Below, one piece after another: positions 1-64,000 of a stretch of 64,000 nt of DNA. Numbering within the stretch: position 1 is the first letter of the stretch; each line of letters starts with the position of its first letter. The stretch is taken from positions 1 through 64,000 of the IMG/VR virus record IMGVR_UViG_3300028840_002431; one strand, given 5' to 3'. Below the pieces are notes generated by a model. That model ran no database searches. It saw nothing but the letters and a program-made list of their open reading frames with translations, and was not told where the DNA came from. Both the position numbers and the translations under genes were made by a program.

Positions 1-5705
<5,705 letters not shown>

Positions 5706-5711
5706 CTACCT

Positions 5712-6344
5712 TTATCGAGGGAAAGCCAAGGTGAACGAAGCCGAAAACAATACATCGCCTCCAACTCCTTCGACCCAAAGCGAACCCAGCGCTCCGAGAT
5801 GGCCCATACTCTGTGTGCCAACCAGCGGTAAGAACGCAGTCATCGGGCCGCCGTTTTCGGTGCCAACCAAAAGATTGTTGGCTCCGTCTTCGTTTGTGAC
5901 CTGGAAGTCCTGCATTCTGCGAGGCAGGTCTATCTGCAAAGTCGAACCGTTCGGAGCCTCTCCTTTGATGGTTATGATATTTGTTCCATAGTGGGCCGCA
6001 TCCGGCATAACCAACGTCGGCGCTCCCGGTGTGCCCGGCACGCCGTCGGTCACAGGAGTGAACTGCAACCAGAACGGGTTGTTGTCGTTTATGGCGTAGG
6101 TAGCAGGATCGAAAACAATCCTGACATCCTTTCCGGTGGTCGGCTGAGTCTCGATCTTGCCCCTCGGGATGTTGCTGTCGTAGAACCCGGTATTGGGCGC
6201 TGTTATGAACGTGGCAAACGCCGCGTCGAAGTTGAGAGCGAACCCAAGACGATACTCGTCCACGACCCCCGCGTTCATGGCTTGCGGAGTCATAATGTCC
6301 ACAACGTTCTTCCGCCTACGCCTGATGCTAAATAGTCGGTCCAT
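5712..6344 (-). CDS. Hypothetical protein, probably virion-associated (directly upstream of the fibre gene)
   Basis: 210-aa ORF, SD-like GAGGA before ATG, tight operon spacing. Confidence 0.75.
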   Translation of the reverse strand: MDRLFSIRRRRKNVVDIMTPQAMNAGVVDEYRLGFALNFDAAFATFITAPNTGFYDSNIPRGKIETQPTTGKDVRIVFDPATYAINDNNPFWLQFTPVTDGVPGTPGAPTLVMPDAAHYGTNIITIKGEAPNGSTLQIDLPRRMQDFQVTNEDGANNLLVGTENGGPMTAFLPLVGTQSMGHLGALGSLWVEGVGGDVLFSASFTLAFPR

Positions 6345-6352
6345 ACGATCCT

Positions 6353-6793
6353 CTACTTAATAAGGGGGTCATAAGTTTTTGCGCTCTTAGACGCCGCTTC
6401 CGACGCCGCGCCAACTCCATGCTCACCCTTTACTTTTTCATAGGTAGACTTGTGCGCTAAATCCCGCGCCTCCTCCCAAGAAGAGGTCACTTGGCCCTGA
6501 AAATTGGGTTGCAAACGGTTCGGACTGACATGATCCCGTTGGCGTTGAGTCATGACGCGCCTACGGTCTGCGCGATAAGCGTTTTCTTTGGCGGCTTTCG
6601 ACACCCAACCACCTGACTCGCCGTCCTTGAGAACGAAGTCCACCCCGCCTGGATCGAACACTAACTGGACGTGGCCACCGCACGTGCAGTCCAGTATGAG
6701 ATCCCCGTCCTTCACGAGATCGTACTGCGCAAATGTCAGCTTGCGGTCTTCCCGCTTCTGACAATCCTTACATTCTGTGTTGTATACAGGCAT
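6353..6793 (-). CDS. FmdB-like zinc-ribbon protein
   Basis: MPVYNTECKDC...DCTCGG followed by FVLKDGESGGW resembles the MPxYxYxCxxC...CxxCG...FKGxGW pattern. Confidence 0.7.
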   Translation of the reverse strand: MPVYNTECKDCQKREDRKLTFAQYDLVKDGDLILDCTCGGHVQLVFDPGGVDFVLKDGESGGWVSKAAKENAYRADRRRVMTQRQRDHVSPNRLQPNFQGQVTSSWEEARDLAHKSTYEKVKGEHGVGAASEAASKSAKTYDPLIK

Positions 6794-6804
6794 TTTGATC
6801 CGAT

Positions 6805-7644
6805 CTATTTTTTAGCTACCGACCAATCCTTGGCGTGGGTTAGGACCGCTGCCACGTGCTTACACACACGATTGACGCCGGAAGGGTCTCTGATGATTGG
6901 AAAGCTCGCCGTCCCACGAGGTTTTCCATCGATATATTCTTCCGTCTTGGCGTGGTATTCCGGTCCCTGCCAACGCCAAGCCGGGCACGAACACTTTATA
7001 TCCAAGTCCATCTTGGAGAACTTCGTGATTCTCCCTTTACGAGACGCCTTGATCTTGACGACCTTGGCTCCGTTGCCGCAATCGACAGAGAAAACCCAAC
7101 GCAAATTCTTCTTGTCCACACGTTTGGTGCTCACAGCGCATCGGCTGGCACGCTCGACATACCGTGGGTTAAGGTTTTCCGTTATGGTGTCCATCCGAAG
7201 AGCGACCTTGACTCTGGCACCGCTTTTCAGACGGAGTGTCGGGGAGTTGTGTAATGTGTATAATCCGACAACAAATTCGGCAGACGCAGACTTTGTATTA
7301 GGAATCCCGTCGCGGTAAGGGTACTTCGTCTTAGGGCCTACCCACTTACCCTTGCCGAAGGCTCCGATACCGTCATTCTTGTCCTCGTTGTCGTCGTTAA
7401 TCTCCGGACGTTCTTGGTCTTTTAAAAGATCGTCGGCCTCGTCCACTCGATGGATAGACTCGTCCTCAGGTTTGTCAAAGTTACGAGTTTCGTCGAGAGG
7501 TTTCACATAGGTCTTGGTGCCGGGAATATCCGACTCAAGAGGTAGCCCCTTGTCGCGTGGCTCGCCCCCCGGCAACGCCGACTCTGCCACCGGTCGTCCG
7601 TACGCCGGTCTAGTGGTAAGAGGTTGTGTTAGCGAAGTCTTCAT
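6805..7644 (-). CDS. SWIM zinc-finger domain protein
   Basis: C-terminal CSCPAW...VCKHVAAVL (CxC-xn-CxH). Confidence 0.75.
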   Translation of the reverse strand: MKTSLTQPLTTRPAYGRPVAESALPGGEPRDKGLPLESDIPGTKTYVKPLDETRNFDKPEDESIHRVDEADDLLKDQERPEINDDNEDKNDGIGAFGKGKWVGPKTKYPYRDGIPNTKSASAEFVVGLYTLHNSPTLRLKSGARVKVALRMDTITENLNPRYVERASRCAVSTKRVDKKNLRWVFSVDCGNGAKVVKIKASRKGRITKFSKMDLDIKCSCPAWRWQGPEYHAKTEEYIDGKPRGTASFPIIRDPSGVNRVCKHVAAVLTHAKDWSVAKK

Positions 7645-7650
7645 CTCTTT

Positions 7651-8826
7651 TCAGGCTATGGCCGTTTTGAACTTGTCCTTGTTCTTCTGGTGTTCCTCAC
7701 GCCATTTCTTGGCGTCCTCAGGACTCATGTTCTTGGTCGGATCAGCGGGCTTACCCTCTTCAAATCGAGACTCTTTCTCTTCGGCTGTCTCGGCTGTCCG
7801 CTCCAACGGATCAAGACGATCATGACGGCCAAACTCCCGCTCCTCCGCTTCCAGAGAACGTGCGTCGCCTTCTATGTCATCGGCCAACCGTTGCATCCTG
7901 GTGGCCAACGACATCATCTGGTTGCCGATGGTGCTCTCGAAAGCGGCGGCCTTCTTGGCGGAACTGTGTAAAGTCTTTGGGAGTCCCCGTAGAGGCCCGG
8001 TCTCAGACCACCCGGCTATGGAGTCCTGTAGAAGTTGGGCTACGCCGCGTTGCTGGTCCAAGGTGGCCCAAAGGTTGTCAGCGCTTTGACGTAAGGCCGC
8101 ACAAAGATCCTCCGGGAACAACCCCTCCCCATGACGGCGACTCTTGATCCTAATTGGCCTGAACGCGGCCGTTGCCTCCATCGAGAAAGCTGCGATGTGG
8201 CGAAGCGACGACGCCAACGATAACCGACTGGGCCGTTCTTTCTCAGGATCGGCTTCCGTGATATCCGAAGCCAACTTCCGCAGAACACCAGCAATCTCAT
8301 CGCCATTTTTGGCAGCGGCTGTCTTGGAATCCCCTTCAAGATCATAAATAAGGGCTATCAAGTCCTGGGTTTTGAGGGTCCCCCCTTGTGCCGATGCTGC
8401 CAGCCTCTCTAACCGTTCCACGGCCTCTGGAATGTTCATAACTTTCTCCTCAGATTGTCTTTTGACTCGTCGAATTCGGACATCCTCTAGGGCGTTCTCA
8501 AGCTCCTCGACCTTCTCTGGGCGTAAGGTGTCCTTGATCTCTTCGTAATCCAGCTTCGACGCTGCCAAGGCGGCAGCGCTCAAAGCCTTGTCCATCCGCA
8601 TCAAAGTGTCCGGAATTCCGTGGATCAGGTGGGCGGCCACCTCGAAGAAGTGGTCCCGATGGTCTGATTTGTTGACGAGCGCTACAGCCTCGTCCACGTA
8701 CTTCCGGAGTTGGGCGCACCTCAACCTAGCGTCCCCCAACTCCTCAAGGAGAAACACGGATATACCGCTGGCATCTTTGGCAGCGGCGGCTTCTTTTTTA
8801 GGGCGTCGCAGACAGGAGTCTTCCAC
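7651..8826 (-). CDS. Hypothetical helical protein, putative head-associated
   Basis: 391-aa ORF, GGAG SD before GTG, several K/R-x-A motifs (SKTAA, ERTAE, FKTAIA). Confidence 0.7.
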   Translation of the reverse strand: MEDSCLRRPKKEAAAAKDASGISVFLLEELGDARLRCAQLRKYVDEAVALVNKSDHRDHFFEVAAHLIHGIPDTLMRMDKALSAAALAASKLDYEEIKDTLRPEKVEELENALEDVRIRRVKRQSEEKVMNIPEAVERLERLAASAQGGTLKTQDLIALIYDLEGDSKTAAAKNGDEIAGVLRKLASDITEADPEKERPSRLSLASSLRHIAAFSMEATAAFRPIRIKSRRHGEGLFPEDLCAALRQSADNLWATLDQQRGVAQLLQDSIAGWSETGPLRGLPKTLHSSAKKAAAFESTIGNQMMSLATRMQRLADDIEGDARSLEAEEREFGRHDRLDPLERTAETAEEKESRFEEGKPADPTKNMSPEDAKKWREEHQKNKDKFKTAIA

Positions 8827-8899
8827 CGTAAAATCTCTCCGAAACGAGCGTAGTCACGGGAGAGGTTTCACAAGAGAAAACCCAACCTTGAAACGGCTG

Positions 8900-10027
8900 T
8901 TAACTTTGGAAGACCTCTGGAAACTCCGCCATTAACTTAGCTTTGAACTCATCTGACTCGGCTACGAACACAGCCCTGATGACATCGGGGCGGTCGTCGA
9001 AGTCAGCTTGCAGCCGGGCCAGCTTCTTCTTTGGAGTAGCCGAAAAATCATAGGACTCCGGGAAATCATCACACATGCTGCGTGCGATCTGAATTCTGGC
9101 GTCCCCGGTACCGTCTTCCAACATTACAGCTTTCTTCTCTGCGGCTCTCGGATGAGGCTGCGCCCGTTTGGTCTTCTCGGAGACGTTCGTGGTCTTGAAC
9201 GTAATACCGTCTTCTTCCCGGACGGCCTCCTTGGCCTTGCCGTCACCGCTTGTGGGGTCCGCCACCGCAGTGCCGCCACCGACCTCCTGGGTAAGCTTCA
9301 TCCCCTCCTTCTCCTGCTTCTTCTTACCCTTGACCGTGGCCACCTTGGTAGGCTGGTCTTTGTCGGAAGTAATATACTGCGAGCGCAGAGAACGCTTCTT
9401 CTCCAGGTAAGCCTCCCGATCCTCTGGGGTCATACGTTCCAGGGCCTCTTCTTCTGAGATACCCTCGCCCGGATCGATCTGGACATTCTCCGCTTCCCTG
9501 AGGGCCGAACCAGCGGACTCTGCCGTCAACTGGCTCTTGGATTTAGCCGCTGTCTTCAAGGCTCGAACCGGAACCCCGTCCTGAGGCTCGACTACCTCCG
9601 TGCCCACCTTTGACTTACCGCCCATTTTGGACCGCGCCGCCTTGTTCTTCTTCTGAGTAGAAGAAGCGTGCTCAGCGGTGCTCATCACAACCTGTTCGTC
9701 CGAGTCAGTTGTAACAGGTTCGATGGGTTTGGCTTCCCCGTCATCACTCGTGGCTGGACGAACCTTGATGTTGGCCGAAACCGGCCTACCATAATCAGGG
9801 TTGTCTTCCTCATAGACCTCGGAAGGCACAATCCATTCAGCCGTGACAGCGCTCCGAAGTTGAGGGAAGTTATATTCCGCCCCAGCGTATTTAACGGTTG
9901 AGCCGTCGAACTCTACTTCCGAGTCCTTTGCGACAGTTATGTCGAAAGCACCTAAAGCAAAGCTACGAGTAGCTGTGAAACTATTGAAATCGCCTGATTT
10001 ATATTTGATCTCCATTGTAATCTCCAT
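8900..10027 (-). CDS. Hypothetical charged protein
   Basis: 375-aa ORF; shares a 33-aa segment with the 30136-31710 product. Confidence 0.75.
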   Translation of the reverse strand: MEITMEIKYKSGDFNSFTATRSFALGAFDITVAKDSEVEFDGSTVKYAGAEYNFPQLRSAVTAEWIVPSEVYEEDNPDYGRPVSANIKVRPATSDDGEAKPIEPVTTDSDEQVVMSTAEHASSTQKKNKAARSKMGGKSKVGTEVVEPQDGVPVRALKTAAKSKSQLTAESAGSALREAENVQIDPGEGISEEEALERMTPEDREAYLEKKRSLRSQYITSDKDQPTKVATVKGKKKQEKEGMKLTQEVGGGTAVADPTSGDGKAKEAVREEDGITFKTTNVSEKTKRAQPHPRAAEKKAVMLEDGTGDARIQIARSMCDDFPESYDFSATPKKKLARLQADFDDRPDVIRAVFVAESDEFKAKLMAEFPEVFQS

Positions 10028-10070
10028 TCGAGGTAAGAACCGCCCCTTCTGAAAAACGATAAATAAACTA

Positions 10071-10727
10071 TTAAAGACGCCAATCGATGGGCCGACCCCC
10101 GAACATTTCGAGGGCGACGTTCACCTTTGAAAAAGGCTTGCTTCCGAAGAATCCCTTGTTTGCGCTCATAGGACTTGGATGCGCTGACTCGACAACCACG
10201 TGTTTCTCGGCGTCAATAAGAGACGCCTTGTCTCTCGCGTAACGACCCCAAAGGACAAAGACCATCGGGCGGTCCCGGTCACTCAAGAGTCTGATCACCG
10301 CGTCGGTGAATGTCTCCCACCCCTGGTCTCGATGAGATCCGGCCGCGTGCGCTCTCACGGTCAAGACAGAGTTGAGGAGAAACACGCCCTGTTCAGCCCA
10401 CTTGAGTAGGTGGCCGTGGGTAGGGATAGGGCAACCAACATCGCTCCGAAGCTCCTTGAATATGTTTTGGAGACTAGGAGGAGCCAACGTTTCCGGTAGA
10501 ACAGAGAAGCACAAGCCGTGGGCTTGCTTCCGACCATGGTACGGGTCTTGCCCCAGGATAAGAACGCGGACCTCGTCGAGAGGCGTGGCGTTAAACGCTG
10601 CGAAAACAGCCCCGGACGGTGGGTATACGGTGGTTGTTGCTCGTTCTTGTCTTACGAAATTGACGAGAGCTTGGAAGTAGGGCTTCTTGAATTCGGAGCC
10701 TAAAGCGGTTTTCCAAGAGGGATGCAC
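10071..10727 (-). CDS. ung: Uracil-DNA glycosylase, family 1
   Basis: Motifs ILGQDPYH, HGLCFSV, GVFLLNSVLTV, VFVLWG, HPSPMS. Confidence 0.97.
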   Translation of the reverse strand: MHPSWKTALGSEFKKPYFQALVNFVRQERATTTVYPPSGAVFAAFNATPLDEVRVLILGQDPYHGRKQAHGLCFSVLPETLAPPSLQNIFKELRSDVGCPIPTHGHLLKWAEQGVFLLNSVLTVRAHAAGSHRDQGWETFTDAVIRLLSDRDRPMVFVLWGRYARDKASLIDAEKHVVVESAHPSPMSANKGFFGSKPFSKVNVALEMFGGRPIDWRL

Positions 10728-10735
10728 GTGCTGGA

Positions 10736-10742
10736 CTACACC
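10736..10742 (-). promoter_or_regulatory. GGTGTAG motif upstream of ung
   Basis: Start GTG begins 11 nt after the T of TA; no SD. Confidence 0.55.
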
Positions 10743-10745
10743 GTG

Positions 10746-11147
10746 CTATTGGAACTTGTCCCCCACATTCTTACTGGTCGTAAAACCCAAATACCACCCT
10801 TTGTCCCGGTTCTTTTTGACGACCTTGAGCATGTCCCGCTTACTGCCTTGTTCCTGAATGACATCGCTCTCATCCACGGCGCTGTATGCTTTGCTCTTAG
10901 GGATGGCCGCCTCCTTGCCCTTCTCCTTGTTCTTCTTCTGTTGCGCTAAGAACTGAGGCGGGATCTTTCCTTTACCTTTCTCTTTCTTCTTGCCGTCGTC
11001 TTTGTCGTCCTTCTTGCTGTCGTCTTTCTTACCGTCGTCCTTGCCCTTGGATTTTTCCTTCATCTTCTTCTGTTGCTCCAAGAACTCGGGGGGCAATCCC
11101 TTTGAGTATCGTTGAAGGACGCGCTCAGCGGAAATCTTGATAGTCAT
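10746..11147 (-). CDS. Lys/Asp-rich small protein with N-terminal SAERVLQRY motif (putative head internal protein)
   Basis: GGAG SD; two P-P-x-F-L-x-Q-Q-K-K repeats flank a K/D-rich stretch. Confidence 0.7.
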   Translation of the reverse strand: MTIKISAERVLQRYSKGLPPEFLEQQKKMKEKSKGKDDGKKDDSKKDDKDDGKKKEKGKGKIPPQFLAQQKKNKEKGKEAAIPKSKAYSAVDESDVIQEQGSKRDMLKVVKKNRDKGWYLGFTTSKNVGDKFQ

Positions 11148-11173
11148 ACCTATATGCTCCTATAAACCAAAAC

Positions 11174-11782
11174 CTACTCGACCTTGATAGAAGAGATGAG
11201 TTGGTAGATCAAATCCTTCTGGTCGCCCGTGAACTTCCATCTGACGTTCACGTTCTTGTCGGCCCACTTCTTCGGATCACTCTTCTTCTCTTCTGACATA
11301 GCCAACCAGTCGGCGCACATCTCTGCGACATCCAGGTCGGGCATCTTGGTCGCATCCACCATTTCAGACGGAGGCTTATCCCGGTCGTCGCGATTTATCA
11401 GATCCACTTTCTTGGTGCAGTGGAACTCGGGGTGGTGCCGGTTGTTTTTGACATGATGCTCCGTCGCAGCATTCATCTTGTCTTCAAGGCCCTCGGGAGT
11501 GTCGAAGTCCTTGCCGTCATCCTTACACTTGTACTGCCACGTGATCCAAATGTAAGGATCGATTTCCGGCTTCTTGAGTTTACTCTGGTCGTGGTCCTTG
11601 GCCTGATCAGTTAGACCCTTGAACTTCTTAGGGTCGTGCTTCTCGATCTTCCGGCAGTATTTCTGGACCCTCTTGATGTGCTCGCTGGTTCTCTTGTCAA
11701 ACCAGTCCTTCATCTCCTTAGTAGGGAGATCAGCGTCGGCGCGTAAGAATCGCGCCACAATACGTTTGGCTGAAACACCCAT
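11174..11782 (-). CDS. DUF5662-like / HD-type metal-binding protein with N-terminal SAKRIVARF motif
   Basis: Start reassigned to ATG 11782 (TAATG overlap with the upstream stop); motifs EHI..V, HDQSK, HHVKNNRHHPE, EMCADW. Confidence 0.65.
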   Translation of the reverse strand: MGVSAKRIVARFLRADADLPTKEMKDWFDKRTSEHIKRVQKYCRKIEKHDPKKFKGLTDQAKDHDQSKLKKPEIDPYIWITWQYKCKDDGKDFDTPEGLEDKMNAATEHHVKNNRHHPEFHCTKKVDLINRDDRDKPPSEMVDATKMPDLDVAEMCADWLAMSEEKKSDPKKWADKNVNVRWKFTGDQKDLIYQLISSIKVE

Positions 11783-12426
11783 TAGTGACCGTACAACGGG
11801 CTTGTTTGGTACAAGGGTTTGCCGCCCCACTTATGGGCGCTGGCGTAGCTGGTGATCTTAACAGAGTCGCCCGGCTTTACACGCTTCTTCATGGGCTTGG
11901 AGTTTCTGGCGTACCGACCTGGGATAGGTACTACATAATCAGCCGTCTGGTCCTGCCGGACTGTCTTTTGGGCAAGCCCACGGATTTCTACGAACTTGGG
12001 GCCAATGACCTTCGTGACTTCATAGAAGTCGATATTGGTCTGGTCGTACCCCCACGACGAGTAAAGAATATCCCCGACGTTAAGGCTGTGTTGAAACTTA
12101 AGCCTCTCCTGCCGCCTCTTCTCCTTGGCTTCCAACTGCTCTCTACGATCCTTGGCTCTCTCTTCTATCTCTCGCTCCCGATGCCTCTCGTCCCGGTAGC
12201 TGTAATGGAAAAGAGGCTTGTTCTGCTTGCCCACGAAACCTATGGCGAAGTACTTGATCTTGCTGCCCCTCGGAACTTCATAGGTCCAAACAGCCATGTC
12301 TGTCCCCTTGGGGATGTAGGGGTCGGTGCCCCGAACCTCCGGGGGTAGATAAGAGGAACGAGGTAATGTGATCCGCCCTCTGTAGGCGGCGACATACCGT
12401 TCGGCAACTCGACTGGCTGTAGGCAT
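11782..12426 (-). CDS. Hypothetical protein with N-terminal ASRVAERY motif and a VGDILYSSWGYDQTNIDFYEV domain
   Basis: 214-aa ORF; the SWGYxQTNxxFY signature is recalled from phage/plasmid hypothetical proteins (not searched). Confidence 0.7.
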   Translation of the reverse strand: MPTASRVAERYVAAYRGRITLPRSSYLPPEVRGTDPYIPKGTDMAVWTYEVPRGSKIKYFAIGFVGKQNKPLFHYSYRDERHREREIEERAKDRREQLEAKEKRRQERLKFQHSLNVGDILYSSWGYDQTNIDFYEVTKVIGPKFVEIRGLAQKTVRQDQTADYVVPIPGRYARNSKPMKKRVKPGDSVKITSYASAHKWGGKPLYQTSPLYGH

Positions 12427-12427
12427 A

Positions 12428-12718
12428 TTATTTCTCGACTAGCTTGAGGGCGTCCACGTTCACCGTGTCGCTCTCGGTCTCTTTATTCAGGTCCTCGACG
12501 CTCTTTTTCTTAAGCTCTTTCACATCCAAATAATCAGCCCCGTCTCCATCCCAACCGAACCGGACTTCACGGCTTGCGCCCCAGCCGCCAAGCATACTCA
12601 TCGTGACCATGACCTTCTCAAGTCGGTCGAGCATATCCGGAGCGCTAGTGACGGTATAGGTCCTGGTTTCCTTGGATTGTTGAGCAGTCAAGAACCTGTT
12701 TAGGACTCGCTGGCGCAT
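12428..12718 (-). CDS. Hypothetical protein with N-terminal QRVLNRF motif
   Basis: 96-aa ORF immediately after the capsid-gene terminator. Confidence 0.65.
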   Translation of the reverse strand: MRQRVLNRFLTAQQSKETRTYTVTSAPDMLDRLEKVMVTMSMLGGWGASREVRFGWDGDGADYLDVKELKKKSVEDLNKETESDTVNVDALKLVEK

Positions 12719-12752
12719 CTTGTCTTAGTCGAGAGATGAAAGGGTTAAATAC

Positions 12753-12780
12753 AAAGGCCGACCCCGGAGGATCGGCCTTT
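12753..12780 (-). terminator. Intrinsic terminator after the major capsid gene
   Basis: AAAGGCCGAT-CCTCCGG-GGTCGGCCTTT hairpin followed by GTATTT on the minus strand. Confidence 0.75.
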
Positions 12781-12803
12781 GAGGGAATGTTCCAGCCTTA
12801 CGA

Positions 12804-13682
12804 CTAGACGCGAGTGACCACGATCCTGGTGAGGCCACGCGGGTTGAAAGCACCGATGCCCAGATTCTCGAAGCACGAGAAGCCGATGGTACGGGCCTTC
12901 GGATCGTCCGCCGACAGAACGGTGATCTCGGTGCGAACCGGGATACGGCCGAACTGCTCAGGCTCGCAGCAAACATACGCGAAGCCGGACGGTACCAGCC
13001 TGGATGTGATGATCTGAGCACCCCACAGAACGGCCTGGAGACCGGTCTTGAGCAAGGTGGCCTGACTCTCGATATCCAGAATGTCACGACCGAACTTACG
13101 GATGTCCGCGTAATCGACGGCGTTCATGTAGATGCGAGCGACACGGAGATCGTGCCTCTCAACCTCTGCGAACGCATCAGCGAGCACTGCGGGCGAAATG
13201 GGCGCAACCACCGGTACGTCTGGGTTGGTCTGGCCCGGAAGTGTGTCGAAGCCCGAGACAGCGATGCTGTCAAGGATTGCAAACACACGCTCGTCCTCTG
13301 CCGCCTGAATCTGAGCCTTGGCCAGATCCTGAGCACGCTCGATGAGATCGAAACGACGCTCCTTGATCTGGGTCAGGGGGATTTCAGGGTTCGAGGCAAT
13401 CTCAAACAAGGGGAAGATCACGCGACGCGGCTTCTGAATGGCGAGAATGTTCTCACCCTCTTCACCCACGACGAACGCCGTGACATCCGGGTCCTTGTCA
13501 TAGATCGGCAACGCACCGTCGGGCAGTTGCTCGACGAGGAAGGTCTTGCGACCAACGGCCGAGTAGTCCCGACGAAGACGGAGCGGTTGAATCATGGAAG
13601 CGGCGAGCTTCGCACGTCCAGCGGCCGTCTTGATGTACTCGCTGATGACTTGTTGCTTGACTTGGTTAGAAACTTGACCCAT
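12804..13682 (-). CDS. Major capsid protein (HK97 fold)
   Basis: 292 aa; position after protease, scaffold and decoration genes; FEIASNPEI, AQIQAAEDERVF and C-terminal NPRG resemble the mycobacteriophage Bxz1-type MCP as recalled. Confidence 0.9.
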   Translation of the reverse strand: MGQVSNQVKQQVISEYIKTAAGRAKLAASMIQPLRLRRDYSAVGRKTFLVEQLPDGALPIYDKDPDVTAFVVGEEGENILAIQKPRRVIFPLFEIASNPEIPLTQIKERRFDLIERAQDLAKAQIQAAEDERVFAILDSIAVSGFDTLPGQTNPDVPVVAPISPAVLADAFAEVERHDLRVARIYMNAVDYADIRKFGRDILDIESQATLLKTGLQAVLWGAQIITSRLVPSGFAYVCCEPEQFGRIPVRTEITVLSADDPKARTIGFSCFENLGIGAFNPRGLTRIVVTRV

Positions 13683-13692
13683 GGCTATCCTC

Positions 13693-14331
13693 CTAGGCCC
13701 TCATGTCAAGCACGAGTAGCGAACTGTTGGCGTCTGGAGCGACCTTGACAACGCCCATCAGGGTGCAGAACTCGATGGCGTTCTGACCTGCGACGTTGTA
13801 CTCATAGGCGTCCGCGAGTTGGTTAGTGAGGTATCCGTTCGCGCTGGCCCAGAGCTTTTGGCCCGGAGCGTACGTGATCGGGTTTCCAGCACCACCGCCA
13901 AGTAGGACCTGCGTCTCGTAAATCGAGACCGCAACACAGGAGCCGCTACCGCACACATACGGCCCTCGTCCCGAAGCCACACCAGGGGTGTTCTCGAAGG
14001 GGTTTCCCAAGGAATCGTTGAGATAGACTCCAAGGGGCAAGAGCGTGGCGCTGTAATCGCCGCCGATCTTGACCGGTCCGCCATGATAGTTGTTGCCAAT
14101 ATCAGGGCGCGTAAAGGCAATCGAGGCACCAAGGATACCTACCTTGGAAATCCCCGAAAGCGTCGTGGAGACGGTGTTGGCTGCGGTGACGACAGGAGGA
14201 TTCGCTTGCGTGAACGCATCCGGCGTCAACATACCCACTGAATTGCGGGTCATGACGTGGAGGAGTTGCACGCGACCGGAAGTCTCCCGGAAATCACCCG
14301 AGCTTTGACCGCCGATGGCAAAAGATGTCAT
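13693..14331 (-). CDS. Head decoration/cement protein
   Basis: Directly upstream of MCP, strong AAGGAG SD, Gly-rich beta-type sequence (TYAPGQKLWASANGYLT, MGVVKVAP). Confidence 0.7.
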   Translation of the reverse strand: MTSFAIGGQSSGDFRETSGRVQLLHVMTRNSVGMLTPDAFTQANPPVVTAANTVSTTLSGISKVGILGASIAFTRPDIGNNYHGGPVKIGGDYSATLLPLGVYLNDSLGNPFENTPGVASGRGPYVCGSGSCVAVSIYETQVLLGGGAGNPITYAPGQKLWASANGYLTNQLADAYEYNVAGQNAIEFCTLMGVVKVAPDANSSLLVLDMRA

Positions 14332-14420
14332 ATTTGACCTCTCTCCTTTTTCACAGGCGTTTCACTAGGGTGCTTTACATTCGATCTGATCTAAGCACCT
14401 TAGACCCACACAGAGGTCAA
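14332..14420 (-). promoter_or_regulatory. Structured 5' UTR occluding the decoration-gene ribosome-binding region
   Basis: Perfect 9-bp inverted repeat TTGACCTCT/AGAGGTCAA (14334-14342, 14412-14420) plus inner GGTGCTT/AAGCACC stem (14369-14375, 14393-14399). Confidence 0.55.
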
Positions 14421-14436
14421 GGTGGGAAAGCGTTGA

Positions 14437-15642
14437 TTAGCGAGTTCCGAAAACGTCCCGAACGTCAGGGGCCGACTTCCAGAGCTTGGACAGCTTGTCG
14501 ATACCTTCGTCTCCACCAGCGGACGAAGCGCCGCCCAGCTTAGAGACACCCTCGGTAGGCTTGGTACCAACTGTCCGGGTGGAAGCGGTACGAACGGCCG
14601 CCTCCTTCTTCTCGCCCTCGTCCTCGTCCTTCTTCTCGTCCTCGCCCTGTTCAGCGGCGAAAAGCTGTTGAAGGACCTCGTCTTCTGGACCCAGGTCTTC
14701 GACGGTCACATCCATCTGGGCTGGCTCCATTTGGATATCCGTCTCAGCCGTCTGGCAACCAGCACCGGCCAGCATGTCGTCCAAAACCTGCTCGTCGGTC
14801 TGGATCACTTGCTCCTGGGGCTGAGCAGTCTGTGTCTGTTGCTGCAAAGCCTCCTGGATCATGTCCTGGACCTGTTGGCTGACTTGTTGAACGTCCTGGA
14901 CCTGGACCTGTTGGTCCTGGGCTTGCTGGGCCTGAGCTTGCTGGGCCTGGACCAGTTGCTGAATCTGCTCCTGGGCCTCTGTGAGATTCCCGGCCTGGAT
15001 GTTCTTGACCACCTCTTCGGCTGTCACATCCTTGGCTTTCTTCTCCTGGCCCTCCTCGTCGTCGTCCTTCTTCTCGCCTTCGTCTTCGGCGGCGGCTTTG
15101 TCACCCTCTTCGGCGGCGGCTTTGTCACCCTCGCCCTCGTCATCGGCCTTCTTGGACGACTGTTGATCTTGGTCCTGATCGCCACCCTGATCATCGTCAT
15201 CGTCATCGTCTTCATCGTCGCCCGCCAACCGCTTGTGGGTATCGATCAACTCTTGATCGGGCAGGTGCATGAGAGACACGGACTGATCTTCGATGGCTTC
15301 CTCAGAGGCGTCCTTCATCATGAGCTTCGCAACAGCGATGCACAGATCCGCCTTCTTGAGTAAGACCTCTTTCGACGCCGTCTTCTCCGGATGATTGAAG
15401 GTATCGCCCCTCATCTCAGGCATACCAATCTCATTCCGACGAACGTCGTCACCAGCGTACTCGGACTCCCAGGTGTTAGGAGTGTGTACGTCTTCAGCGA
15501 ACGTTGACGGATCGCCTGTGACATACTCATCCGCAGGGGGCTGGGTACGGGTCTGGTTCATGGTGTAAGGATCTGCCACTTTGTTTAGAGCAGCAGCCTT
15601 CTTCATTACTTCTTCTCGATTCCAGGTAGAACGCTCACGCAT
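14437..15642 (-). CDS. Capsid scaffolding protein
   Basis: Between protease and decoration/MCP; very acidic and Gln-rich low complexity; C-terminal LSKLWKSAPDVRDVFG candidate capsid-binding tail; many K/R-x-A sites. Confidence 0.75.
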   Translation of the reverse strand: MRERSTWNREEVMKKAAALNKVADPYTMNQTRTQPPADEYVTGDPSTFAEDVHTPNTWESEYAGDDVRRNEIGMPEMRGDTFNHPEKTASKEVLLKKADLCIAVAKLMMKDASEEAIEDQSVSLMHLPDQELIDTHKRLAGDDEDDDDDDDQGGDQDQDQQSSKKADDEGEGDKAAAEEGDKAAAEDEGEKKDDDEEGQEKKAKDVTAEEVVKNIQAGNLTEAQEQIQQLVQAQQAQAQQAQDQQVQVQDVQQVSQQVQDMIQEALQQQTQTAQPQEQVIQTDEQVLDDMLAGAGCQTAETDIQMEPAQMDVTVEDLGPEDEVLQQLFAAEQGEDEKKDEDEGEKKEAAVRTASTRTVGTKPTEGVSKLGGASSAGGDEGIDKLSKLWKSAPDVRDVFGTR

Positions 15643-15687
15643 GGCAGAGTTCCTTTGTTGTTATGTCTGTGTGTTTGTATAAAAGAT

Positions 15688-17163
15688 TTACGACCGTCCT
15701 AAGGCGTACAGCCGACCTTTTTCCAGCAATTGGGCAGCTTCGCTGCCTGTCACTGCCCGGCCGAGCACCTGACGACAAGCCGTCAGGTAGGTCTCTACAT
15801 CTTCATATGGGCCTGTCCCACCTACATTAAGAACGGCCCTATAAACTCTATTTTCGCCAGCCATTGAGGATTTCTTAGTCAGCAAGTCAAGAACTCTGGA
15901 TACAGCTAACACCTCTCTACCCGTAAACCCAGCTTTCCTAACTAAGGACCAACCTCCGTACCTATGTAGAATTACTCCGTGAAGAACCTTTCTAGCCTCT
16001 GTCTTTCCAACAAAAGAAATCACCATTTTGGCGACCTTACGCCATCCGGGGTTCTTCAAGGCTGACCGGATCAACGTCTCATTTTGTTGGTTAGGATCGA
16101 TAGCCCGGACCTTATCCACTTCTTGCTTGTTAAGTTCTTCTCTAATGTTTTCAACGACTTGGTCGCGGACCGCGTCCGTTAAGTCGGTAATAGCTTTTTG
16201 AAGAGGGGCCTCCTGTTTAGGCTCCTCTTTCGGGGCGACATCGTCGTCAGGCACGAACTGTTGTTGCTGACCCAGCCGGGCGGCCTTGGGCATATGGTTA
16301 GGATCAGCCACCGGAGACGGACGCGAGAAAGCTATGTTCATTCGTGTTTCAAGGCCCTCAAACCCGTCGGCCGAGAGAATGTTCCTGAGGACAGCGCCCT
16401 TGAACGCCGGGTTGGCAACCCACGAGGCTTCGATGAACTTAACAGAATCAGGGTCCGAAAAATGACCACATAGCTCAGCGATTATACGTTCGATGCCCTG
16501 TTCGTCCCTGAACTTATTACCCTTGAAGTATCGTACACAGGAACATAGCTGGGCTTCGTCCAGCGCCACGTTTCCACACTTCGTGCATGTGGTGGACGAA
16601 GTGGAGCATCCCATGGACAGGGTGCCCAACTGACCGCTCTTGATGGCCCGGATCAGAGGAGCGTGTCTAAGATCGTTAGCAATCAGGATGTCGATGTATA
16701 CAGAGTCTCCAACATCCCTGGCCGCAGCATCTATGATTCGACCTTTGGATAGCTCCGGGATCTGGACGTGCTCAACATAGGACTGAGCGCCTACAAACGT
16801 CTTGAAGCTGGCCAGTAAGAGCTTGCGCTCGAAAGCGTCGTTATTGTTGTTAACAAACGGGGCCGTCTTCGGGGTAATGTAATAATCGGTATACTTACGA
16901 TCCACCTCAAAGCCGTCCACAAAGTGGCGGCCGAGAGGAGCCGTTGCCTCATCAACATCCACTGACGCCACGATGGTCGCGTGGCTCAGCATGTACTTGG
17001 CCGGATCATACTCCTGTAGGATGACCTTGGCTGTACGCTTCTGAAAGTCTGGCGAAGGAATTACGGCGTTGCTGCGCAGAGCATCCCACTCCGAAAAACT
17101 TACGTCCGGCTTTTGAACAGTTGCTTTTGCGTACTTGAGAAAAGCCATCTGACCTTTAGCCAA
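15688..17163 (-). CDS. Prohead maturation protease with Cys cluster
   Basis: FVEHVQ...KGRIIDA...YIDILIA...IKSGQLGTLSMGCS then CTKCG...CSC, typical of herpes-like phage prohead serine proteases; sits between portal and scaffold. Confidence 0.75.
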   Translation of the reverse strand: MAKGQMAFLKYAKATVQKPDVSFSEWDALRSNAVIPSPDFQKRTAKVILQEYDPAKYMLSHATIVASVDVDEATAPLGRHFVDGFEVDRKYTDYYITPKTAPFVNNNNDAFERKLLLASFKTFVGAQSYVEHVQIPELSKGRIIDAAARDVGDSVYIDILIANDLRHAPLIRAIKSGQLGTLSMGCSTSSTTCTKCGNVALDEAQLCSCVRYFKGNKFRDEQGIERIIAELCGHFSDPDSVKFIEASWVANPAFKGAVLRNILSADGFEGLETRMNIAFSRPSPVADPNHMPKAARLGQQQQFVPDDDVAPKEEPKQEAPLQKAITDLTDAVRDQVVENIREELNKQEVDKVRAIDPNQQNETLIRSALKNPGWRKVAKMVISFVGKTEARKVLHGVILHRYGGWSLVRKAGFTGREVLAVSRVLDLLTKKSSMAGENRVYRAVLNVGGTGPYEDVETYLTACRQVLGRAVTGSEAAQLLEKGRLYALGRS

Positions 17164-17443
17164 CCCTACGCTTCAGTTCTAACACTAGCTGAGACAGCTT
17201 TTCGAACGACTGTCTAGCCTCTTTGCTGCTCTCGTAGGACTCTGACCACCCTTCGTCCAATAGAGGGTTCACACCTTTCAGATCCTTACCCAAATCTTTG
17301 AGGGACCCCTCAGTCTTACCTACAGAACGCGCTAAGTCCGTCATAGCTTTGTCGATATCACGGACCAACTCGTGTAAGCTCTTTCCAGCGCTTCTTGAAA
17401 GACCCCGACGGTCGTAAGTCGTATTTCCGCCTCTGCTCACCAC
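17156..17443 (-). CDS. Hypothetical coiled-coil protein
   Basis: 95-aa ORF overlapping both neighbours by a few nt. Confidence 0.55.
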   Translation of the reverse strand: MVSRGGNTTYDRRGLSRSAGKSLHELVRDIDKAMTDLARSVGKTEGSLKDLGKDLKGVNPLLDEGWSESYESSKEARQSFEKLSQLVLELKRRVG

Positions 17444-18159
17444 CCTAACGACTCCCCCTCAGGATTCAGAATGGAGTCAGATTTGATGAGGAACAAATCC
17501 TGCGGGCACGCAAAAAGCCGCACACATGCGCCATCCTTCATCTTGTAAGTGGTGCGACGCATCTGGGTTCCACACTTGGGGCAAGAGGGCTTCCCAGCAT
17601 CGATTTCCCTCTGGGTCGCCCGGTATGTGCGGTTCAGGGCAACCCAGTAGGCGGCGGTTTTCTCTACGTGTTGCTGAATCCTAAGGTCTCTCAGCCGCTC
17701 TGAGACGCGATAAAACTTCTCGACTTCATCGCGTAAGCTATCGTCCGAAACTCCGGAGGCGGCGTAACGATGCCACAGCGCATCGTAGGCTCCCACCTCA
17801 TTCGCGCCATCCTTCCAGAGTTTCGCCAACTCATGATAAAAACCAGCGGGTAATTCAGACCCTCTCCACGGGGAAGAGGATGCCCAACGTTTTCGAGCTT
17901 CGGCAATGTCGTAGCTCATGTAAGATTGATCGAACTCCGGAGGCATGTAACATGTGAGTTTGGGGTCCACCCGGATGATTTCGTCCGGCGACATCCGTTC
18001 GTTGCCATAAGGCCACTGAACGTCAACTTGCCCCAACCCACGGTGGACCGCTGTTACGCGGCCCACGAACGGAGAAAGCGTAGATCCAGACGCCGGGGCG
18101 AATCGTTCAACGACATCCCCGATGCTGTAATCCTTAACGAGTTTCCAGAAGTCGATCAA
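17437..18159 (-). CDS. Hypothetical protein with C-terminal zinc ribbon
   Basis: CPKCG...LFACPQD. Confidence 0.7.
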   Translation of the reverse strand: MIDFWKLVKDYSIGDVVERFAPASGSTLSPFVGRVTAVHRGLGQVDVQWPYGNERMSPDEIIRVDPKLTCYMPPEFDQSYMSYDIAEARKRWASSSPWRGSELPAGFYHELAKLWKDGANEVGAYDALWHRYAASGVSDDSLRDEVEKFYRVSERLRDLRIQQHVEKTAAYWVALNRTYRATQREIDAGKPSCPKCGTQMRRTTYKMKDGACVRLFACPQDLFLIKSDSILNPEGESLGW

Positions 18160-18176
18160 TTTGAATCCCGCTTACG

Positions 18177-21011
18177 TTATGGAGCGAGAGGGCGGCCGTT
18201 CTCTGCCTTGCCGTGATGCACGCCAGAGGAATCATCGTTCCCGTAGGCTTGCATATACGGCTCGTCAGCTTCCGTCTGATGCGGCTGCGACGGATTCTGG
18301 AAGGTGTCCATGTACGGCTCATCGCCGTCACGCTGAAGGACCTCCGCCTTCTTGTCGCTGGCTTGCAGAATCTGAGCTTGCCGAACGGTCATAGACTTCT
18401 CACCGTAGGCGGCGGTCTCGAAATCGTCAGCAACCCGATCGATCTCGTTCACGAGTTCCTTGGCTTCTTCGAACTTCATGCCCCACTTCTCGTGATTCTC
18501 CTGGATTGTGCTGGCAATACGATCCAGACGAGCCAGAACGCGGTCGGCAGCGCTTGTGTCAAACTCCACTTTGTTGGACATCTTTCTCCTCGCTAGTTTC
18601 TCTGTGGTTGTTAACAACGTCTCATCTTGAGGTTGTGGTTCTCCTGCAAGACGAGCTAACAAACTATTATAGGCGGTCGGATGGATTACACGGTCGTACC
18701 CCTCTGTCCGAATCGCCAAATCTAGAGCCGCCCGATACTGAGCGTCACGAGGCACTCCCTCGATGTTTACTGTCAACACCGGAGCCTGGAGCCATCTCTG
18801 AGCGGACGCCAAAATCTTGGAATACTCACGATCAGTTAGGTCTTGATCCCTAGGTTGTGACCACCCTCGATAAGGATCGACCGCGTTGGGTTCAACACCC
18901 CAATAGACAGCCTGACGATTTTTACCCATCGCAGAAGTATTGAAATAAATAGAAAAAGGATTGGCTGGCCTTAATTTTCCAGCGGCGTGAAGATGCCGGA
19001 CCACCACCCTGACCCTGGCCGAACTACTGGCAGTCCGACTCCTGAAAGAGTCCCAAAACTCTTTGGCCGTCGCTTCTAACTCCTGCGGCTCCTTGCCAAA
19101 CAAGTCATATCTAGGCGGTTTTCTAGGTTCTTGCGGCTCAGAAACACCCTGCTTCGCCAACCGATCTTCGGTGGACAGGGGCACTCTGGCTTTCTTACCC
19201 TCTGCTTTTCTTTCCCTATATCTGGCCATGGCTCTCTTGAACGCGCTCTTCGCTCGACTCAATCGTTTCTTATACGCACGCATCTCTTCTTGGTACTTTT
19301 TGAGGGCGGCTTCGTATTGGCGATTGTCTTCTTCGTCTAATAAATCTTGAATTTCCCTCTGTTTGTCGGGCACCAGGGCACCCAGGTTCCGCGTGATCCT
19401 TAGTTTAAAAAGTGTAGGAATATCGTTATCGACGCTGGGGTAATTTCCCTCTCGCTCCCTGAGGAAACGCATAGCCTTACCCAGTCTTGAAACGATTTCC
19501 TTTGGGGTTTGGTACTCAGATATATGTTCTTTGGAGTCCGGGTCTAAGAACCTCTTACGGGCGTCCTGGTAATCCATAGCCTGTAGATAACCCGTGGCCA
19601 CCTTCTGAGCGGCCGGGTCGGCCCCGAACCTCTTCAAAAGTTTCTTCACGGCTTCCGGTTCGACGGGCTTGTGATCGGTCTTTTCCAAGCCGCTATAAAA
19701 CAACACTTCGGACATTTTGGCGGCTCGTTGGGATCGAGCACTTGGGTTCTCGTCCTTCCCCGACAAAGTGAAACCAGCTAACTCTTCGGCCAAGTCAGGC
19801 GGGATTCCGTCTTTCTCTATACTTTTGGCTACTGCGTTTCGGGCCGCCAAATTCATGGCCACGGTCTGGACTTGATGCCGACGCTTGGCCTCTTCTTTTT
19901 CCTCCCCCTCAGGTAGCTCGTCATAACTGACACTTTTACCGTCGATCTCCACCATCTTGGGGTCCGGGACCTCGGAGGGGTCCATCGTGTAAGACTCCAA
20001 GTTCTCGCGAAGCTTGTCGAAATCCTCCGTCTCAACAGGAATCGACTTGGCGACGTTGAAGTCCGAGATCATCTTGTTAACTTCGTCCGGGTGGATCGGC
20101 GGCCTGATCAGCATCAAATCGAGCGCCACCTCCGGAGAAAACGTTCTCCGTAGCTGGTCACGAGAGTCCTTAAATTCAGCCTGAGTGTACGGACGAGTAG
20201 GAGAGCCAGGAGGAGGTGGAAGCTTCTTTTTCTTCGAAGGCTTCTTCTTAGGTTTTTCGTCCGAGACCTCCTCTGGAATTTCCTCTTCGCTCTCCTCGTC
20301 AGGAGCCTCCTCCTCGTCAGGAGCCTCTTCGGCCGGTACCTCGCCGGACGGTGGTGCGACCGGCTTCGTTGGCCCTTTCTTTTTCTTCGGCTTGAGCTTG
20401 AGGACACGCACCAAATCGCCCAATGTCTCAATTTCCTTGGGCAATGTACGGCCGTGGAAAACGTCTTTGACCTGATCTATGGAGGTCTCCGGGTTCGATA
20501 TAGCCCACGACCCCATGTCTTTCTTCGGGTTCAAGAAATCCTTGAGAAAATTGTCAAATTGGGCGTCGTTCGCCCGCATCGCGGCCAGAGACTTAGCCGC
20601 TTCAAGGTCCGTTTCCGGGGTTTTGACAGCCTTGGGTTTCGCTTCTTCCGGTTCCGCTTCTGGCTGTGGCTTCTCTTCCGGCTCTGGTTCCTCTTTCTTG
20701 ATCTCCTCGTATTTATGAGGCTCTTTCTTGAGCTTCTCTTTCGTGACCTGGACAGTCTTACTGGGGTCCTCCTTCAACCTAACAGTAATCAGGTCCTGCC
20801 TCTTCTTGGCCGTATGGACTGACCCGCCGACATCCTTATAATTATGAGAGAGGTCCTCGTCCTTCTGAGACAAGTCCTCGTCCTTATCAGGCTCTACCCG
20901 CTCACGACGCTTGTCGTGGCGAGGGGGCTTCACCTTGGGACTCTCTCGAACCAGACGCTCAGTCTCTTCGTCTTCGCGCTGAGAATCTGACTTGGTGGCG
21001 AACCGTTCCAT
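18177..21011 (-). CDS. Large head-module protein (944 aa) with probable internal in-frame starts
   Basis: Continuous ORF between portal and protease; internal ATGs at 18929 and at 18581 (the latter with GAGGAG SD). Confidence 0.75.
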   Translation of the reverse strand: MERFATKSDSQREDEETERLVRESPKVKPPRHDKRRERVEPDKDEDLSQKDEDLSHNYKDVGGSVHTAKKRQDLITVRLKEDPSKTVQVTKEKLKKEPHKYEEIKKEEPEPEEKPQPEAEPEEAKPKAVKTPETDLEAAKSLAAMRANDAQFDNFLKDFLNPKKDMGSWAISNPETSIDQVKDVFHGRTLPKEIETLGDLVRVLKLKPKKKKGPTKPVAPPSGEVPAEEAPDEEEAPDEESEEEIPEEVSDEKPKKKPSKKKKLPPPPGSPTRPYTQAEFKDSRDQLRRTFSPEVALDLMLIRPPIHPDEVNKMISDFNVAKSIPVETEDFDKLRENLESYTMDPSEVPDPKMVEIDGKSVSYDELPEGEEKEEAKRRHQVQTVAMNLAARNAVAKSIEKDGIPPDLAEELAGFTLSGKDENPSARSQRAAKMSEVLFYSGLEKTDHKPVEPEAVKKLLKRFGADPAAQKVATGYLQAMDYQDARKRFLDPDSKEHISEYQTPKEIVSRLGKAMRFLREREGNYPSVDNDIPTLFKLRITRNLGALVPDKQREIQDLLDEEDNRQYEAALKKYQEEMRAYKKRLSRAKSAFKRAMARYRERKAEGKKARVPLSTEDRLAKQGVSEPQEPRKPPRYDLFGKEPQELEATAKEFWDSFRSRTASSSARVRVVVRHLHAAGKLRPANPFSIYFNTSAMGKNRQAVYWGVEPNAVDPYRGWSQPRDQDLTDREYSKILASAQRWLQAPVLTVNIEGVPRDAQYRAALDLAIRTEGYDRVIHPTAYNSLLARLAGEPQPQDETLLTTTEKLARRKMSNKVEFDTSAADRVLARLDRIASTIQENHEKWGMKFEEAKELVNEIDRVADDFETAAYGEKSMTVRQAQILQASDKKAEVLQRDGDEPYMDTFQNPSQPHQTEADEPYMQAYGNDDSSGVHHGKAENGRPLAP

Positions 21012-21040
21012 CGGTAGAACAAATCTATCGAAAGACTAAT

Positions 21041-22834
21041 CTACCACCGCTCCTCTTCACCGCCGCCCTCGGGTTTCGGCACCTCTTTAAGCTTCAATGC
21101 CTTTTGGACCCTATCGACCACGTCTGTGTTTTCGATGATACGGTCTGCCACGCCATTGTAGATGCCCCGGAGAGCTTCGTTGAACAGGGCGTCGTTGACC
21201 GTAAACATGTCCTTCTCTAACTTGAGCTTGGTGTCGTCCGGATCGATGTTGAACATCTCCAAAATGAGACTGATGTCGATCGACCCCTTCTGGTAGAGAT
21301 TGAACAGGGCGTCATAAGTGTCCTGGGAGTCCCGCAGCGGTAGTCTCGTGAACGAGAGACGAGGGTATAACACCACCTCACCACCCCAGGCGTTCTTCTC
21401 CACAAACCCCTTGCGCCGGGCAATGGGCTTAAAGAGATAGTTCTCCACATATTCCTGAACCATCTCCCGCAAGAACATGTACCGGGTGTTTATGACTTCG
21501 AGCTTGAGCCTGTCTCCGGAGTACAACGTCTCTCCGGATAACAGGCTCTCAGTGACACCCAGACCCGCGTACAGTTGCTTGTCCGTGATGTCATATTCGC
21601 TCGACAAATCCAGAAGCCGGTCCCTGGCTCCGATTTCTTCCCAACGGACTTCATAGTTGGTGACAATCGAATAGTCAGGATCGACGAGGGCCAAATCGAC
21701 TTGCTCCCTCAAATCGTTAACATCCATCTCGGAAATTCTGTCGCCCCAGACGATACGCTTGGGCGTCATCGCCCTGGAAGCAATCTGGGTCTGAGCCTGA
21801 CGTAGCTTTTCCCGGTAGTACAACGTCCGGAGAACGCGGTCTAAGATGCTCTGCCCCAGGTCTTCGCCAGCACCACGTCGCCCGGCTAGGTAATAACAGA
21901 ATGACCCCTCATCCGGGTCTGTGCCCAAGGGAATGAGTTTACCGTTTTCAATATGATCCCGTACCTCTTCAGGCATCTCGCGGACCATCTCTTCCGCGAA
22001 CTCGTCACCGGACTTAGCCTGATTTATAAGAGCGCGGTCCCGCTCGGCCGGTATCAACTCAACACGTAGCTTATCCGTGAACGAATAAGTCGTGACTTTT
22101 ACCTGATCAATGGGCAGGAGGATGAGCCGATCCCATCCCTGATAGTACTCCTGGTAGTAAGATAGCTCCTGATCCTCACGGTCCTCTCGTTCGACCAGAC
22201 CTACCTCAGGCTCTTCTTTAGCCTCACCTGACTCCGTGACAATCGACTTAACACCAATAGCCTTCTCGTCATATCCGATGTCATCCGGAACCTTGACCTC
22301 GGAGTCTTCAGCAAACACGAAGACTCCGCCATCCAACCAGTAGTGGTGAACCATTGTGACGAGCCGCTGGAACAACTTTATACGGTCACACATGGTCGTG
22401 AAGAACCACAGAATGTAGTTGGCGTAGTCGTGAGGGTCTTTGAAGCCTTCCGGGCAAGTAGTTGGCTTCGGGGTAGCCAACCGGACCTTCGACAAGGGTA
22501 GTTCCGTATGCAGATCGATGGACTGCCCCACGATCGGGTCGGTGTTATAAAAGTGCCTGTAGATCTCCCGCTTCTCACGTAGAGACTGCGGCAACTCCAG
22601 AAAATCGGTAGACAACTGCGGGGAGAAGAACTGCCCGGCAGAAGCCATCGTCGTATTCCCGCTGCCGTAGCCGCCAAAGTCGCAATTGGCTATCTTCTGG
22701 AGCTTACGAGCCTCTAGCTCCTTTGGGGTCAAAGAACTGACCGGGCCTTTGGCAATGTACGGGGAAGGCATCGCCCGTGTGACCACGGTCGCGTAAGGAG
22801 CAGAAGTGGCGTTCGTGAACTTTCTAGTGGGCAT
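21041..22834 (-). CDS. Portal protein
   Basis: 597 aa downstream of terminase; YRHFYNTDPIVGQSIDLHTELP, SILDRVLRTLYYREKLRQAQ and LYAGLGVTESLLSG match large-phage portal patterns. Confidence 0.8.
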   Translation of the reverse strand: MPTRKFTNATSAPYATVVTRAMPSPYIAKGPVSSLTPKELEARKLQKIANCDFGGYGSGNTTMASAGQFFSPQLSTDFLELPQSLREKREIYRHFYNTDPIVGQSIDLHTELPLSKVRLATPKPTTCPEGFKDPHDYANYILWFFTTMCDRIKLFQRLVTMVHHYWLDGGVFVFAEDSEVKVPDDIGYDEKAIGVKSIVTESGEAKEEPEVGLVEREDREDQELSYYQEYYQGWDRLILLPIDQVKVTTYSFTDKLRVELIPAERDRALINQAKSGDEFAEEMVREMPEEVRDHIENGKLIPLGTDPDEGSFCYYLAGRRGAGEDLGQSILDRVLRTLYYREKLRQAQTQIASRAMTPKRIVWGDRISEMDVNDLREQVDLALVDPDYSIVTNYEVRWEEIGARDRLLDLSSEYDITDKQLYAGLGVTESLLSGETLYSGDRLKLEVINTRYMFLREMVQEYVENYLFKPIARRKGFVEKNAWGGEVVLYPRLSFTRLPLRDSQDTYDALFNLYQKGSIDISLILEMFNIDPDDTKLKLEKDMFTVNDALFNEALRGIYNGVADRIIENTDVVDRVQKALKLKEVPKPEGGGEEERW

Positions 22835-23244
22835 TAGCCTTCGCTACCCGTGCCGGTTGGCACTTGCGTAAGGGACTCCTCTACATAGGTTCTAATCAAA
22901 GATTCCATAGGGCTGCTTGTCGCCAGTCGTCTTTCCTCCCGCTGTTGCTGCCGTTGCTGCTTATGTTGCCGCTCACGTTCACGGTCGGCTGATTCAGCCC
23001 GTACCTCGGATAACCGGTCTAACACCTTCGAGGTCCGTATGGTCCGGTTCGAAACCTGCCGAACAGCGCCCGCGTACCTTATTACGGCGTTGGCGTAAGT
23101 CATGTAAATCGTTGTGCTATCGTCCACCGGGCTTCTCCTAACACGACGGTACAATGAGTCTGCCAAGGCGTGTACCCGGAAAGCCCGCGTCTTGATCTCA
23201 TCCTGGAGAGTGGCGACCTCCGAGACCACTTCTTCGTTACTCAT
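22834..23244 (-). CDS. Hypothetical helical protein
   Basis: Start reassigned to ATG 23244 (the longer ORF overlaps the upstream gene); TAATG coupling to the portal gene. Confidence 0.65.
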   Translation of the reverse strand: MSNEEVVSEVATLQDEIKTRAFRVHALADSLYRRVRRSPVDDSTTIYMTYANAVIRYAGAVRQVSNRTIRTSKVLDRLSEVRAESADRERERQHKQQRQQQREERRLATSSPMESLIRTYVEESLTQVPTGTGSEG

Positions 23245-23261
23245 ATGGTCAGGATTGCGAT

Positions 23262-23825
23262 TCACAGAGTGACCTGGATACCTAAGAAATGCTGATTGAC
23301 GGGCTGTGGCTTTTGTGCCGTCCGCCCAACGTTGAGTGCTGGAGCGAGAGGACTTCCAGAAAGGGTCAACTCGTCCTCCTTGGTCCACAGACCGCGCAAC
23401 GAGAAATACAAAGTATCGTTGACGTTATACACCAGTGGAACGAGCGGGCCGCCGCCTGTCCGAGACGCATACGTGTAATGCTCGTACGAAGAAGTCGATA
23501 TTAAGGCGCTCCCTCCACACAAGACAGCGTCCCCGTAGACAAGTTGTTGGCGGGTCATGGCCGTGTACTGGTCGGCCGACTCGTCCGATCCCCACAATAA
23601 GAACCCACCGAACTGCCCAGAGGAATACGTTACCACGAACTCGTCGGCGTCTGAGTTCACCCACTGGACCCCTTGGCCTCCCGGCCAACCGCCTTGTAAC
23701 ATCGCGTCGTCTACGCGAACCATGAAGGTGTCATCCTTCATGAACATCACGCAATCTCGGCCCCGGATTATATCAAACCCGTGAAAATCGACTTGAAACG
23801 AACCTATGGGCGGTGGAAAAGGCAT
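23262..23825 (-). CDS. Decoration-protein-like paralog 3 of 3
   Basis: GWPGGQGV.W, GFLLWGSDES, YEHYTY, YFSLRGLWT shared with two upstream neighbours. Confidence 0.75.
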   Translation of the reverse strand: MPFPPPIGSFQVDFHGFDIIRGRDCVMFMKDDTFMVRVDDAMLQGGWPGGQGVQWVNSDADEFVVTYSSGQFGGFLLWGSDESADQYTAMTRQQLVYGDAVLCGGSALISTSSYEHYTYASRTGGGPLVPLVYNVNDTLYFSLRGLWTKEDELTLSGSPLAPALNVGRTAQKPQPVNQHFLGIQVTL

Positions 23826-24343
23826 CAGATCAACGGTTGAACCATAAGGTATTGTTTGTTGTCAGCACTGGGAGCGTGAATCACGGTCCCCACGAAAATA
23901 GTGTTCGGCGCTCTCGGGTCCCCACTGATGGTCCACTCATCCTGGGGTGTGAAATACCCTCTCAGAGAGAAATGAAGCCGGGTTCCCGGCACATAAGCAT
24001 TCTCCACCAAAGGAGGAACCAGCCGGGACTGCAATGTGTAACGTTCGTACGTTAACGTTGAGATGATCCAGGTCCCAGCGCCTATAACCCCGAAGTTGTA
24101 CTTCGTCTGGTTCCCGGTATAGGAGATGAACTGATCACTGTCTTCATTGGAACCCCACAGCAAAAAGCCAGCGGCTTCTCCGTCCGAGAAGGTCACGGTG
24201 AAATTATCCGACCCGCTGTCGAACCATTTGACCCCCTGGCCACCGGGCCAGCCAGCTTGTGACATCGCCGCAGACAGATTGACCGGGACGGCCAAATCCT
24301 TGACGAATATAATCACATCTCGTTCGCGGACAATTTCTGTCAT
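23825..24343 (-). CDS. Decoration-protein-like paralog 2 of 3
   Basis: Same motifs; TGATG translational coupling. Confidence 0.75.
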   Translation of the reverse strand: MTEIVRERDVIIFVKDLAVPVNLSAAMSQAGWPGGQGVKWFDSGSDNFTVTFSDGEAAGFLLWGSNEDSDQFISYTGNQTKYNFGVIGAGTWIISTLTYERYTLQSRLVPPLVENAYVPGTRLHFSLRGYFTPQDEWTISGDPRAPNTIFVGTVIHAPSADNKQYLMVQPLI

Positions 24344-24864
24344 CAGAGAATAGCCTGTACAGTCAAATAATTATTACGAGATGGGACAGGACGTTGCACG
24401 ACTGATCCCACGAAGTTCCTGTTTGGCGCTCTAGGATCTCCCGAAAGCGTCCATTCGTCCTCGTTCGTCCAATAGCCTCTGAGCGAGAAAAGAAGACGGT
24501 CACTCGCGTTGTAGACGATTGGCACAAATGGACCACCCCCTGCCCTCGAAGCGTAGGTGTAACGTTCGTATGTTGAGGTCGTCATGAGCCAACCACCGAC
24601 ACCCAGAACAACGAACCTATACGTCGGCATGTTCCTGGTCATGGCTGTAAACTCGTCGGAAGATTCGTCAGAACCCCACAAGGCAAACCCGCCAAAACCG
24701 CCGTCGGTGATCGTGGTCAAGAAGTTGTCCTGTGTGGGTGGCACCCAGTTAAAACCCTGACCCCCAAGCCATCCAGCGGTGGCCACGCTTTCGGGCACTT
24801 CCGCCGTGAAGGTGAGAGCCTTCTGGAAAACGACAACATCACGTGAACGGAAAATTTCGGGCAT
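24343..24864 (-). CDS. Decoration-protein-like paralog 1 of 3
   Basis: Start reassigned to ATG 24864 (MPEIFRSRD, aligns with paralog N-termini). Confidence 0.75.
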   Translation of the reverse strand: MPEIFRSRDVVVFQKALTFTAEVPESVATAGWLGGQGFNWVPPTQDNFLTTITDGGFGGFALWGSDESSDEFTAMTRNMPTYRFVVLGVGGWLMTTSTYERYTYASRAGGGPFVPIVYNASDRLLFSLRGYWTNEDEWTLSGDPRAPNRNFVGSVVQRPVPSRNNYLTVQAIL

Positions 24865-24866
24865 CG

Positions 24867-25121
24867 TTATACCAGTTGATCCGACTTCTTCTTGCGTTCG
24901 GGCATCTGCCCCCAACCAGTGACAATCTCTTTCAACAGTTCAATATGAACCTGATCACCATTTACAATCTTCTCCCAAGAGCCAGCGCACCTCCTAAACA
25001 CCGATCGTATTGCCGAATAATCACGGAACCCCACCACGGTGTCGTCCGACACCATGTGCTTCACCATCTCCTTGATGACCTTATTGGCAAATACCTTCGG
25101 TTTTTTAGCTTCTTTGTACAT
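24867..25121 (-). CDS. Hypothetical protein
   Basis: 84-aa ORF filling the gap between terminase and paralog 1. Confidence 0.6.
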   Translation of the reverse strand: MYKEAKKPKVFANKVIKEMVKHMVSDDTVVGFRDYSAIRSVFRRCAGSWEKIVNGDQVHIELLKEIVTGWGQMPERKKKSDQLV

Positions 25122-25123
25122 AC

Positions 25124-27166
25124 CTATCTCACACCACGAAGACGTAACCCCAAACGGCGCGGGTCTACACGATCCGTGAAACCTCCATGCTTGCGTGCTC
25201 GCATCATTTGATAGCGACCCGGCGTCATGCCCGCGCCCATGTGGCGGGCACCCTCCTTGCCGTACACGAATTTCTCATCGCGCATACGCTCCGAAGTTAA
25301 CCATACCGCTCGCACAAAAGCGTCACTACGGTCGTCGTGGTGGCCCACGGTCTGCGGAGCCTCCACGACCACGATGTTCCTGGACATCTGTTGCGCTTGA
25401 AGTTCCAGTAGCTCCTCAATGAACGCCGAATGCCTACTACCTTGTTTGACTGGGAAATCGTACAAACGGAGACTCTCGTCGAACATCAGCATCTTCGTGT
25501 TCTGGTAGATACGTGACGTGAGGTCCCTCTGGAAGTACTCGCTCTTGAACTGTGTCAGCCCCTTCTTGAGAAGAGCCTGTTCCAACGGAATCCCGTTCCA
25601 ACGGTCAAAAAGACCGTGTGTTATGTGGAACCTCTTTGTTAGAACGTCGATCCAGTGGCCGATTTCGTCGAAGTCTAGACGGCTCGCGTCGCCCAAGAGT
25701 TTGCAGTACGGGGTTGTGAAATTATTACCCAGGTGTGGGTTCGACTCGCGCCAGTCAACACCGGCTTGCCAGTATTCGTGGTAAGCCAGCACAATCTTGT
25801 TGTTTTCGGCGCATGTTATCGCGATGGCCGTGCCGTCTCCCATCAACCCGATATCTATACCCATCTGGTAAGGGTAACGCGGAATCCCGACGACCTGAGG
25901 ACGCAAGTTGGGATCTACACATGAAACAAGATCCTCTTCCCGCTCGATCCAACCACGCACACGATCCGAGAACTGCGCTCCATGCTCTGTCATGAACACG
26001 TTGGCGTCCTCGTGGTACTTCTGCTTGTAGTAAGACTTCGGGATTGTCGGGTTCACCTCCCAGGTAGGGGCCTGGATTGCCAAAATGTTCTCAGACCCGA
26101 CACCCCTGCTCATCGCCAGATGGAATAGATCGTAGAACTTACCCACCTTATTGAGCGGAGACGAAATTGTGATGATTCGAGACTCGACAGGGTACATTTC
26201 CCCGTCGGACATCTTCATCGGCATCCCGTCGTCTCCCTTGGGAGAGAAGGCAGCCGTGCTGGGCGTTACAGCGTCGTATATGTCCTTGGCCGACGACTGG
26301 CCCGTGTCCTGGTAGTGGGCCATCTCGTCCATAATCACGACGATATTACCCGACCCACGAAGGCCCTTGGCTATACAACTCTTGAAGGTGACACGTAGAG
26401 TTGCCTTACCATTGAAACTGACGAACTTGCCGTCTTGGTGACGAAGCGTGGGTCCGTAGCGATCCAGGTCGTAGGGGGTCCTGAACTGAATGTGTGACAG
26501 GGTGTTGTTGGCGATATACGGCTTGAAGTAGTCACACTTCGCTAAGTGTGTAGTCACCTCGTTGAAAAGAATACCCGCCTGATCCTTATCGGTGGCCACC
26601 GACGTGATCTGGATGCGGTTCCCGTTAGGTAGCCCGTAATACTCCTGGGGGTTGAATAAATTTAGTAAACGGTAGACTTCGTAGCTGGCGAATATACCAC
26701 TGAGTGTTGTCTTCCCGGCACGACGGCCGATGGCCAAAACTAACTCGCGCCGTTCGTGATCTTGCTCCCCGATGTTACAACGACCCTCGTTGTACAGATA
26801 ATGGAGATACTCTTTCTCGGTGAACTCGTAGAGGAGATCCTCACCGAACATGTCGGTGACTCTTATGGTCTTTTCTTCGTCGTCTAACGGAAGATGGTAG
26901 TAGAGCTTGACGATAAAGCGCTGGGCCGGGAACAACTTCATCCCGATTCCCCAGGCTTGCTCGATGTACTCTATGATATTAAAAATACGGGGCTGAAACG
27001 GACGTACCTCGTCCTCGTCAAAACCGTCCGGGTCGAGTTCCCCGTCCGCTATCTTGTTCTGTAGCTGGATATCAAGCTGTTTTTGCTCTACAGCTTGCTT
27101 GGCGCGAACTCCAGCATCTCTAATGAGTGCTGAAACCCCTGCTCCGGATCGCTTTCTCTGTGCCAC
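25124..27166 (-). CDS. terL: Terminase large subunit
   Basis: Walker A IGRRAGKT, Walker B IVVIMDE, RNase H-like MGIDIG...D and HHDDRSDA. Confidence 0.92.
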   Translation of the reverse strand: MAQRKRSGAGVSALIRDAGVRAKQAVEQKQLDIQLQNKIADGELDPDGFDEDEVRPFQPRIFNIIEYIEQAWGIGMKLFPAQRFIVKLYYHLPLDDEEKTIRVTDMFGEDLLYEFTEKEYLHYLYNEGRCNIGEQDHERRELVLAIGRRAGKTTLSGIFASYEVYRLLNLFNPQEYYGLPNGNRIQITSVATDKDQAGILFNEVTTHLAKCDYFKPYIANNTLSHIQFRTPYDLDRYGPTLRHQDGKFVSFNGKATLRVTFKSCIAKGLRGSGNIVVIMDEMAHYQDTGQSSAKDIYDAVTPSTAAFSPKGDDGMPMKMSDGEMYPVESRIITISSPLNKVGKFYDLFHLAMSRGVGSENILAIQAPTWEVNPTIPKSYYKQKYHEDANVFMTEHGAQFSDRVRGWIEREEDLVSCVDPNLRPQVVGIPRYPYQMGIDIGLMGDGTAIAITCAENNKIVLAYHEYWQAGVDWRESNPHLGNNFTTPYCKLLGDASRLDFDEIGHWIDVLTKRFHITHGLFDRWNGIPLEQALLKKGLTQFKSEYFQRDLTSRIYQNTKMLMFDESLRLYDFPVKQGSRHSAFIEELLELQAQQMSRNIVVVEAPQTVGHHDDRSDAFVRAVWLTSERMRDEKFVYGKEGARHMGAGMTPGRYQMMRARKHGGFTDRVDPRRLGLRLRGVR

Positions 27167-27169
27167 ACG

Positions 27170-27781
27170 TCACCGAACCAAATTTTCTGCTTTCTCTTCC
27201 CAACCCTCCATCTCGGTCTGGAGTTTGTTGAAGAAGAGATCAAGCTGCTCAGGGGCTAAGGTTTCCTCGGCGGCGACACGAATCATATCGGTCCACAGTT
27301 TGAAAATCTTTTGGAACTTCTCGCTGTAGATATCCACCTGATCGAAGCCGATCTTACGCATCTCCATTTCAATGTCAGCGATTTTCTTCATCGCATCGAT
27401 ACGACGCGCCGAGATCCTGGTGATGTCCTTCCCCATTATCTCGTTCTGTTTACGCTGATAATGCAAAGCCGCTGCTTCGCGGGCGACCTCTGCCTTAAGG
27501 GTCGCCAACAGCTTTATAGGATCGGCTTCTGCCGCGCTCTTAACGACCGGGTCATCCGCGATGAACTCTTCCCGCTCCTCAGAAGTCTCCTCGTAGTAGT
27601 CCAACTGATCCTGGCTCGGCTTGTTGAACTTGCTGCCAGGGGGACGAGTGCGTTGCCCGGCCGCTCGACCGCCAGCCGGTACCTTGTCCTTGTTGTTCGC
27701 GGCCAGGAACAGCTTCGGACGCGGTTTCTCCTCTGTCCCCTCTTCCGGTACCTTTCCTTCTTCGTCTGGCATATTAGTCAT
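27170..27781 (-). CDS. Candidate terminase small subunit
   Basis: 203-aa helical protein immediately upstream of terL; positional inference only. Confidence 0.45.
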   Translation of the reverse strand: MTNMPDEEGKVPEEGTEEKPRPKLFLAANNKDKVPAGGRAAGQRTRPPGSKFNKPSQDQLDYYEETSEEREEFIADDPVVKSAAEADPIKLLATLKAEVAREAAALHYQRKQNEIMGKDITRISARRIDAMKKIADIEMEMRKIGFDQVDIYSEKFQKIFKLWTDMIRVAAEETLAPEQLDLFFNKLQTEMEGWEEKAENLVR

Positions 27782-28178
27782 TACCTTCTACCGGAGGAGT
27801 CCCACCCCCGCCTTCCGTTTCGATCAGGTATTGGCTCAGGTTGCTTACAGTGTCGTACCCCTTGTCTTTGGGGACCTGTTTGTCCAACACCTTCTCCATG
27901 TCCGTGTAGTCGTCAGCGTCTCCCGGCCACCCCTTGGTAACGTAATTGTATACGCTGACCTGAGAGGGTAACGGTTTGAAAACGTCTTTCGGACGGACAT
28001 CGTCTTTGTCTGGTTTCACCGTATCTTCACGCTCGTCCGTCGAGCCGTAATCCTCAACGACCTCGCGAGAAAGATCCTTTGGCTTGTTTACAGGCTGGGT
28101 AGAATCCCGCGCCTCTTCGCGGGCACTTTCCGCGATTTGAAAACGAGCCGCGACACGTAATGTTAAAGGAGATGTCAA
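27774..28178 (-). CDS. Hypothetical acidic protein with N-terminal LRVAARFQIA motif
   Basis: 134 aa; ATGA overlap with the upstream gene. Confidence 0.7.
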   Translation of the reverse strand: MTSPLTLRVAARFQIAESAREEARDSTQPVNKPKDLSREVVEDYGSTDEREDTVKPDKDDVRPKDVFKPLPSQVSVYNYVTKGWPGDADDYTDMEKVLDKQVPKDKGYDTVSNLSQYLIETEGGGGTPPVEGND

Positions 28179-30133
28179 AGCTTGACCTTCCCGGTTCCGA
28201 GTTGCACATCCACGATGTTAGGGTCCGGAGCCTCGTTAACAGAAACATCCATACCCTGTTGCATCTGGAACTCAGCCAAAGCAGAAGCCCCGTTGTTGAC
28301 CAATGAACCATATGAAACGTCCGTCGAGCGGCCGGACGCCAAGACTTCGCGCTGTTGGGCGGCCTTGTCCACATACGGAGGCTCGTCCACCAGACGCTTG
28401 TTGAGCTTTGAGCAGACTCCGGTGTTGACCTGATGGATACAACTTTCGCACTTCGAGCCTTGCTTCACATACCCGACCATACGAGTCCGGTGGAGACGGA
28501 CAGCTTCTTCACAACCCTTGCCGTAGTCGTCGTAAACCGACGGGTCCACGTAGAAGACGCCCTGTAGTCCTTGTTCGGCTACAACCTTCTTGAGTTCGTC
28601 CTTCGCGGCGACGAGATCCCGAACCTCAAACCGCGTCTTGAGAGCATCCAAAAGGTCGTTGCCGTACAAACCCTCGTTCATGTATTTTGACGCTTGTTTT
28701 GCCACGTCCTTCCGGGTCAAACCACTGGTCACATGGCCAACCTCCTGACCATGAAAACCTTCCATGAAACCCATACGGGTCGGGGCCACTTGAGAGTACG
28801 AAGCCTTCTTGGTCGCTTCGTGGATGGTCCTAAGCGCTTGTGCGGGGGTGTCGCCCCACTTTCGAGGAACGGCTTCCCATGGCGGCAACCGGCCAGCGGT
28901 TCGGTGTTCCTGGAGAACGGCATCTACTGTGTCCTGAGTAACGACCTCAGACGCATCCTTAATTAAAGGCTTGCCGTAAAGGAGGCATCGAGTCTTGTTG
29001 TAGATACACGAGGCACACTTGTCCCCGGCCACAATCGCCCTGACACCAGGGTTGTGTTTGGCCAGGAAATCAGCACCCGTGTGACAGTCGGCAAAACTGG
29101 CTTGCTTCGAGTAGACCACACCGTAGAGGCCAGACTCCTTGAACGTAGGTCCCCAGTAAGTGTGGGTGCGAGTCAGGAGGTCGGTATCAAAAGCCAACTT
29201 GAGCGAGCGCACCAACTCCTCGTGAGACAACCCCTTCACCATCTCCCGGTGAAGGAAAGCCACAACAGGACGGCCCTCTGCCGCCTGTTTGTCCCCCACG
29301 GGCTGGGACAACTGCTTTCGCACCTCTTGTTCGGGAACGGTGGCCTTGACCGTCCGGTCGAGACCCTGGCCCTCGTAATCATCCGTGCTCGACGTTTTCG
29401 GGGCAAGGAACGCTTGTCTGATCCGCTCTTTCGGGTCCGACGCCGAAGCTTTTACAGAACATCCGCAACCCTCTTGGTTACGCTCGATCGCTTCGGCCAA
29501 TTCATCAGAATACGGGATCTCGAACTGGATCTCTTTGTGGAAGACACCACAGTGCTTCCCGGTAGCTGTCTGACAGGCGTGAGAACAACCTTCGCACGCT
29601 TCTTTGCCCAAAATATACAGGGCCTTGTCCGCGTACCGTCGGACAAACTCCACCTGTTTGCCGCCTTGGGCACAGGCCGGGAAATCAGCGGCCGAAACGT
29701 AAAGGTCGCCCAAAAGCCCTCTCTCTTGCATGACTTCGGCAAGAACTTCACGATGATTGTGTAAATCGTCCATCGCGAAACGCTTTGTGAGTTCATCCCG
29801 AATCCGCCGAGAGTCGCTCGACTGCATCAAGGTAAACCGGGCGATCCTACGGATGGTATCGGCCTCTTCCCTGAGACGCCCGTGAGCCTGAGACATATCC
29901 CCCATGGTCCTCGGATCGTCGATGCCAGGGTTGGGAAGCGAAGAATTTGGGGTCAGATACGCGGAAGGGGACTCTCCTTCCCTGGCCCACAGAGCTTCAA
30001 GATCGGGCTGGATGTCCAAATTTTGTTTGGGCAACGTATCCATCTCACGATACGAGGTCTCGTCCACGTCGAGCCAATCCAAATTGGACACAGACGAGTC
30101 TTTCAAGAAATTATCGAGATCAAACGCTGACAT
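28175..30133 (-). CDS. Protein with three internal Cys-rich repeats
   Basis: Three E.GL.G..Y...C...CxxC...C...K.[IL] units. Confidence 0.75.
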   Translation of the reverse strand: MSAFDLDNFLKDSSVSNLDWLDVDETSYREMDTLPKQNLDIQPDLEALWAREGESPSAYLTPNSSLPNPGIDDPRTMGDMSQAHGRLREEADTIRRIARFTLMQSSDSRRIRDELTKRFAMDDLHNHREVLAEVMQERGLLGDLYVSAADFPACAQGGKQVEFVRRYADKALYILGKEACEGCSHACQTATGKHCGVFHKEIQFEIPYSDELAEAIERNQEGCGCSVKASASDPKERIRQAFLAPKTSSTDDYEGQGLDRTVKATVPEQEVRKQLSQPVGDKQAAEGRPVVAFLHREMVKGLSHEELVRSLKLAFDTDLLTRTHTYWGPTFKESGLYGVVYSKQASFADCHTGADFLAKHNPGVRAIVAGDKCASCIYNKTRCLLYGKPLIKDASEVVTQDTVDAVLQEHRTAGRLPPWEAVPRKWGDTPAQALRTIHEATKKASYSQVAPTRMGFMEGFHGQEVGHVTSGLTRKDVAKQASKYMNEGLYGNDLLDALKTRFEVRDLVAAKDELKKVVAEQGLQGVFYVDPSVYDDYGKGCEEAVRLHRTRMVGYVKQGSKCESCIHQVNTGVCSKLNKRLVDEPPYVDKAAQQREVLASGRSTDVSYGSLVNNGASALAEFQMQQGMDVSVNEAPDPNIVDVQLGTGKVKL

Positions 30134-30135
30134 AG

Positions 30136-31710
30136 TTATCCTTCTCTCTCGTAAGGACCTTCTTCAACCTCTCTCTGATATACATAGTCACATTCCATGT
30201 TGCGGGTGTCTGAGTCCCACTTGATGTACGGCTGGTTCCCCTGGTCGTAGCTGTACGCAGTCCCAGGTATCATGTCTCTCGGGGTTTCAACGGGAGCGCT
30301 CTCGACCTCAGGCACCTCACTGGTGGCGTTTACCTCATTGTCGGCCTTGTCTCCCTCGTAATAGTCCGAACGGGCGACAGAAGGCATGACATCAAGAGGG
30401 AGCATAGAACAAGCGGTCTTCCACTTCGCGTTACGACCGCCTACAGCCAGTTCAACGGTCGGTGTCGTGTCATCACGCTCTGTCGATCCGCCATCCAGGT
30501 CGCCGGGTAGTTCCGAAGACGGCCCATAAACACCACCATCAGAGTCAACAGTCCCATAACCTCCCGCGCCCTGGCCATGAGCATCGTTGCCATCGCCGTA
30601 CCCGATTCCGAAGTCGTAGCCTTTTGTGGGAGTGGGGTCGGTGTCCTTGTCCGGGAGATTTGAGGCCGCGCTTCGCATTGGTTCGATCTGAACACCTTCC
30701 GCAGCCTCAAGTTCCGCCTCTACCGATCCCGGCGTTACCAGGGTCTTAGACTTGGTCGAAGTCTTCAGGGTGCGGACAGTAGTACCCCGCACGCTGGCCG
30801 CTAACTCCCGATCCCGCTCCGCTGTCTTGTCCAACAGGTTGTTGTCCCACTCGCTTTGATAGAGGTACTCGTTCGGGACGCCGTCAGTCCGGCTCCATTC
30901 GTCGTGTGTGGACATCGGCTCTTCTGTGTTATGAGAGCCAAAAGGGCCAGTCTGATCCACATCGGCCCGGTCCAGGTGTTGGACACGAGGTCCAGGCAAC
31001 GTCTGGGTTGGAAGGGAACTACCCCGTCGATCGTAACCATACTCAGAAGCCTGTTTGACGTGCTGCCCGGACTCGACGACCTCCGCAGCGTCCGGCAGGT
31101 TAGCGTTATCAGGTAGCTGGGATTTCGGCTCCCCCTCCCCTTCTTCCATCTCCGCCCGCTCACCGCTCTGCTCTGCCTCCTCCATACCTTCTTCGACTTC
31201 TTCTTCCGGGTTCTCCATGATTTGCTCGGCCTCGCCCACGAGCCTTTCCACGCTTTCGATGTCGTTTCTTTCCAACTCTGCGAGCTTCGGCTTCCAGTGA
31301 GGGGCGTTGATCTCATCGTGAATGGTGTCGGAAATCGAAGACAACCCTTCAGCGGCGTTATAGAGCGCCTTACGTACCTCCTTGATGGACATCACATAAC
31401 CCTGGCCGCCGATGAGGCCGTCAGGGGATACTGTAGAAGACTTGATCTTGGACAACTGCCGATGAGCCGTCAGTGTGTGGCCCAGAGCAACGCTCATCGC
31501 CCAGAGTGTCTGGGCCAACGGCTTGAGAGCCTTGGGATCATAAGGAAAGTTCTTTGGGATCGCACGCTTCATGAAGCTGCCACCGCCGAAGTCATCCTTA
31601 GACTTGAACTGGTCTGGATCGAACTCCGCGACCTTTATTCGAGGTTCGAGGTGAGCCTCTCGCAAATGGCGGTCCAGAACGGCCTTTGTCTTTTCATACG
31701 CTTGCGGCAT
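30136..31710 (-). CDS. Hypothetical acidic protein, putative head-associated
   Basis: Start reassigned to ATG 31710, just after the upstream stop; repeated K/R-x-A-S-x-L-P units. Confidence 0.7.
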   Translation of the reverse strand: MPQAYEKTKAVLDRHLREAHLEPRIKVAEFDPDQFKSKDDFGGGSFMKRAIPKNFPYDPKALKPLAQTLWAMSVALGHTLTAHRQLSKIKSSTVSPDGLIGGQGYVMSIKEVRKALYNAAEGLSSISDTIHDEINAPHWKPKLAELERNDIESVERLVGEAEQIMENPEEEVEEGMEEAEQSGERAEMEEGEGEPKSQLPDNANLPDAAEVVESGQHVKQASEYGYDRRGSSLPTQTLPGPRVQHLDRADVDQTGPFGSHNTEEPMSTHDEWSRTDGVPNEYLYQSEWDNNLLDKTAERDRELAASVRGTTVRTLKTSTKSKTLVTPGSVEAELEAAEGVQIEPMRSAASNLPDKDTDPTPTKGYDFGIGYGDGNDAHGQGAGGYGTVDSDGGVYGPSSELPGDLDGGSTERDDTTPTVELAVGGRNAKWKTACSMLPLDVMPSVARSDYYEGDKADNEVNATSEVPEVESAPVETPRDMIPGTAYSYDQGNQPYIKWDSDTRNMECDYVYQREVEEGPYEREG

Positions 31711-31711
31711 T

Positions 31712-31996
31712 TTATCCCTTGAGAGGTTCACCGTTATCGTCAAACAAGCGCTCGATGAAGAAGCTGCCGTCGCCCTCCTTCTTGAGCGCCCAGAGGTCGC
31801 GGTCGCTCTTATGGATCAGAGTGTCCGACGACAACCGAACGAAGTTGTGCAAATCCTTGATCGAGGCGACCTTAGCCCGCCCTGTCATGGTTTGCGGACG
31901 TAAGATGTGTTCTTCGCGCTTGAACAGAGCATCCAAGCCCGTGGCACCCGATACTTCCATTTGACCAAGATCAAAATCTGCCATCCCTAACCTCAT
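31712..31996 (-). CDS. Hypothetical protein
   Basis: 94 aa; ATGA overlap (alternative start 31984, MADFDLG). Confidence 0.65.
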   Translation of the reverse strand: MRLGMADFDLGQMEVSGATGLDALFKREEHILRPQTMTGRAKVASIKDLHNFVRLSSDTLIHKSDRDLWALKKEGDGSFFIERLFDDNGEPLKG

Positions 31997-32910
31997 GTGA
32001 TATTGAGCGTCACCGGCACGTCTACGCTCATGTTAGAACTATATCCTGTGAATCTGAGAGTCTCATTGTAAGAACCGGAGGCCAGACTAGCGGACGGCGC
32101 TACCGTTACCGTAATCGGTTGAGAAGCACCTCCATTAAGAGACCCGTAAACAGGTGAATAACTGGTCAGCCATGTGGACCCCACCAACTGACGGATCTGA
32201 TAGTCGAGAACCGACGTTGGCGGACCGGAGTTCGTGAGATTAATTTGTTGTGACGGAATCGGCGGGTATGGTCCCGTCAGGGGCTTTGCCACATTGAACG
32301 TCAAACTCGTCGGCAACACCGTGATTTCGGAAAGCGGGCGCACGACAATGTTAACAGCCACCGTTTGCGGGCTGTTTGTGGCCGACGAACTCTGTACCGT
32401 CAATGTAGCCGAGTAAGGGCTGTTTATGGCCAGAAGGCTGGCGCTATCCACCGAAACATCGAAACGACCCGACTCGTTGGAAGCCAGACCACCTATGTTT
32501 GCCGGTAAGGCGGCCACATACGCGGCCGACGATGTAATCGTGACCGCCAGAAGCGAACCTAAGATTCCGTTGTTAGTGACCGTTACCGACTTGGCTTCCG
32601 AGACACCCCGACCTTCGTCTACGACGAAATCCAGAGTTAGAGGCGCGAGTAAGATGCTGGGCCGGTAAGCTAACAACATCTCCACAATGGAGTCGGCCAT
32701 CGCCTGGACGACCTCTCCTGGGATCGGTATGGAATCTCGCAAAAGGCCGTACGGCGAGACTATGTCCCTGACTTCCGTCGATACCGTTGACTGGGACACG
32801 TCGATGCGAGTCACCCACTTCCACGCACCGCACGGCAGCGAAACCTGAAATTGGTAATCTTGGTATTGGAGTGTAGACAAGGGAATAGTCCTCGTCTGAT
32901 CCCACTCCAT
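31993..32910 (-). CDS. Ig-like (BACON-type) tandem-domain protein
   Basis: Two repeats of P.TL.F......S..[IV].[LV]TN.G...L.Y.[IV]....W[LV]...P..G.L......V.V....L....Y...L........[VI].V.L.[VI]. Confidence 0.7.
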   Translation of the reverse strand: MEWDQTRTIPLSTLQYQDYQFQVSLPCGAWKWVTRIDVSQSTVSTEVRDIVSPYGLLRDSIPIPGEVVQAMADSIVEMLLAYRPSILLAPLTLDFVVDEGRGVSEAKSVTVTNNGILGSLLAVTITSSAAYVAALPANIGGLASNESGRFDVSVDSASLLAINSPYSATLTVQSSSATNSPQTVAVNIVVRPLSEITVLPTSLTFNVAKPLTGPYPPIPSQQINLTNSGPPTSVLDYQIRQLVGSTWLTSYSPVYGSLNGGASQPITVTVAPSASLASGSYNETLRFTGYSSNMSVDVPVTLNIT

Positions 32911-32922
32911 AAAAGAAAACCC

Positions 32923-32932
32923 TATAATTATA
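32923..32932 (-). promoter_or_regulatory. TATAATTATA palindrome containing a consensus -10 hexamer at the head of the structural operon
   Basis: Intergenic and AT-rich; TATAAT reads on both strands; no good -35 at 17 bp. Confidence 0.4.
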
Positions 32933-32940
32933 CGACTTGT

Positions 32941-33087
32941 TCAGTCCGCTCGAACCAATGTGTAGGCGGTCCGGGACTCGTCAAGTTCCCGCTTATAGGT
33001 CTCTTCTAACTCCTTCTCGGCCGCTTCCATCGCCGCGAGTGCGTCACTCTCAGCCTCTATTATAGGGAGCGGCTCCTTCTCACACAC
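32941..33087 (-). CDS. Small acidic protein (48 aa), not in the ORF track
   Basis: GTG TGT GAG AAG...GAC TGA gives MCEKEPLPIIEAESDALAAMEAAEKELEETYKRELDESRTAYTLVRAD; start overlaps the upstream stop. Confidence 0.5.
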   Translation of the reverse strand: MCEKEPLPIIEAESDALAAMEAAEKELEETYKRELDESRTAYTLVRAD

Positions 33088-33721
33088 AGCGGTCCACGCC
33101 CCTATCACTCCACTGCGGTAGGCTCACGGCCCTGAGAATATTGAAATTCTTGGATGCGATTGAGGAGAATATCTTATGGTATGGTTGGAACTGGTCATCA
33201 CCCTCGGCCGCATCCTTAAGAACCTCAACGGCCTTGAAAAACCGATGGCGGACACGTCCTTGTGTTAACTTCAACTTGGACGCCACTTCTGATTGGCACG
33301 TTGTCTGCCACATCCCCACCAAAATATTGATGTCGATTTGCTCAAAGATCTCGGCAAGATCCTTCCGCATGTCCTCTTCCGTGACCGTAGGAATGGACAG
33401 CAAGAACTTGATGCGTTGAATCCCCCGGTCCAGCCGGTAACTGATAGCCGCCTGGGTTACATCGAAGATTTCGGCTATGTCGGCTTGGCGTTTCTTACAG
33501 ACGTAATAGAGATATATAAGATCTGCCTCGCGTTCTGGTATCCGGTCAAGAAGGGGCGCGACAATCGTTTCATAGTCATCAGTGGAGAACAACGCCTCCA
33601 TCTCAGCCTCTTCTTCTTCCCTCTCTAGTCTCTCTCTTTCGTCTATAGGTGTTGGATCAGGTGCTGCAAAACGGTTAGCTAACTCAGCGGGATCGACCGG
33701 AATAACATAGCCACTTGACAT
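33080..33721 (-). CDS. Sigma-70 region 4-like protein with two HTH units
   Basis: LDRIPEREADLIYLYY...QADIAEIFDVTQAAISYRL is a canonical r4 HTH; second unit QSEVASKLKLTQGRVRHRF; AAGGAG SD. Confidence 0.75.
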   Translation of the reverse strand: MSSGYVIPVDPAELANRFAAPDPTPIDERERLEREEEEAEMEALFSTDDYETIVAPLLDRIPEREADLIYLYYVCKKRQADIAEIFDVTQAAISYRLDRGIQRIKFLLSIPTVTEEDMRKDLAEIFEQIDINILVGMWQTTCQSEVASKLKLTQGRVRHRFFKAVEVLKDAAEGDDQFQPYHKIFSSIASKNFNILRAVSLPQWSDRGVDRCV

Positions 33722-33770
33722 CGACTCGACTCCTTGTAACGGCCATCGTAGCCGTATCAGAGGCTCTCCT

Positions 33771-35555
33771 CTAAGGTTGTTTTGGGAAGAACGCAGCTAG
33801 AATAGACTTAGGCTTTACCTCAATACCCTCTAGCTCGGCTTCTGCCCTACTCTGATCTGGATTCGATTCGATCTGTCTGAATGGTACGTCTTTCAGAGCT
33901 AACAAGTCAATGTTTTTAATAACCCGATCCTCGTTAGCACGCAATTTGGAAACCTGACTTTTTCCTAACCCGGCCAAATTAGATCCTAACAGGGCCTCGA
34001 CTGAACCATACAGTTTGATGAGTTTGGAGGCTGTCTTAGGACCAAAGCCGGGGACTCCGGGTATATTATCTGAGGTGTCTCCGCTCAACGCCCGTAGGTG
34101 GATCATACTCTCCGGAGCCACTCCATACTCCCTCTTGACGAGCGCCGGGTTGTATAACCTTTCCTTACCCATCCCCACCTTTGGGCACAACTGGTGAGTG
34201 AACTCCGATACCAACTGTAACAGATCCCTGTCCGTGGAAATCAGCACGTTTGGGCGGCCTTCGAGCGGCCCTCTCACCAGGGCGGCCATAACATCGTCAG
34301 CCTCTTCGTCTGGATTAAACGCCTGAATGACGCCGAATGACGGCAAATTATCTCGAAGCCAATCCATCTCGAAGGTGTTGGCCGCTGCCCCGGACCGCGA
34401 AATCCGGTTGGCCTTGTAGTCAGGGAACATAGCCTTCCGCCGTTGCGACGAACCATCCCAACACACGAAAACCCGCGCCTTCGGGAATCTCTTTTTGTAG
34501 GAGCCAAGGCTTCTTAGAAACCCAACGATGGCACCGGTCGGTCGGCCCTGAGAGTCCGTGAGGTCGCTCAAGCCGGGAGCGGAAAGACATCGAATGTATA
34601 ATTGGGTGCCGTCCACGACCAAATTCATAGGAGTAGGTTCTGTCATTTCTCTTACGTCCGAGTATATCGTAAAGATCTTGGCGCAAGCTTCTGATAGAAA
34701 CCGCACCTCCTGGTGTTTCTGAGACATGAAGCTTAGGTCCGGGAGAGGAGCGCTAACAGTATGAATCTGACTCCGTAAAGAAACCCCTGTCTGTAGGTTT
34801 CGTAGCTCCTGGAACTTGGCCCACAAGGGGTCAAAATCTATCCGGGAATGGTACGCTCTTATAAAATGGTACGTGGCCCGGCTCTTTTCGATCCAACCAT
34901 CCATACGACCGAGATTCCGATGGCCTTCCCGGACCCCTTCCAACTCGGAACCGGACCAGCGGGCTAACATAAGAGCACCCCGCGCCCACTCCGTTAGCTT
35001 TTCCAACTTCGTCCGGTGGACCACGTGAGGAGGTTTTGATTTCAACCTCAAGAACGCTCTGGGTAATGTTACCAACCGATCTGTGGATCTTAATTGAATG
35101 TGGACCGTCACCGAATCGTGCTCATGAATCTCCTCCCGCACGACAGCTTCGATGTTTTTGTAAGGGCCTGAGGTTATAACTACGATGTCGTCAACCTCTA
35201 TGCCCTGATCCACCTCAACCTTTATCTGCTTACGCAGTTGGTCTATCTGCTCCGGGGAGACAGTCGCCAGACGCTTGTCCTTCTTAACTCCGGTCGGAAC
35301 GTATAAAGGTCCCTGGACGTATTTCGTGTCTACCAGCCGGGCGTAGTGGGTCTCCGTGTGCCTGTGTTGAACGAAGGCGTACCCGTCCACAAGGTAATGG
35401 AAAACCCTCTGCTCCCCACGTTGAACCACTGACGCCGGTACGAAAACTTCGGCGTCCCGGATATGATGACGGATCGAATTCCGTACCATATCCGGATCTT
35501 CATTTTCTGCTTTAGAGGTAAGCTCTAATACTACCCACTGGTTTTCCGTACCCAT
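33771..35555 (-). CDS. NusG-like (NGN+KOW) domain fused to a Pol I-type 5'-3' exonuclease / flap endonuclease
   Basis: N-term WVVLEL...EVFVPA...DGYAFV and IEVDDIVVITSGPYKNIEAVV (KOW); C-term VVDG, VCWDG, YKANR, EEADDV, STDRDLLQL, GDTSDNIPGVPGFGPKTA. Confidence 0.85.
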   Translation of the reverse strand: MGTENQWVVLELTSKAENEDPDMVRNSIRHHIRDAEVFVPASVVQRGEQRVFHYLVDGYAFVQHRHTETHYARLVDTKYVQGPLYVPTGVKKDKRLATVSPEQIDQLRKQIKVEVDQGIEVDDIVVITSGPYKNIEAVVREEIHEHDSVTVHIQLRSTDRLVTLPRAFLRLKSKPPHVVHRTKLEKLTEWARGALMLARWSGSELEGVREGHRNLGRMDGWIEKSRATYHFIRAYHSRIDFDPLWAKFQELRNLQTGVSLRSQIHTVSAPLPDLSFMSQKHQEVRFLSEACAKIFTIYSDVREMTEPTPMNLVVDGTQLYIRCLSAPGLSDLTDSQGRPTGAIVGFLRSLGSYKKRFPKARVFVCWDGSSQRRKAMFPDYKANRISRSGAAANTFEMDWLRDNLPSFGVIQAFNPDEEADDVMAALVRGPLEGRPNVLISTDRDLLQLVSEFTHQLCPKVGMGKERLYNPALVKREYGVAPESMIHLRALSGDTSDNIPGVPGFGPKTASKLIKLYGSVEALLGSNLAGLGKSQVSKLRANEDRVIKNIDLLALKDVPFRQIESNPDQSRAEAELEGIEVKPKSILAAFFPKQP

Positions 35556-35581
35556 CCCACTTTTCGACTACACTGCGAAAA

Positions 35582-36988
35582 TTACTTTAGCAACGGAGAC
35601 TGTATCTTTTTTCGTAAAAGGGCTTCGAATTTCCTACGCCACTCAGCCGGTGACATCACCTTGTGTTCCCGGTTTCTCGGTGGCCGCGCTGTCATATCTG
35701 ACTCTCTGCTTCGGGGCATCTCCGCGTTAACGACGTGCTTCTCGATGTCCGTTGGTACAGTAGGGTCCGCGAACTCGTCAACAATTTGAGGAGGCGGATC
35801 TGACTTTTTAACGGTCTCGGCCTTCACTTGTTCTTGCTCTTGAGGCTTAGGCTGCTCCTGTTCTTTGGGTTTGGGTTGCTCTGGCTCTGGCCCGTTGGAT
35901 TGCTTCTTACTGCCCGAGAAGACCACAGGAGGCGACGGTTTGTCTGTTGGAAGGTTGCCTGGGAGTTGAGAAAAAACGACGGCGTCTCTGACGAGACTTA
36001 ACTTGGTCGTGTACTTAGAACCCAAGAACCAGTAAGCAAAGCGGACAACATCTGAGCCGTATTTGGCGTGAACCTTCTCAGCTAACCCTTTATCAACGAA
36101 CGAGAAATCAGCGTAAATGCCACTGGCCACCCGGTACGTGTTCATGGCCGCTTCGGCTATACCCGCAGACACTTCTTCCGGCGTCACCATCTCACACGCC
36201 TGATCGATTAGCTCTATGGTTTGCTTGGGATCGTCCAGATGTAACAGGATCTGGTAGTAGAGGGTAACAACAGACAAGTGGAGATAGGACCGCACGTTGT
36301 CTATCGTCACGTCGCCCAACTGCGAAATCATCTCCAGCTTGTTTATTACGTCCCGGACATGGCCGTCAGAATGGTCGATGACGATGTAGACAGCGTCATC
36401 CTCGAACTTGACCTCCTCCTTCTCCAGAATCATACGCATCCGTTGGAGGACCTCGTCCCTTGTGACCTTACGGATCGTGTACTCCTCGCAACGAGACCGG
36501 ATCGCACCACGGATCTTTTCCGCCTCCGTGGTGCAAAACATCCCGATCATCTTCTTGTCCTCGATCGGTTTCAGGAGCACATCTTGAGCCGCCACGCTCA
36601 TCCGGTGGGACTCGTCAAAGAGGTAGATACGCTTTGGGGCGTTCTCCAAAACGTAAGGCAATTCCTCTATGATTTTACGAACGTGCTCGACGGTACCGTG
36701 GCTCGCAGCATCCCGCTCCGTGAACGGCCCCGGCTGTTCTTCCAGGATCGTGGTGCAATTATCACACTTGTTACACGGCTCAGGATCGCTGGTATCCAGG
36801 TCTTGACAAAGCATCGCCCTCGCGTGAATCCGGCTTACGGTGGTCTTACCCCGGCCGAAAGCTCCCGCGAAGATATAGCTTGTGTCGAAAGCCGTCCCGT
36901 TCTTTAGGCGAGCCTTCAGGAGACGGACGTTACCGTCTTGACCTAGGACATCAGCAAACCGTAAAGGTCTGTAAACAGTATCCCACAA
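35582..36988 (-). CDS. dnaX: DNA polymerase III gamma/tau subunit
   Basis: YRPLRFADVLGQ, GAFGRGKTT, Zn cluster CQD...PCNKCDNC, YLFDESH, IRSRC. Confidence 0.92.
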   Translation of the reverse strand: MWDTVYRPLRFADVLGQDGNVRLLKARLKNGTAFDTSYIFAGAFGRGKTTVSRIHARAMLCQDLDTSDPEPCNKCDNCTTILEEQPGPFTERDAASHGTVEHVRKIIEELPYVLENAPKRIYLFDESHRMSVAAQDVLLKPIEDKKMIGMFCTTEAEKIRGAIRSRCEEYTIRKVTRDEVLQRMRMILEKEEVKFEDDAVYIVIDHSDGHVRDVINKLEMISQLGDVTIDNVRSYLHLSVVTLYYQILLHLDDPKQTIELIDQACEMVTPEEVSAGIAEAAMNTYRVASGIYADFSFVDKGLAEKVHAKYGSDVVRFAYWFLGSKYTTKLSLVRDAVVFSQLPGNLPTDKPSPPVVFSGSKKQSNGPEPEQPKPKEQEQPKPQEQEQVKAETVKKSDPPPQIVDEFADPTVPTDIEKHVVNAEMPRSRESDMTARPPRNREHKVMSPAEWRRKFEALLRKKIQSPLLK

Positions 36989-37005
36989 CCCCTTGGTCCC
37001 CCGGT

Positions 37006-37488
37006 CTACTGTTCTTGCGTGTCTACTGTGGAATCGACAACCTCTTGAACGCGCTCTTCGATGTTGAGCCGCTGGGCGACCTCCACCATACCCATCAAGG
37101 TGTCGGTCCAGGCCCCATGCCGATGAAGGATACTCGTGAACTCCCTTACATCCGGCTCACGCATAGACCACTTGAACTCTCCGGTATCCTCATCTTCGTC
37201 CCCGGTGCAACACTCCAGAAGGTGGTCCACAAGGGCCGTTTGCTGACGCTCAGTCATCTCGTTCCAGACCTCAAGAGCCACCTCGATAATGAAATCCTTC
37301 TCAAGTAGGAACTCCATCGCGCCAGTGACCTTTTTAGACTTCCCGCCGACAGGAACCCCGTTTTTCTTGCTGGCCACGTCCACACAAATGTATTGAATTC
37401 GGGCGGTCGCCAGTTCCGGGTGGTACGACGGAATCAGTTTTTTAGCGATCTCTTCCACCATCTCGGCGGGGCCATACAGTTTTGGCAT
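37006..37488 (-). CDS. Phage metallopeptidase-like protein with degenerate HExxH
   Basis: DFIIEV...W......ALVDHLLECC...W....PDVREF..I..RHGAW matches the phage putative metallopeptidase pattern, but HELxH reads HLLEC. Confidence 0.6.
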   Translation of the reverse strand: MPKLYGPAEMVEEIAKKLIPSYHPELATARIQYICVDVASKKNGVPVGGKSKKVTGAMEFLLEKDFIIEVALEVWNEMTERQQTALVDHLLECCTGDEDEDTGEFKWSMREPDVREFTSILHRHGAWTDTLMGMVEVAQRLNIEERVQEVVDSTVDTQEQ

Positions 37489-37499
37489 GTTACTCTCTC

Positions 37500-38207
37500 C
37501 TAAAAAGGGTTTTCGCGTTCTATTGCGGACCGGATGAAAGGAATAATTTGCCTGTCACCCCATTCTTCCCATAACTCGCCTGGGTCTTTTACTCGCTCCC
37601 CGTTCGCCTTGAGCACTTTGGGGTACTCCACTATATACACCTCAAAGTCACGCTTATTTTTCGAACGGAAGATTTCGCACCCTTTTCTTCCCGGCCCGTC
37701 CATGTCGTAACCTACCCAGACCCGTTGGACGAGGCGACGGAGAAGCCGCACCGTGGCCTTGTTCGTGAAAGCCGTCATCGTGGAGACCACGAACGGGGCC
37801 GCCCTCTGGATTGGCGGAAGGTCAAAAGGCCCCTCAACCAACCAGACAGACCTGGACTCCCACATGGCCTCAATGGCTTGGGCCAGCCCAAAAAGACAAG
37901 GTTCCCGACGATCTAACAGAAAGTCCGTGTACCCTGTACGTTCTTTGACCACATGCCGAAACTCGAAGCCCCGCACCTCCCCCAAGGTTGTGGTCAAAGG
38001 GAAGACGAAAACATCGTCCAGCTTGTCCCCGAATTTGGACCACTCAAGAAAATGACTCGGGAGACCGCCCGGCAGCACCCGATTTAGATGGCCGATCTGA
38101 TACGTCTCGATCTGGGCGTCGGACACCCCTCTGGTTAACAGGGCCTTCCGCTCCCGCTCAGAGAGCCGGTCCGCTGCGAACCGGGCCAGATCGTCCGCCC
38201 ACGTCAC
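37500..38207 (-). CDS. dnaG: DnaG-type primase catalytic core (TOPRIM), no zinc-binding domain
   Basis: RG......YQIG, FVFPL...GEVRGFEFR, LFGL, VWLVEGPFD, YDMDGPG, KDPGE. Confidence 0.8.
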   Translation of the reverse strand: MTWADDLARFAADRLSERERKALLTRGVSDAQIETYQIGHLNRVLPGGLPSHFLEWSKFGDKLDDVFVFPLTTTLGEVRGFEFRHVVKERTGYTDFLLDRREPCLFGLAQAIEAMWESRSVWLVEGPFDLPPIQRAAPFVVSTMTAFTNKATVRLLRRLVQRVWVGYDMDGPGRKGCEIFRSKNKRDFEVYIVEYPKVLKANGERVKDPGELWEEWGDRQIIPFIRSAIERENPF

Positions 38208-38734
38208 GTGACCACCACAAACGCCCTATCAACACTCTGGGCCAGTATTGAGACGTGCCCCCCGATCCTGACGTAAGAACCAGCATCCTTGGGGTCAGCG
38301 ACAACGAGAGCCTTACAAGGTAGGGCAGAAATAACTACCCGAAGGCCCTCCGGAGGGTCGAGAAGCTCCTCCGGGACCACCACTACAGCCGGGGTAAGAC
38401 CCGCTCGCCTCATCCTTTCCAAGGCACCCTGGATGGAGTCGGAGGTGTTGTCCCACCCGGCTCGTGATCCTTCTTTAACTAGGGTCCGGCAGAACTCGCT
38501 AAGGAGTAACGTCTCCTGATCCAGGGGGCACTCATAAAACCCATGACGCGCATACCCTTCCCCGGACACCCGCGTCAGTAGAAAATTACCCCCCATATTG
38601 GTTGTCAACAACGGCTCGACGGAAGCGTCCTCCGGAACCTGACATTCCCCCATTGCCGGAACCGAGAAGCCAACGTTCGCGGCTCGTTGCCGGTGACGTT
38701 CTACGATGAACAACTGAGAGAGAGCAGACAACAT
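38204..38734 (-). CDS. Hypothetical protein
   Basis: 176-aa ORF coupled to both neighbours. Confidence 0.65.
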   Translation of the reverse strand: MLSALSQLFIVERHRQRAANVGFSVPAMGECQVPEDASVEPLLTTNMGGNFLLTRVSGEGYARHGFYECPLDQETLLLSEFCRTLVKEGSRAGWDNTSDSIQGALERMRRAGLTPAVVVVPEELLDPPEGLRVVISALPCKALVVADPKDAGSYVRIGGHVSILAQSVDRAFVVVT

Positions 38735-38736
38735 AA

Positions 38737-39249
38737 CTACTCCGAAGGCAAAGTTGGGGTTGTTATTTTCACGAGAGGGTCCGGCCGAATTCTAAGGAAC
38801 CAGAACCAAATAGCTTTCCACCAGGGGAGTGACGGCATCGTCTCAGATCCTAACGCCCAGAGAAGACCGTAAACTTCGGCCATGTTCTCGGCCACCCAAT
38901 CGAGATCGGTTATCTGACGGTAAAACTCCTCGCTGATAGACTCCCGTGTGGAAGCCAGATCGAAGTAGGGGCACCGTTGAGCATCAATCGGATCTTCGCA
39001 GATTGTCCCTCCCCACTCCGCTGGGTCAGACGAATTAAGCATACACAACCCGATGACAGGCGAGGAAACGGATGTCCGGTTGTAATTTTCGTTTGGCTCC
39101 CCCGCCACCTCCTTACGCAAATCCAACGGCTGCCGATGGTTGTGTATGCAGTTGTACGGCACACGGGCACACGCCTGAGACACCCTACGATCTAACTCCT
39201 CCGACAACAGGTGTCGGATTCGGTTCTGGATTTCAGATTCAGACCGCAC
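38737..39249 (-). CDS. Hypothetical Cys/His-containing protein
   Basis: NCIHNH...CML...ICED...RCPYF; Trp-rich hydrophobic segment near the C-terminus. Confidence 0.65.
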   Translation of the reverse strand: MRSESEIQNRIRHLLSEELDRRVSQACARVPYNCIHNHRQPLDLRKEVAGEPNENYNRTSVSSPVIGLCMLNSSDPAEWGGTICEDPIDAQRCPYFDLASTRESISEEFYRQITDLDWVAENMAEVYGLLWALGSETMPSLPWWKAIWFWFLRIRPDPLVKITTPTLPSE

Positions 39250-39916
39250 GTGTTTCCCGTTGTAGTTTCAGATAACGCTGCCCGTCGTCTGTGGTGATCT
39301 CGGAGCCTTTGTAGCCAATCACAGCATGTTCAAGGAAAGCCGCCTTGTGGGTCACAAGCAAAACCTCTATCCCAGTCTTGGTGGCCAACTGTTTCAGAAA
39401 CAGACCCGTCCGATCGATGTACTCATCCGACACGGCAGCAAGAGTCTCGTCGAGCGCCAATAAAGGCCACTTGTTGAGACGCCGCAAAGCTAACACTCTC
39501 AAGATAAGCGACGCGATACTCGCCGGGCCTCCCCCAAACGCTTCCAGCGGGTGGCCCTTAATCTCTGCCTTCTGGTCGGCCTGTTTCAGACAGAAGTCTA
39601 TGGCCAGTTTGTTGTAACGCTGCCCTACTTCGGCCTCAAAGGATAAGTTTTGGTCCACGAAAATGGTGCGTAAACCCTCCGTGATCACACTCTCTATTGA
39701 ACGCACGTGATCCATGACGAGTTGATCCATCAATACCCGGAACAACTCGCCAACCTTTGACAAAACGTCTATCTTCCACGCGAGATCCTTGACCTCCTGT
39801 TCCCGCGTGTCCAGGTCCCGTTGAGTCTGGTCCCGCAGGGCCTGAAGACCGGAAGCGGTTTCCCTAAGCGCCTTGACCCTTAATCTATTCCCGGCGTGAA
39901 GCGTGTCACATTGCAT
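39239..39916 (-). CDS. SbcC/Rad50 ATPase, C-terminal half
   Basis: Short coiled coil, signature variant AFGGG, Walker B LALDE, H-loop VTH; no Walker A. Confidence 0.85.
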   Translation of the reverse strand: MQCDTLHAGNRLRVKALRETASGLQALRDQTQRDLDTREQEVKDLAWKIDVLSKVGELFRVLMDQLVMDHVRSIESVITEGLRTIFVDQNLSFEAEVGQRYNKLAIDFCLKQADQKAEIKGHPLEAFGGGPASIASLILRVLALRRLNKWPLLALDETLAAVSDEYIDRTGLFLKQLATKTGIEVLLVTHKAAFLEHAVIGYKGSEITTDDGQRYLKLQRETRAV

Positions 39917-41136
39917 ACGTGTACCCCTTCCGCCACGTTCTCTGCCCCGCTCCCACCAGCAATGGTGCCGTCGTCGCTCAGAAGGAACTCATCGATCGTT
40001 CGGAACATGTAGAGGTCCTTCGGCCGCTTCTCACCGGCTTCCAGAATATAGATTCTGAATTCCACCCACTCGCCCTTCACATTCTCGAAGAGGTGAAGCA
40101 TGTGGTTGACGTTGACGTTGGCCGCGAGTTCCTCTTTTACCTGGGACTCTATGACTTGGTCGATGTTGACCGGGAGACTCTTTATGGTGTTACCCTCATC
40201 AACACTTGAGAACCAGAACTTTTCCGATGACGGATCGAAATGAAGACGGATCTTCTTCTTCTCCTTGTGCAAACCAGCCCTCATGAATTGCAACTGGTAG
40301 TGCATCCTCTTACAGTTGACCTTCACAACAACCTGATCGGTCTTTGAGTAGTATCCGAACTTCTTCCACGTGTCCTCGTGGTGCGGCCAACCGATAACGT
40401 CCTCCTTCTCGTTAACGGCGTACGTACACTTGGCCGTCTTGTATGCCTTAATACTTCCAGACGACTGGCCCATGAAGGATTCTAACAACGGGAGGTGTTG
40501 GCCCGGCGCTACCAACCCCTTTCCCAAAAACGCCTCACTGTAAAAGTAAAAGGCTTCGGTGCCGTTGGACGAAAAGAGAAACCCATTAGCCTTCTTGGCT
40601 AGTTCCGGCTCGCCGTCGTCCCCGAATATCTGGATGGTTTTATAGAACTCGTTTGAGACCGCCTCATTGGGCTTGGCCGCGAAGTTCTTAGCCATCCCAA
40701 TGGCCATTTGTAAGGTCTTTATGTTGTAGACCTTAGGCTCGTCGGACATGGCGTTCTGGATGTCCTTCTCAAACAAGTTCATCGAGCGTGGATCGAACGA
40801 GGCGCGAACCGTCTCACCGGAAGAACCGAAAGTGTACTTGACTTTGAAAGTCTCTCCCTCAGACGTGGCCGTGAACGTAATAGGTTCCGACACGAACGCG
40901 AACTCGCCTATATAATCGGCGGGGTACATGAACGAGCCTTCGCCTTCCACGTCCGTAACAGGGAAGCTGGTCCGGACTTCGTGGCCGCCATTCTTAGAAT
41001 AGATCTTGCACACGTCCCCGCTCACCACGAAGAGAAATCCCCTCTCCTGTTCCGCAGTCATCTGCGGACTGATGATAGAGGACATCTTGAGTGCTTTGTT
41101 CAGTTGCTCAGCATCAACCGTAAATTTGATTTCCAT
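39880..41136 (-). CDS. dnaN: DNA polymerase III beta-type sliding clamp
   Basis: 418 aa; IKFTVDAEQLNKALK N-terminus, three-domain periodicity, ANVNVNHMLHLF...WVEFRI C-terminal pattern; clamp-loader genes in the same module. Confidence 0.7.
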   Translation of the reverse strand: MEIKFTVDAEQLNKALKMSSIISPQMTAEQERGFLFVVSGDVCKIYSKNGGHEVRTSFPVTDVEGEGSFMYPADYIGEFAFVSEPITFTATSEGETFKVKYTFGSSGETVRASFDPRSMNLFEKDIQNAMSDEPKVYNIKTLQMAIGMAKNFAAKPNEAVSNEFYKTIQIFGDDGEPELAKKANGFLFSSNGTEAFYFYSEAFLGKGLVAPGQHLPLLESFMGQSSGSIKAYKTAKCTYAVNEKEDVIGWPHHEDTWKKFGYYSKTDQVVVKVNCKRMHYQLQFMRAGLHKEKKKIRLHFDPSSEKFWFSSVDEGNTIKSLPVNIDQVIESQVKEELAANVNVNHMLHLFENVKGEWVEFRIYILEAGEKRPKDLYMFRTIDEFLLSDDGTIAGGSGAENVAEGVHVCNVTRFTPGID

Positions 41137-41143
41137 GTGTTCC

Positions 41144-41413
41144 TCATTTCTGTTGGAATTGCGCGAGAGCCTCTTCGACCTCGGTCAAAGACTCATCCAG
41201 TCTCGTGATCATATCCTCCAACTCCTTCTTCGCCTGATCACGTTCCTGGGCAATTTTCTTAGGGTCATACCCGGCGTCTTTTATCTCCTGGACAATGGCA
41301 GCCAACTCTTGTTTCTTGGCTTCCAGTTGGCCAGACAGACTCGCCTTTTTCTGGACAACGTCGTTGTATCTTCGTTGTAAGTCCTCGATTCTCTTTTTAA
41401 CAGTATCGGCCAT
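41144..41413 (-). CDS. Small coiled-coil protein
   Basis: 89 aa with continuous heptads broken once by GYDP; GAGGTG SD. Confidence 0.75.
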   Translation of the reverse strand: MADTVKKRIEDLQRRYNDVVQKKASLSGQLEAKKQELAAIVQEIKDAGYDPKKIAQERDQAKKELEDMITRLDESLTEVEEALAQFQQK

Positions 41414-41446
41414 AGATGTCGCACCTCGTGGTTTATCCCAAGGGGG

Positions 41447-42346
41447 TCAGAAACTGACCTCCCCCTCCTCTACACCACGATTCCGGTCTTCCAGAATCTG
41501 GGTTTTAGTATTATCGGACAACACTCTTGTGCCCTCCGGACAGACGGCCTGGAAATCACAAAGACGGCAATTGGAACCCGGCGAAGCCAGAAAACACACG
41601 CCCGGCTCACTTCCCCGGAGCTTCCGTTTCGCCCCCTCAATCTTGCCGATGGCTTCCAGCGCCGCGTTTTTAAGGTCGTCCAATTGCTTCTGGGTCGCGT
41701 CAACCCAATCCAGGCACTCCTTTGGCTCGAAACGCCAGTAAAGGAACGCCAGCCGGTCGGGGACCACACCCTTCTTCATCTGGTACAACATGGCGTACCA
41801 CCGCAATTGGCGCTCGTCTGTGTACCTATCCCGCCAGCGGGACCCCTTCCCATCCAGGAGGACCAAATCGTTATGAGGTTTGATGCGACGAATTATGAAG
41901 TCAGCCCGACCAGCAAGGGTGTGCCCTCGGACAGAAGTATTTAGAACAACCTCGGCGTGTGCCTCTACCCCCATGAGCCGGTGTGCTTTGATGCCCCGAA
42001 TCCCTCTAGGAATGGTCTCTCTGACCTCTTGTTCTACCTCCTCTATCGACCTCGAACCCGGTTTCAGACCCGGTTCGTTCCAATCGAAGACACCGCCCCT
42101 CCGAATCTCCTGGACGACAACCTTGTTCAACACAGGCCGCACAAGATCCAACATATGGAGTGCGGCGTTGCGCTTAGTCCAGATCCTATCCTCGTAATAC
42201 TTTTCGAAGAGCTTTCCGACCACGTCCCCATAGAGCATGTGTACACGATTACCCGGCTCCGGGAGTTTCGGTTTACCGATATACCGGTAGTAGTAGGCTC
42301 TTGCGCACTGTCTAAAGACAGAGAAACCGGAGTAAGATAAATACAC
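41447..42346 (-). CDS. PD-(D/E)XK nuclease (RecB-like)
   Basis: YLSYSGFSVFRQC, LAGRADFI, LLDGKGS, QLRWYA, C-terminal CRLCDFQAVC. Confidence 0.85.
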   Translation of the reverse strand: MYLSYSGFSVFRQCARAYYYRYIGKPKLPEPGNRVHMLYGDVVGKLFEKYYEDRIWTKRNAALHMLDLVRPVLNKVVVQEIRRGGVFDWNEPGLKPGSRSIEEVEQEVRETIPRGIRGIKAHRLMGVEAHAEVVLNTSVRGHTLAGRADFIIRRIKPHNDLVLLDGKGSRWRDRYTDERQLRWYAMLYQMKKGVVPDRLAFLYWRFEPKECLDWVDATQKQLDDLKNAALEAIGKIEGAKRKLRGSEPGVCFLASPGSNCRLCDFQAVCPEGTRVLSDNTKTQILEDRNRGVEEGEVSF

Positions 42347-43324
42347 TTAGTCCTCTCCGCGAGCGCGTTTCAGGTAGACCAGGGCCATCTCCCTGACTTC
42401 GGCGGCGAAATCAAGAGACTTCACATTGTCCTCGATAGTCGCAGTTGGGTCGAACGATGCGTCCTCTTGCAACCGTTCGATGAAACCCTCGATGCTACGG
42501 CTTTCACCTTCCATCCGCTCTTTCTTCTCGAAATCGAACACCTCCTCAGGCGGTAACACATCCAACGGGAACGTCTCGATGTTGATCCCCTCTGGTTTGA
42601 ACTCCAACAACGCCACTTGAGGCGTCCGTTTGATGTTCTCGTGTATGAGAGCGCCTCGTGAAACAGCCCCCTGGTTCACGAAATGCTTGCCGCCTATGTG
42701 AGAGACGCCCTGATCTTGGTGCCAGTGCCCAAACGCCCAAACATCTGGCCCGTCGGGTGTTATAAGATCTGCGTACTTGAACACCGGTTCCTTGAAGAAC
42801 CCTTCTACATTAGGAGGCGGGGCCTCCCCCGCCAAGGCGTGAACCACCGCTACTAGAAAATCGTCCCCCGGTTGTTTCTGGACAGCACGAAGCTCATCTA
42901 CCGTTCGCTTCAGGCTGTAAGGAACTCCGACGACTCTGACCTGAAACCCTTCGTCTTGAAACACCTCTTCCCGCAGTCTCCGGAAAGCGTTGAAGACATA
43001 CAGGACCCCAAGAGGTTGTTTCTCAATGCTGTCGAGATTGTTATATGTGATGTCGTGGTTGCCTTCCACACAATAAACAGGGCAGCCGTACTGGCCATGG
43101 ATCAAGCCCGTCCGGATATTCAAAGCATGAGGGTTCTTACTCGGCGTCTTTATATGGAAGTAGTCCCCGCCGTCCAGAACGGCGTCAACCTTGTGTTCGT
43201 TGGCCAGCGCTCCTATCTGTTCCAGGTTGGACCAAATCTCTGCCGGATAGTCGCCCTTCCACGACGCGGGCGTCTTATCCGTCAGATGCACATCCGTGCG
43301 AAAAATGAAAGCTACTCTTGACAT
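42347..43324 (-). CDS. sbcD: SbcD/Mre11-like metallophosphoesterase nuclease
   Basis: DVH, GGDYF, GNHD, VVH, FGHWH motifs. Confidence 0.9.
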   Translation of the reverse strand: MSRVAFIFRTDVHLTDKTPASWKGDYPAEIWSNLEQIGALANEHKVDAVLDGGDYFHIKTPSKNPHALNIRTGLIHGQYGCPVYCVEGNHDITYNNLDSIEKQPLGVLYVFNAFRRLREEVFQDEGFQVRVVGVPYSLKRTVDELRAVQKQPGDDFLVAVVHALAGEAPPPNVEGFFKEPVFKYADLITPDGPDVWAFGHWHQDQGVSHIGGKHFVNQGAVSRGALIHENIKRTPQVALLEFKPEGINIETFPLDVLPPEEVFDFEKKERMEGESRSIEGFIERLQEDASFDPTATIEDNVKSLDFAAEVREMALVYLKRARGED

Positions 43325-44517
43325 TCATGCCCCGAATCAAAAGGCCGTTCACAAAAGGGACATATACCCAACTCTGCTTCCAACTGGCGCTTCTCTTGGA
43401 TAGCGTCTTTCAATTCCTTTTTCACCTGGAGCAGTGCCCGAGACACTTCGTACACACGAGTCGCCCACGAATCGAGACGAAGGTAAGACTCCTTGTTCTC
43501 TTTCAGCGGCTCGATGTCCGGGACCACAATAAGTTCAACAGGCTGGAACTTGCCGAAGAACTCTCGCAACAGTTCGACCTTGGAGGCCCACTCAACGAGT
43601 TTGTCGTGCGCGGCATCTGATGACAGGACTTGGAAGCTCGGAAGCTCGATAACATCCACCCCCTCCAAAGCGAGGACCGCCGCCGCCCTGTTTTCATGAT
43701 CCTCTACGAACTCCTCCAAGGCGAAGAAGGCTTCTCCCCCGTTTGTTAGGGAGTCGATGCTTGGAATCTTGACCAAATTTACGTCCTTGAGGTCCCGGAT
43801 TTGCTGGCCCACACTGAGCACAGAAAACAGGAACCGCTCTAATTTCTCGGATTTAACACGAACGCTTTCGGCCTTCCGGTCAAGCTCTTCGAGTTCCACC
43901 ACGCGCTCGACGACCCCGTCCAACCCGTCATAACCAGCCAGGGTCATCCGCAGATCCAGAACGTCCTTCTCTCGGACCTTACGGGTCGCTTTGGCCTCCC
44001 TCCGATCCTTGTCCGCCAGCCGGATGGCAGAGTTGATTTGATCCAACTTCGCCACATCCGACAAAATATCAGCGGCCACAGTGCCCGGTTTGTTCAAGAT
44101 GAAGATGGGCTTGAACTGATCTGACACCTGCAAGATTTCCTTCTCGTCGCCCAGCTTGACCGGGCCGAAGTCTTCCAGGAGGAAATCGGGAGTCCCCCTC
44201 CCTACGACGGTGTGTTCCGTCCCGTTGTACTCATATCGGTTAACCGCGTCGCCCTTTTCCCACAGGAGGTCCAGGCCCTCAGTCTCGATGTGGACCAAAC
44301 AAGAGCATTTACAGGTCTTGGCACCCCGTAGCAATCGGAGACAGTTGGGAGAGTGCCTCACATAGTTGTCTACCGGAGAGCCGGTCAAAGCCGCCTTGAC
44401 GGCCCTGACGATAGCACTCTTGCCGATGTTACTTCTCCCAGCCAAGGCCGAGAAGCCGTCCACCTCGACGACTTCATGGGCCACAGACTGGAAATTCCTG
44501 ATCTCTATCCGAACCAT
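43312..44517 (-). CDS. SbcC/Rad50 ATPase, N-terminal half ending in the zinc hook
   Basis: IEIRNFQS, Walker A GRSNIGKS, Q-loop VSDQF, long coiled coil, terminal CPFC. Confidence 0.85.
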   Translation of the reverse strand: MVRIEIRNFQSVAHEVVEVDGFSALAGRSNIGKSAIVRAVKAALTGSPVDNYVRHSPNCLRLLRGAKTCKCSCLVHIETEGLDLLWEKGDAVNRYEYNGTEHTVVGRGTPDFLLEDFGPVKLGDEKEILQVSDQFKPIFILNKPGTVAADILSDVAKLDQINSAIRLADKDRREAKATRKVREKDVLDLRMTLAGYDGLDGVVERVVELEELDRKAESVRVKSEKLERFLFSVLSVGQQIRDLKDVNLVKIPSIDSLTNGGEAFFALEEFVEDHENRAAAVLALEGVDVIELPSFQVLSSDAAHDKLVEWASKVELLREFFGKFQPVELIVVPDIEPLKENKESYLRLDSWATRVYEVSRALLQVKKELKDAIQEKRQLEAELGICPFCERPFDSGHECQE

Positions 44518-45812
44518 TAAGCACCGCTGTCTTCGGCGCTCTCTATCTCTATTTCGGTCTCGGTCTCGGAGATAGCTTCTTGAACCTCTGCGACGATTTC
44601 ATCGTCCACGCTATCGCTCTCCAAGTCGAACCCTTCCATCAGTTCGTCTTCTTCGTCGAGGTCGGACCCAGCATCCACGCCCGAAGCGTTAACGGCCTGA
44701 GCCAACTTATCCCTTAGCGCCGTGAAAACCTTGGGGTTGTCGATCAGGAACTGGCGGAACTTCTCCTTACCCTGGAACCTCTGTTCTCCCAGAGTGTAAT
44801 AAGCTCCTTGCCGTTTAATCAGCTTCTGGACGACCCCTGTCTCAATGATCGAAAGGTAATCGTCGATGCCGACGCCGAACCGAATGAACATCTGGGTCGA
44901 GTGTCCCTGTTTCGCGTCGAGCTTGGACTTGACCACTTTGACATCCGTGACGTTACCGTAAGGGAACCGCCGCTTCTTACCACTAAGCTGATCCTTACGC
45001 TCGACGAATTCGGACTTGATACGGGCCGTACGCAAACGCAGATACGCGAAGAACTTGATAGCCTTGCCTCCGCTTGTGTTCTCAGAGTCACCGCCACCGC
45101 CCCAACCCCCACTCGTCTGAATCAACGCACGGGTCTGGTTGACAAGGATCAGGGCTGTGCCTGGATGATCAGGGTTTGGTGTGTCCTTATCGTCAGGCAA
45201 ACGGGGGTACTTCCGCAGCCACATGACAAACTTCGGCAGAGCGTTGGAGAACTTGGCCGCGACAGCGCCGATTTTAGCTGCATCGTCGAAGCCCTTCACA
45301 ATCTCGTCCTTGGGGACCATCGAAGCCACAGAGTCCACCCCGACGACATCCATGCCCGCCACGATGCCCACGAACATCATTTTGAAGCCCTCTTCCATGG
45401 AGTCCGGCTGGTAGACCAACAACTTGTCCTCGTCGTAGTCCAGACCCAAGGCTTTGGCGTAGCTGTGGTCCAGAGAGTGCTCGAAATCGATGAACATGGC
45501 CGAACCACCAGCCTTTTGCGCCTCGATCATACTATGGATAAGGAGTGTGGTTTTGCCGCTGGACTCAGGACCATATAACTCCGTGATCCGACGCCGGGGG
45601 AAACCAGGACAAATCAGGCCCTTCCCATCCTTGGTCGGAGTGCCTCCGATCAACATATCCACAGGGAAAGAACCCGTAGACACATAGGGTAACGGCTCAT
45701 CGGTAGGTGACAACGGCTTCTGCTTAGTCGCCTTGAGGATGGTCCTTCTGGCTTTGGCTACCGCCTCCGCCGTCGGATTAACAAGCTTTTTCTTACTGGC
45801 TTTCTTTGCCAT
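44517..45812 (-). CDS. recA: RecA recombinase
   Basis: STGSFPVD, GPESSGKTT, FIDFEH, VDSVASMVP, VNQTR, SGGKAIKFFA; acidic tail. Confidence 0.95.
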   Translation of the reverse strand: MAKKASKKKLVNPTAEAVAKARRTILKATKQKPLSPTDEPLPYVSTGSFPVDMLIGGTPTKDGKGLICPGFPRRRITELYGPESSGKTTLLIHSMIEAQKAGGSAMFIDFEHSLDHSYAKALGLDYDEDKLLVYQPDSMEEGFKMMFVGIVAGMDVVGVDSVASMVPKDEIVKGFDDAAKIGAVAAKFSNALPKFVMWLRKYPRLPDDKDTPNPDHPGTALILVNQTRALIQTSGGWGGGGDSENTSGGKAIKFFAYLRLRTARIKSEFVERKDQLSGKKRRFPYGNVTDVKVVKSKLDAKQGHSTQMFIRFGVGIDDYLSIIETGVVQKLIKRQGAYYTLGEQRFQGKEKFRQFLIDNPKVFTALRDKLAQAVNASGVDAGSDLDEEDELMEGFDLESDSVDDEIVAEVQEAISETETEIEIESAEDSGA

Positions 45813-45818
45813 AATTCC

Positions 45819-46463
45819 TCACTTTGGAAGTAGCGAGAACCTAAAGTACCTCTGGTTCTCTTTAAACATTGCGCCCTTCATGATGGTTTGCCCCTTACGC
45901 TTGCCACGTTTGAACGTGTGGATCTTGGCAAAAGCCTGATACTCGGACGGAGTTAAGTCGTCTACACCAATCTCACCCCGCAACAATTTCCAAAATCTGG
46001 CGGCGAACCGGGCGACATGGTAGGCGTCCGCCACGTCAGAGTTCCACCTTGTGATCCCCGTATCCGCTCTGGCAGCTTCGACCATATCGGACTTGAACAT
46101 CTTTCCTTTTCGTATCTTGGGGTCTTCTTTCGCCAGCATCTTGAGAGTACCGGGATCGAAGTACACCACGTCCTTGCGCCGACTCCAGATAGCCTCGTTG
46201 ACCACCAGGAACAGGGCGTAAAGCCCCTCACTCCACAATTCTCCGAAGGGAGGGGACTCCACGCCCACGTTCTCGATTAACAGATACTGGTCCAACAAGT
46301 CCTGTAGCTCCCGGCGCAAGGTCACGTAACGTTCTACCCAAATGGTCTTCGGTGACGTGGACCAACGGCCTTTCGCGAAAACACGATCCTTACCCACAAC
46401 CACAGAGTTGTGGATACACCAGCCGAAGCCGGTAAGGGACGGATCAAGACCTAACGTGATCAT
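45819..46463 (-). CDS. ruvC: RuvC-like Holliday junction resolvase
   Basis: Start reassigned to ATG 46463; LGLDPSLTGFG, VGVES, KSDMV, DVADA. Confidence 0.85.
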   Translation of the reverse strand: MITLGLDPSLTGFGWCIHNSVVVGKDRVFAKGRWSTSPKTIWVERYVTLRRELQDLLDQYLLIENVGVESPPFGELWSEGLYALFLVVNEAIWSRRKDVVYFDPGTLKMLAKEDPKIRKGKMFKSDMVEAARADTGITRWNSDVADAYHVARFAARFWKLLRGEIGVDDLTPSEYQAFAKIHTFKRGKRKGQTIMKGAMFKENQRYFRFSLLPK

Positions 46464-46492
46464 GAGCAAATGACGGGAAAACCCGCCCCCGA

Positions 46493-47383
46493 TCACACTT
46501 GGTCGAGCATGTCCTGGAAGCTATCCGACGAAATGTCTTCGGTAGCGGAGCCGCCAAGCCCCAGCTTGGTCCGAAGCTGATCCGTGGTCATCTCACGGAA
46601 CGGGATCAACTTCTCGTACATGGGAAGCGCCTGGGCCAACACGGCGTTCTTGAACGTATCGTTCTTCTGCCAAATGGCCGGTCCGGCAGCGGACGGCGAG
46701 ATGTTCTGGAACTCCACAACCTTACACTCCAGCCTGATGTCCTGGGAAGCCAGGGAAAGGTTGTTCTCCCGGAGACCGTCGTTGAGCTTCCAGATATCGT
46801 CATAGACGCGAGTGCTGAAACGCCACGGGATGAGCTTCAGCTTCCCGTCCTTGATCTGCTTTCCAAGAGCCTCCTTGTTGAGTTGGCCCTCGTCCGTCGT
46901 CGGGTAGATCAACAGAAGGGTGGTGAAATACGTCTTGGGTTCCGGCAGCCGCTTCCAGATGGCGTCGTCTTCCGGGCCATCCTTACCCAGACGAGAAAGT
47001 ACGTACCCAAGACCCTCTTGGTAGTGGGCCTTCATGACCTTGAAGTGCGAGACGGAGACATCCAACAACTCAGTCGGAGATAGCTCGTCCACACTCTTGC
47101 TCAGTTCCTTGGCGCGGGCTTCTACCGCCTTCTTACCCACAGCCACTATCTCTTCACGAGTCGGCTTCTTGTCGCCCTCCTCCTTACGAGCCGCCTTGAT
47201 GGCAGCGCGAATGGCGTTCGACTCGTAAGTGTAGAAGTAGACAAAAGCACATCGAATGGTCTGACCCTTGGAGGTCATTTTCAACCACTCTTGTTTGGTC
47301 CCCGCAACGTCTCTCTCGTCAGCGTCGAGAGCAACATCGTCCTCGTACGAATACCCATCAATATCAAATATATCGTCTGACAT
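46493..47383 (-). CDS. Single-stranded DNA-binding protein (gp32-like), putative
   Basis: Start reassigned to ATG 47383 (GAGGA SD); aromatic-rich core, QDIRLEC...FQN, acidic/hydrophobic C-tail DSFQDMLDQV; next to ruvC/recA. Confidence 0.6.
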   Translation of the reverse strand: MSDDIFDIDGYSYEDDVALDADERDVAGTKQEWLKMTSKGQTIRCAFVYFYTYESNAIRAAIKAARKEEGDKKPTREEIVAVGKKAVEARAKELSKSVDELSPTELLDVSVSHFKVMKAHYQEGLGYVLSRLGKDGPEDDAIWKRLPEPKTYFTTLLLIYPTTDEGQLNKEALGKQIKDGKLKLIPWRFSTRVYDDIWKLNDGLRENNLSLASQDIRLECKVVEFQNISPSAAGPAIWQKNDTFKNAVLAQALPMYEKLIPFREMTTDQLRTKLGLGGSATEDISSDSFQDMLDQV

Positions 47384-47541
47384 GGCTTTCCTCTTTTTTA
47401 GGGTCGCTCCAACCACAAATTATCAAGTAGGAGGTTAGAAACGACAGTTTCGTTAGCTGACAGACTTGAGGACCATCTCCAGAGGTATCTATATGAGCCT
47501 AATGGTATAGGGTTTCCAAGCCTGTCAGGAGCCTCTACACC
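47384..47541 (-). promoter_or_regulatory. GGTGTAG promoter motif plus structured leader of the SSB gene
   Basis: Motif at 47535-47541; 12-bp stem 47517-47528 / 47457-47468; small hairpin AACGA-AACTG-TCGTT. Confidence 0.55.
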
Positions 47542-47557
47542 AGGGATACAAAACAAT

Positions 47558-48385
47558 TCACAGTTCCTCCAAAAGAGACAAAACGTCTTCCACTTTTTCG
47601 GCATCGCCGTTACCCGTAGTGTCAGACGACTTCTCTTCCACTACGGGTTGTGGTTCCCCTTCTGCGGGGGAGTCGAGAAATTGGGCGACATCTTCTTCTG
47701 TTACCTCCGAAGTCTCCTCGCTCTCGGGTTCTTTTTCTGACTCTTTTACATCCGGCTCTGGCTCGCCCGACTCTTCTTCCCCTTCATCGGCCTCCTCGTC
47801 AGGCTCGTCCAACATGTTCGCCAGTTCCTCTTCGTTCAAATCATCCAGGGCCATCCCGCCAGAAGGCGATCGAATCCCTTTCGCCTTTGTTCGACCCGTC
47901 CGCTCGTCCCCGTAAAAAGACCCGGAATCGATTTCGATCTGGATCAACCGACGCTGGTCCTTGATGGCGGTCATCGTCGCGTGTAACTCTTTGTTGCGGT
48001 AATTCACCACCTTGTAGACCGCGTCCAACTGGTGCATCCGGTCCTTCAGTTTGTTGATTTCTTGTTGTTCCTCACGGAGCATGAAACCGACAGTGGCCTT
48101 ACGGTCTTCCACGCTGGCAAGAAACCGAACGCGCTCGTTATTAGCCAACAGATTGTCGTGCTCTAGAGCGTAGGCTGCTTCTAACTTCCGAAGCTCGCTA
48201 CTGACCTCTAGCTTCTCCCGGTTCAATTCAGAAATTACCAAACCAACCGCGTTCAGGTAATTCCGGCACGTGGCTATGACGTTTTGAAAATACTGGGGAC
48301 CCAGAGATGCCGGGTCGCTTTCCAACTCCAAGATATAGGAATCCATCTCCTTGAAGATGGCGTCTACACGATCCTCGGTGAGCAT
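47558..48385 (-). CDS. Coiled-coil protein with acidic tail (possible recombination mediator)
   Basis: 275 aa, helical N-terminal two thirds, E/D-rich tail. Confidence 0.7.
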   Translation of the reverse strand: MLTEDRVDAIFKEMDSYILELESDPASLGPQYFQNVIATCRNYLNAVGLVISELNREKLEVSSELRKLEAAYALEHDNLLANNERVRFLASVEDRKATVGFMLREEQQEINKLKDRMHQLDAVYKVVNYRNKELHATMTAIKDQRRLIQIEIDSGSFYGDERTGRTKAKGIRSPSGGMALDDLNEEELANMLDEPDEEADEGEEESGEPEPDVKESEKEPESEETSEVTEEDVAQFLDSPAEGEPQPVVEEKSSDTTGNGDAEKVEDVLSLLEEL

Positions 48386-48393
48386 CCCCCCAT

Positions 48394-48400
48394 CTACACC
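48394..48400 (-). promoter_or_regulatory. GGTGTAG motif upstream of the 47558-48385 gene
   Basis: ATG 11 nt after the T of TA. Confidence 0.55.
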
Positions 48401-48409
48401 ACCGATGAC

Positions 48410-49138
48410 TCACACTGGTGCTTTTATGGGCGTTGTTTGCAAACGAAAAAGAAGTTGATCCACGGACATATCGGCGTCGCGCCACTCTTTCACCGCCTGG
48501 ATAAGCTGTAGCCGGGTCGCGGTCTCGACTTGTTTGTCGCGTCTGCTCTTCTCACCCCCCACCGCGATTAGCTCCTTGGCGACGGGGGCACAAACCTCCA
48601 TTATCCGGCAGAATAAGGCTCCTTGTTCGATCGCGTCGTCCACGGCTTTGTGGGTATGTTTTGGTAAACCCTCGAACCACTCTTTCGGCATATTTCTTTT
48701 GCTCGTCTCTCGAAAGGGTTTCCGAAGAACGGCCATGGCCAGGGTCTTGATATCGAGAGCCTGAAAACCAAAAGGGCTTTTCCCCGTAAATTTGATCAGG
48801 TACCAATACACGAAAGTGAAATCGTACCCCGCCGGGTAACAAACACAAACAGGTTTTCCAGGCAAACGATTTAACCACTCGGTAAAACGTAGCATGACCG
48901 ATTGAGGGGCTACTGGGTTGCTTCTACACGCCTTCCAGGCTTCGGGTTGTGTTTCCCACCAAGCCATCGTTTCAGGGTTCCCGGACGCCCCCTCCAAGGT
49001 CTTCAAGTTGGCTGAAAAGGTGTCCACCAGAGTTTCATCCAACTGGTATGCAGCGGCTCCCAAGCTCAACATAGAGTTAGGACCCGGAATAGGCCCATCT
49101 GACTCCACGTCAACGCTTACATAAATTTCCCTAGCCAT
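48410..49138 (-). CDS. DEDDh 3'-5' exonuclease
   Basis: Start reassigned to ATG 49138; [24 protein letters not shown]. Confidence 0.85.
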
Positions 49139-51311
49139 TTTCACTCCCCACCAGATCACGAAAGATGGTGTTGCGTTGAACCACCTTGTCGTTCGCTACA
49201 GCCTTTAACACAGCGTCTGACTGTCCTAACAACCACACCTTATTCCTGGCCCGTGTTATTGCCGTATAGAACAGATTTCTTTGCAACATACGCCCCTGTC
49301 TCCGTACTAGGGGTAAGATTATGGTCTCGAACTCTTCTCCCTGGCAACGGTGTACCGTTACCGCGTACGCCAACTTGAGCATCAATCTAGCTTCGTCCTT
49401 GGGGACTTCAACGTTCGTGTCCGGAGTGTTCCCAACCCCATGGATTCGAAGGGTGAGACTATCCTTTTTGATAGCCACTAACTTGCCAATGTCTCCGTTA
49501 TAGACATTGAGTTCGTAGTTGTTCTTGATAACCATGAGCCGGTCGCCCACCCGTGTTTGAAACTCGGGGAGGCTCCACCGCGCCTGACCTTTGTCCGGGT
49601 TTAACTCGTCTCGCAAAAGATTGTTCAGATTGTTGACCCCGACAACGCCTTCGTACTTAGGAGACAACACCTGAAAATTGGCGTCGCGCCCCTTGAGCTT
49701 GGCGGCCATCTTAACGATAAGCCCCGCAATCTGGCGCTCCTCGGATATCTCCCGGAATTGGAACTCAGTTTGTTCCTTGACCGGAAGGTCTAAAGGCGTC
49801 TTTCCGGCTCTGATCCGGTGGGCAGCCTTTACAATGTCACTCGTCTCAGCTTGTCGGAACACGTGCTCCAACCTGACGTGGGAGACGGCCTCACACAACA
49901 GTAGTTCTCTCAACACATTTCCAGGTCCGACGGACGGAAGCTGTGCGTCGTCTCCGACCAGGACAATCATCGTCTCCGACTCCAAAGCGTCCAGGAGACG
50001 ATAAAACAAACCTTGGTCAACCATCGAGCATTCATCGACGATAATAGCTTGAGTCCGTAACGGTTCGTGCCTGTTGTGCCACCACTGGAAGCCGTCGTAT
50101 TTTAATGCCCGATGGATAGTTGAGGCGCTGTCTTCCGTCACAGCCGCCAGACGCTTTGCGGCGATCCCCGTGGGTGCCATAAGGTTGTAACTTACCCCCA
50201 ACTGTCTGAACAGATGGACAAAGGCACGGATCAACGTCGTCTTCCCCGTCCCCGGTGCCCCTGTCACAACCAACACCCTGTTTGCTATGAGCCTTTCTAT
50301 GGCTTCTCGCTGTCTGTCGGATAACGTTATACTGTTGACGGACTCATAGTTCCGAAGAAAGATTCCGACATCGATAACCAACTCAGACGGGGACAAGAAC
50401 TGTGTGAGTAACGACGCCCCCTCCCGCTCATAAAGATACATATCCGGCAAGTAGACACCCACACCAGGGTCCACCTTTACCTTCTCATCCCTTTCCAGTT
50501 CCTCTATAGCCTTGGTAACTTCGCGGGGGAGATCCGTAGCATCGAATGGCGCTACACCATTAGAGGCGGCTACGACGTTCATGAGTTCCGCGATATCACC
50601 ACGCCTCGCGAATAGGTGTCCCTGGTAAGTCTGTTCTCGAAGAGTCCAAAGAACACCACCCTTGATGCGCCTGGGGTCGCCAAGTTGAAAACCTCTTTTC
50701 ATGGCCAGAGTGTCAACTTGCCGGAAGGGGAAACCCTCGATCTCCATCAAGCGGTACGGATCGTCCCGGATGATATCTATCGAGTCTTCTCCAAACTTCA
50801 TGAATATCTGGGCCACCATCGTTGCCGACAGGCCGTGTTTGCGAAGGAACTCGGCCAGCGTGGCTTCACCGCGAATCCGCCGCCAACGGGTACACGCCAG
50901 TCTCAACACCTCCTCTTCTTCTTCGTCCGCGCTCAAATCATGCCCGTTCAACAGGGCATCATAGGTTTCGGTTCCAAACACCTGGACTGTTTTGCTCAGA
51001 ACCTTCCAGTTATCGAACACCTTGACACAATTACCCAAGAAGAAGCGGACCTCGTTTTCGTCTCTGGCCCAAGGTTGCCAACCCGACGCCTTGTATTGCA
51101 AGCCATACTTCTGGTGGATTTCCCATTCCCCTGAAATTTCCAGAACCGCTCCTTCGATCAACTTCTCGATACCGAAGAAGTACCCCGACACTTTGACATT
51201 ACGGGGACGACGCTCCTCGCCCTTGGCCTCCAAGACCTTAAAGGAGAAGGCGTGGTAGGGAGAGTCCCCGCCGAAGAACACCTTTTTGATACAGCCACGG
51301 TAGTATCCCAC
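49131..51311 (-). CDS. recD2: RecD2-like SF1B helicase
   Basis: DPYRL, HhH region, [49 protein letters not shown]. Confidence 0.93.
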
Positions 51312-51320
51312 CGGGCTTAT

Positions 51321-51327
51321 CTACACC
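51321..51327 (-). promoter_or_regulatory. GGTGTAG motif upstream of recD2
   Basis: GTG 12 nt after the T of TA; no SD. Confidence 0.55.
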
Positions 51328-51330
51328 AAC

Positions 51331-53247
51331 CTACCCTTCGAGGATAGCCAAAAACTCGGCCTCCGAGATGCATTTGGTGTTATTTTTACGCGCCGCCTGA
51401 GCTTTTGAGGTATTGGAGTTAGGATCGGCCATAACCAGATAGCTCAGTCTCTTGCCAACCGACTTCTTCACCTCTCCGCCAGCGTCCTTGACCATCTTCT
51501 CGAACGTGGGACGAGGCTTGCTCAACGCGCCAGTGAAACAGAAACTCTTACCGGTAAGGGTGCCCTGGATCTTCGCCTCGATCTCGACGCCAAGTGAAAG
51601 GAGTCTGTCAACGACCTCACTCTCCTCTTGGAGCCACGTGTGAAGAGCCTGAGCCTTCACCGGCCCCAACCCTTCGACACCCGACAACTGGCTCATGCTG
51701 GCCGCCTTGAGCTTGTCGAAGGTGTCGTACCCGGCGTCCATAGCCATCTTGATAGTGCTCGAAGCACACAGGGGGATAGACAGAGAGCCAAGAAGCGTCT
51801 CCAGCGGAACCTTCTTCTTGACCCAGAGGGTCTTGATGACCTTGGCAGCCGATTTCTTACCCATCCGCTCGACATTGGTTAACTGCATATCCGTCAGCCG
51901 GTAGAGATCGGACACGTCCTTGACCAGACCCGAAGAGACCAGTTTCTCGATAAGAGTCTCGCCCCACTCCTTGATGTCCATAGCCGCCACGTAACGTTTG
52001 ATCCGGCCGACCGACTGAGCGGGGCACCCGTCCGCGTTGGGGCAGATCAAATACTCCCCGGCCGCTTCCGTTAACGTACCACAAGCGGGACACTCGGAGG
52101 GTGGGTTGGCGATCGTACCCACTCCTTTCACCACCTCAGTAACACGTGGAATCACATCCTGAGCACGAGACACGATAATGGTTGCGCCCACGTCCAGGCC
52201 CAGCGACCGGATGTAGGCCACATTGTAAAGACTGGCGTTCGTGATCTCGGCCCCCAGAATGTTGACCGGCCGGAAGATGGCAACGGGCGTAATACGGCCG
52301 GTTCCCCCGACCTGCCACTCGATACGCTGAAGGACCGACTCCCTGGTCGTCGCCGCGAACTTGAAAGCGACCGCGCCTCTCGGACAGTTGTCTTTCTCTC
52401 CAAGAGCCAGTTGCGCGGCCATGTTATTGATGCGGACCACGAGACCGTCGATGTCGTAATCGAGTTCGTCTCGCTTGAACTGTTGATACTCCAACCACAG
52501 ATCCTGAGGCGTCCTTACGCCCGGCACCATGGCGGTCACGTACCAGTTGGGGGTATCGAAACCGTGGTCTTCGAGCCACTTGAACTGGTCGGCCTCAGTC
52601 TCGAAGTCCTGTCCGTCGGCCACCTGATAAAACTTGACGCTCAAGTGTTCGCAACCCTGGCCGTCGTAGCGTCTTGCAATACCGCTGGCGGCGTTTCTGG
52701 GGTTGGCCTTCTCCGGGAAATACTTGGCGTGGTAGCTTCTCTTCAAGATGATCTCACCACGCAACGTCCCCGTGAAGCTTCTGGGTAGTTTCCCCCTGAC
52801 ACCCTCCATCTTGGAGACGTTGACCGTGATATCCTCTCCGATGTTACCATCGCCACGAGTCGCCGCCTTGTCCAACTCGCCTTTGACGTAGTCCACGGCG
52901 ATCGAGATGCCGTCGAGCTTCTCCGAAGTCATCAACGGAGCGGTCTGGGACTCGCCAGTGCCCGAAAGCCAGGAGGTCAGTTCGTCGATGGTCTTGACGT
53001 TGTCCAGGGACCCCATGGGGATCGAGTGCTCGACCTTCTCCCATTCAGAGACCGGGGTAGCTCCAACGGCGGTTACGGCGTCGCTGTCGGGTTTGACTTC
53101 GGCTAACTCGGCTACCCAGGCGTCGTAAACATCGTCCGAGACTGTCGGAGTTCCATTGTAATAATCGTGCCGCGCCTTCTTGATCTTGGCCTCTAACTCG
53201 GAGGCACGTTCGGCGGACGGTTGAGAAATTAGATCAAAAAAGTCCAT
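51331..53247 (-). CDS. ligA: NAD-dependent DNA ligase
   Basis: Start reassigned to ATG 53247 (the 102-aa extension overlaps another gene); SEKLDG, IDGLVV, AVAFKF, CPACG...C...C zinc finger, BRCT (FCFTG...VGKRLSYLV). Confidence 0.95.
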   Translation of the reverse strand: MDFFDLISQPSAERASELEAKIKKARHDYYNGTPTVSDDVYDAWVAELAEVKPDSDAVTAVGATPVSEWEKVEHSIPMGSLDNVKTIDELTSWLSGTGESQTAPLMTSEKLDGISIAVDYVKGELDKAATRGDGNIGEDITVNVSKMEGVRGKLPRSFTGTLRGEIILKRSYHAKYFPEKANPRNAASGIARRYDGQGCEHLSVKFYQVADGQDFETEADQFKWLEDHGFDTPNWYVTAMVPGVRTPQDLWLEYQQFKRDELDYDIDGLVVRINNMAAQLALGEKDNCPRGAVAFKFAATTRESVLQRIEWQVGGTGRITPVAIFRPVNILGAEITNASLYNVAYIRSLGLDVGATIIVSRAQDVIPRVTEVVKGVGTIANPPSECPACGTLTEAAGEYLICPNADGCPAQSVGRIKRYVAAMDIKEWGETLIEKLVSSGLVKDVSDLYRLTDMQLTNVERMGKKSAAKVIKTLWVKKKVPLETLLGSLSIPLCASSTIKMAMDAGYDTFDKLKAASMSQLSGVEGLGPVKAQALHTWLQEESEVVDRLLSLGVEIEAKIQGTLTGKSFCFTGALSKPRPTFEKMVKDAGGEVKKSVGKRLSYLVMADPNSNTSKAQAARKNNTKCISEAEFLAILEG

Positions 53248-53254
53248 ACCGGTA

Positions 53255-53277
53255 CTACACCCATGCCCGGCTACACC
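53255..53277 (-). promoter_or_regulatory. Tandem GGTGTAG motifs upstream of ligA
   Basis: Copies at 53271-53277 and 53255-53261; ATG 10 nt after the proximal TA; no SD. Confidence 0.6.
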
Positions 53278-53522
53278 TAAGACTTTTTGAGCACAGGAGC
53301 CAATTCGGGAGGAATTTCGCCGCTTTCCACCATCTCGGCTATCTCGGCTATCGTCCGGAGAGGTGTCAAGATGAACCGAACCTCCTCTCCCTTGTATGTC
53401 TCCAAGCGTTCCTGGATATCGACGAACTCGTTCGTACCATCCTCCTGGGGAACCCGGAGAACCATACGCCCCGTCATCGGGTCCAACTCGATGACGCCTT
53501 CTAAGAGAGTCCCTAAATCCAT
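53277..53522 (-). CDS. Hypothetical protein
   Basis: 81-aa ORF filling the RNR-ligase gap. Confidence 0.65.
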   Translation of the reverse strand: MDLGTLLEGVIELDPMTGRMVLRVPQEDGTNEFVDIQERLETYKGEEVRFILTPLRTIAEIAEMVESGEIPPELAPVLKKS

Positions 53523-53525
53523 TTC

Positions 53526-55844
53526 CTATATGGAACAGGTACCGCCCGCACAAGCCGGTTCCATCTTCACATCAGTGGTGTCGTCGATCTCTATCAAAGA
53601 CTTGTAATCGACTGGCTCGTACTTCCGCAGAATGTTGTTCCACCTTCTCTCGTTTGCCGGTGTGGTGATGGCCTCGTTGGGGCTGAATGCGTAGTCCTTG
53701 TCCCCGCTGACCGGGAGTAAGGAAACGCCCGTGAAGAAGTTACGGTGCGTCCATAGGTAATCAGCGATACCGTCCCATTCCTCTGGGCAGACTGTGACCG
53801 TGTTAGAAACGTTGTGATTCAAGCCTGGGGAGACGGCCTCCTCTGCCGTGCCAGGGATGACCCAGTTCTGTTGAGTGGACTTCACCATGTCGAGGAACTG
53901 AACGGCGGTAAGGTCCTCTTTGATAATAGCCTGAGGAGGAGCTTCAACCGGGAACTCCACAACCCACTTGCCGTCCGGCTTGCGGACACACATATGAGGA
54001 TTGACGGCCTTGAAGGCTTGGAAGACTGGCTCCAACTCGTCAGCCACCACACGGCGGAAATACCTACGCGCATGGTGAGCATGGTGCCCGGAGCCGACGC
54101 ACCCCAACTCAAGAGAAGTTGTACCGGAGGGTTTCACACAAGTCGTCCTGGCAGCGGAATTGATTCCAAGACGTTTGGCGTACTCAGCGTTCCACTTCTT
54201 GATCTTGAGCGCCACCTTCTTCTGGTACTCCGGGTTACAGGCGACATCCGGAGCGTCCAGCATACCGGTCATACCAATTCCCAGAAGAGCTTCGCGTTTC
54301 GAGAGTTGTTCCGAGACCCAGCCCAAATAAGGCATCTCCGTGTAAGTAGCCTGTAAGGTTCCAATGAGTGTGGCTGCTTTCGCTGCCGTCTCGAAGTCCT
54401 CGTAACACGTGAACTCGGCAGCGTTGATTTCACAAAGGTTGCAAAAAGCCCAGCCGGTGTAAACGTCGCCTACCTTGACGAAGACACCTTGCTTCTTGAG
54501 TCGCGCCCTCAACTTAGAATCGACTTCGAGCTTCGGGTTCATCCCTATCTCGCCACACGGATTCGTACCGTAGTCGTAATCGTTCGTGAAATAGAACCCA
54601 GGCTCACCCCACTGTTTGGTCATCTGGAAGATTCGCTTGAACTGCTTTTTACGAACCTCGTCACGCTTCAAGGCCACGGAGATGTTAACGTTAGCAAACC
54701 AAGGGTCTTTCTCGTACCAGTTTCCGGTCTTGGAGTACATCATTTCACTGTCGTCCAAAGAGAACAGACAGATCATGGCCGACCGACGGATACCACCCGA
54801 CAACACAGCGTCGGCGGAGTGACATAAAATCCTATGACATTCGATGGGCCGAAGCTTACGACCTTGGGCGGCCGATAGCACAGAGCGGACACATTCCAAG
54901 GACTCTTTGAGCTTCAAGTGCCCTGGAGCACGACCCCCGGAAGTTGCGAGCGGCGAACCAGCCGGACGGATCAGGTGATAACTAAACTCGATGTTCACAC
55001 CATCCTGGTAACTTTGTAATAGAGCCTTCAGAGCGTTGGCCCACCCCTCGATGCTGTCTCCTATCACATGATGGACCACCTTCTTCGCGTCTATATACTT
55101 GACGGACGGCAACCTCTCGATGTGATCAAACTGGACGGAGTAGCCCACACCACACCCAGACAGGAGTAGGAACAGGGCCTCCGAGAAAGCGTCGAAACGG
55201 TCGATCAACGTGAAACTACAGTTGTAGATACGGTTGTTGTTAGCTAACACCGCCTTGCCGCCGAACTGCATCGACCTCATCGACGGAAGAACTTTCTTTT
55301 TACGAACAAGGTCGAATGCCTCTTTGATCTCCTCACGCATCTCCGGGAACCGGTCGTGGTGCATCTTCTCGACTCTCGCCACGGTCTCTGAGAACACCTC
55401 ACGCCGTTTCTTGTTAGGCAGGTACCGGGCATACTTGCTGGCATGGATATAATCAGCCAACCCTCGTGGGTCCACCGCCTTGGCTCGTAGCTCTCTAAGC
55501 TCTTGCCTCTGATGGCGATAGAGAATGTACGCCTTGGCTACGGCGAACTCCTTATGCCTCATAAGAGAGGTCTCAACAGCGTCCTGGACGATTTCAACGT
55601 CCACAACCTCTTCCCCTATGGTGTTTAAAACTGTCTTAACCACCCCCGAAATAGACCTTGTGTCCGAAGAGGGTAGTTCCCCGTTCTCAGGAGTTTTGAC
55701 ACTCACCCAGGCTGAATGAATGGCGCTACGTAGTTTACCCTCGTCAAAAGACTGGAGTGTTACGCCGTCCCTCTTTCTAATGTATTTGATATCAACTGGC
55801 ATATACAAAACTCGGGGCTGAGCTTCCTGAGTTTGGGCTTGCAT
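53526..55844 (-). CDS. nrdJ: Class II (B12-dependent, monomeric-type) ribonucleotide reductase with N-terminal ATP cone
   Basis: IRKRDG ATP cone; YNCSF, GCGVGYS, DSIEGW, GGIRRSA, TNPCGEI, VKPSGT, C-terminal CAGGTC; no C-terminal YY pair and no nrdB nearby. Confidence 0.85.
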   Translation of the reverse strand: MQAQTQEAQPRVLYMPVDIKYIRKRDGVTLQSFDEGKLRSAIHSAWVSVKTPENGELPSSDTRSISGVVKTVLNTIGEEVVDVEIVQDAVETSLMRHKEFAVAKAYILYRHQRQELRELRAKAVDPRGLADYIHASKYARYLPNKKRREVFSETVARVEKMHHDRFPEMREEIKEAFDLVRKKKVLPSMRSMQFGGKAVLANNNRIYNCSFTLIDRFDAFSEALFLLLSGCGVGYSVQFDHIERLPSVKYIDAKKVVHHVIGDSIEGWANALKALLQSYQDGVNIEFSYHLIRPAGSPLATSGGRAPGHLKLKESLECVRSVLSAAQGRKLRPIECHRILCHSADAVLSGGIRRSAMICLFSLDDSEMMYSKTGNWYEKDPWFANVNISVALKRDEVRKKQFKRIFQMTKQWGEPGFYFTNDYDYGTNPCGEIGMNPKLEVDSKLRARLKKQGVFVKVGDVYTGWAFCNLCEINAAEFTCYEDFETAAKAATLIGTLQATYTEMPYLGWVSEQLSKREALLGIGMTGMLDAPDVACNPEYQKKVALKIKKWNAEYAKRLGINSAARTTCVKPSGTTSLELGCVGSGHHAHHARRYFRRVVADELEPVFQAFKAVNPHMCVRKPDGKWVVEFPVEAPPQAIIKEDLTAVQFLDMVKSTQQNWVIPGTAEEAVSPGLNHNVSNTVTVCPEEWDGIADYLWTHRNFFTGVSLLPVSGDKDYAFSPNEAITTPANERRWNNILRKYEPVDYKSLIEIDDTTDVKMEPACAGGTCSI

Positions 55845-55853
55845 GTGGACTCC

Positions 55854-56816
55854 CTAACGAGCTATAGACAATATTGCCAACTCGACCAGGGTTCTTTTTG
55901 ATCGAGATGGGCCTTTCACATCTACATCTAATCTGCACAGCCGCCTCATGTAGTCCACTAACGATTTAGGATCATGTTTACGCGCTATGGGTGCCGCAAT
56001 GTTCTTGTACGGCCACTCCTTCATTCCCACGGTGGCCGCTATATTTGATTCTTCTACACCTCTATCTTGAAGGTTTCGAATAACTACCGTTTTTTCTACC
56101 TGCTTCATGATCGAGCGTACGACCGGGATGAGAGCATCATCCCCTGAGTTCCTGTACAACACCGAAAACAAGCTTAGCGCCCCCTTCAAATTCTTTGCTA
56201 TTACTTGCTCGGCCACCTGGAACGGTTCGGCCTTCGGGGTCGGGCTTGTTATTAACTTTATATGCTCCTTTTTGACGCTTCCCGCCTGACCCACATAGAT
56301 TGCGAGTTTCCGCAATTCGTTTTCCAACCGATATAGGTCCGGGCCAACGTATTGATACAGTGTTGAAGCTACGTCCTTGTCGATCGCCACACGAAGACGG
56401 GTCGCCTCCGTCTTGACGAACTTCACATAGTTATCCGTCTCCCACGGCTTGAATCTACGCCGTTCGACTTTCTTACCCTTAGAGGCAGCGAGTTCCCACA
56501 CGTCCGGAAGCTTGGAACTCCGGACGACCGCCATGAGAATGAGGGATTTGTCAGAACGGTCTCGGGTGCCTACAAACGTGCGTAAAGCGTCGTTCGCCCT
56601 TATTTTCTGGGCGTTATCTAAGATTATGGTACGCGGGATCTCTGAGTAAGCCTCGCACAGGTCAACGAGTTGAACAGGCTTTAGATCCCCGCCGTCAACA
56701 CGAAGGATATCTCTCTTACCTTGACGTGCTCGTTCTATGTCACGGTCAAGATAGAAATCCTCATCACCAAAGGCGATCACAAAGGGATTGAATGAGGATG
56801 ACTTAGAGGAGGCCAT
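55854..56816 (-). CDS. holA: DNA polymerase III delta subunit-like
   Basis: AFGDEDFYLDR N-terminus, VGPDLYRLENELRKLAIY, C-terminal LDVDVKG...LVELAIL. Confidence 0.8.
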   Translation of the reverse strand: MASSKSSSFNPFVIAFGDEDFYLDRDIERARQGKRDILRVDGGDLKPVQLVDLCEAYSEIPRTIILDNAQKIRANDALRTFVGTRDRSDKSLILMAVVRSSKLPDVWELAASKGKKVERRRFKPWETDNYVKFVKTEATRLRVAIDKDVASTLYQYVGPDLYRLENELRKLAIYVGQAGSVKKEHIKLITSPTPKAEPFQVAEQVIAKNLKGALSLFSVLYRNSGDDALIPVVRSIMKQVEKTVVIRNLQDRGVEESNIAATVGMKEWPYKNIAAPIARKHDPKSLVDYMRRLCRLDVDVKGPSRSKRTLVELAILSIAR

Positions 56817-56822
56817 GTCCCA

Positions 56823-57767
56823 CTAAAAGGTTTCAACAAGAGTTGTCTTGAAATGGAAGGGGAGGTTTATCCGAGTTATCCGATACCGGCTCTGTAGATC
56901 TCTCGTTTTTTTGGTTAACTCGTTCCATGTTTGTAGAGAGGCTCTCTTCCCTATCTTCTCCAGATCATCAGAACGATCCGCATGAATAACTCGGGTAGTA
57001 TCTACACGGCCTACAAATATATCGTGGACGATTTGTTCCAGAAATTTCAGAGCTAGTAGCAAATCCTTGTCCATAGCATCCACGGCCGCAAACAACGTCG
57101 AAAGATCCTTGTCCAAGGCTGCCTGGAGAACAGCCACGACTTGATCTCGAAGGGCCAATCGACCCGAACCCCAGTAGCGGAGAGCGTTGCCTACCGAACC
57201 CTCTCCCATTCGCGTATAGACAAGAGCTTTAGCGCTCGTATCGTATTGCTGAACTACCGATAAAACGAACTCTTCGGGAAGCGGAAGGTATTGTACGCGC
57301 CCGCACCTCGAACGAATTGTAGGCAACACACGATCGATATCTTCAGCGATCAAGAAAAAACGTGACCGGGCTGGCGGCTCTTCAAGAGTCTTTAAAAAAG
57401 CGTTGGCGGCCGGTCCCGTGAACCGGTCCGCCCCGTCGATGACGAAGCATCGAACCGAAGCGACCGACGGATAGCTCTTGGCCTCACTGATCAATCGACG
57501 TATGTCGTCGATACCAATGTCTTTTTCGCTGGCGTCCAGCGTGAGGATATCCGGGTGGATGTTTTTCGTTATCTGGTAGCAAGACGAGCACGGACAGTCC
57601 GGTTCTCGATTCTCCTGGCAGAAAGCCTCTTGTGCGGCCTTGAGCACAGAAAACTTCCTACCAACCCCCGCAGGACCAACCAGCAAAATCGGTGACACCA
57701 GACGCCCTTCAACAAAGCGTCTAAGGAACTTCACCCCCTCCGTCTGGTGCTGAATCTCCTGTAGCAT
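56823..57767 (-). CDS. holB: DNA polymerase III delta' subunit
   Basis: GPAGVGRK, CPCSSC, HPDIL, IGIDDIR, AANAFLKTLEEPP, VLPTIRSRC; start probably ATG 57767. Confidence 0.9.
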   Translation of the reverse strand: MLQEIQHQTEGVKFLRRFVEGRLVSPILLVGPAGVGRKFSVLKAAQEAFCQENREPDCPCSSCYQITKNIHPDILTLDASEKDIGIDDIRRLISEAKSYPSVASVRCFVIDGADRFTGPAANAFLKTLEEPPARSRFFLIAEDIDRVLPTIRSRCGRVQYLPLPEEFVLSVVQQYDTSAKALVYTRMGEGSVGNALRYWGSGRLALRDQVVAVLQAALDKDLSTLFAAVDAMDKDLLLALKFLEQIVHDIFVGRVDTTRVIHADRSDDLEKIGKRASLQTWNELTKKTRDLQSRYRITRINLPFHFKTTLVETF

Positions 57768-57936
57768 TTCCTGGCCCAAGCAGATCTTTCGTACGCTCCA
57801 CAGGATCTACCGGGACAAATTGGAGCACCCCATGATAATGCTGACCGCAGTCCTGGCAGATGTATCTGTGGACCTCTACACCACTGGGTGCCAGACGGCC
57901 CTCGCACTTGAGGCACTTGATGAAGTCTTCTGTCAC
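57721..57936 (-). CDS. Small zinc-ribbon protein
   Basis: GTGA overlap start at 57936; CLKC...CQDC. Confidence 0.55.
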   Translation of the reverse strand: MTEDFIKCLKCEGRLAPSGVEVHRYICQDCGQHYHGVLQFVPVDPVERTKDLLGPGNATGDSAPDGGGEVP

Positions 57937-58145
57937 AATTCGACAGAACCCCCGACGGGAATACCCCACGATCGCTTACACTTGCAACACTGGTACAAAC
58001 GTCTCCCGCCCGCTTGACCGGCTACCTTCAATTCGATCGCGAGAATGGAATCACAATCGGCGTCTTTACAGCGAATATGAACCTTCTTGGGTTCTTCTTC
58101 TTTTTCTTTAAGGCCGGGAACCGTTCCCGCTGGATCGATAGGCAT
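57933..58145 (-). CDS. Small zinc-ribbon protein
   Basis: CKDADC...CCKC. Confidence 0.6.
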   Translation of the reverse strand: MPIDPAGTVPGLKEKEEEPKKVHIRCKDADCDSILAIELKVAGQAGGRRLYQCCKCKRSWGIPVGGSVEL

Positions 58146-58152
58146 TGTTACC

Positions 58153-58749
58153 TCAATAGGTTGTTGGGTAATCTACAGGGAAAAGTTGTTGGAGAATTTT
58201 CACGAGTTGGTTGTAAAGAAAAGTGCTCGTGAACGATGAGAAGTCCGCACGGTGTTCCGGGGAAATTAATGAAGACCCGTCCGGACGCGGGTTCGGAGTT
58301 GACGCCTTGGACCAACTTGAAGGTCTGCCAAAAGCATCGACTCGTAATGTCGTTAGCAATTTTTGAATCTTACTATACTCGTCAAACGGCAACCCATCTA
58401 AGAAGGACTTTATACCCCCAGCCGGATTCTCAGGCGGCTGCTTCATCGTACGGTTAGGTTGCGGAGACATTACAGGAGGAGGCTCGTTCTCCGGAGGAAC
58501 GACAGGCTGGTACCTCTTGGTGCTGTACCGAAAGACCGGGAAAATCTTACGCCAGTCGTCCCCTCGGATAACTACAGTGTAAGCTTGATCCCTCACGATC
58601 TCGACATACGGTGTGTCATGAGACTGGCCTGATAACACTCTCGCTCGGCCGTCGGCGGCATCCACAATGGCCTGAGCGACCCTAGGAGCGTCAGAATATC
58701 TCAAATGGGTCAGCCGCGTTCCGCCTACTCTTTGAAGTCGTGAGTCCAT
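58153..58749 (-). CDS. Hypothetical protein
   Basis: 198 aa with central Pro-rich linker. Confidence 0.65.
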   Translation of the reverse strand: MDSRLQRVGGTRLTHLRYSDAPRVAQAIVDAADGRARVLSGQSHDTPYVEIVRDQAYTVVIRGDDWRKIFPVFRYSTKRYQPVVPPENEPPPVMSPQPNRTMKQPPENPAGGIKSFLDGLPFDEYSKIQKLLTTLRVDAFGRPSSWSKASTPNPRPDGSSLISPEHRADFSSFTSTFLYNQLVKILQQLFPVDYPTTY

Positions 58750-58774
58750 CCCATATAGGTATCCGACAAAGACT

Positions 58775-60807
<2,033 letters not shown>

Positions 60808-60824
60808 CTTTTCTCCGTTACACC

Positions 60825-60859
60825 AAAAAATAAGGGAGATGGTCTGAGACCATCTCCCT
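60825..60859 (-). terminator. Intrinsic terminator after the vWA gene
   Basis: Perfect 12-bp stem AGGGAGATGGTC-TCA-GACCATCTCCCT then TATTTTTT. Confidence 0.85.
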
Positions 60860-60929
60860 CGAATTGACTCATGCTATCAGTTCAGCCAGCGCCTACGACT
60901 CTAACGCCCTGGCCTCTTAATGGCAACAG

Positions 60930-62510
60930 TTACCACCGCTTTGACTTCTGGGCGATCTTACGCTTCTTGGGCTTCTCGACCGGCTTCTCCTCAGGTTGGC
61001 CTGGGATGGTGATCGGACTTGGCACCACCACCGAATCCGGGCTGGTCAGCGTGTCGGGATTGGCGGTCCACGTCAGAGGCTGATTATCGCCCGCCTCGAT
61101 GTACAGGTCGGAGCTATCCACCGATGAGTTCCCACCCGAAGAGATAGAACCGTCTCCTGTACCATCCGCAGAGAAGGCGTCGGCCGTGGCGTCTTGGGCG
61201 GCGTTGGAGAGTGTTACGCCCGCGTTGGCGAGATCCTCCGCTGCCGACACCTCGTAGGTGCCTCCCATACCCCGCGTGGCTCCACGAGTGACGCTGGCGA
61301 AGTACGCGGCGTTGGCCGTGTAAGAAGTCCGGCTACCCATCCGCGAGCTAATCCCCTTGGACATCGCCGCAGCACCGATCAGGCCACGAGTCTTGAATTC
61401 GTCGCCAATGTCGTTCATGTGCTGGACAGCGTAGTCGTAGTTGCCCGCTTTGGCGTGCTCTTCGGCCTCGATCTGCGCTCGAACAAGCTGGGCCAGCCCC
61501 ACGATGTTGTCCAATTCCTCGTCCGGCTTCTCCTGGTGCTCACCGGCCTTCACGAACTGGACCTTGGCCTTGGCTTCGACCTGTTTGTGCTCCTTCCGGA
61601 GGTTTGCGTCCAGGGTGTCATAACCTGCCTTGACCTCGAAGACATTCATCTCACGAGGAAAGGCGTTCTTCTGGGCCTTCAACTTGACAGCCAAAACGAT
61701 GTTCCGGACCTCGTCAGACAGGATATCCGGGATCTTGATAGTCACTTGGCCCAGATCCCCTTCGTCGGCGTCCACGTCCGAAACCACCTGAGCGATCTCG
61801 TGACCGGCCAGCGGGTTCACGTCGATTATCAGGTTGGTGGCGTAGGTGCTGAGCAGACCGCCCAGTTCCTTACCGAAGGCCGACAGCGCGTCGTCAGGGT
61901 TTTGCACGAAGGCATAATTGCCTTTGCCTCTCTTGGACATATCGAGAAGCATGTCTTGACGAACGTCCGACCCGTAGCCGAAAGCGCTAACAGTGCTCGT
62001 CTCCATGTTGGACCCAACCAACTCCACGAGATCTTCCGGCTCTGTGGCGGGACCCCTGTTGGCGTTGCCATCCGTGAAGAGAATGACCCTTAGGATGACC
62101 TCCGACGACAGGTCCGCCTCTTGGGCAAGTTCAAAACCCTTGAGAAGCGCGTCGGCAATGTTGGTGGACCCTCTCGTCTGAAGATCGCTAACCTTACGTT
62201 TCAGATCCTCCTTGGCTTCGGCGGTACAAGGTACGGGCCTTGAGATCACCTGGGCAGATTCGGAGAAGTCGATCAGGCCGCAGTAATCGTTCGGTGAGAG
62301 GTGCTCGATCAACTTGGTCAGCGAGCGTTTCGCGTAGACGAGCTTTGACCCCATCATAGAGCCGGACACGTCCACGAGCGGTATGATGCACAACCGGGGT
62401 CGCTTGTCTTCGACCGACACCGACGGTGCTGACAGCCCTAGGACAAGGTGGGCTTCGTTTTCCAGGTCAAACTGGACTTTATCAAATGTGAGTTTCGCAC
62501 TAATTTCCAT
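60930..62510 (-). CDS. von Willebrand factor A domain protein
   Basis: Start reassigned to ATG 62510 (GGAGG SD); MIDAS DVSGS, TRGSTN, ILFTDG, SAFGYG; low-complexity tail. Confidence 0.88.
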   Translation of the reverse strand: MEISAKLTFDKVQFDLENEAHLVLGLSAPSVSVEDKRPRLCIIPLVDVSGSMMGSKLVYAKRSLTKLIEHLSPNDYCGLIDFSESAQVISRPVPCTAEAKEDLKRKVSDLQTRGSTNIADALLKGFELAQEADLSSEVILRVILFTDGNANRGPATEPEDLVELVGSNMETSTVSAFGYGSDVRQDMLLDMSKRGKGNYAFVQNPDDALSAFGKELGGLLSTYATNLIIDVNPLAGHEIAQVVSDVDADEGDLGQVTIKIPDILSDEVRNIVLAVKLKAQKNAFPREMNVFEVKAGYDTLDANLRKEHKQVEAKAKVQFVKAGEHQEKPDEELDNIVGLAQLVRAQIEAEEHAKAGNYDYAVQHMNDIGDEFKTRGLIGAAAMSKGISSRMGSRTSYTANAAYFASVTRGATRGMGGTYEVSAAEDLANAGVTLSNAAQDATADAFSADGTGDGSISSGGNSSVDSSDLYIEAGDNQPLTWTANPDTLTSPDSVVVPSPITIPGQPEEKPVEKPKKRKIAQKSKRW

Positions 62511-62694
62511 GGCTTTGGTCCTCCCGTAGCCGTCTGGCCTAGCAACTTCCCCTGGTGCGGGCCTGGACTGACCCCAAAACCAAAGGACCGCTAAGCGGTC
62601 ACAGAACGTCCACCGCCTTTCCAAACCTCGGATTTTCCTTAGGCGCGATCAGCGGCACGAGAGACCCAACCCGGAGGCGCGGCCTCACGCTTAC

Positions 62695-62745
62695 CATGAT
62701 ATACACCGGAAAAGGGAAGTCAAGTTCTTATTTGTGCCGGTGTAA
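62695..62745. promoter_or_regulatory. Divergent promoter region with inverted TACACCGG/CCGGTGTA repeats
   Basis: GGTGTA on minus (62702-62707) and plus (62739-62744); minus strand also reads TTGACT-N16-TATCAT. Confidence 0.55.
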
Positions 62746-62753
62746 GATCCAAG

Positions 62754-63065
62754 ATGAGCCTCCCGGATAAATTCTTCGCTGGGTTCCCGGATGAAACTCA
62801 GGCTTCAAGATCCACGGTCCTCGACTACATCTACGACACCTTGGACGATTGGATGTTGGAAGGGAACGGGACCGCCGTTGACGAGGTGCTCGACCGAGTA
62901 GATGTGGACTCTTGCGAACTCGTGTACCTGATCGGGTACCTCACGATCACGGGACAATGGAAACATAAGCTGACCAAACGGGACGAGTTCTACAACCGGG
63001 TAAGGAGCAGAGTCTTGCAGGAGGAACCAGAACGAGTCATTCCCCTCCTGCAAGGACTACGCTAA
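62754..63065 (+). CDS. Hypothetical protein (only plus-strand gene)
   Basis: 103-aa ORF in otherwise non-coding space; GGTGTAA motif 11 nt before ATG. Confidence 0.7.
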   Translation: MSLPDKFFAGFPDETQASRSTVLDYIYDTLDDWMLEGNGTAVDEVLDRVDVDSCELVYLIGYLTITGQWKHKLTKRDEFYNRVRSRVLQEEPERVIPLLQGLR

Positions 63066-63220
63066 TCCGACAGTTGAGCCTGAATCTCGGCCTTAGCTCG
63101 ACGACGAACCCGCGTTTCGATAGCCTTTTCAGCGGCGTTCGGAGCACGCTTCGGGGCATGACCATGACGGACAACCCAAGACTTGCGCCCACCCGCCTTA
63201 CGATATGATCCGTTCCTCAT
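63062..63220 (-). CDS. Small basic protein (52 aa)
   Basis: MRNGSYRKAGGRKSWVVRHGHAPKRAPNAAEKAIETRVRRRAKAEIQAQLSD; start placed after the terminator rather than at 63358. Confidence 0.5.
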   Translation of the reverse strand: MRNGSYRKAGGRKSWVVRHGHAPKRAPNAAEKAIETRVRRRAKAEIQAQLSD

Positions 63221-63250
63221 GTTTGGTCTACCGCTGGGGTCCCAAAAACC

Positions 63251-63288
63251 TAAATAAAACGCCCACGAACCTAAGCTCGTGGGCGTTT
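63251..63288 (-). terminator. Intrinsic terminator after the HNH gene
   Basis: AAACGCCCACGAGC-TTAG-GTTCGTGGGCGTTT then TATTT. Confidence 0.85.
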
Positions 63289-63294
63289 GAGGGT

Positions 63295-63834
63295 TTATCC
63301 AGCCGCCAACATGTGCCGGGGCGTGCCTCCCAGATAGAAGGACCACTCCTCCGGACACATCTCGATCGGAATCGCTGGCATGGGAAGCGGTAGAGACTTG
63401 GGCCTGTACGGTTTCCTAAGCAACCTCATCTTGGCTTGCCTGGGAGTACGACCGGCCTTACGGGCATTACAGGCGTAGCACGCCGTGACAATGTTGATCC
63501 AGTTAGTCTTACCGCCCTGGTTCCTCGGGGTCACGTGATCGTAGTTCAACTCACGACGCGGAAGCCGATTCCCACAGTACTGGCAGGTGAAGTTGTCACG
63601 AGTCAGAACGTTGATCCGCGAGAACTTGACACCCTTCTTGTGGGTCGGGATTTTGGACGTAAGTCTAGCTACGGACGGAATCTGGTAGGTCACACTCGGA
63701 GACGACACGGTCTCGTCGTAAGACTCCAAGACCTCGATCTCTCCCATGTAGAGCCGACAGATAGCGTCCTGCCAAGGAACGATTCGGTGTGGTTGCATCC
63801 ACGGGGTCAGTAATAGTGTATGGAACTCAGACAT
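63295..63834 (-). CDS. HNH endonuclease (McrA-like)
   Basis: FSRINVLTRDNFTCQYCG...DHVTPRNQGG...NIVTACYACNARK. Confidence 0.92.
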   Translation of the reverse strand: MSEFHTLLLTPWMQPHRIVPWQDAICRLYMGEIEVLESYDETVSSPSVTYQIPSVARLTSKIPTHKKGVKFSRINVLTRDNFTCQYCGNRLPRRELNYDHVTPRNQGGKTNWINIVTACYACNARKAGRTPRQAKMRLLRKPYRPKSLPLPMPAIPIEMCPEEWSFYLGGTPRHMLAAG

Positions 63835-63894
63835 TGTCCTAACGCCTCATCAGCGCCTCCTTGTTAAGGTTATTCTCTGGGCCTCTCACACCCG

Positions 63895-64000
63895 CTAATC
63901 TTTATCAGACATCTTTACGACGATCTCATCATGGACCAACTGAGCCAGATGGGAGAAGATCTCTACAACGTCGCAGTGCCTGAAAGCGTCTTCTAACTCG
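63895..64000 (-). CDS. 3' end of a gene entering from the right edge
   Basis: Open frame ELEDAFRHCDVVEIFSHLAQLVHDEIVVKMSDKD* ending with TAG at 63895. Confidence 0.5.
   Translation of the reverse strand, partial: ELEDAFRHCDVVEIFSHLAQLVHDEIVVKMSDKD

What the first reader, a model, noticed from the sequence alone, without database searches (positions are those of the whole stretch)
9470..9568. 33-aa peptide shared between two otherwise unrelated proteins 21 kb apart
Seen: VRALKTAAKSKSQLTAESAGSALREAENVQIDP (9470-9568, in the 8900-10027 gene) versus VRTLKTSTKSKTLVTPGSVEAELEAAEGVQIEP (30679-30777, in the 30136-31710 gene). The match is ungapped with 17 of 33 identities and the DNA is clearly diverged; I saw no other similarity between the proteins. 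Inference: a mobile short interaction or docking motif, or an old gene-conversion patch kept under protein-level selection.
Basis: seen in the sequence. Interest (0 to 1): 0.6.

Follow-up and report, generated by a model that had tools for sequence, protein, structure and literature searches.

The report
Phage protein segment copied into another gene
The shared 33-residue peptide is real: it is the core of a conserved, unstructured segment of a core protein of a widespread group of huge phages. A piece of that gene was copied into a floppy, insertion-tolerant region of a second gene in a few close relatives, probably acting as a portable docking piece whose partner is unknown.

Summary
Both peptides are on the minus strand at the stated coordinates, with 17/33 identities ungapped. 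The score lies 9.7 SD above shuffles. A profile built only from other genomes' gene-A segments finds gene B at E=2.6e-7; the next best ORF in the 416.5-kb phage genome scores 0.39.

The origin is clear. The peptide is the core of a ~75-aa segment present in 120/120 relatives of gene A (8900-10027). Gene A encodes an SH3-like N-domain, a long linker and a helical C-domain. The segment is among its best-conserved parts but is predicted disordered.

In gene B's family (30136-31710) the segment is a rare insertion, found in 5/120 members, all in one small clade. It sits at two different sites in a ~330-aa disordered tail, with lengths of 33 to 72 aa. A third, unrelated family carries it at its N-terminus. 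So this is capture of a gene-A fragment, not chance, convergence or gene conversion.

Function is inferred only. The most likely reading is a fold-on-binding docking or assembly module, which would take B to A's partner. B's copy evolves fast and is often lost, so a neutral passenger remains a serious rival. No partner was identified, and the one co-fold gave no answer.

The parts
8900..10027 (-). Gene A (375 aa by the longest ORF; database aa from 10015). A core protein of a widespread huge-phage clade and the donor family of the segment.
   Evidence: ORF. There are 176 relatives at E<=1e-3, many on contigs of 0.1-0.53 Mb. No Pfam, PHROG or PDB match.
9776..10015 (-). Gene A N-terminal SH3-like beta-barrel domain (aa 1-80).
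   Evidence: AlphaFold2 pLDDT ~95. SH3 domains are the best structural matches, but only weakly (Z 5.5, rmsd 2.2 over 56 residues).
9362..9589 (-). Full conserved segment of gene A (aa 143-218): the motif core plus a following helix.
   Evidence: ~99% occupancy and among the best-conserved columns of family A. Present in 120/120 members. Core pLDDT is 40-60 and helix 188-215 is ~90. No Pfam family.
9470..9568 (-).
8903..9118 (-). Gene A C-terminal five-helix domain (aa 300-371).
   Evidence: pLDDT ~96. Weak resemblance to harmonin-homology domains (Z 5.1-5.4).
30136..31743 (-). Gene B (535 aa from TTG 31743; database aa from ATG 31710). The recipient of the copy.
   Evidence: ORF. There are 309 relatives. 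No Pfam, PHROG or PDB match.
31141..31563 (-). Gene B folded helical N-domain (aa 50-190 of the 524-aa call).
   Evidence: pLDDT 85-93. Generic helical hairpin, Z ~9 and non-specific. This is the only part shared with the distant relative LR745208.1.
30139..31140 (-). Gene B disordered tail (aa 191-524), with conserved short motifs and two insertion hot spots.
   Evidence: pLDDT 40-58. Conserved blocks separated by variable inserts.
30670..30819 (-). Lineage-specific insert in gene B at hot spot 1 (aa ~298-347), which contains the A-derived copy.
   Evidence: ~10% column occupancy in family B. Absent from the nearest complete relative L010 and present in L011.
30679..30777 (-). The 33-aa core, gene B copy (aa 312-344).
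12804..13682 (-). Context: major head protein.
   Evidence: phrog_2522, E=1.9e-49
14437..15642 (-). Context: acidic, Gln-rich protein between the protease and the major head protein; scaffold-like by position and composition.
   Evidence: Sequence. No family hit. Inference only.
15688..17163 (-). Context: head maturation protease.
   Evidence: phrog_18299 E=2.5e-9 and phrog_2774 E=6e-20
21041..22834 (-). Context: portal protein.
   Evidence: phrog_16240, E=3e-30
25124..27166 (-). Context: large terminase.
   Evidence: phrog_2 E=1.4e-17 and phrog_17415 E=5e-17

Best explanation
SHOWN. The two peptides are homologous. The 33 residues are the core of a ~75-aa segment (a basic strand-like stretch, a short helix, a 'VQI-x-P-G-x-G' turn and a longer helix) that is a hallmark of protein family A. 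Family A is a core gene of a widespread clade of huge phages and lies downstream of the head-gene block. A fragment of gene A was copied in frame into the long disordered tail of gene B in one small subclade. Copies sit at two different hot spots and range in length from the 33-aa core to 72 aa. A further copy sits at the N-terminus of a third, unrelated small family in other phages.

INFERRED. In A the segment is very conserved yet not folded on its own, so it most likely folds on binding. The partner could be another phage or host protein, or other A subunits. On this reading the copy in B (and in family C) is a portable docking piece that brings those proteins to the same partner, or lets them compete with A for it. 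In B this is an accessory, evolutionarily labile function.

My confidence is about 0.9 for the evolutionary part and about 0.5 for the docking function.
For: The match is far above chance, and an independent profile built from other genomes' A segments finds B at E=2.6e-7. The segment is in 120/120 family A members, at ~99% occupancy and high conservation. It is in 5/120 family B members, all inside one 12-row clade with 100% support. Two members carry it at site 1 (between the 'EWDN' and 'TD-x-TPT' blocks) and three at site 2 (before the 'VARSDYY' block). One site-2 copy (P0129) runs on into A's downstream helix and matches A segments at 59% over 69 aa, E=1e-25; another (P0132) matches at 64% over 39 aa, E=9e-15. 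A profile search of 1.84 billion representatives gave 78 hits. Nearly all had family A architecture; the rest were B-type proteins, a third family (P0298 E=2e-7, P0306 E=6e-4) and four repeat or low-complexity false hits. AlphaFold2 gives the segment core pLDDT 40-60 between confidently folded domains in A, and places the B insert inside a 330-aa tail of pLDDT 40-58. B copies keep the A consensus at 60% of A's most conserved columns, against 41% of the other columns.
Against: No binding partner was identified. The co-fold of full-length A with B residues 290-352 scored 0.00, which the tool rates as no evidence either way. B's copy evolves 2-4 times faster than the rest of B (pN 0.33 against 0.08 and 0.17). 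It is missing from the closest relatives, and one copy (P0127) looks degenerate. The enrichment of conserved positions in the B copies is modest. Family C lies among small non-structural ORFs, so a head-assembly role is not implied.
Confidence: 0.6

Rival explanations
1. Neutral passenger. Gene B's disordered tail tolerates insertions. A fragment of gene A landed there by illegitimate recombination, stays in frame only because it does no harm, and is decaying. On this reading it has no function in B.
For: The same two hot spots in B carry many unrelated inserts in other lineages: a ~70-aa helical piece, a Cys-rich piece and others. The A-derived copy is sporadic (5/120) and lost in sister taxa. 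It evolves faster than the rest of B. P0127's copy is degenerate.
Against: The same segment was captured or kept at two sites in B and in a third family, always in frame. The residues most conserved in A are preferentially retained. The rough dN/dS of the insert is about 0.56, which is below 1 but rests on 37 codons.
Confidence: 0.3
2. Capsid-targeting or prohead-protease signal. The segment directs proteins into the assembling head, as the T4 capsid targeting sequence does, and may be cut by the head protease.
For: Both genes lie on the same strand around a head-gene block of major head protein, protease, portal and terminase. In another relative, gene A also lies about 10 kb downstream of the capsid gene. 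Family C carries the segment at its N-terminus.
Against: There are only two copies in a 416-kb genome, and one in most relatives. The segment is internal, not N-terminal, in A and B. It is 33-75 aa long, against 10-20 aa for T4 signals (PMC5694885). No acidic residue at a fixed position is conserved across the A copies. Family C sits among non-structural genes.
Confidence: 0.08
3. Chance resemblance, low-complexity similarity or convergent evolution.
For: In the whole-genome all-against-all comparison the pair reaches only E=0.002.
Against: z=9.7 against shuffles. The independent profile gives E=2.6e-7. Related B copies match A at E=1e-25 over 69 aa.
Confidence: 0.01
4. Gene conversion between pre-existing homologous tracts of A and B.
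For: None beyond the local similarity itself.
Against: About 95% of B relatives have no tract at either site, and the nearest complete genome (L010) lacks it. The window's B copy is not closest to its own genome's A segment; that segment ranks 6th of 86. The DNA is near saturation at synonymous sites.
Confidence: 0.01

Closest known systems
T4 capsid targeting sequence (CTS) and the long propeptides of SPN3US/phiKZ head proteins
   Same: A short peptide shared by otherwise unrelated phage proteins and portable between them. Here the genes also lie near head genes.
   Different: CTSs are N-terminal, 10-20 residues long, carried by several cargo proteins per genome and removed by the head protease (PMC5694885). 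This segment is internal, 33-75 aa long, has two copies per genome at most, and no cleavage site is evident.
Molecular recognition features and short linear motifs in disordered regions, bound by small hub domains (SH3, alpha-alpha hubs such as the harmonin-homology domain)
   Same: It is a conserved island inside a predicted disordered stretch. Protein A also carries SH3-like and harmonin-homology-like end domains, which are folds typical of peptide-binding adaptors (PMC7948954, seen).
   Different: It is longer than classical linear motifs. The structural matches of A's end domains are weak (Z ~5). No binding was shown, and AlphaFold2 does not dock the segment onto A's own domains.
Modular exchange (domain shuffling) among phage proteins
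   Same: A gene fragment moved between unrelated genes of the same phage lineage, and insertion hot spots accept different modules.
   Different: The moved piece is a sub-domain-sized, disordered segment rather than a folded domain. The donor is a universal core gene, while the recipients are sporadic.
Cargo-loading peptides of encapsulins and the coat-binding C-terminal helices of scaffolding proteins (e.g. P22)
   Same: A portable peptide that would tie a protein to a shell or assembly partner.
   Different: Those peptides are terminal (C-terminal) and their partner is known. Here the position is internal and the partner is unknown. This comparison rests on general knowledge and was not tested.

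Membership tests
T4-type capsid targeting sequence | N-terminal position in the precursor | tested here: not met
   aa 150-182 of 371 in A and aa 312-344 of 524 in B. It is N-terminal only in the unrelated family C.
T4-type capsid targeting sequence | Length about 10-20 residues | tested here: not met
   The conserved unit is ~75 aa in A and 33-72 aa in the B copies. The reference length comes from PMC5694885.
T4-type capsid targeting sequence | Shared by several packaged proteins of one phage | tested here: not met
   Two copies in the 416.5-kb genome and one copy in a 174.6-kb related contig.
T4-type capsid targeting sequence | Removed by the prohead protease at an adjacent cleavage site | not testable with these tools
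   No proteomic data are available. No invariant acidic residue is seen in the family A copies.
Any curated protein family (Pfam, PHROGs, PDB sequences) | Significant profile match | tested here: not met
   No hit for whole proteins A and B. Across 74 segments scanned singly, the best Pfam E-value was 0.005, with no consistent family.
Disordered fold-on-binding recognition element | Lies in a region predicted to be disordered | tested here: met
   pLDDT 40-60 in A and 40-57 in B.
Disordered fold-on-binding recognition element | Conserved more strongly than the surrounding linker | tested here: met
   Family A conservation profile. The segment is present in 120/120 members.
Disordered fold-on-binding recognition element | Binds a defined partner | tested here: inconclusive
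   One co-fold (A with B residues 290-352) scored ipSAE 0.00. The tool states that this is no evidence either way.
Gene-conversion tract | Homologous tract present in both genes before the event, with orthologues alignable across it | tested here: not met
   Column occupancy is ~10% in family B. The nearest complete relative lacks the tract.

The most novel reading that the evidence does not exclude
The segment is a previously undescribed portable assembly or docking module of a large clade of uncultivated huge phages. It would be the binding site through which core protein A, an adaptor with SH3-like and hub-like end domains, engages a central partner. Other phage proteins (B, C) would repeatedly capture it to plug into, or compete for, the same partner. 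That would make it a phage-internal analogue of motif mimicry.
Probability: 0.35. Interest if true: 0.6.

Novelty: new member of a known kind. Interest (0 to 1): 0.42.

Why it matters
Huge phages encode hundreds of proteins with no known function. This result marks the best-conserved, yet unstructured, part of a core protein as a self-contained unit that evolution has moved between genes. That gives an experimental handle: one ~75-aa peptide to use as bait to find what protein A binds. It also gives a worked example of how disordered tails in phage proteins pick up functional pieces. If the copy in B turns out to be a neutral passenger, the case still documents insertion hot spots in a conserved disordered protein.

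Tried and rejected
1. Function by homology. Pfam and PHROGs on A, B and their neighbours, PDB profile searches, Foldseek against PDB and BFVD, VIA-align and ESM Atlas searches all gave no functional lead. They showed only a weak SH3-like and a weak harmonin-homology-like fold for A, and a generic helical hairpin for B.

2. Co-folding of full-length A with B residues 290-352. The result was no answer (score 0.00), which counts neither for nor against binding. MCP, portal and protease were not co-folded because only one job was allowed.

3. Concerted evolution within a genome. The window's B copy is not closest to its own A segment (rank 6 of 86), and in the 411.6-kb relative the rank is 7, so there is no sign of ongoing conversion.

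4. Single or double origin of the B copies. Pairwise identities (30-58% between B copies, 41-65% to the best A) cannot separate two captures from one capture followed by a move within the gene.

5. An internal second copy of the motif in A (aa ~216-262). Profile-profile comparison gave probability 1.3%, so this was rejected.

6. Further copies elsewhere in the genome. None were found; the next best ORF has E ~0.4.

7. The distant relative LR745208.1. Its A homologue keeps only a degenerate start of the motif, its B homologue is the N-domain alone (226 aa), and the profile finds nothing.

8. Four hits in the large search (P0300, P0301, P0303, P0305) are repeat or low-complexity proteins and were dismissed.

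9. Literature searches found nothing on these families.

Full report
SETTING. The window is the first 64 kb of a single 416,539-bp contig with 55% G+C. It is a huge phage. The window carries a head-gene block on the minus strand: large terminase 25124-27166, portal 21041-22834, head maturation protease 15688-17163 and major head protein 12804-13682. An acidic, Gln-rich, scaffold-like gene (14437-15642) lies between the protease and the major head protein. Gene A (8900-10027) lies downstream of this block, after a uracil-DNA glycosylase gene. Gene B (30136-31743; the database start is ATG 31710) lies upstream of the terminase. Neither A nor B matches any Pfam, PHROG or PDB entry.

THE OBSERVATION. 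BLASTP extends the match to 18/36 at E=6e-6 for the pair and finds nothing else shared. The ungapped score is 76, against 32.8 +/- 4.5 in 500 shuffles (z 9.7). The DNA is 62.6% identical with synonymous sites near saturation (pS 0.67, pN 0.27), so what is conserved is the protein. I checked whether the match survives multiple testing. In an all-against-all comparison of 572 ORFs of the genome it reaches only E=0.002, which is marginal on its own. The decisive test was independent. A profile made only from the corresponding segment of 68 gene-A relatives from other genomes hits gene B at E=2.6e-7, with the next ORF at 0.39. There are exactly two copies in the genome.

WHERE IT COMES FROM. Word-based searches gave 176 relatives of A and 309 of B, many on contigs of 0.1-0.5 Mb, so both are core genes of a widespread, uncultivated huge-phage clade.

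In family A the peptide is the centre of a ~75-aa segment (aa 143-218). This segment has ~99% occupancy, is among the best-conserved parts of the protein, and is present in 120 of 120 members.

In family B the peptide falls in alignment columns with only ~10% occupancy, between two well-conserved blocks, so it is an insertion. Only 5 of 120 members carry an A-like piece. Two of them (the window's protein and P0122) have it at this first site. Three (P0127, P0129, P0132) have it about 130 residues further on, at a second site. P0129's copy is 72 aa long and continues into the helix that follows the core in A. It matches A segments at 59% over 69 aa (E=1e-25), and P0132's copy matches at 64% over 39 aa (E=9e-15). 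This excludes chance and convergence.

On a tree of B built from conserved columns, all five carriers fall in one 12-member clade (support 100), mixed with non-carriers. At least five gains or losses are needed to explain the pattern. The nearest complete relative (398 kb, L010) lacks the insert, whereas L011 has it. The same two sites hold unrelated inserts in other lineages, so they are insertion hot spots.

A profile search of 1.84 billion representative proteins gave 78 hits. Almost all had family A's length and architecture. The rest were the B-type proteins, four repeat or low-complexity false hits, and a third small family (P0298 at E=2e-7, P0306 at E=6e-4) that carries the segment at its N-terminus. 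That family has no relative in this genome and lies among small non-structural genes.

The direction is therefore from A, where the segment is universal, to B and C, where it is sporadic. Whether B's two sites reflect two separate captures or one capture followed by a move cannot be resolved. Gene conversion is not the right term, because B had no homologous tract to convert.

STRUCTURE. AlphaFold2 with 116 sequences gives A four elements: an SH3-like barrel (aa 1-80, pLDDT ~95), a long linker, a confident helix (188-215) and a five-helix C-terminal domain (300-371, pLDDT ~96). The motif core (146-186) has pLDDT 40-60. Structural matches are weak: SH3 domains at Z 5.5 and harmonin-homology domains at Z ~5.3. 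B has a helical N-domain (aa 50-190, pLDDT 85-93) and a ~330-aa tail of pLDDT 40-58, even though the tail contains many conserved short motifs. The insert lies inside this tail.

WHAT IT PROBABLY DOES. A segment that is nearly invariant across a large family but does not fold by itself is the usual signature of a piece that folds on binding to something else, either another protein or other copies of A. That is an inference, not a result. If it is right, the copies in B and C would take those proteins to the same partner or let them compete with A.

Two findings caution against a strong claim for B. First, the copy evolves faster than the rest of the protein: pN is 0.33, against 0.08 for the N-domain and 0.17 for the rest of the tail, with a rough dN/dS of 0.56 on 37 codons. 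Second, close relatives have lost it. In its favour, B copies keep A's consensus at 60% of A's most conserved columns against 41% elsewhere, and the piece has been kept in frame in three different contexts. A neutral passenger in an insertion-tolerant tail is the main rival, at about 0.3.

A capsid-targeting role like the T4 CTS fits the neighbourhood but fails the defining features that could be tested: position, length and number of carriers.

VERDICT. Mobility of the motif is supported and gene conversion is not. The docking function is plausible but unproven. This is a new example of a known kind of event, the capture of a module by unrelated phage genes. The module itself is undescribed, and it marks the likely interaction site of a core protein of huge phages.

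Noticed in passing
window 7651-8826 (-), C-terminal ~45 aa; genome G000:C1:293736-295373 (-): This is a second shared peptide in the genome. The C-terminal tail of the gene just downstream of gene A ('EEGKPADPTKNMSPED...' onwards) recurs three times in an otherwise unrelated 545-aa protein 285 kb away. The three matches are 78% identity over 50 aa (E=3e-17), 53% over 88 aa and 65% over 37 aa.
   Followed up: partly
family B alignment; window equivalents about 30820 (site 1) and about 30420 (site 2): Gene B's disordered tail has two insertion hot spots. In other lineages these carry unrelated inserts: a ~70-aa helical piece, a four-Cys piece, and pieces of 100-250 aa. Their donors were not sought.
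   Followed up: partly
window 23262-24915 (-): Three tandem paralogous genes of 172-190 aa, 45-53% identical to each other, lie between the portal and the terminase. They have no family match.
   Followed up: no
window 3-5702 (-): A very long open frame of at least 1900 aa runs off the window start and has internal repeats. The repeats show up as mutually similar spurious ORFs on the opposite strand at 586-1185, 1432-1854, 2806-3246, 3562-4536 and 4828-5688.
   Followed up: no
window 10071-10727 (-): A uracil-DNA glycosylase gene (PF03167, E=2e-16) sits between the head-gene block and gene A.
   Followed up: no
window 6805-7644 (-) and 17437-18159 (-): Seen in the sequence only, not tested. 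The first protein ends with a CxC...CxH pattern like a SWIM zinc finger. The second has a CxxC...C pattern like a zinc ribbon.
   Followed up: no
window 33080-33721 (-), 33771-35555 (-), 35582-36988 (-): Just upstream of gene B's block lie a sigma-factor-like gene, a 5'-3' exonuclease fused to an N-terminal extension, and a clamp loader. B therefore sits at the border between the replication/transcription genes and the packaging genes.
   Followed up: no

What the first reader, a model, noticed from the sequence alone, without database searches (positions are those of the whole stretch)
10746..12718. Candidate capsid-targeting signal: shared N-terminal R-[VI]-x-x-R-[FY]-x-x-A peptide on unrelated proteins
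Seen: four consecutive genes after the MCP terminator, plus one near terminase, start with the same motif but have unrelated bodies: MTIKISAERVLQRYSKG (11147), MGVSAKRIVARFLRA-DAD (11782), MPTASRVAERYVAA-YRG (12426), MRQRVLNRFLTA-QQ (12718) and MTSPLTLRVAARFQIA-ES (28178). In four of five an Ala lies exactly 3 residues after the aromatic. A similar string (SAADRVLARLDRIA) follows the internal start at 18581. I saw no such N-terminus in the replication module. Known: T4 internal proteins carry a 10-residue N-terminal capsid-targeting sequence that the prohead protease removes. Inference: a T4-CTS-like addressing and cleavage peptide for loading an interchangeable set of cargo proteins into the head and injecting them with the DNA, which could be a programmable protein-delivery tag.
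Basis: partly seen in the sequence, partly recalled or inferred. Interest (0 to 1): 0.85.

Follow-up and report, generated by a model that had tools for sequence, protein, structure and literature searches.

The report
Shared N-terminal tag on huge-phage proteins
Five unrelated proteins in the head and packaging region of an uncultivated ~416 kb phage start with the same 9-residue helical tag, which recurs on many other proteins in related huge phages and most likely docks them to one shared partner, possibly to load them into the capsid, though no experiment has tested this.

Summary
R-[VI]-x-x-R-[FY]-x-x-[AG] lies within 4-9 residues of the start of five unrelated minus-strand ORFs. Four follow the capsid gene and its hairpin; one precedes the terminase genes. 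No other ORF in the window comes close, and codons differ, so selection acts on the protein.

The window is the first 64 kb of a 416 kb phage related to LR745208.1, Tunturi_5 and phage G. In relatives the tag sits on at least 21 unrelated bodies. It also sits at domain junctions of a large protein encoded next to the portal; some relatives fuse effector-type enzymes in front of it. The tag is conserved on the small protein beside the terminase. Homologues of two window bodies carry other short N-terminal tags, or none, in other phages. AlphaFold models the tag as a low-confidence appendage.

The T4-like capsid-targeting reading is plausible but unproven. Cleavage and packaging were not testable. 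Carriers are enriched just after the capsid gene, yet many lie far from head genes, and the tag also occurs internally and at C-termini. The safest statement is a modular docking helix for a conserved phage partner. Best guess, at 0.45: it loads accessory and effector proteins into the head.

The parts
12428..12718 (-). 96-aa carrier 1; motif RVLNRFLTA at residues 4-12 (nt 12683-12709)
   Evidence: no Pfam or PHROG family
11782..12426 (-). 214-aa carrier 2; motif RVAERYVAA at residues 6-14 (nt 12385-12411); body is phrog_37844, from about residue 54
   Evidence: homologues carry other tags or none
11174..11782 (-). 202-aa carrier 3; motif RIVARFLRA at residues 7-15 (nt 11738-11764); body is DUF5662, with an HD-like His/Asp pattern read by eye
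   Evidence: Pfam 1.6e-30, domain from residue 28; AF2 pLDDT 91.8 with residues 1-15 below 50; homologue N-termini
10746..11147 (-). 133-aa carrier 4; weaker motif RVLQRYSKG at residues 9-17 (nt 11097-11123); Lys/Asp/Glu-rich low-complexity body
27774..28178 (-). 134-aa carrier 5 (TTG start); motif RVAARFQIA at residues 8-16 (nt 28131-28157); clade-restricted family kept just upstream of the terminase genes
12719..12803 (-). Terminator-like 13-bp hairpin between the capsid gene and carrier 1
   Evidence: -36.9 kcal/mol, z = -5.4; not picked up by the consensus scan
12804..13682 (-). Major capsid protein (HK97-type)
   Evidence: phrog_2522 1.9e-49; 84% identical to LR745208.1, 48% to Tunturi_5, 40% to phage G gp27
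18177..21011 (-). 944-aa protein next to the portal. In relatives the RV motif follows 'NYKNVGGS' (window nt 20820-20843; this copy lacks the motif there). This copy has a motif-like site KVATGYLQA (19578-19604) and a degenerate site RVVVRHLHA (18984-19010).
   Evidence: polyvalent relatives
21041..22834 (-). Portal protein
   Evidence: phrog_16240 3.2e-30
15688..17163 (-). Candidate prohead protease
   Evidence: phrog_18299 2.5e-09; no PDB sequence match
14437..15642 (-). Very acidic 401-aa protein in the scaffold position; a candidate receptor
   Evidence: position and composition only; inference
25124..27166 (-). Large terminase subunit
   Evidence: phrog_2 1.4e-17, phrog_17415, phrog_9

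Best explanation
The 9-residue motif R-V-[A/V/L]-x-R-[F/Y]-[L]-x-A is a short amphipathic helix. Arg1, Val2, Arg5, Phe/Tyr6 and Ala9 fall on one face. It works as a portable docking tag.

In this clade of huge phages the tag is attached by a short linker to the N-terminus of many unrelated accessory proteins. It is also built into the domain junctions of the large protein encoded next to the portal. The most likely role is to bind one conserved component of the assembling head (scaffold, capsid interior, portal or the portal-adjacent protein). Tagged enzymes and small proteins would then be enclosed in the procapsid and delivered with the DNA, as with the T4 capsid-targeting sequence.

Shown here: the motif exists, it is modular, it is under protein-level selection, it lies outside the folded bodies, it is conserved across the clade, it is enriched after the capsid gene, and it occurs in polyvalent-type proteins.

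Inferred: the binding partner, incorporation into the head, any cleavage at or after the conserved Ala, and injection.
For: - Five window ORFs score 20.6-29 bits; the rest score 8.2 or less. Codons are not conserved.
- There are 21 distinct body clusters among 43 unique carriers in relatives. All carry the motif at the N-terminus except the portal-adjacent protein.
- In 80 capsid-gene loci, 23 N-terminal carriers lie within 6.4 kb downstream of the capsid gene. None lies in 504 kb upstream apart from the portal-adjacent protein.
- Relatives of that protein carry Topo IB, 2H, PAP2, nucleotidyltransferase or ART-PolyVal domains, with the motif at the junction. PMC5512222 predicts such polyvalent proteins to be packaged and injected.
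- Solo carriers include 2H-SAK (4.5e-19), DUF5662, and proteins with an HExxH signature read by eye (one has only a sub-threshold Peptidase_Mx match).
- The motif is kept in 75 of 104 homologues of the terminase-adjacent protein.
- AF2 models the tag as a low-confidence helix separate from the body. In the portal-adjacent protein it is an isolated helix between disordered stretches.
- The same bodies carry different tags in other lineages. In a 524 kb phage, 11 of 16 same-strand genes flanking the capsid gene share another tag.
- T4 precedent: diverse internal proteins share only the CTS, MKTYQEFIAE (PMC3012670).
Against: - There are no virion data for any member of this clade.
- In LR745208.1, carriers lie at 36, 65, 203 and 463 kb as well as 388 and 417 kb, with the capsid gene at 396 kb. 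Their neighbours are NAPRTase, a metallophosphatase, TnpB and an HATPase.
- In a 398 kb relative, carriers lie about 160-190 kb from the capsid gene.
- Only 14 of 48 relatives with enough downstream sequence have a carrier after the capsid gene.
- The motif also occurs at C-termini (L110/L139, L166) and at internal positions, unlike a classical cleaved N-terminal propeptide.
- There is no T4-type L/I-x-E site and no conserved residue after the Ala.
- Phage G and Tunturi_5 head regions lack the motif.
Confidence: 0.45

Rival explanations
1. The tag is a general docking helix for a hub that is not part of the virion. Candidates are a phage or host complex in the infected cell, such as a chaperone, a replication or transcription factory, or the polyvalent protein after it has been injected. 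The tag would gather accessory enzymes at that hub rather than load them into the head.
For: - Many carriers are encoded far from head genes, among metabolic and mobile-element genes.
- The motif works in N-terminal, internal and C-terminal positions, as docking motifs do.
- One carrier sits in the replication module of a relative (L088).
Against: - Carriers are enriched immediately after the capsid gene, on the same strand and behind an attenuating hairpin.
- The motif is built into the portal-adjacent protein and into the conserved protein beside the terminase.
- An analogous tag is concentrated around the capsid gene in a 524 kb phage.
Confidence: 0.25
2. The motif is mainly a processing signal. 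A phage protease, either the prohead protease or one of the tagged zincin-like enzymes, recognises and cuts at or after ...[F/Y]-L-x-A. This would remove a propeptide from solo proteins and separate the domains of polyvalent proteins. Activation or release would be the function, not addressing.
For: - The Ala at position 9 is nearly invariant, and L-x-A has the same shape as the herpesvirus assemblin site V/L-x-A|S (from my own knowledge) and the T4 site L/I-x-E| (from my own knowledge; the sources read say only that the CTS is cleaved off).
- The motif sits exactly at domain junctions in the large proteins.
- It occurs in tandem copies in some proteins.
- Several carriers have an HExxH signature read by eye.
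Against: - Nine conserved positions on one helical face are more than a cleavage site needs.
- C-terminal copies, with 16-17 residues left after the motif, would release only a stub.
- No cleavage data exist, and the protease family could not be placed.
Confidence: 0.15
3. The motif is a nucleic-acid feature at gene starts, such as a translation-initiation element or a recombination linker for swapping gene cassettes. The peptide would be a by-product.
For: It lies at gene starts in a run of tightly coupled small genes whose content varies between relatives.
Against: - Only 8 of 40 identical residues share a codon, and nucleotide identity is 47%.
- Arg is encoded by CGA, CGT, CGC, CGG and AGG.
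- The distance from the start codon varies from 3 to 8 residues.
- The motif also occurs deep inside long ORFs.
Confidence: 0.03
4. The motif is a chance or compositional similarity, or the remnant of a recent local duplication of one gene start.
For: The motif is short and built from common residues. An unrelated protein family has the same 9-mer inside a folded domain (about 40 small viral contigs).
Against: - About 0.03 hits are expected per shuffled proteome; five are seen, all N-terminal.
- It recurs on 21 body clusters in dozens of phages.
- It is kept in 75 of 104 homologues at 42-69% identity.
Confidence: 0.02

Closest known systems
T4 capsid-targeting sequence (CTS, MKTYQEFIAE) of internal proteins IPI-III and Alt
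   Same: A short peptide of 10-20 residues at the N-terminus is the only thing shared by otherwise unrelated, fast-evolving accessory proteins. The cargo set differs between related phages. The cargo includes enzymes and anti-defence proteins.
   Different: The RV-type tag has no sequence similarity to the CTS and no L/I-x-E cleavage site. It also occurs internally and at C-termini. Binding to a scaffold core, cleavage and packaging are shown for T4 (PMC3012670; bioRxiv 10.1101/2021.01.19.427310) and untested here. The tag of AT-rich relatives (MKIYKIAE...) looks a little like the T4 CTS, but that is only a lead.
Polyvalent proteins of phages and conjugative elements (Iyer, Burroughs, Anand, de Souza, Aravind 2017; PMC5512222)
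   Same: Relatives of the window's 944-aa portal-adjacent protein join Topo IB, 2H phosphoesterase, PAP2, nucleotidyltransferase or ART-PolyVal domains in one chain, encoded beside the portal. Solo carriers have the same kinds of domain.
   Different: The window's own copy has no recognisable enzyme domain. That paper does not describe a short shared addressing motif. Here the effectors are mostly separate genes, each carrying the tag.
N-terminal propeptides of head and ejection proteins in phiKZ-like giant phages (SPN3US gp53/gp54, gp47; PMC5694885)
   Same: Conserved N-termini on diverged head proteins are thought to target them to the prohead before cleavage.
   Different: Those propeptides are mostly over 100 residues, are shared only by paralogues, end in A/S/G-x-E, and are backed by mass spectrometry.
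Phage P1 Dar antirestriction proteins with N-terminal packaging determinants (discussed in PMC9024508)
   Same: Large anti-defence proteins are loaded into the head through N-terminal determinants and injected.
   Different: No common short motif is shared among the P1 cargo. Loading is hierarchical, through DarA and Hdf.
Encapsulin cargo-loading peptides
   Same: A short peptide docks cargo to the inner face of an HK97-fold shell.
   Different: They are usually C-terminal, Gly/Leu-rich and extended rather than an Arg-rich helix, and there is no DNA packaging or injection.

Membership tests
T4-type capsid-targeting sequence | A short N-terminal peptide shared by otherwise unrelated proteins of one phage | tested here: met
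   Five window ORFs; 21 body clusters in relatives
T4-type capsid-targeting sequence | Sequence similarity to MKTYQEFIAE | tested here: not met
   The RV-type consensus shares no ordered residues with it. Only the MKIYKIAE-type tag of AT-rich DUF5662 homologues looks similar.
T4-type capsid-targeting sequence | Ends in the prohead-protease site (L/I-x-E in T4) and is removed on maturation | tested here: not met
   No conserved Glu. The conserved end is [F/Y]-L-x-A with variable residues after it. Actual cleavage is not testable with these tools.
T4-type capsid-targeting sequence | Necessary and sufficient for incorporation into the prohead core | not testable with these tools
   Needs virion proteomics or reporter fusions
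T4-type capsid-targeting sequence | Cargo genes are hypervariable between related phages | tested here: met
   The post-capsid-gene island differs between relatives. 14 of 48 loci have carriers, with different bodies. LR745208.1 has a 1229-aa ORF at that position instead.
Polyvalent proteins (PMC5512222) | Two or more domains with disparate enzymatic activities in one polypeptide | tested here: not met
   The window's 944-aa protein has no Pfam or PHROG enzyme domain. Relatives L164, L128, L157 and L146 do meet this feature.
Polyvalent proteins (PMC5512222) | Encoded among portal, terminase and head genes | tested here: met
   The gene 18177-21011 lies directly downstream of the portal gene 21041-22834.
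Tat (twin-arginine) signal peptide | Adjacent RR in S/T-R-R-x-F-L-K, followed by a hydrophobic h-region and an A-x-A site | tested here: not met
   There is a single Arg before F/Y-L, the second Arg is four residues upstream, and polar or charged residues follow.
Pfam DUF5662 (carrier 3 body) | Match above the gathering score | tested here: met
   106.2 bits against a cutoff of 27; residues 28-196
HD-domain phosphohydrolases (carrier 3 body) | HD fold | tested here: inconclusive
   The H...HD...HH...D pattern was read by eye. Foldseek lists HD-domain proteins only at E above 1.

The most novel reading that the evidence does not exclude
Huge phages of this superclade may use a set of short, lineage-specific addressing helices that can be swapped for one another. 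Four kinds were seen here:
- the RV type described above;
- a 27-residue 'TLRSKLIRLAHENPALRPHLLPLLKEAG' type;
- an 'IAKELLKIAKEL' type;
- an 'MKIIKIA / MNWYKKA' type.

Each would match a receptor in its own head. Any protein given the right tag, including enzymes that counter host defences, would be packaged and injected with the DNA. The same effector bodies would be re-tagged as they move between lineages. That would give a natural set of orthogonal protein-packaging tags.
Probability: 0.3. Interest if true: 0.85.

Novelty: new variant of a known kind. Interest (0 to 1): 0.72.

Why it matters
If the tag addresses proteins to the capsid, simply reading N-termini would identify the injected protein arsenal of uncultivated huge phages. 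It would show that the T4 internal-protein strategy is widespread and has diversified into several tag types. It would also offer short peptides for loading chosen proteins into very large capsids.

If the partner is not the capsid, the tag still marks a set of co-recruited accessory proteins, most of unknown function, that share one hub. That is a useful handle on genomes in which most genes have no annotation.

The tags match no Pfam family, and a search for six example tag strings found no paper describing them.

Tried and rejected
- **Nucleic-acid element:** rejected on codon usage.
- **Tat signal:** rejected on sequence.
- **The 18581 string:** rejected as an instance.
- **Foldseek against PDB:** no hit at E of 0.001 or better for the portal-adjacent protein model or the DUF5662 model.
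- **PDB sequence search with the candidate protease:** nothing useful, so its family and likely specificity remain unknown.
- **Pfam and PHROGs:** no family for carriers 1, 4 and 5 or for most carriers in relatives.
- **ESM Atlas for carrier 2:** only unnamed phage clusters; the weak LPD29 structural row (TM 0.42) was not taken as evidence.
- **Scaffold C-terminus:** I considered whether it (KLSKLWKSA) mimics the tag. It scores below 0 on the PSSM, so I dropped the idea.
- **Replication-gene search for contrast loci:** returned only 5 loci, 3 of them identical to the window. I therefore fetched the whole of LR745208.1 instead.
- **First motif-first DNA pattern:** The accepted pattern finds only CGN/CTN-coded R-V-A-[A/S]-R-[F/Y]-L-x-A, and about 40 of its 103 hits are an unrelated family with the 9-mer inside a domain.
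- **Phage G particle proteome:** the supplement is not held, so I could not check whether its two 'MKRLIKK' proteins are in virions.
- **Profile search for the 134-aa family:** found only the same clade (22 clusters) and no AT-rich variants, so it did not test whether the tag types are equivalent.
Full report
**What the window is**

All genes of interest are on the minus strand. The ORF at 12804-13682 is an HK97-type major capsid protein (phrog_2522, 1.9e-49). It is 84% identical to a 485 kb uncultured phage (LR745208.1), 48% to Tunturiibacter phage Tunturi_5 and 40% to Bacillus phage G gp27.

The window equals the first 64 kb of IMG/VR contig 3300028840_002431, which is 416,539 bp long. PHROGs identify the portal (21041-22834), large terminase (25124-27166) and a candidate prohead protease (15688-17163).

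The gene order on the minus strand is:
- a 652-aa protein
- carrier 5
- a 203-aa protein
- the terminase
- small genes
- the portal
- a 944-aa protein
- two small genes
- the protease
- an acidic 401-aa protein in the scaffold position
- a 212-aa protein
- the capsid gene
- a hairpin
- carriers 1-4
- a likely uracil-DNA glycosylase

Yes. The strict pattern has five matches in all six reading frames, and four sit at the very start of coding-strand ORFs. A position-specific matrix gives 20.6-29.0 bits for the five N-termini and at most 8.2 for the other 53 ORFs. A matrix trained without the window still ranks them as the top five, and shuffled proteomes give 0.03 hits of 15 bits or more.

The five copies use different codons: only 8 of 40 identical residues share a codon. 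The constraint is therefore on the peptide and not on DNA or RNA.

The four genes after the capsid gene abut or overlap one another (TAATG, TAAtATG). They follow a perfect 13-bp hairpin, the usual arrangement for lower-abundance products read through from the capsid transcript.

**The tag is modular**

- Pfam DUF5662 begins at residue 28 of carrier 3, and phrog_37844 begins at about residue 54 of carrier 2.
- AlphaFold2 with 50 homologues models the DUF5662 body at pLDDT above 90 and residues 1-15 below 50, with a short helix at 5-11.
- Across the window, 75 capsid-gene loci, two replication loci and the whole of LR745208.1, I found 43 unique carriers falling into 21 body clusters with no detectable similarity to each other. 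All carry the motif at the N-terminus except one cluster.
- Bodies with a family assignment are DUF5662, a 2H-SAK phosphoesterase (4.5e-19), phrog_13953, phrog_37844 and Phage_L5_gp82. Several paralogues have an HExxH signature read by eye, one of them with only a sub-threshold Peptidase_Mx match.
- The consensus is [A/S]-x-R-V-[A/V/L]-x-R-[F/Y]-L-x-A. In a helix, positions 1, 2, 5, 6 and 9 share one face.

**The exception is informative**

The 944-aa protein encoded directly after the portal belongs to a family in which about half the members carry the motif some 75 residues from the start, right after a conserved 'NYKNVGGS'. Many carry a second copy about 270 residues from the end. The window's copy lacks the first site but has a motif-like KVATGYLQA and a degenerate RVVVRHLHA.

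A motif-first DNA scan of IMG/VR found further relatives in which enzyme domains lie next to that junction:
- nucleotidyltransferase, 2H/LigT, PAP2 and topoisomerase IB fused in front of it (L164);
- 2H and Topo IB fused in front of it (L128);
- Topo IB fused in front of it (L157);
- ART-PolyVal lying downstream of it (L146).

These are polyvalent proteins in the sense of Iyer et al. 2017, who predicted that such proteins are packaged in the head and injected (PMC5512222).

AF2 places the motif of this family on a short helix between disordered stretches.

The same scan found copies at C-termini (L110/L139, L166) and at a junction after a domain whose C-terminal end resembles the LR745208.1 HExxH paralogue (L188). 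The motif is therefore a portable module and not a strictly N-terminal signal.

**One carrier is a core gene**

The 134-aa protein just upstream of the terminase genes has 104 homologues, all apparently from this clade. In 75 of them the motif scores 14 bits or more at the N-terminus. An exhaustive profile search found only 22 representative clusters.

This conserved protein keeps the motif across the family, which suggests that whatever recognises it is also conserved in the clade.

**Position in genomes**

In the 80 capsid-gene loci, 23 N-terminal carriers lie downstream of the capsid gene, all within 6.4 kb. None lies in the 504 kb upstream apart from the portal-adjacent protein. However, only 14 of 48 loci with at least 4 kb downstream have one.

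In the complete LR745208.1 genome, carriers lie at 36, 65, 203, 388, 417 and 463 kb, with the capsid gene at 396 kb. The neighbours of the distant ones are metabolic or mobile-element genes.

A 398 kb relative has carriers roughly 160 and 190 kb from its capsid gene.

Within the window the split is 5 of 30 against 0 of 28 ORFs, p = 0.03. There is enrichment near head genes, but it is not exclusive.

**An unexpected generalisation**

Homologues of carrier 3 (DUF5662) in AT-rich metagenomic phages almost never have the RV motif. Instead, 78 of 120 start with M-x(0-2)-hydrophobic-hydrophobic-[K/R]-x-[A/S], for example MKIYKIAE, MSWYKKAKE or MNWYKKA. That pattern never occurs inside the bodies.

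In a 524 kb phage (GC 39%), 11 of the 16 same-strand genes flanking the capsid gene start this way. None of six other genes in the locus does.

Homologues of carrier 2 show the same body preceded by one of the following:
- the RV tag, sometimes in tandem;
- an 'LRxKLIRLAxxNPxLRxxLLPLL' tag;
- an 'IAKELLKIAKEL' tag;
- a 45-residue extension;
- nothing at all.

LR745208.1 has nine proteins with a nearly identical 27-residue 'TLRSKLIRLAHENPALRPHLLPLLKEAG' tag. Eight are N-terminal, and two lie in the head module, one of them about 1.3 kb upstream of the capsid gene next to its decoration-like gene.

The pattern therefore has two parts. Within one genome, one tag sits on many bodies. Across lineages, one body carries different tags. 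This is what a tag-receptor addressing system would look like. It matches the T4 picture in which diverse internal proteins share only the CTS (PMC3012670; CTS sequence and single cleavage). Conserved N-termini on diverged head paralogues have been noted in SPN3US (PMC5694885).

**What remains inference**

I could not test binding, packaging, cleavage or injection.
- The T4 cleavage consensus is absent.
- The idea that ...L-x-A is a protease site rests only on its similarity in shape to known sites.
- The protease family could not be placed.
- Fold searches were uninformative.
- No Pfam family covers any of the tags.
- A search for six example tag strings found no paper describing them.

**Verdict**

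The capsid-targeting interpretation is the best single explanation, at about 0.45, but it is not established. The main rivals are a docking tag for a partner outside the virion (0.25) and a processing signal (0.15).

Noticed in passing
LR745208.1 (L089-L098): about 15.2, 20.7, 31.2, 226.1, 351.5, 351.8, 390.9, 398.5 and 432.5 kb; e.g. L001:18719-19123:+: Nine proteins share a nearly identical 27-residue tag, 'TLRSKLIRLAHENPALRPHLLPLLKEAG'. Eight copies are N-terminal and one is internal, all on unrelated bodies. The window has none. The same tag type precedes some homologues of window carrier 2.
   Followed up: partly
L204/L205 (524 kb phage contigs), 3686-14206 +; proteins P0002-P0120: AT-rich huge phages use another N-terminal tag (MKIIKIA, MKLIRTA, MNWYKKA). 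It is on 11 of 16 same-strand genes flanking the capsid gene and on 78 of 120 DUF5662 homologues. It looks a little like the T4 CTS MKTYQEFIAE. Phage G has 'MKRLIKKAS' (L003:14930) and a TTG-started 'KRLIKKSN' (L003:2767).
   Followed up: partly
P0199, P0240, P0189, P0212 and other homologues of window 11782-12426: A third tag type, 'IAKELLKIAKEL', and a 45-residue extension precede the same body in other lineages. About 35 of 120 homologues, shorter and mostly from smaller contigs, have no extension.
   Followed up: no
window 3-5705 (-): One open frame of more than 1,900 codons runs off the left end of the window. It encodes about 361 Gly-x-y triplets ([10 protein letters not shown]...), a collagen-like protein that may be a fibre. 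The long plus-strand 'PVAPVGPV' ORFs are its mirror image.
   Followed up: partly
L164:2123-7387:-, L128:5296-9261:+, L157:3905-7942:-, L146:2562-6305:-: In other huge phages the portal-adjacent protein carries nucleotidyltransferase, 2H/LigT, PAP2, topoisomerase IB or ART-PolyVal domains. A type IB topoisomerase core in a presumed head protein is unusual.
   Followed up: partly
window 20900-21011 (-) and all 24 members of alignment A1: The first 40 or so residues of the portal-adjacent protein, 'ATK...ERE.EEAERLVRP.PK.KPPR.D.RRE', are the most conserved part of the family. They are followed by an Asp-rich linker and 'NYKNVGGS'. Function unknown.
   Followed up: no
L001:21080-24769:+ (LR745208.1): In this relative the position after the capsid gene is taken by a 1229-aa ORF with repeated endonuclease-like segments and Cys-rich C-terminal repeats, instead of the tagged small genes.
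   Followed up: no
window 10071-10727 (-): The gene right after the four carriers has the GQDPYH motif of family-1 uracil-DNA glycosylases. This was read by eye and not run against a library.
   Followed up: no
window 23262-24915 (-): Three adjacent ORFs of 172-190 aa with similar-looking N-terminal segments (R[D/S]RDV.[IV]F.K.L) lie between the terminase and the portal and may be tandem paralogues. No PHROG hit for the one tested.
   Followed up: no
L102, L103, L106, L109 and about 35 other small IMG/VR contigs: An unrelated, highly conserved protein of about 430 aa contains 'CNEESYHRVAARYLTAATG' in its middle. This is a chance occurrence of the 9-mer in a folded domain, which shows that a motif search alone is not specific.
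   Followed up: partly
L097:19851-21152:-, L098:19773-21209:-, L202:16631-17713:-: TnpB/IS605 (Cas12f-like) genes sit close to tagged genes in two huge-phage genomes.
   Followed up: no
window 58775-60430 (-): The N-terminus of this 551-aa ORF looks like a GroEL-type chaperonin. This was read by eye and not tested.
   Followed up: no

What the first reader, a model, noticed from the sequence alone, without database searches (positions are those of the whole stretch)
23262..24864. Three translationally coupled paralogs that look like diverged head-decoration proteins
Seen: the three genes between terL and portal are mutual paralogs, and their C-halves align by eye with the decoration gene next to MCP: YETQVLLGGGAGNPITYAPGQKLWASANGYLTN...MGVVKVAP versus YERYTYASRAGGGPFVPIVYNASDRLLFSLRGYWTN...VGSVVQRP and YVPGTRLHFSLRGYFT...VGTVIHAP. 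Known: decoration proteins such as lambda gpD are trimers. Inference: a 1:1:1 heterotrimeric minor decoration or portal-vertex cement, or a fibre anchor, at special capsid sites. Coupling by TGATG overlaps fits equimolar synthesis.
Basis: partly seen in the sequence, partly recalled or inferred. Interest (0 to 1): 0.7.

Follow-up and report, generated by a model that had tools for sequence, protein, structure and literature searches.

The report
Three-paralog capsid cement trimer in huge phage
A 416-kb phage carries three tightly linked sister genes with the fold of lambda-gpD-type capsid cement proteins; they appear to form one mixed A-B-C trimer, which no phage structure found here shows and which recalls the herpesvirus triplex.

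Summary
Three minus-strand genes, A (24343-24864), B (23825-24343) and C (23262-23825), are 49-54% identical. They are joined by TGATG stop/start overlaps and lie between terL and portal of a 416.5-kb phage-G-like phage.

- An AF2 model of A (pLDDT 87.7) matches only phage head decoration/cement proteins of the beta-tulip (gpD-like) class (VIA Z 11.4-8.5; next unrelated hit 2.7).
- The gene next to MCP has the same fold.
- The two families align over about 76 C-terminal columns (hhalign 89%, E 2e-6).

The triplet is ancient and kept intact. All 102 related loci with three full copies have the order A-B-C. Where only A+C stay together, a third copy lies elsewhere on the same contig.

A predicted A+B+C ring passes its controls (0.80 vs 0.49). 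Covariation at the predicted contacts is directional and inter-paralog (A-B z 4.6, B-C 5.9, C-A 2.9; the reverse pairings and B-B, C-C below 1). This favours a 1:1:1 heterotrimer over three homotrimers, though A-A also scores 3.1.

MCP and the adjacent decoration gene have strong Shine-Dalgarno sites. The triplet has none, which suggests a low-copy component. Its site on the capsid (penton- or portal-adjacent) is inference only. No virion, expression or stoichiometry data exist.

The parts
24343..24864 (-). Paralog A (173 aa), first gene of the triplet; beta-tulip (gpD-like) decoration fold
   Evidence: ORF. AF2 model pLDDT 87.7, pTM 0.84. VIA Z 11.4-8.5 to HFTV1, BB1, FCWL1, T1, Pam3, TW1, Patience, Pa193 and E217 decoration proteins. 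Position-1 copies form one clade.
23825..24343 (-). Paralog B (172 aa), second gene of the triplet
   Evidence: 49% identical to A. Position-2 copies form an exact clan with support 0.93 in the 64-locus tree. In the first, 169-copy tree they were only the unresolved remainder.
23262..23825 (-). Paralog C (187 aa), third gene; about 15 extra N-terminal residues, and the two Trp conserved in A and B (A92, A138) replaced
   Evidence: 53% identical to A. Position-3 copies form one clade, support 0.96. Group consensus sequences.
24341..24345 (-). TGATG stop/start overlap between A and B
   Evidence: Sequence read directly. A-to-B overlaps of 1 or 4 nt occur in 30 of 50 non-identical related loci.
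23823..23827 (-). TGATG stop/start overlap between B and C
   Evidence: Sequence read directly. For B-to-C, 14 of 50 related loci overlap and 31 of 50 have gaps of 0-15 nt.
24867..25121 (-). Conserved 84-aa ORF between terL and A; function unknown
   Evidence: Found directly upstream of the triplet in most related loci. No Pfam, PHROG or NCBIfam match. A 2-nt gap to terL and a 2-nt gap to A.
22834..23244 (-). Conserved 136-aa ORF between C and portal; function unknown. Its stop overlaps the portal start.
   Evidence: Conserved downstream of the triplet in most related loci. Start ATG at 23244 read from the sequence. The 184-aa GTG ORF listed is an upstream extension that overlaps C.
25124..27166 (-). 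Large terminase subunit, upstream boundary of the block
   Evidence: phrog_2 E 1.4e-17, phrog_17415 E 5.3e-17. Pfam TerL_ATPase is weak.
21041..22834 (-). Portal protein, downstream boundary of the block
   Evidence: phrog_16240 E 3.2e-30.
13693..14331 (-). Presumed major decoration (cement) protein (212 aa), directly upstream of MCP; distant homologue of A, B and C
   Evidence: Same position as the experimentally assigned phage G decoration gene gp26 (PMC12484599). AF2 model pLDDT 76.7. VIA Z 10.4-7.1 to the same decoration proteins. hhalign to the A/B/C family 89%, E 2.3e-6. Strong Shine-Dalgarno site.
12804..13682 (-). Major capsid protein (292 aa)
   Evidence: phrog_2522 E 1.9e-49. 40% identical to phage G gp27, 48% to Tunturi_5 MCP, 84% to LR745208. 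GGAGG Shine-Dalgarno site.

Best explanation
A, B and C are three anciently diverged paralogs of the beta-tulip (lambda gpD-like) class of trimeric head cement/decoration proteins. This is the class to which the gene beside the MCP also belongs.

They most likely assemble head-to-tail into one A:B:C heterotrimer. An invariant Trp (A numbering W40) on one face of each subunit inserts into a pocket on the next subunit (residues about 119-123, 151-158, 168-172).

The genes sit in a Shine-Dalgarno-less, translationally coupled run: terL, 84-aa ORF, A, B, C, 136-aa ORF, portal. This would give matched, low amounts of the three chains. In contrast, the MCP and its adjacent decoration gene have strong ribosome-binding sites.

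The inferred role is a minor capsid cement trimer for sites whose three binding environments are not equivalent, such as quasi-threefold positions next to pentons or the portal of a very large (phage-G-like) capsid. The adjacent-to-MCP protein would cement the bulk lattice.

Status of each step:
- Shown: paralogy, fold class, conservation of the triplet and its order, tight linkage.
- Supported by prediction and covariation only: the heterotrimer.
- Inferred: low copy number, presence on the capsid, and which sites.
For: Fold:
- The model of A (pLDDT 87.7) has phage head decoration proteins as its first 23 VIA-ranked entries. Z values: 11.4 HFTV1, 11.1 BB1, 10.2 FCWL1, 9.9 T1, 9.6 Pam3, 9.4 TW1, 6.4 SHP, 5.9 P74-26 gp87, 4.4 lambda gpD. 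The next entry drops to 2.7. Foldseek top hits are the same proteins.
- The decoration gene beside MCP gives the same hit list.
- It aligns to the A/B/C profile at 89%, E 2.3e-6.

Conservation:
- 64 of 76 IMG/VR loci carry three tandem copies.
- With metagenome loci added, 102 loci have three full copies, all in the order A-B-C by group HMM.
- Copies group by position in trees, while within-group identity falls to about 40%.
- In both long contigs where only A+C are adjacent, a third copy lies elsewhere on the same contig (L024+L078, L043+L035).

Complex: complex prediction on A+B+C gave ipSAE 0.80 against a best control of 0.49. That mark was reached by 58 of 80 solved complexes and 2 of 110 mismatched pairs. 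The runs share at least 88% of contacts and the partner pLDDT is at least 79.

Covariation over 64 non-redundant loci at 27 model contact column pairs, against entropy-matched nulls:
- alpha(A)-beta(B) z 4.6, alpha(B)-beta(C) z 5.9, alpha(C)-beta(A) z 2.9.
- The three reverse pairings and B-B, C-C are all below 1.
- The zero-offset register is the peak for A-B and B-C when the partner column is slid.

Coupling and expression:
- TGATG overlaps.
- 30 of 50 A-to-B and 14 of 50 B-to-C junctions overlap in relatives; most of the rest are at most 15 nt.
- There is no SD-like motif before terL, the 84-aa ORF, A, B or C (portal has only a weak AAGG, and the X start was not scored because of a coordinate slip), versus GGAGG before MCP and AAGGAGAGAGG before the decoration gene.

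Background (review PMC7602432, read): all phage beta-tulip decoration proteins listed there are trimers at threefold or quasi-threefold sites bound through an N-terminal arm, and the herpesvirus triplex is a beta-tulip heterotrimer.
Against: - There is no experimental evidence of any kind: no virion proteomics, no transcript data (no RNA run was listed), and no cultured member of the clade carrying the triplet.
- The complex predictor would probably also accept homotrimers of 50%-identical paralogs. Only one job was allowed, so hetero and homo assemblies were not compared.
- It was given my row-matched alignments, so its subunit order is not independent of the covariation signal.
- Covariation rests on 64 related sequences. 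Counts are sequences, not independent events. A-A also scores z 3.1.
- The independent subset of 21 new loci replicates only partly (z 2.2, 1.5, 0.4).
- At patch level the A/C direction is ambiguous.
- The key knob residue and much of the interface are conserved in all three paralogs, so mixed or homo assemblies are sterically conceivable.
- Sequence similarity to the MCP-adjacent protein covers only the C-terminal half.
- There is no significant similarity to the experimentally assigned phage G gp26.
- The capsid site is pure inference.
Confidence: 0.55

Rival explanations
1. Three separate homotrimers: A3, B3 and C3 each cement a different class of quasi-equivalent site on the very large capsid (or act at different assembly stages). 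The tight linkage only reflects co-regulation.
For: Every solved phage beta-tulip decoration protein in the hit list and in the review is a homotrimer. A-A contact covariation is z 3.1. The Trp knob and many interface residues are shared by all three paralogs. LR745208 and more distant relatives have a single copy, which must act alone.
Against: B-B and C-C contact covariation is nil, while A-B, B-C and C-A (one direction only) are elevated. The fixed gene order and overlapping stop/start codons are what obligate heteromers typically show (inference). The heterotrimer model passes its controls.
Confidence: 0.25
2. A beta-tulip trimer used off the shell lattice: a portal/neck collar component, a base or anchor for head fibres, or an assembly chaperone, rather than a capsid cement.
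For: The triplet sits beside portal and terminase here. In another lineage it lies directly upstream of four unannotated structural-block genes, homologues of window 8900-10027, 7651-8826, 6805-7644 and 6353-6793. The phi29 head-fibre base gp8.5 shares the fold (Z 7.1). The phi29 gp12 C-terminal fragment, which from recollection is an autochaperone domain, matches the MCP-adjacent protein (Z 6.4).
Against: The best full-length matches (Z 9-11) are lattice cement proteins. A, B and C have no fibre-like extension (172-187 aa, all within the fold). A conserved N-terminal arm with invariant R8 and D9 resembles the capsid-binding Dec-arm described for this class (PMC7602432).
Confidence: 0.15
3. 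Functionally redundant tandem duplicates with no division of labour (dosage or drift).
For: The tandem arrangement and about 50% mutual identity are compatible with simple duplication.
Against: The three orthogroups with fixed order are kept across lineages whose orthologues have diverged to about 40% identity. Group-specific conserved residues exist, for example A121 S/G/N, A48 F/F/R and A123 R/R/I-P. The third copy is retained even when displaced.
Confidence: 0.05

Closest known systems
Beta-tulip (lambda gpD / P21 SHP-like) trimeric head decoration-cement proteins, e.g. TW1 gp56, T1, Pam3, FCWL1, Borrelia phiBB1, HFTV1, P74-26 gp87
   Same: Same fold over nearly the whole chain (VIA Z 11.4-4.4). 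Predicted head-to-tail trimer. Short conserved N-terminal arm. Size of 130-190 aa. Encoded in the head module.
   Different: No sequence-family membership: no Pfam, PHROG or NCBIfam hit. Three co-retained paralogs instead of one gene. Predicted mixed trimer rather than a homotrimer. In this window, not adjacent to the MCP gene.
Phage G gp26, the experimentally assigned decoration protein of the nearest cultured megaphage
   Same: The window's MCP is 40% identical to phage G gp27. Its 13693-14331 gene occupies the gp26 position directly upstream of MCP. gp26 was assigned by cryo-EM and proteomics according to PMC12484599.
   Different: No significant profile similarity of gp26, or of Tunturi_5 gp333, to either the MCP-adjacent family or the A/B/C family. 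tblastn found no A homologue in either phage G or Tunturi_5 at E up to 1.
Herpesvirus triplex (HSV-1 VP19C/VP23; HCMV Tri1/Tri2A/Tri2B)
   Same: A heterotrimeric beta-tulip cement sitting between capsomers of a large HK97-fold capsid (PMC7602432; bioRxiv 10.1101/216911). It works the way the A:B:C trimer is proposed to work.
   Different: The triplex is 1:2 from two genes, with large extra domains, and is essential for assembly. Here there are three genes at a presumed 1:1:1, in compact 172-187-aa chains. No direct structural comparison to triplex chains appeared among the hits. This is an analogy, not membership.
phi29 head-fibre protein gp8.5 (N-terminal base)
   Same: The beta-tulip trimeric base matches the model of A (Z 7.1-7.2).
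   Different: gp8.5 carries a long helical fibre. A, B and C have no extension.

Membership tests
Beta-tulip (gpD-like) head decoration/cement proteins | Beta-tulip barrel joined to a mixed alpha/beta subdomain | tested here: met
   For the AF2 model of A, the first 23 VIA-ranked entries are all phage head decoration proteins (Z 11.4 down to 4.3). The next entry is at 2.7. Foldseek probability is about 1.0 for the same set, although E-values are only about 4e-3.
Beta-tulip (gpD-like) head decoration/cement proteins | Forms a trimer, head to tail | tested here: met
   By prediction only. A+B+C ipSAE 0.80 against a best control of 0.49; the mark was reached by 58 of 80 solved complexes and 2 of 110 mismatched pairs. 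The predicted contacts carry covariation.
Beta-tulip (gpD-like) head decoration/cement proteins | Binds the outer capsid surface at threefold or quasi-threefold sites through an N-terminal arm | not testable with these tools
   Indirect only: a conserved N-terminal segment (R6, R8, D9) with lower model confidence.
Beta-tulip (gpD-like) head decoration/cement proteins | Match to an existing sequence family model of decoration proteins | tested here: not met
   No Pfam, PHROG or NCBIfam family at E up to 1 / 0.1 / 1 for A, B, C or the MCP-adjacent protein. The ESM Atlas feature search gave no usable hit.
Beta-tulip (gpD-like) head decoration/cement proteins | Present in virions | not testable with these tools
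   There is no proteome for any triplet-carrying phage, and no RNA run was listed.
Same family as the window's MCP-adjacent decoration gene (13693-14331) | Significant profile-profile similarity | tested here: met
   hhalign 79.6%, E 1.5e-5, and 89.1%, E 2.3e-6 with the merged A+B+C profile. This covers the C-terminal ~76 columns only; the global alignment fails. A HMMER profile search of 1.84 billion representatives returned no hit longer than 197 aa, so it did not reach that 212-aa family.
Phage G gp26-type decoration protein | Sequence similarity to gp26 | tested here: not met
   hhalign probabilities of 1% or less for both families against gp26 and against Tunturi_5 gp333.
Herpesvirus triplex | Heterotrimer of beta-tulip proteins cementing capsomers | tested here: inconclusive
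   The heterotrimer is supported by prediction and directional covariation, but homotrimers are not excluded. Composition differs (three genes at 1:1:1 versus two genes at 1:2). I treat this as an analogy only.

The most novel reading that the evidence does not exclude
Phage-G-like huge phages carry an obligate A:B:C heterotrimeric beta-tulip cement: a phage counterpart of the herpesvirus triplex. It would have evolved by triplication of a homotrimeric decoration gene and be used at symmetry-special (penton- or portal-adjacent) positions of a very large capsid, while a fourth, distantly related paralog cements the regular lattice.
Probability: 0.3. Interest if true: 0.75.

Novelty: new variant of a known kind. 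Interest (0 to 1): 0.6.

Why it matters
Phage beta-tulip cement proteins solved so far are homotrimers, as far as the structures hit here and the review read here show. The only heterotrimeric beta-tulip cement known is the herpesvirus triplex.

A conserved three-gene heterotrimer in the largest known phage capsids would show two things. Subunit specialisation of the cement would have arisen independently, or early, on the phage side of the HK97 lineage. It would also give a concrete handle on how capsids of triangulation number around 50 (T = 52 for phage G, from recollection) deal with non-equivalent threefold sites.

In practice, it assigns a fold and a testable role to an unannotated family. 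That family has at least 671 clusters at 90% identity and 69 at 50%. It occurs in huge phages from sediments, soils and waters, together with the MCP-adjacent family.

Tried and rejected
- **Family libraries.** Pfam, PHROGs and NCBIfam gave nothing for A, B, C, the MCP-adjacent protein, the 84-aa ORF or the 136-aa ORF. The ESM Atlas feature search gave no usable hit.
- **Cultured phages.** tblastn of A against 50,697 phage records found only one partial single-copy hit, in LR745208. Phage G and Tunturi_5 have none.
- **Phage G gp26 and Tunturi_5 gp333.** Profile comparison against both was not significant. The link of the MCP-adjacent gene to an experimentally assigned decoration protein therefore rests on synteny and fold only.
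- **HMMER profile search.** The search of 1.84 billion representatives reached distant 180-197-aa single-copy relatives but returned no hit longer than 197 aa, so it did not reach the 212-aa MCP-adjacent family.
- **Invalid covariation table.** The first table after adding metagenome loci is invalid, because hmmalign --trim shifted the numbering of C. It was redone.
- **Group-specific residues.** A search for strictly fixed group-specific differences at an 80% threshold found almost none. Looser per-column profiles show several at the interface.
- **IQ-TREE.** The run with bootstraps timed out, so FastTree was used.
- **Third copies.** Four incomplete two-copy contigs were searched for a third copy and none was found, but those records are only 16-53% complete.
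- **Neighbours of the alternative position.** A PHROG scan of these genes gave no function.
- **Transcripts.** No RNA-seq run was listed, so expression ratios could not be measured and read laying was not used.
- **Literature.** Searches for a heterotrimeric phage decoration or cement protein found none; the hits concerned baseplates, tail tips and herpesviruses.
Full report
**What the window is.** The window is the first 64 kb of a 416,539-bp IMG/VR virus record, estimated 87% complete. Its major capsid protein (12804-13682, minus strand; phrog_2522, E 1.9e-49) is 84% identical to that of the 485-kb uncultured phage LR745208. It is 48% identical to Tunturiibacter phage Tunturi_5 (309 kb) and 40% identical to Bacillus phage G gp27 (498 kb). 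So this is a phage-G-like huge phage. Its head module reads on the minus strand in this order:
- a 203-aa ORF
- terL (25124-27166)
- an 84-aa ORF (24867-25121)
- A (24343-24864), B (23825-24343), C (23262-23825)
- a 136-aa ORF (22834-23244)
- portal (21041-22834)
- a 944-aa protein and a 240-aa ORF
- a 491-aa protein with a head-maturation-protease match (phrog_18299, E 2.5e-9)
- an acidic 401-aa putative scaffold
- the 212-aa gene at 13693-14331
- MCP

**Checking the observation.** The three ORFs are real and are mutual paralogs. A/C is 53% identical (E 4e-63) and A/B is 49% identical (E 3e-57), with 60 invariant columns. Both junctions read TGATG. A starts at the ATG at 24864; the longer TTG ORF from the ORF listing is an extension. 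The whole run from terL to portal is packed, with gaps of 2, 2, -1, -1, 17 and -1 nt. The quoted similarity to the 13693-14331 product is weak in pairwise BLASTP (36% over 45 aa, E 6e-4).

It holds at profile level. An A-family profile against a profile of the MCP-adjacent family gives 79.6%, E 1.5e-5 over 74 columns. A merged A+B+C profile gives 89.1%, E 2.3e-6 over 76 columns. Only the C-terminal halves align; the global alignment fails. Separately, phmmer with the MCP-adjacent protein hit B-type copies in two related loci (E 1e-4 and 8e-4).

**What the proteins are.** No Pfam, PHROG or NCBIfam family matches any of them. An AF2 model of A, built on 41 homologues, is confident (pLDDT 87.7, pTM 0.84). 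Foldseek against the PDB returns almost only phage capsid decoration or cement chains. VIA-align gives these Z scores:

| Decoration protein | Z |
|---|---|
| HFTV1 | 11.4 |
| Borrelia phiBB1 | 11.1 |
| FCWL1 | 10.2 |
| T1 | 9.9 |
| Pam3 | 9.6 |
| TW1 gp56 | 9.4 |
| Patience | 8.9 |
| Pa193 | 8.7 |
| E217 | 8.5 |
| phi29 gp8.5 base | 7.1-7.2 |
| SHP | 6.4 |
| P74-26 gp87 | 5.9 |
| lambda gpD | 4.4 |

The next entry drops sharply to Z 2.7. This is the beta-tulip class. Its members are trimers at threefold or quasi-threefold capsid sites and bind through an N-terminal arm (review PMC7602432). The model of the MCP-adjacent protein is less confident (pLDDT 76.7) but hits the same set (Z 10.4-7.1; lambda gpD 4.0-4.1). 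That gene occupies the position of phage G gp26. gp26 was assigned as the capsid decoration protein by cryo-EM and proteomics, according to PMC12484599. Profile comparison to gp26 itself is not significant. The genome has one MCP gene and one copy of the MCP-adjacent gene.

**How conserved the triplet is.**
- The A family has at least 671 clusters at 90% identity and 69 representatives at 50% identity.
- In 76 IMG/VR loci, 64 have three tandem copies, 8 have two and 4 have one.
- After adding metagenome loci, 102 loci have three full-length copies. Every one is ordered A-B-C by group-specific HMMs.
- In trees, copies group by position. In the 169-copy tree, position-1 and position-3 copies each form one clade. 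In the 64-locus tree B is an exact clan (0.93), C is exact, and A is complete apart from two divergent members.
- Within-group identity falls to about 40%, so the triplication predates the sampled radiation.
- Six two-copy loci are A+C. In the two long contigs of this kind, the third copy lies elsewhere on the same contig (L024+L078 and L043+L035). The others are 16-53% complete and cannot be judged.
- The context terL, 84-aa ORF, triplet, 136-aa ORF, portal holds in at least 57 loci.
- In a second lineage the triplet sits about 3.5 kb downstream of the decoration gene and MCP. There it lies directly upstream of homologues of window ORFs 8900-10027, 7651-8826, 6805-7644 and 6353-6793.
- LR745208 has a single C-like copy inside that same block.
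- More distant 180-197-aa relatives are single-copy in unrelated phage contexts.

So a single gene, presumably encoding a homotrimer, is the likely ancestral state, and the triplet is derived.

**Heterotrimer or homotrimers.** One complex job was allowed. A+B+C, each given a 46-row alignment with matched loci, scored ipSAE 0.80 against a best control of 0.49. That mark was reached by 58 of 80 solved complexes and 2 of 110 mismatched pairs. The three runs share at least 88% of contacts, and the partner pLDDT is at least 79. The model is a head-to-tail ring:
- The "alpha" face (A numbering 16-19, 39-48, 56-58, 89-90) includes the invariant W40.
- It packs against a "beta" face of the neighbour (119-123, 151-158, 168-172).

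This alone cannot separate hetero from homo assemblies, because the paralogs are 50% identical. I therefore measured APC-corrected mutual information at the 27 contact column pairs, for all nine alpha(X)-beta(Y) combinations, against entropy-matched random pairs. Over 64 non-redundant loci:

| Combination | z |
|---|---|
| alpha(A)-beta(B) | 4.6 |
| alpha(B)-beta(C) | 5.9 |
| alpha(C)-beta(A) | 2.9 |
| alpha(A)-beta(A) | 3.1 |
| the three reverse hetero pairings, B-B and C-C | all below 1 |

The three elevated hetero combinations are exactly one consistent ring, and the one the model drew. Sliding the beta column by 1-4 positions puts the peak at zero offset for A-B and B-C, with i±2 shoulders as expected for strands.

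Caveats on this evidence:
- The first 43 loci alone show the pattern (z 2.9, 3.8, 3.5). The 21 new loci alone replicate it only partly (2.2, 1.5, 0.4).
- At patch level, the direction between A and C is ambiguous.
- Sequences are not independent events.
- The A-A signal leaves room for some A homotrimer.
- An earlier table was invalid because of a numbering shift and was replaced.

Several interface columns are group-specific, for example A121 S / G / N-Q, A48 F / F / R and A123 R / R / I-P.

**Expression signals.** MCP and the adjacent decoration gene are preceded by GGAGG and AAGGAGAGAGG. No SD-like motif precedes terL, the 84-aa ORF, A, B or C. Portal has only a weak AAGG, and the start of the 136-aa ORF was not scored because of a coordinate slip in that script. 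In 50 non-identical related triplets, the A-to-B junction overlaps by 1 or 4 nt in 30 and is at most 15 nt in 11 more. The B-to-C junction overlaps in 14 and is at most 15 nt in 31. This fits termination-reinitiation coupling, with matched and probably low output, like the low-copy proteins flanking the triplet. That is inference, since no transcript data could be found.

**Best reading.** A, B and C are diverged beta-tulip cement proteins. They most likely form a 1:1:1 heterotrimer made in small, matched amounts. The MCP-adjacent paralog is the bulk cement. Why a heterotrimer? A trimer next to a penton or the portal faces three non-equivalent capsomer junctions, and three specialised subunits could fit such a site. 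This is a hypothesis with no direct support here.

The closest functional analogue is the herpesvirus triplex, a beta-tulip heterotrimer (PMC7602432; bioRxiv 10.1101/216911). Among phage structures hit here, and in the literature searched, I found only homotrimeric examples.

**Verdict.** This is a new variant of a known kind, of moderate to good interest, and directly testable by co-expression and native mass spectrometry.

Noticed in passing
L010:6516-7316, L016, L028, L038, L066 (between A and B); L060 (between B and C): In seven related loci (L011 duplicates L010) a 110-266-aa Cys-rich ORF is inserted between two paralogs; L079 has an unrelated 111-aa insert. By eye the Cys-rich ORF has CxxC...CxxC...DFDHV...CxxCH motifs, which look HNH-like. 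In L010 its start and stop overlap the neighbours' stop and start, so coupling is preserved. Pfam gives no hit at E 0.01.
   Followed up: partly
L020:2354-5746 (terL) and L009:8010-11288 (portal): Relatives have terL and portal ORFs of about 1,100 aa that carry inteins with LAGLIDADG endonuclease domains. terL: Intein_splicing E 2e-14 and LAGLIDADG_3 E 2e-19. Portal: LAGLIDADG_3 E 2.4e-10 and Hint_2 E 4e-4. Several other loci show similarly long ORFs.
   Followed up: partly
window 12804-14331 versus LR745208 (L004) and L042, L058, L063: MCP is 79-84% identical between these phages, while the adjacent decoration protein is only 37-42% identical. The cement evolves far faster than the shell protein it binds.
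   Followed up: no
window 24867-25121 and 22834-23244: Two small ORFs (84 aa and 136 aa) flank the triplet and are conserved with it in most related loci. No family match was found. They may belong to the same assembly or to packaging.
   Followed up: partly
window 6353-10027: Four unannotated minus-strand genes (375, 391, 279 and 146 aa) downstream of MCP. Their homologues directly follow the triplet in another lineage and flank the single copy in LR745208. There is no PHROG match.
   Followed up: partly
window 18177-21011 and 14437-15642: A 944-aa protein after portal has a long Lys/Glu/Pro-rich low-complexity N-terminal half. A 401-aa Asp/Glu/Gln-rich protein sits upstream of the decoration gene and is a likely scaffold. 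Both are unannotated.
   Followed up: no
window 22834-23388: The 184-aa GTG ORF listed here overlaps the 3' end of C by 127 nt. The conserved protein starts at the ATG at 23244, so the longer ORF is an artefact of ORF listing.
   Followed up: yes
window 12800-31800: Shine-Dalgarno motifs are strong before MCP and the decoration gene. They are weak or absent before most other head-module genes, including terL and portal.
   Followed up: partly

What the first reader, a model, noticed from the sequence alone, without database searches (positions are those of the whole stretch)
33080..33721. Sigma-region-4-only protein with duplicated HTH at the replication/morphogenesis boundary
Seen: two r4-like HTHs, but the ~55 aa before the first are acidic and show no recognisable sigma region 2. 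It is the last sizeable gene before the structural operon and lies directly downstream of the NusG fusion. Known: region 2 is needed for -10 recognition and core binding. Inference: half of a split sigma factor, or an activator or appropriator of host RNAP switching on late genes.
Basis: partly seen in the sequence, partly recalled or inferred. Interest (0 to 1): 0.6.

Follow-up and report, generated by a model that had tools for sequence, protein, structure and literature searches.

The report
Tandem sigma-region-4 late-transcription factor
A huge phage carries a conserved 213-residue protein made of two copies of the sigma-factor "region 4" DNA/RNA-polymerase-binding module and no region 2; it always sits between a NusG-like gene and the head-and-packaging operon, so it is most likely part of the late-gene switch rather than a sigma factor.

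Summary
ORF 33080-33721(-) encodes a 213-aa protein (P0001).

**Architecture**
- Residues 47-113 are a bona fide sigma region-4 fold: Pfam Sigma70_r4 E 5e-14, and Z 9.1 at rmsd 1.1 Å to SigF region 4.
- Residues 113-175 are a second, diverged copy; profile-profile comparison of the two halves gives E 1.4e-11.
- There is no region 2.
- The protein also carries a conserved N-terminal peptide, an acidic linker and a conserved C-terminal tail.

**Family and context**
- The window is the first 64 kb of a 416-kb phage record with no detectable RNA polymerase gene.
- The unnamed family has at least 593 clusters at 50% identity.
- In 80 related phage loci the gene order is fixed: clamp loader, NusG-like(+FEN), this gene, a conserved 13-nt element (GGTTTTCTTTTAT), then the operon with terminase, portal, protease and major head protein.
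- Distant relatives keep a NusG-like gene directly upstream. One natural protein (P0193) fuses NusG-like and sigma4-sigma4 in a single chain.

**Reading**
- Best reading: a late-transcription factor acting on host RNA polymerase together with the NusG-like protein, as a Q/gp39/RinA-like switch.
- The mechanism is inferred, not shown.
- "Half of a split sigma" stays possible but unsupported. The only sigma-2-bearing genes lie 67-69 kb away.
- This is a new variant of a known kind.

The parts
33080..33721 (-). Gene for the 213-aa tandem sigma-region-4 protein (P0001); the stop codon is included.
   Evidence: ORF and translation. Pfam Sigma70_r4 E 5e-14 with two stretches. Family of 733 word-search hits and 593 representative clusters.
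33659..33721 (-). Residues 1-21: a conserved N-terminal peptide (MSxGYVIPVDPAELANRFAAP) with low model confidence. It is probably a partner-docking motif.
   Evidence: Alignment A1 shows D10, P11 and R17 nearly invariant. pLDDT is 45-53.
33584..33658 (-). Residues 22-46: an acidic linker that varies in sequence and length.
   Evidence: Alignment A1 shows indels and no conservation here.
33386..33583 (-). Residues 47-112: HTH1, a canonical sigma region-4 fold (regions 4.1-4.2).
   Evidence: Structure search: Z 9.1, rmsd 1.1 Å over 57 residues to SigF region 4 (8jzt), followed by many ECF sigma-4 domains. Pfam match at residues 57-105.
33197..33385 (-). Residues 113-175: HTH2, a diverged second region-4-like helix-turn-helix. 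The stretch TTCQSE...LTQGRVRHRFFKAV is conserved and largely invariant in A1.
   Evidence: hhalign of HTH1 against HTH2 gives E 1.4e-11. The genome scan gives 20 bits for r4. Fold matches: DesR/LuxR HTH Z 6.5 and RpoS region 4 Z 5.9. Invariant columns are listed.
33083..33196 (-). Residues 176-213: a conserved C-terminal module (PYHxIFSxISSKxFNILRxVxLPQWxxRG). It is one helix followed by a low-confidence tail, and a variable insertion site lies just before it.
   Evidence: Alignment A1. pLDDT falls below 50 after residue 190.
33771..35555 (-). Upstream gene of 594 aa. The N-terminal part (35016-35555) is NusG-like (NGN plus KOW). A linker follows, then a 5'-3' exonuclease/FEN domain (33771-34655).
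   Evidence: Pfam 5_3_exonuc_N E 1e-24. phrog_6386 'transcription antiterminator' E 8.6e-6. NusG NGN E 2e-3 and KOW E 3e-3, both below their cut-offs. Present upstream in all 80 related loci.
32909..32921 (-). Conserved non-coding element GGTTTTCTTTTAT heading the downstream operon. It is a candidate late promoter (-10-like with no -35) or an ops-like loading or pause site.
   Evidence: It is the best PWM hit in the whole 416-kb genome, at 22.9 bits. The same element lies upstream of the Ig-like gene's annotated start in 42 non-identical related loci: 35-47 nt in most, 10-25 nt where an earlier start codon was picked. There are almost no other hits within ±8 kb. It stays with the downstream gene when an insert separates the two genes.
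31993..32910 (-). First gene of the late block, an Ig-like protein of 305 aa as listed. The true start is probably the TTG about 30 nt downstream of the listed ATG, preceded by a GAGGA Shine-Dalgarno.
   Evidence: Weak Pfam Ig-like hit. Conserved downstream neighbour in 75 of 80 loci. Start and SD pattern across loci.
32941..33108 (-). A 55-aa ORF overlapping the 3' end of the gene; probably not a real gene.
   Evidence: tblastn finds it only in the three loci that are identical to the window. It has no family hit.

Best explanation
P0001 is a stand-alone protein built from an internal duplication of the sigma-70 region-4 module (sigma4-sigma4). It carries short conserved N- and C-terminal peptides and has no region 2, so it cannot act as a sigma factor by itself. 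It is a core gene of a clade of roughly 0.2-0.55 Mb phages that appear to use the host RNA polymerase.

The gene is the last one of the replication (middle) gene block. It is paired with a NusG-like gene just upstream. A conserved 13-nt element follows, which opens the head-and-packaging operon.

**Most likely function (inferred).** It is the late-transcription switch factor and works on RNA polymerase together with the NusG-like protein.
- HTH1 keeps the sigma-4 fold that in real sigma factors holds the beta-flap tip and reads duplex DNA.
- HTH2, with its largely invariant recognition helix, reads a conserved DNA target or partner.
- The two proteins together would turn on the roughly 20-kb late operon, make its transcription processive, or both.
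- Comparable systems are lambda Q, phage P23-45 gp39 and RinA.

**Shown:** the architecture, the family, the synteny, the cis-element and the fusion.
**Inferred:** RNA polymerase binding, DNA binding, the target and the timing.
For: **Architecture**
- Region-4 fold for HTH1, Z 9.1.
- HTH2 is homologous to HTH1, E 1.4e-11.
- Both HTH regions contain many invariant columns across a 27-90% identity range.

**Dependence on host polymerase**
- No Rpb2_6 or Rpb1_2 hit in 416 kb. A T7-type polymerase search also found nothing, but its control rang nowhere, so it is uninformative.

**Context**
- All 80 related loci keep the order clamp loader, NusG-like(+FEN), sigma4-sigma4, Ig-like gene ... TerL on one strand.
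- The downstream block holds TerL, portal, protease and major head protein.

**Link to NusG**
- L084 has the NusG-like gene directly upstream with no FEN hit between.
- Relatives at 34-35% identity in other genomic contexts (L098, L099) also have a stand-alone NusG-like gene directly upstream, E 4e-9 and 7e-10.
- P0193 is a single 374-aa ORF forming its own transcription unit. Residues 4-149 match the window's NusG-like domain (E 3e-18) and residues 172-347 match P0001 (E 2e-40).

**Cis-element**
- GGTTTTCTTTTAT is conserved at one fixed place, just upstream of the first late gene, while the surrounding intergenic sequence is not conserved.

**Precedents in the literature**
- RinA is region-4-like and sits just upstream of the morphogenesis genes (PMC3152322).
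- P23-45 gp39 binds RNA polymerase, blocks initiation and antiterminates (PMC3351154).
- Lambda Q (PMC7171158).
Against: - There is no experimental or expression evidence. No RNA runs hold this sequence.
- The complex prediction with the E. coli beta flap gave no verdict.
- Neither phage promoter-like motif found here has a conserved -35-type element, which is what a region-4 HTH would normally read.
- The nature of the 13-nt element is unsettled. It could be a promoter, a pause or loading site, or in some loci the U-tract of a terminator.
- Some distant family members (L094, L097) have no NusG-like neighbour.
- The NusG-like assignment rests on sub-threshold Pfam scores plus one PHROG hit.
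Confidence: 0.55

Rival explanations
1. Split sigma factor. The protein supplies the region-4 (beta-flap and -35) half and pairs with a separately encoded region-2 protein. The candidate partner in the same genome is P0122 (G000 100998-101957, minus strand). This would resemble T4 gp55+gp33 or B. subtilis SigO-RsoA.
For: - P0122 has a sigma region-2 fold with a roughly 120-aa insertion: Z 7.6 to SigB and Z 6.7 to T4 gp55 in 7d7d.
- None of 29 P0122 family members gives a region-4 Pfam hit, while 12 of 29 give weak r2 hits.
- P0122 homologues occur in 4 of 5 complete related genomes.
- The phage promoter-like motifs lack a -35 element, as T4 late promoters do (PMC2988020).
Against: - P0122 lies 67 kb away, not adjacent, unlike the known two-subunit sigma pairs.
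- It has its own C-terminal four-helix domain whose helix lengths resemble region 4.
- Two whole-length alignments to complete sigma factors span both of its domains (9m7y_F and 4xln_F).
- It is undetectable in one complete relative that does have the sigma4-sigma4 gene (G005).
- Profile-profile comparison and synteny give no link between the two families.
- A split-sigma role would not explain why region 4 is duplicated.
Confidence: 0.15
2. An ordinary two-HTH DNA-binding regulator, either repressor or activator, that acts without replacing or mimicking sigma on RNA polymerase. For example, it might shut off the early GGTGTA-type promoters or regulate only its own neighbourhood.
For: - The region-4 fold is shared with LuxR/GerE, KorA, DeoR/SorC and other plain DNA-binding domains.
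- Weak KorA, Cro and MarR-type hits occur across family members.
- The genome holds a less conserved paralogue, P0121 (139841-140356, plus strand), behind an early-type promoter motif.
Against: - The persistent pairing with a NusG-like gene, and the natural fusion to one, point to action on the polymerase itself.
- HTH1 matches true sigma-4 domains clearly better than LuxR-type domains: Z 8-9 against 6-7.
- Conserved disordered termini suggest protein partners.
Confidence: 0.2
3. A DNA-binding protein with a role outside transcription: a small-terminase-like packaging initiator, an origin-binding protein or a partition protein at the end of the replication module.
For: - It lies between the replication and packaging genes.
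- Some small terminases and KorA/ParB-type proteins use similar HTH domains (a general-knowledge lead only). The KorA hit is weak, E 0.056.
Against: - Five conserved genes separate it from TerL, and two unassigned ORFs directly upstream of TerL are better small-terminase candidates.
- No oligomerisation domain is predicted.
- The pairing and fusion with NusG-like has no rationale for packaging or replication.
Confidence: 0.06
4. A sigma-4 decoy. The protein would mimic host sigma region 4 to titrate a host or phage factor that binds region 4 (anti-sigma, Rsd- or AsiA-like, or activators). This would redirect the polymerase indirectly.
For: - HTH1 resembles the region-4 domains seen in anti-sigma complexes (8jzt, 6dxo, 5wuq, 3vep).
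- PhyR shows that sigma-like domains can serve as decoys (3t0y hit).
Against: - No anti-sigma-like neighbour is conserved.
- The conserved HTH helices fit DNA reading better than mimicry.
- A decoy role does not explain the NusG link.
Confidence: 0.04

Closest known systems
RinA / ArpU / Ltr family late activators of Gram-positive temperate phages
   Same: - A small phage protein with similarity to sigma region 4.
- Encoded immediately upstream of the first morphogenesis and packaging genes.
- RinA binds and activates the late promoter (PMC3152322).
   Different: - No sequence membership: no RinA or ArpU model appears in the Pfam or NCBIfam results.
- P0001 has two region-4 modules plus conserved terminal peptides.
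- It is paired with a NusG-like gene.
- It belongs to huge lytic-type phages.
Lambda Q-type late antiterminators
   Same: - Encoded just upstream of the late operon.
- Uses an HTH related to sigma region 4.
- Acts at a promoter-proximal element and then modifies RNA polymerase for a long late operon, helped by a Nus factor (PMC7171158).
- Weak hits to PF06530 (E 0.041) and to the Q-like phrog_79 (E 1e-4).
   Different: - The scores are far below the family cut-off: 14.3 against 26 bits.
- It has a tandem HTH.
- The partner here is a phage-encoded NusG-like protein, not host NusA.
- No terminator-based control has been demonstrated.
T4 gp33 with gp55 and the gp45 clamp (split late sigma)
   Same: - A phage without its own RNA polymerase.
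- Late promoters without a -35 element.
- A small helical protein takes sigma-4's place on the beta flap.
- The genes lie beside the clamp-loader and replication genes (PMC2988020, PMC7824862).
   Different: - gp33 does not bind DNA and is not recognisably region 4 by sequence, whereas P0001 is a clear region-4 homologue, twice over.
- No gp33 family hit was found.
- Any clamp-binding motif is untested.
Thermus phage P23-45 gp39 and Xanthomonas phage Xp10 p7
   Same: Both are small phage proteins that bind host RNA polymerase at or near the beta flap. They shut down -35-dependent initiation and make elongation resistant to termination on phage late genes (PMC3351154, PMC6624301).
   Different: - They are unrelated in sequence and fold.
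- Neither is paired with a NusG-like protein.
- The resemblance is functional only and is hypothetical for P0001.
ECF (group 4) sigma factors
   Same: - HTH1 scores over the TIGR02937 superfamily cut-off: 46.6 against 42.9 bits.
- It superposes on ECF region-4 domains at Z 8-9.
   Different: - The match covers only the last 75 positions of the 165-position model.
- Region 2 is absent.
- A second region-4 copy stands where nothing is found in ECF sigma factors.

Membership tests
Sigma-70 family sigma factor (including ECF) | Region 2, which provides core binding through the beta' clamp helices plus -10 recognition and DNA melting. | tested here: not met
   No Sigma70_r2 hit at E up to 10. Only 46 residues precede HTH1, and they are modelled as two low-confidence helices. 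The best r2 match in the genome lies elsewhere.
Sigma-70 family sigma factor (including ECF) | Region 4, the helix-turn-helix that binds the beta-flap tip and the -35 element. | tested here: met
   Pfam Sigma70_r4 E 5e-14, 51.9 bits against a cut-off of 24.1. Fold match Z 9.1, rmsd 1.1 Å. The fold is met; flap and DNA binding themselves were not tested.
Two-subunit sigma (SigO-RsoA type) / T4 gp55+gp33 type | A separately encoded region-2 partner, co-located or co-regulated with the region-4 half. | tested here: inconclusive
   Neither neighbour is sigma-like. A region-2-fold protein, P0122, exists 67 kb away, but it has its own C-terminal domain and a patchier distribution.
Lambda Q antiterminator family (PF06530) | Sequence membership above the Pfam gathering score. 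| tested here: not met
   14.3 bits against a cut-off of 26, E 0.041. phrog_79 gives E 1e-4 over the HTH only.
Lambda Q antiterminator family (PF06530) | Read-through of a terminator placed between the regulator gene and the late genes. | tested here: inconclusive
   A hairpin of -8 kcal/mol or stronger abuts the T-rich element in 22 of 49 loci, against 27% of random control positions. There is none in the window itself.
RinA/ArpU late activators | Sequence membership in the NCBIfam or Pfam RinA/ArpU models. | tested here: not met
   No such model appears among the Pfam hits (E up to 10) or among the 25 NCBIfam hits shown, of 35 found.
RinA/ArpU late activators | The gene lies immediately upstream of the morphogenesis and packaging operon and its promoter. 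| tested here: met
   Conserved position in 80 loci, with a conserved element between the gene and the late block.
LuxR/GerE-type HTH regulators | A GerE-type four-helix HTH as the DNA-binding domain, usually joined to a receiver or ligand domain. | tested here: not met
   P0001 has no GerE hit. LuxR-type folds score lower than sigma-4 domains, Z 6-7 against 8-9. One distant member, P0266, has a sub-threshold GerE hit on HTH2: 23.1 bits against a cut-off of 23.5.
Small terminase subunit | The gene is adjacent to TerL and encodes an oligomerisation domain. | tested here: not met
   Five conserved genes lie between it and TerL. The model is two HTH domains with no coiled-coil or beta-barrel core.

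The most novel reading that the evidence does not exclude
The NusG-like protein and the sigma4-sigma4 protein together form a bipartite sigma surrogate.
- The NGN domain would take the place of sigma region 2 on the beta' clamp helices and read the non-template strand of the conserved T-rich element, as RfaH reads ops.
- The tandem region-4 protein would hold the beta flap and the duplex DNA.
- Late-gene initiation, or immediate post-initiation capture, and processive antitermination would then be carried out by one two-part factor.
- The natural fusion P0193 would be the single-chain version.
- The FEN domain fused to the NusG-like module in this clade might additionally tie the system to replication intermediates, a parallel to clamp-activated T4 late transcription.
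Probability: 0.1. Interest if true: 0.9.

Novelty: new variant of a known kind. Interest (0 to 1): 0.6.

Why it matters
Huge phages without their own RNA polymerase must reprogramme the host enzyme, and for the uncultivated 0.2-0.55 Mb clades the late switch is unknown.

This work defines:
- a large family, named only by automatic annotation, of at least 593 clusters at 50% identity, with an architecture I found described nowhere: region 4 duplicated and no region 2;
- its fixed partner, a phage NusG paralogue that in one lineage is fused to it;
- a conserved candidate control element at the head of the structural operon.

That gives a concrete three-part system (protein, protein, DNA site) that can be rebuilt in vitro. 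If the two proteins act together on RNA polymerase, it would be a new way of combining an initiation-type module (sigma 4) with an elongation-type module (NusG).

If it turns out to be a plain activator, it is still the likely master late regulator of a widespread phage clade, and it corrects the automatic 'sigma-24' and 'XRE' labels.

Tried and rejected
1. **Complex prediction.** P0001 residues 45-190 against the E. coli RpoB flap (831-1057) scored 0.02 against a mark of 0.34, so there is no verdict. It is not evidence either way.
2. **Expression.** Only three DNA metagenome runs (sediment and seawater) hold the stretch, and no RNA run does.
3. **Terminator reading of the element.** I tested whether the T-rich element is the U-tract of an intrinsic terminator. 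Hairpins abutting it are only mildly enriched (45% against 27% in controls; mean -6.9 against -5.0 kcal/mol) and absent in the window. This is inconclusive, so it was not adopted.
4. **Long 'fusion' proteins.** P0143 (FEN plus sigma4-sigma4) and P0148 and P0159 (sigma4-sigma4 plus the Ig-like protein) contain translated intergenic sequence at the junction. I treat them as read-through or gene-calling artefacts. They show adjacency only, and only P0193 is counted as a real fusion.
5. **Whole-model Foldseek search.** It found nothing at E up to 1e-3, because the two domains are flexibly linked. The exhaustive aligner was needed.
6. **P0122 and P0123 against solved structures.** Sequence and profile searches of the PDB found nothing.
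7. **P0122 family against P0001 family.** hhalign gave no significant relation. The only alignment is between the two N-terminal peptides, at E 0.13.
8. **Sigma-70 consensus promoter and terminator scans** around the gene gave no more than shuffled sequence does.
9. **Own RNA polymerase.** Rpb2_6, Rpb1_2 and T7-type searches found none. The T7-type control rang nowhere, so that search is uninformative.
10. **Mistaken call.** One search was sent with a fragment that was too short and did not run.
Full report
**What the window is.** The window is the first 64 kb of a 416,539-bp IMG/VR virus record, classed as linear and about 87% complete. Nearly all window genes lie on the minus strand.
- 35.6-38.2 kb holds replication genes: primase, a metallopeptidase-like gene and a clamp loader.
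- Below 32.9 kb lie TerL (25124-27166), portal (21041-22834), head maturation protease (15688-17163) and major head protein (12804-13682).
- No multisubunit RNA polymerase domains were found anywhere in the record. A T7-type search was uninformative because its control rang nowhere.
- The phage therefore presumably relies on the host enzyme.

**Observation.** ORF 33080-33721(-) encodes 213 aa (P0001).
- Pfam gives Sigma70_r4 at E 5e-14 with two stretches and Sigma70_r4_2 at E 1e-8. There is no region-2 hit even at E 10.
- NCBIfam sigma models match only with their C-terminal ends, both for residues 30-105 and for 112-178.
- An AF2 model built on a 20-sequence alignment (mean pLDDT 75) is all-helical. 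The helices at 49-109 and 115-174 form two HTH bundles, helix 176-189 belongs to the C-terminal module, and both termini have low confidence.
- An exhaustive structure comparison places residues 47-113 on sigma region 4: Z 9.1 with rmsd 1.1 Å over 57 residues to SigF, followed by a long list of ECF, FliA, SigB and sigma-70 region-4 domains.
- Residues 112-190 match LuxR-type HTHs at Z 6.5 and RpoS region 4 at Z 5.9.
- BLAST of the two halves against each other shows nothing. Profiles built from 123 family members align at probability 97.4%, E 1.4e-11. The protein is therefore an internal duplication of the region-4 module.
It missed the two conserved terminal modules: residues 1-21 and about 176-208.

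**Family.**
- The word-index search found 733 relatives. The best 120 are 60-89% identical and 206-254 aa long, many on contigs of 280-550 kb.
- The exhaustive search found 593 representative clusters at E up to 1e-3 and 289 at E up to 1e-10. Most of the best 150 are 190-290 aa, and none of the long members scanned carries a region-2 domain.
- Source names are automatic labels only, such as 'sigma24 family' or 'XRE-type'.
- Both HTH regions are strongly conserved, with many invariant columns across the alignment. This implies a target shared by all these phages.
- The same genome holds a second, poorly conserved paralogue: P0121, 171 aa, at 139841-140356(+), 33% identical over both HTHs.

**Context.** In 80 related viral loci (36-100% identity) the gene order is fixed on one strand: primase, metallopeptidase, clamp loader, NusG-like(+FEN), sigma4-sigma4, an optional insert of up to about 2.7 kb, Ig-like gene, four further conserved genes, a probable small-terminase region, then TerL.

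The upstream 594-aa protein has three parts:
- an N-terminal NGN plus KOW: NusG E 2e-3 over the full model length, KOW E 3e-3, and phrog_6386 'transcription antiterminator' E 8.6e-6. The Pfam scores are below their cut-offs;
- a linker;
- a clear 5'-3' exonuclease.

**The link to NusG goes beyond this clade.**
- In L084 the NusG-like gene lies directly before the sigma4-sigma4 gene, with no FEN hit between.
- In two distant relatives (34-35% identity, in different gene neighbourhoods) a stand-alone NusG-like gene sits directly upstream. Its E-values to the window's domain are 4e-9 and 7e-10.
- P0193 is a 374-aa single ORF flanked by divergent genes on an NCBI MAG contig. Residues 4-149 are 31% identical to the window's NusG-like domain (E 3e-18). 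Residues 172-347 are 38% identical to P0001 (E 2e-40).
- Two other distant members lack a NusG-like neighbour. One lies beside DNA polymerase genes and one beside a second sigma4-sigma4 paralogue.

**A conserved cis-element.** Phylogenetic footprinting of the region upstream of the Ig-like gene revealed GGTTTTCTTTTAT, with variants TTTCTTCTTAT and TTTACTTGTA.
- In most loci it lies 35-47 nt before a GTG or TTG start and is followed by a GAGGA Shine-Dalgarno. In some loci an earlier start codon was picked, which puts it 10-25 nt upstream. The surrounding intergenic sequence is not conserved.
- A 12-nt PWM at 13 bits or more hits exactly this place in 42 non-identical loci and almost nowhere else in ±8 kb of the GC-rich loci. 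The element stays with the Ig-like gene when an insert separates it from the sigma4-sigma4 gene.
- In the window it lies at 32909-32921(-) and is the best match in the whole 416-kb genome, at 22.9 bits.
- Weaker look-alikes precede several late genes at about 8.88, 10.05, 11.16 and 15.67 kb.
- No -35-like conservation accompanies it.
- Two readings are possible: a -10-only late promoter, comparable in logic to T4 late promoters (PMC2988020), or an ops-like pause or loading site for the NusG paralogue.
- The idea that it is the U-tract of a terminator is only weakly supported.

**Search for a region-2 partner.** Region 2 scores below the cut-off everywhere in the genome. The best match lies in a 319-aa ORF, P0122, at 100998-101957(-).
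- Its AF2 model (pLDDT 84) has a sigma region-2 fold interrupted by a roughly 120-aa insertion. It matches SigB at Z 7.6, T4 gp55 at Z 6.7, and many other sigma-2 domains.
- It also has a C-terminal four-helix domain that does not rank with region-4 domains.
- No family member gives a region-4 Pfam hit.
- Language-model look-alikes of P0122 and of its neighbour P0123 are sigma-70/ECF clusters. This is a lead only.
- P0122 homologues are present in 4 of 5 complete relatives.
- A split-sigma arrangement therefore cannot be excluded. It has no positive support from adjacency, co-distribution or profile similarity.

**Interpretation.**
- Shown: the architecture, the size and conservation of the family, the fixed position at the replication/morphogenesis boundary, the partnership with a NusG paralogue including one fusion, and a conserved element at the head of the late operon.
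- Inferred: the protein binds RNA polymerase (by analogy with region 4 on the beta-flap tip) and/or DNA at the late control region, and together with the NusG-like protein it switches on late transcription or makes it processive.
- The functional parallels are RinA (PMC3152322), lambda Q (PMC7171158) and P23-45 gp39 (PMC3351154).
- A review of jumbo phages describes 'minimal' single-HTH sigma factors and gp33 orthologues, and my term search of its text found no mention of NusG (PMC7824862).
- I found no description of a tandem region-4 protein or a NusG pairing in the papers searched. That library is incomplete.

**Verdict.** I rate it a new variant of a known kind, with interest 0.6.

Noticed in passing
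Whole genome G000. In the window, for example 62708(-), 62738(+) and 10743(-); mostly between 40 and 300 kb of the record.: A promoter-like motif (consensus ttCCGGTGTAATAT) sits at a fixed distance from start codons. Of 265 GGTGTA sites, 41 have the ATG of an ORF of at least 50 aa exactly 15-16 nt downstream. No -35 element is conserved. This looks like a -35-less promoter class giving leaderless mRNAs. It is absent from the 0-40 kb late block, and it recurs in relatives L061 and L079.
   Followed up: partly
window 33771-35555 (-): A NusG-like (NGN plus KOW) domain is fused to a 5'-3' flap exonuclease in one 594-aa protein. The fusion is conserved in 79 of 80 related loci. It could physically link transcription to replication intermediates. 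The roughly 120-aa middle segment matches no family.
   Followed up: partly
G000 100152-101957 (-), outside the window: Two adjacent divergent sigma-like genes. P0122 has a region-2 fold with a roughly 120-aa insertion and a C-terminal domain that is not region-4-like. P0123 is sigma/ECF-like only by language-model features and by eye.
   Followed up: partly
G000 139841-140356 (+), outside the window: A second tandem region-4 paralogue, P0121 (171 aa). It lacks the N-terminal peptide and acidic linker, is poorly conserved (4 database hits), and sits behind a CGGTGTA motif. In relative L097 two paralogues lie in tandem, which hints at hetero-oligomers.
   Followed up: partly
window 33659-33721 (-) and G000 101900-101957 (-): The conserved N-terminal peptides of P0001 (SSGYVIPVDPAELANRF) and P0122 (SHVSVIPKNYDELERQY) resemble each other. 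hhalign gives E 0.13, which is not significant. They may be a shared docking motif, or the likeness may be chance.
   Followed up: no
window about 12700-12800 (-): A GC-rich hairpin followed by TTTGTATTT lies directly after the major head protein gene. It is the first clear terminator-like structure I saw downstream of the 32.9-kb element, which suggests a late transcription unit of about 20 kb. The consensus scan missed it.
   Followed up: no
window 31993-32910 (-): The listed ATG start overlaps the conserved 13-nt element. Comparison with relatives suggests the real start is the TTG about 30 nt downstream, behind a GAGGA Shine-Dalgarno. That would make the protein about 10 residues shorter.
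   Followed up: partly
Between the sigma4-sigma4 and Ig-like genes in L012, L015, L030, L038, L045, L065, L079 and others: This junction is a hotspot for inserted genes, with 1.3-2.7 kb of extra DNA in about a fifth of the loci. In L061 and L079 the insert starts with a GGTGTA-type promoter motif.
   Followed up: no
window 28175-30133 (-) and 30136-31743 (-): Two large conserved late-block proteins have no family match. One of 652 aa carries repeated Cys-rich motifs. The other, of 535 aa, is very acidic and looks disordered. Both are syntenic in nearly all 80 loci.
   Followed up: no
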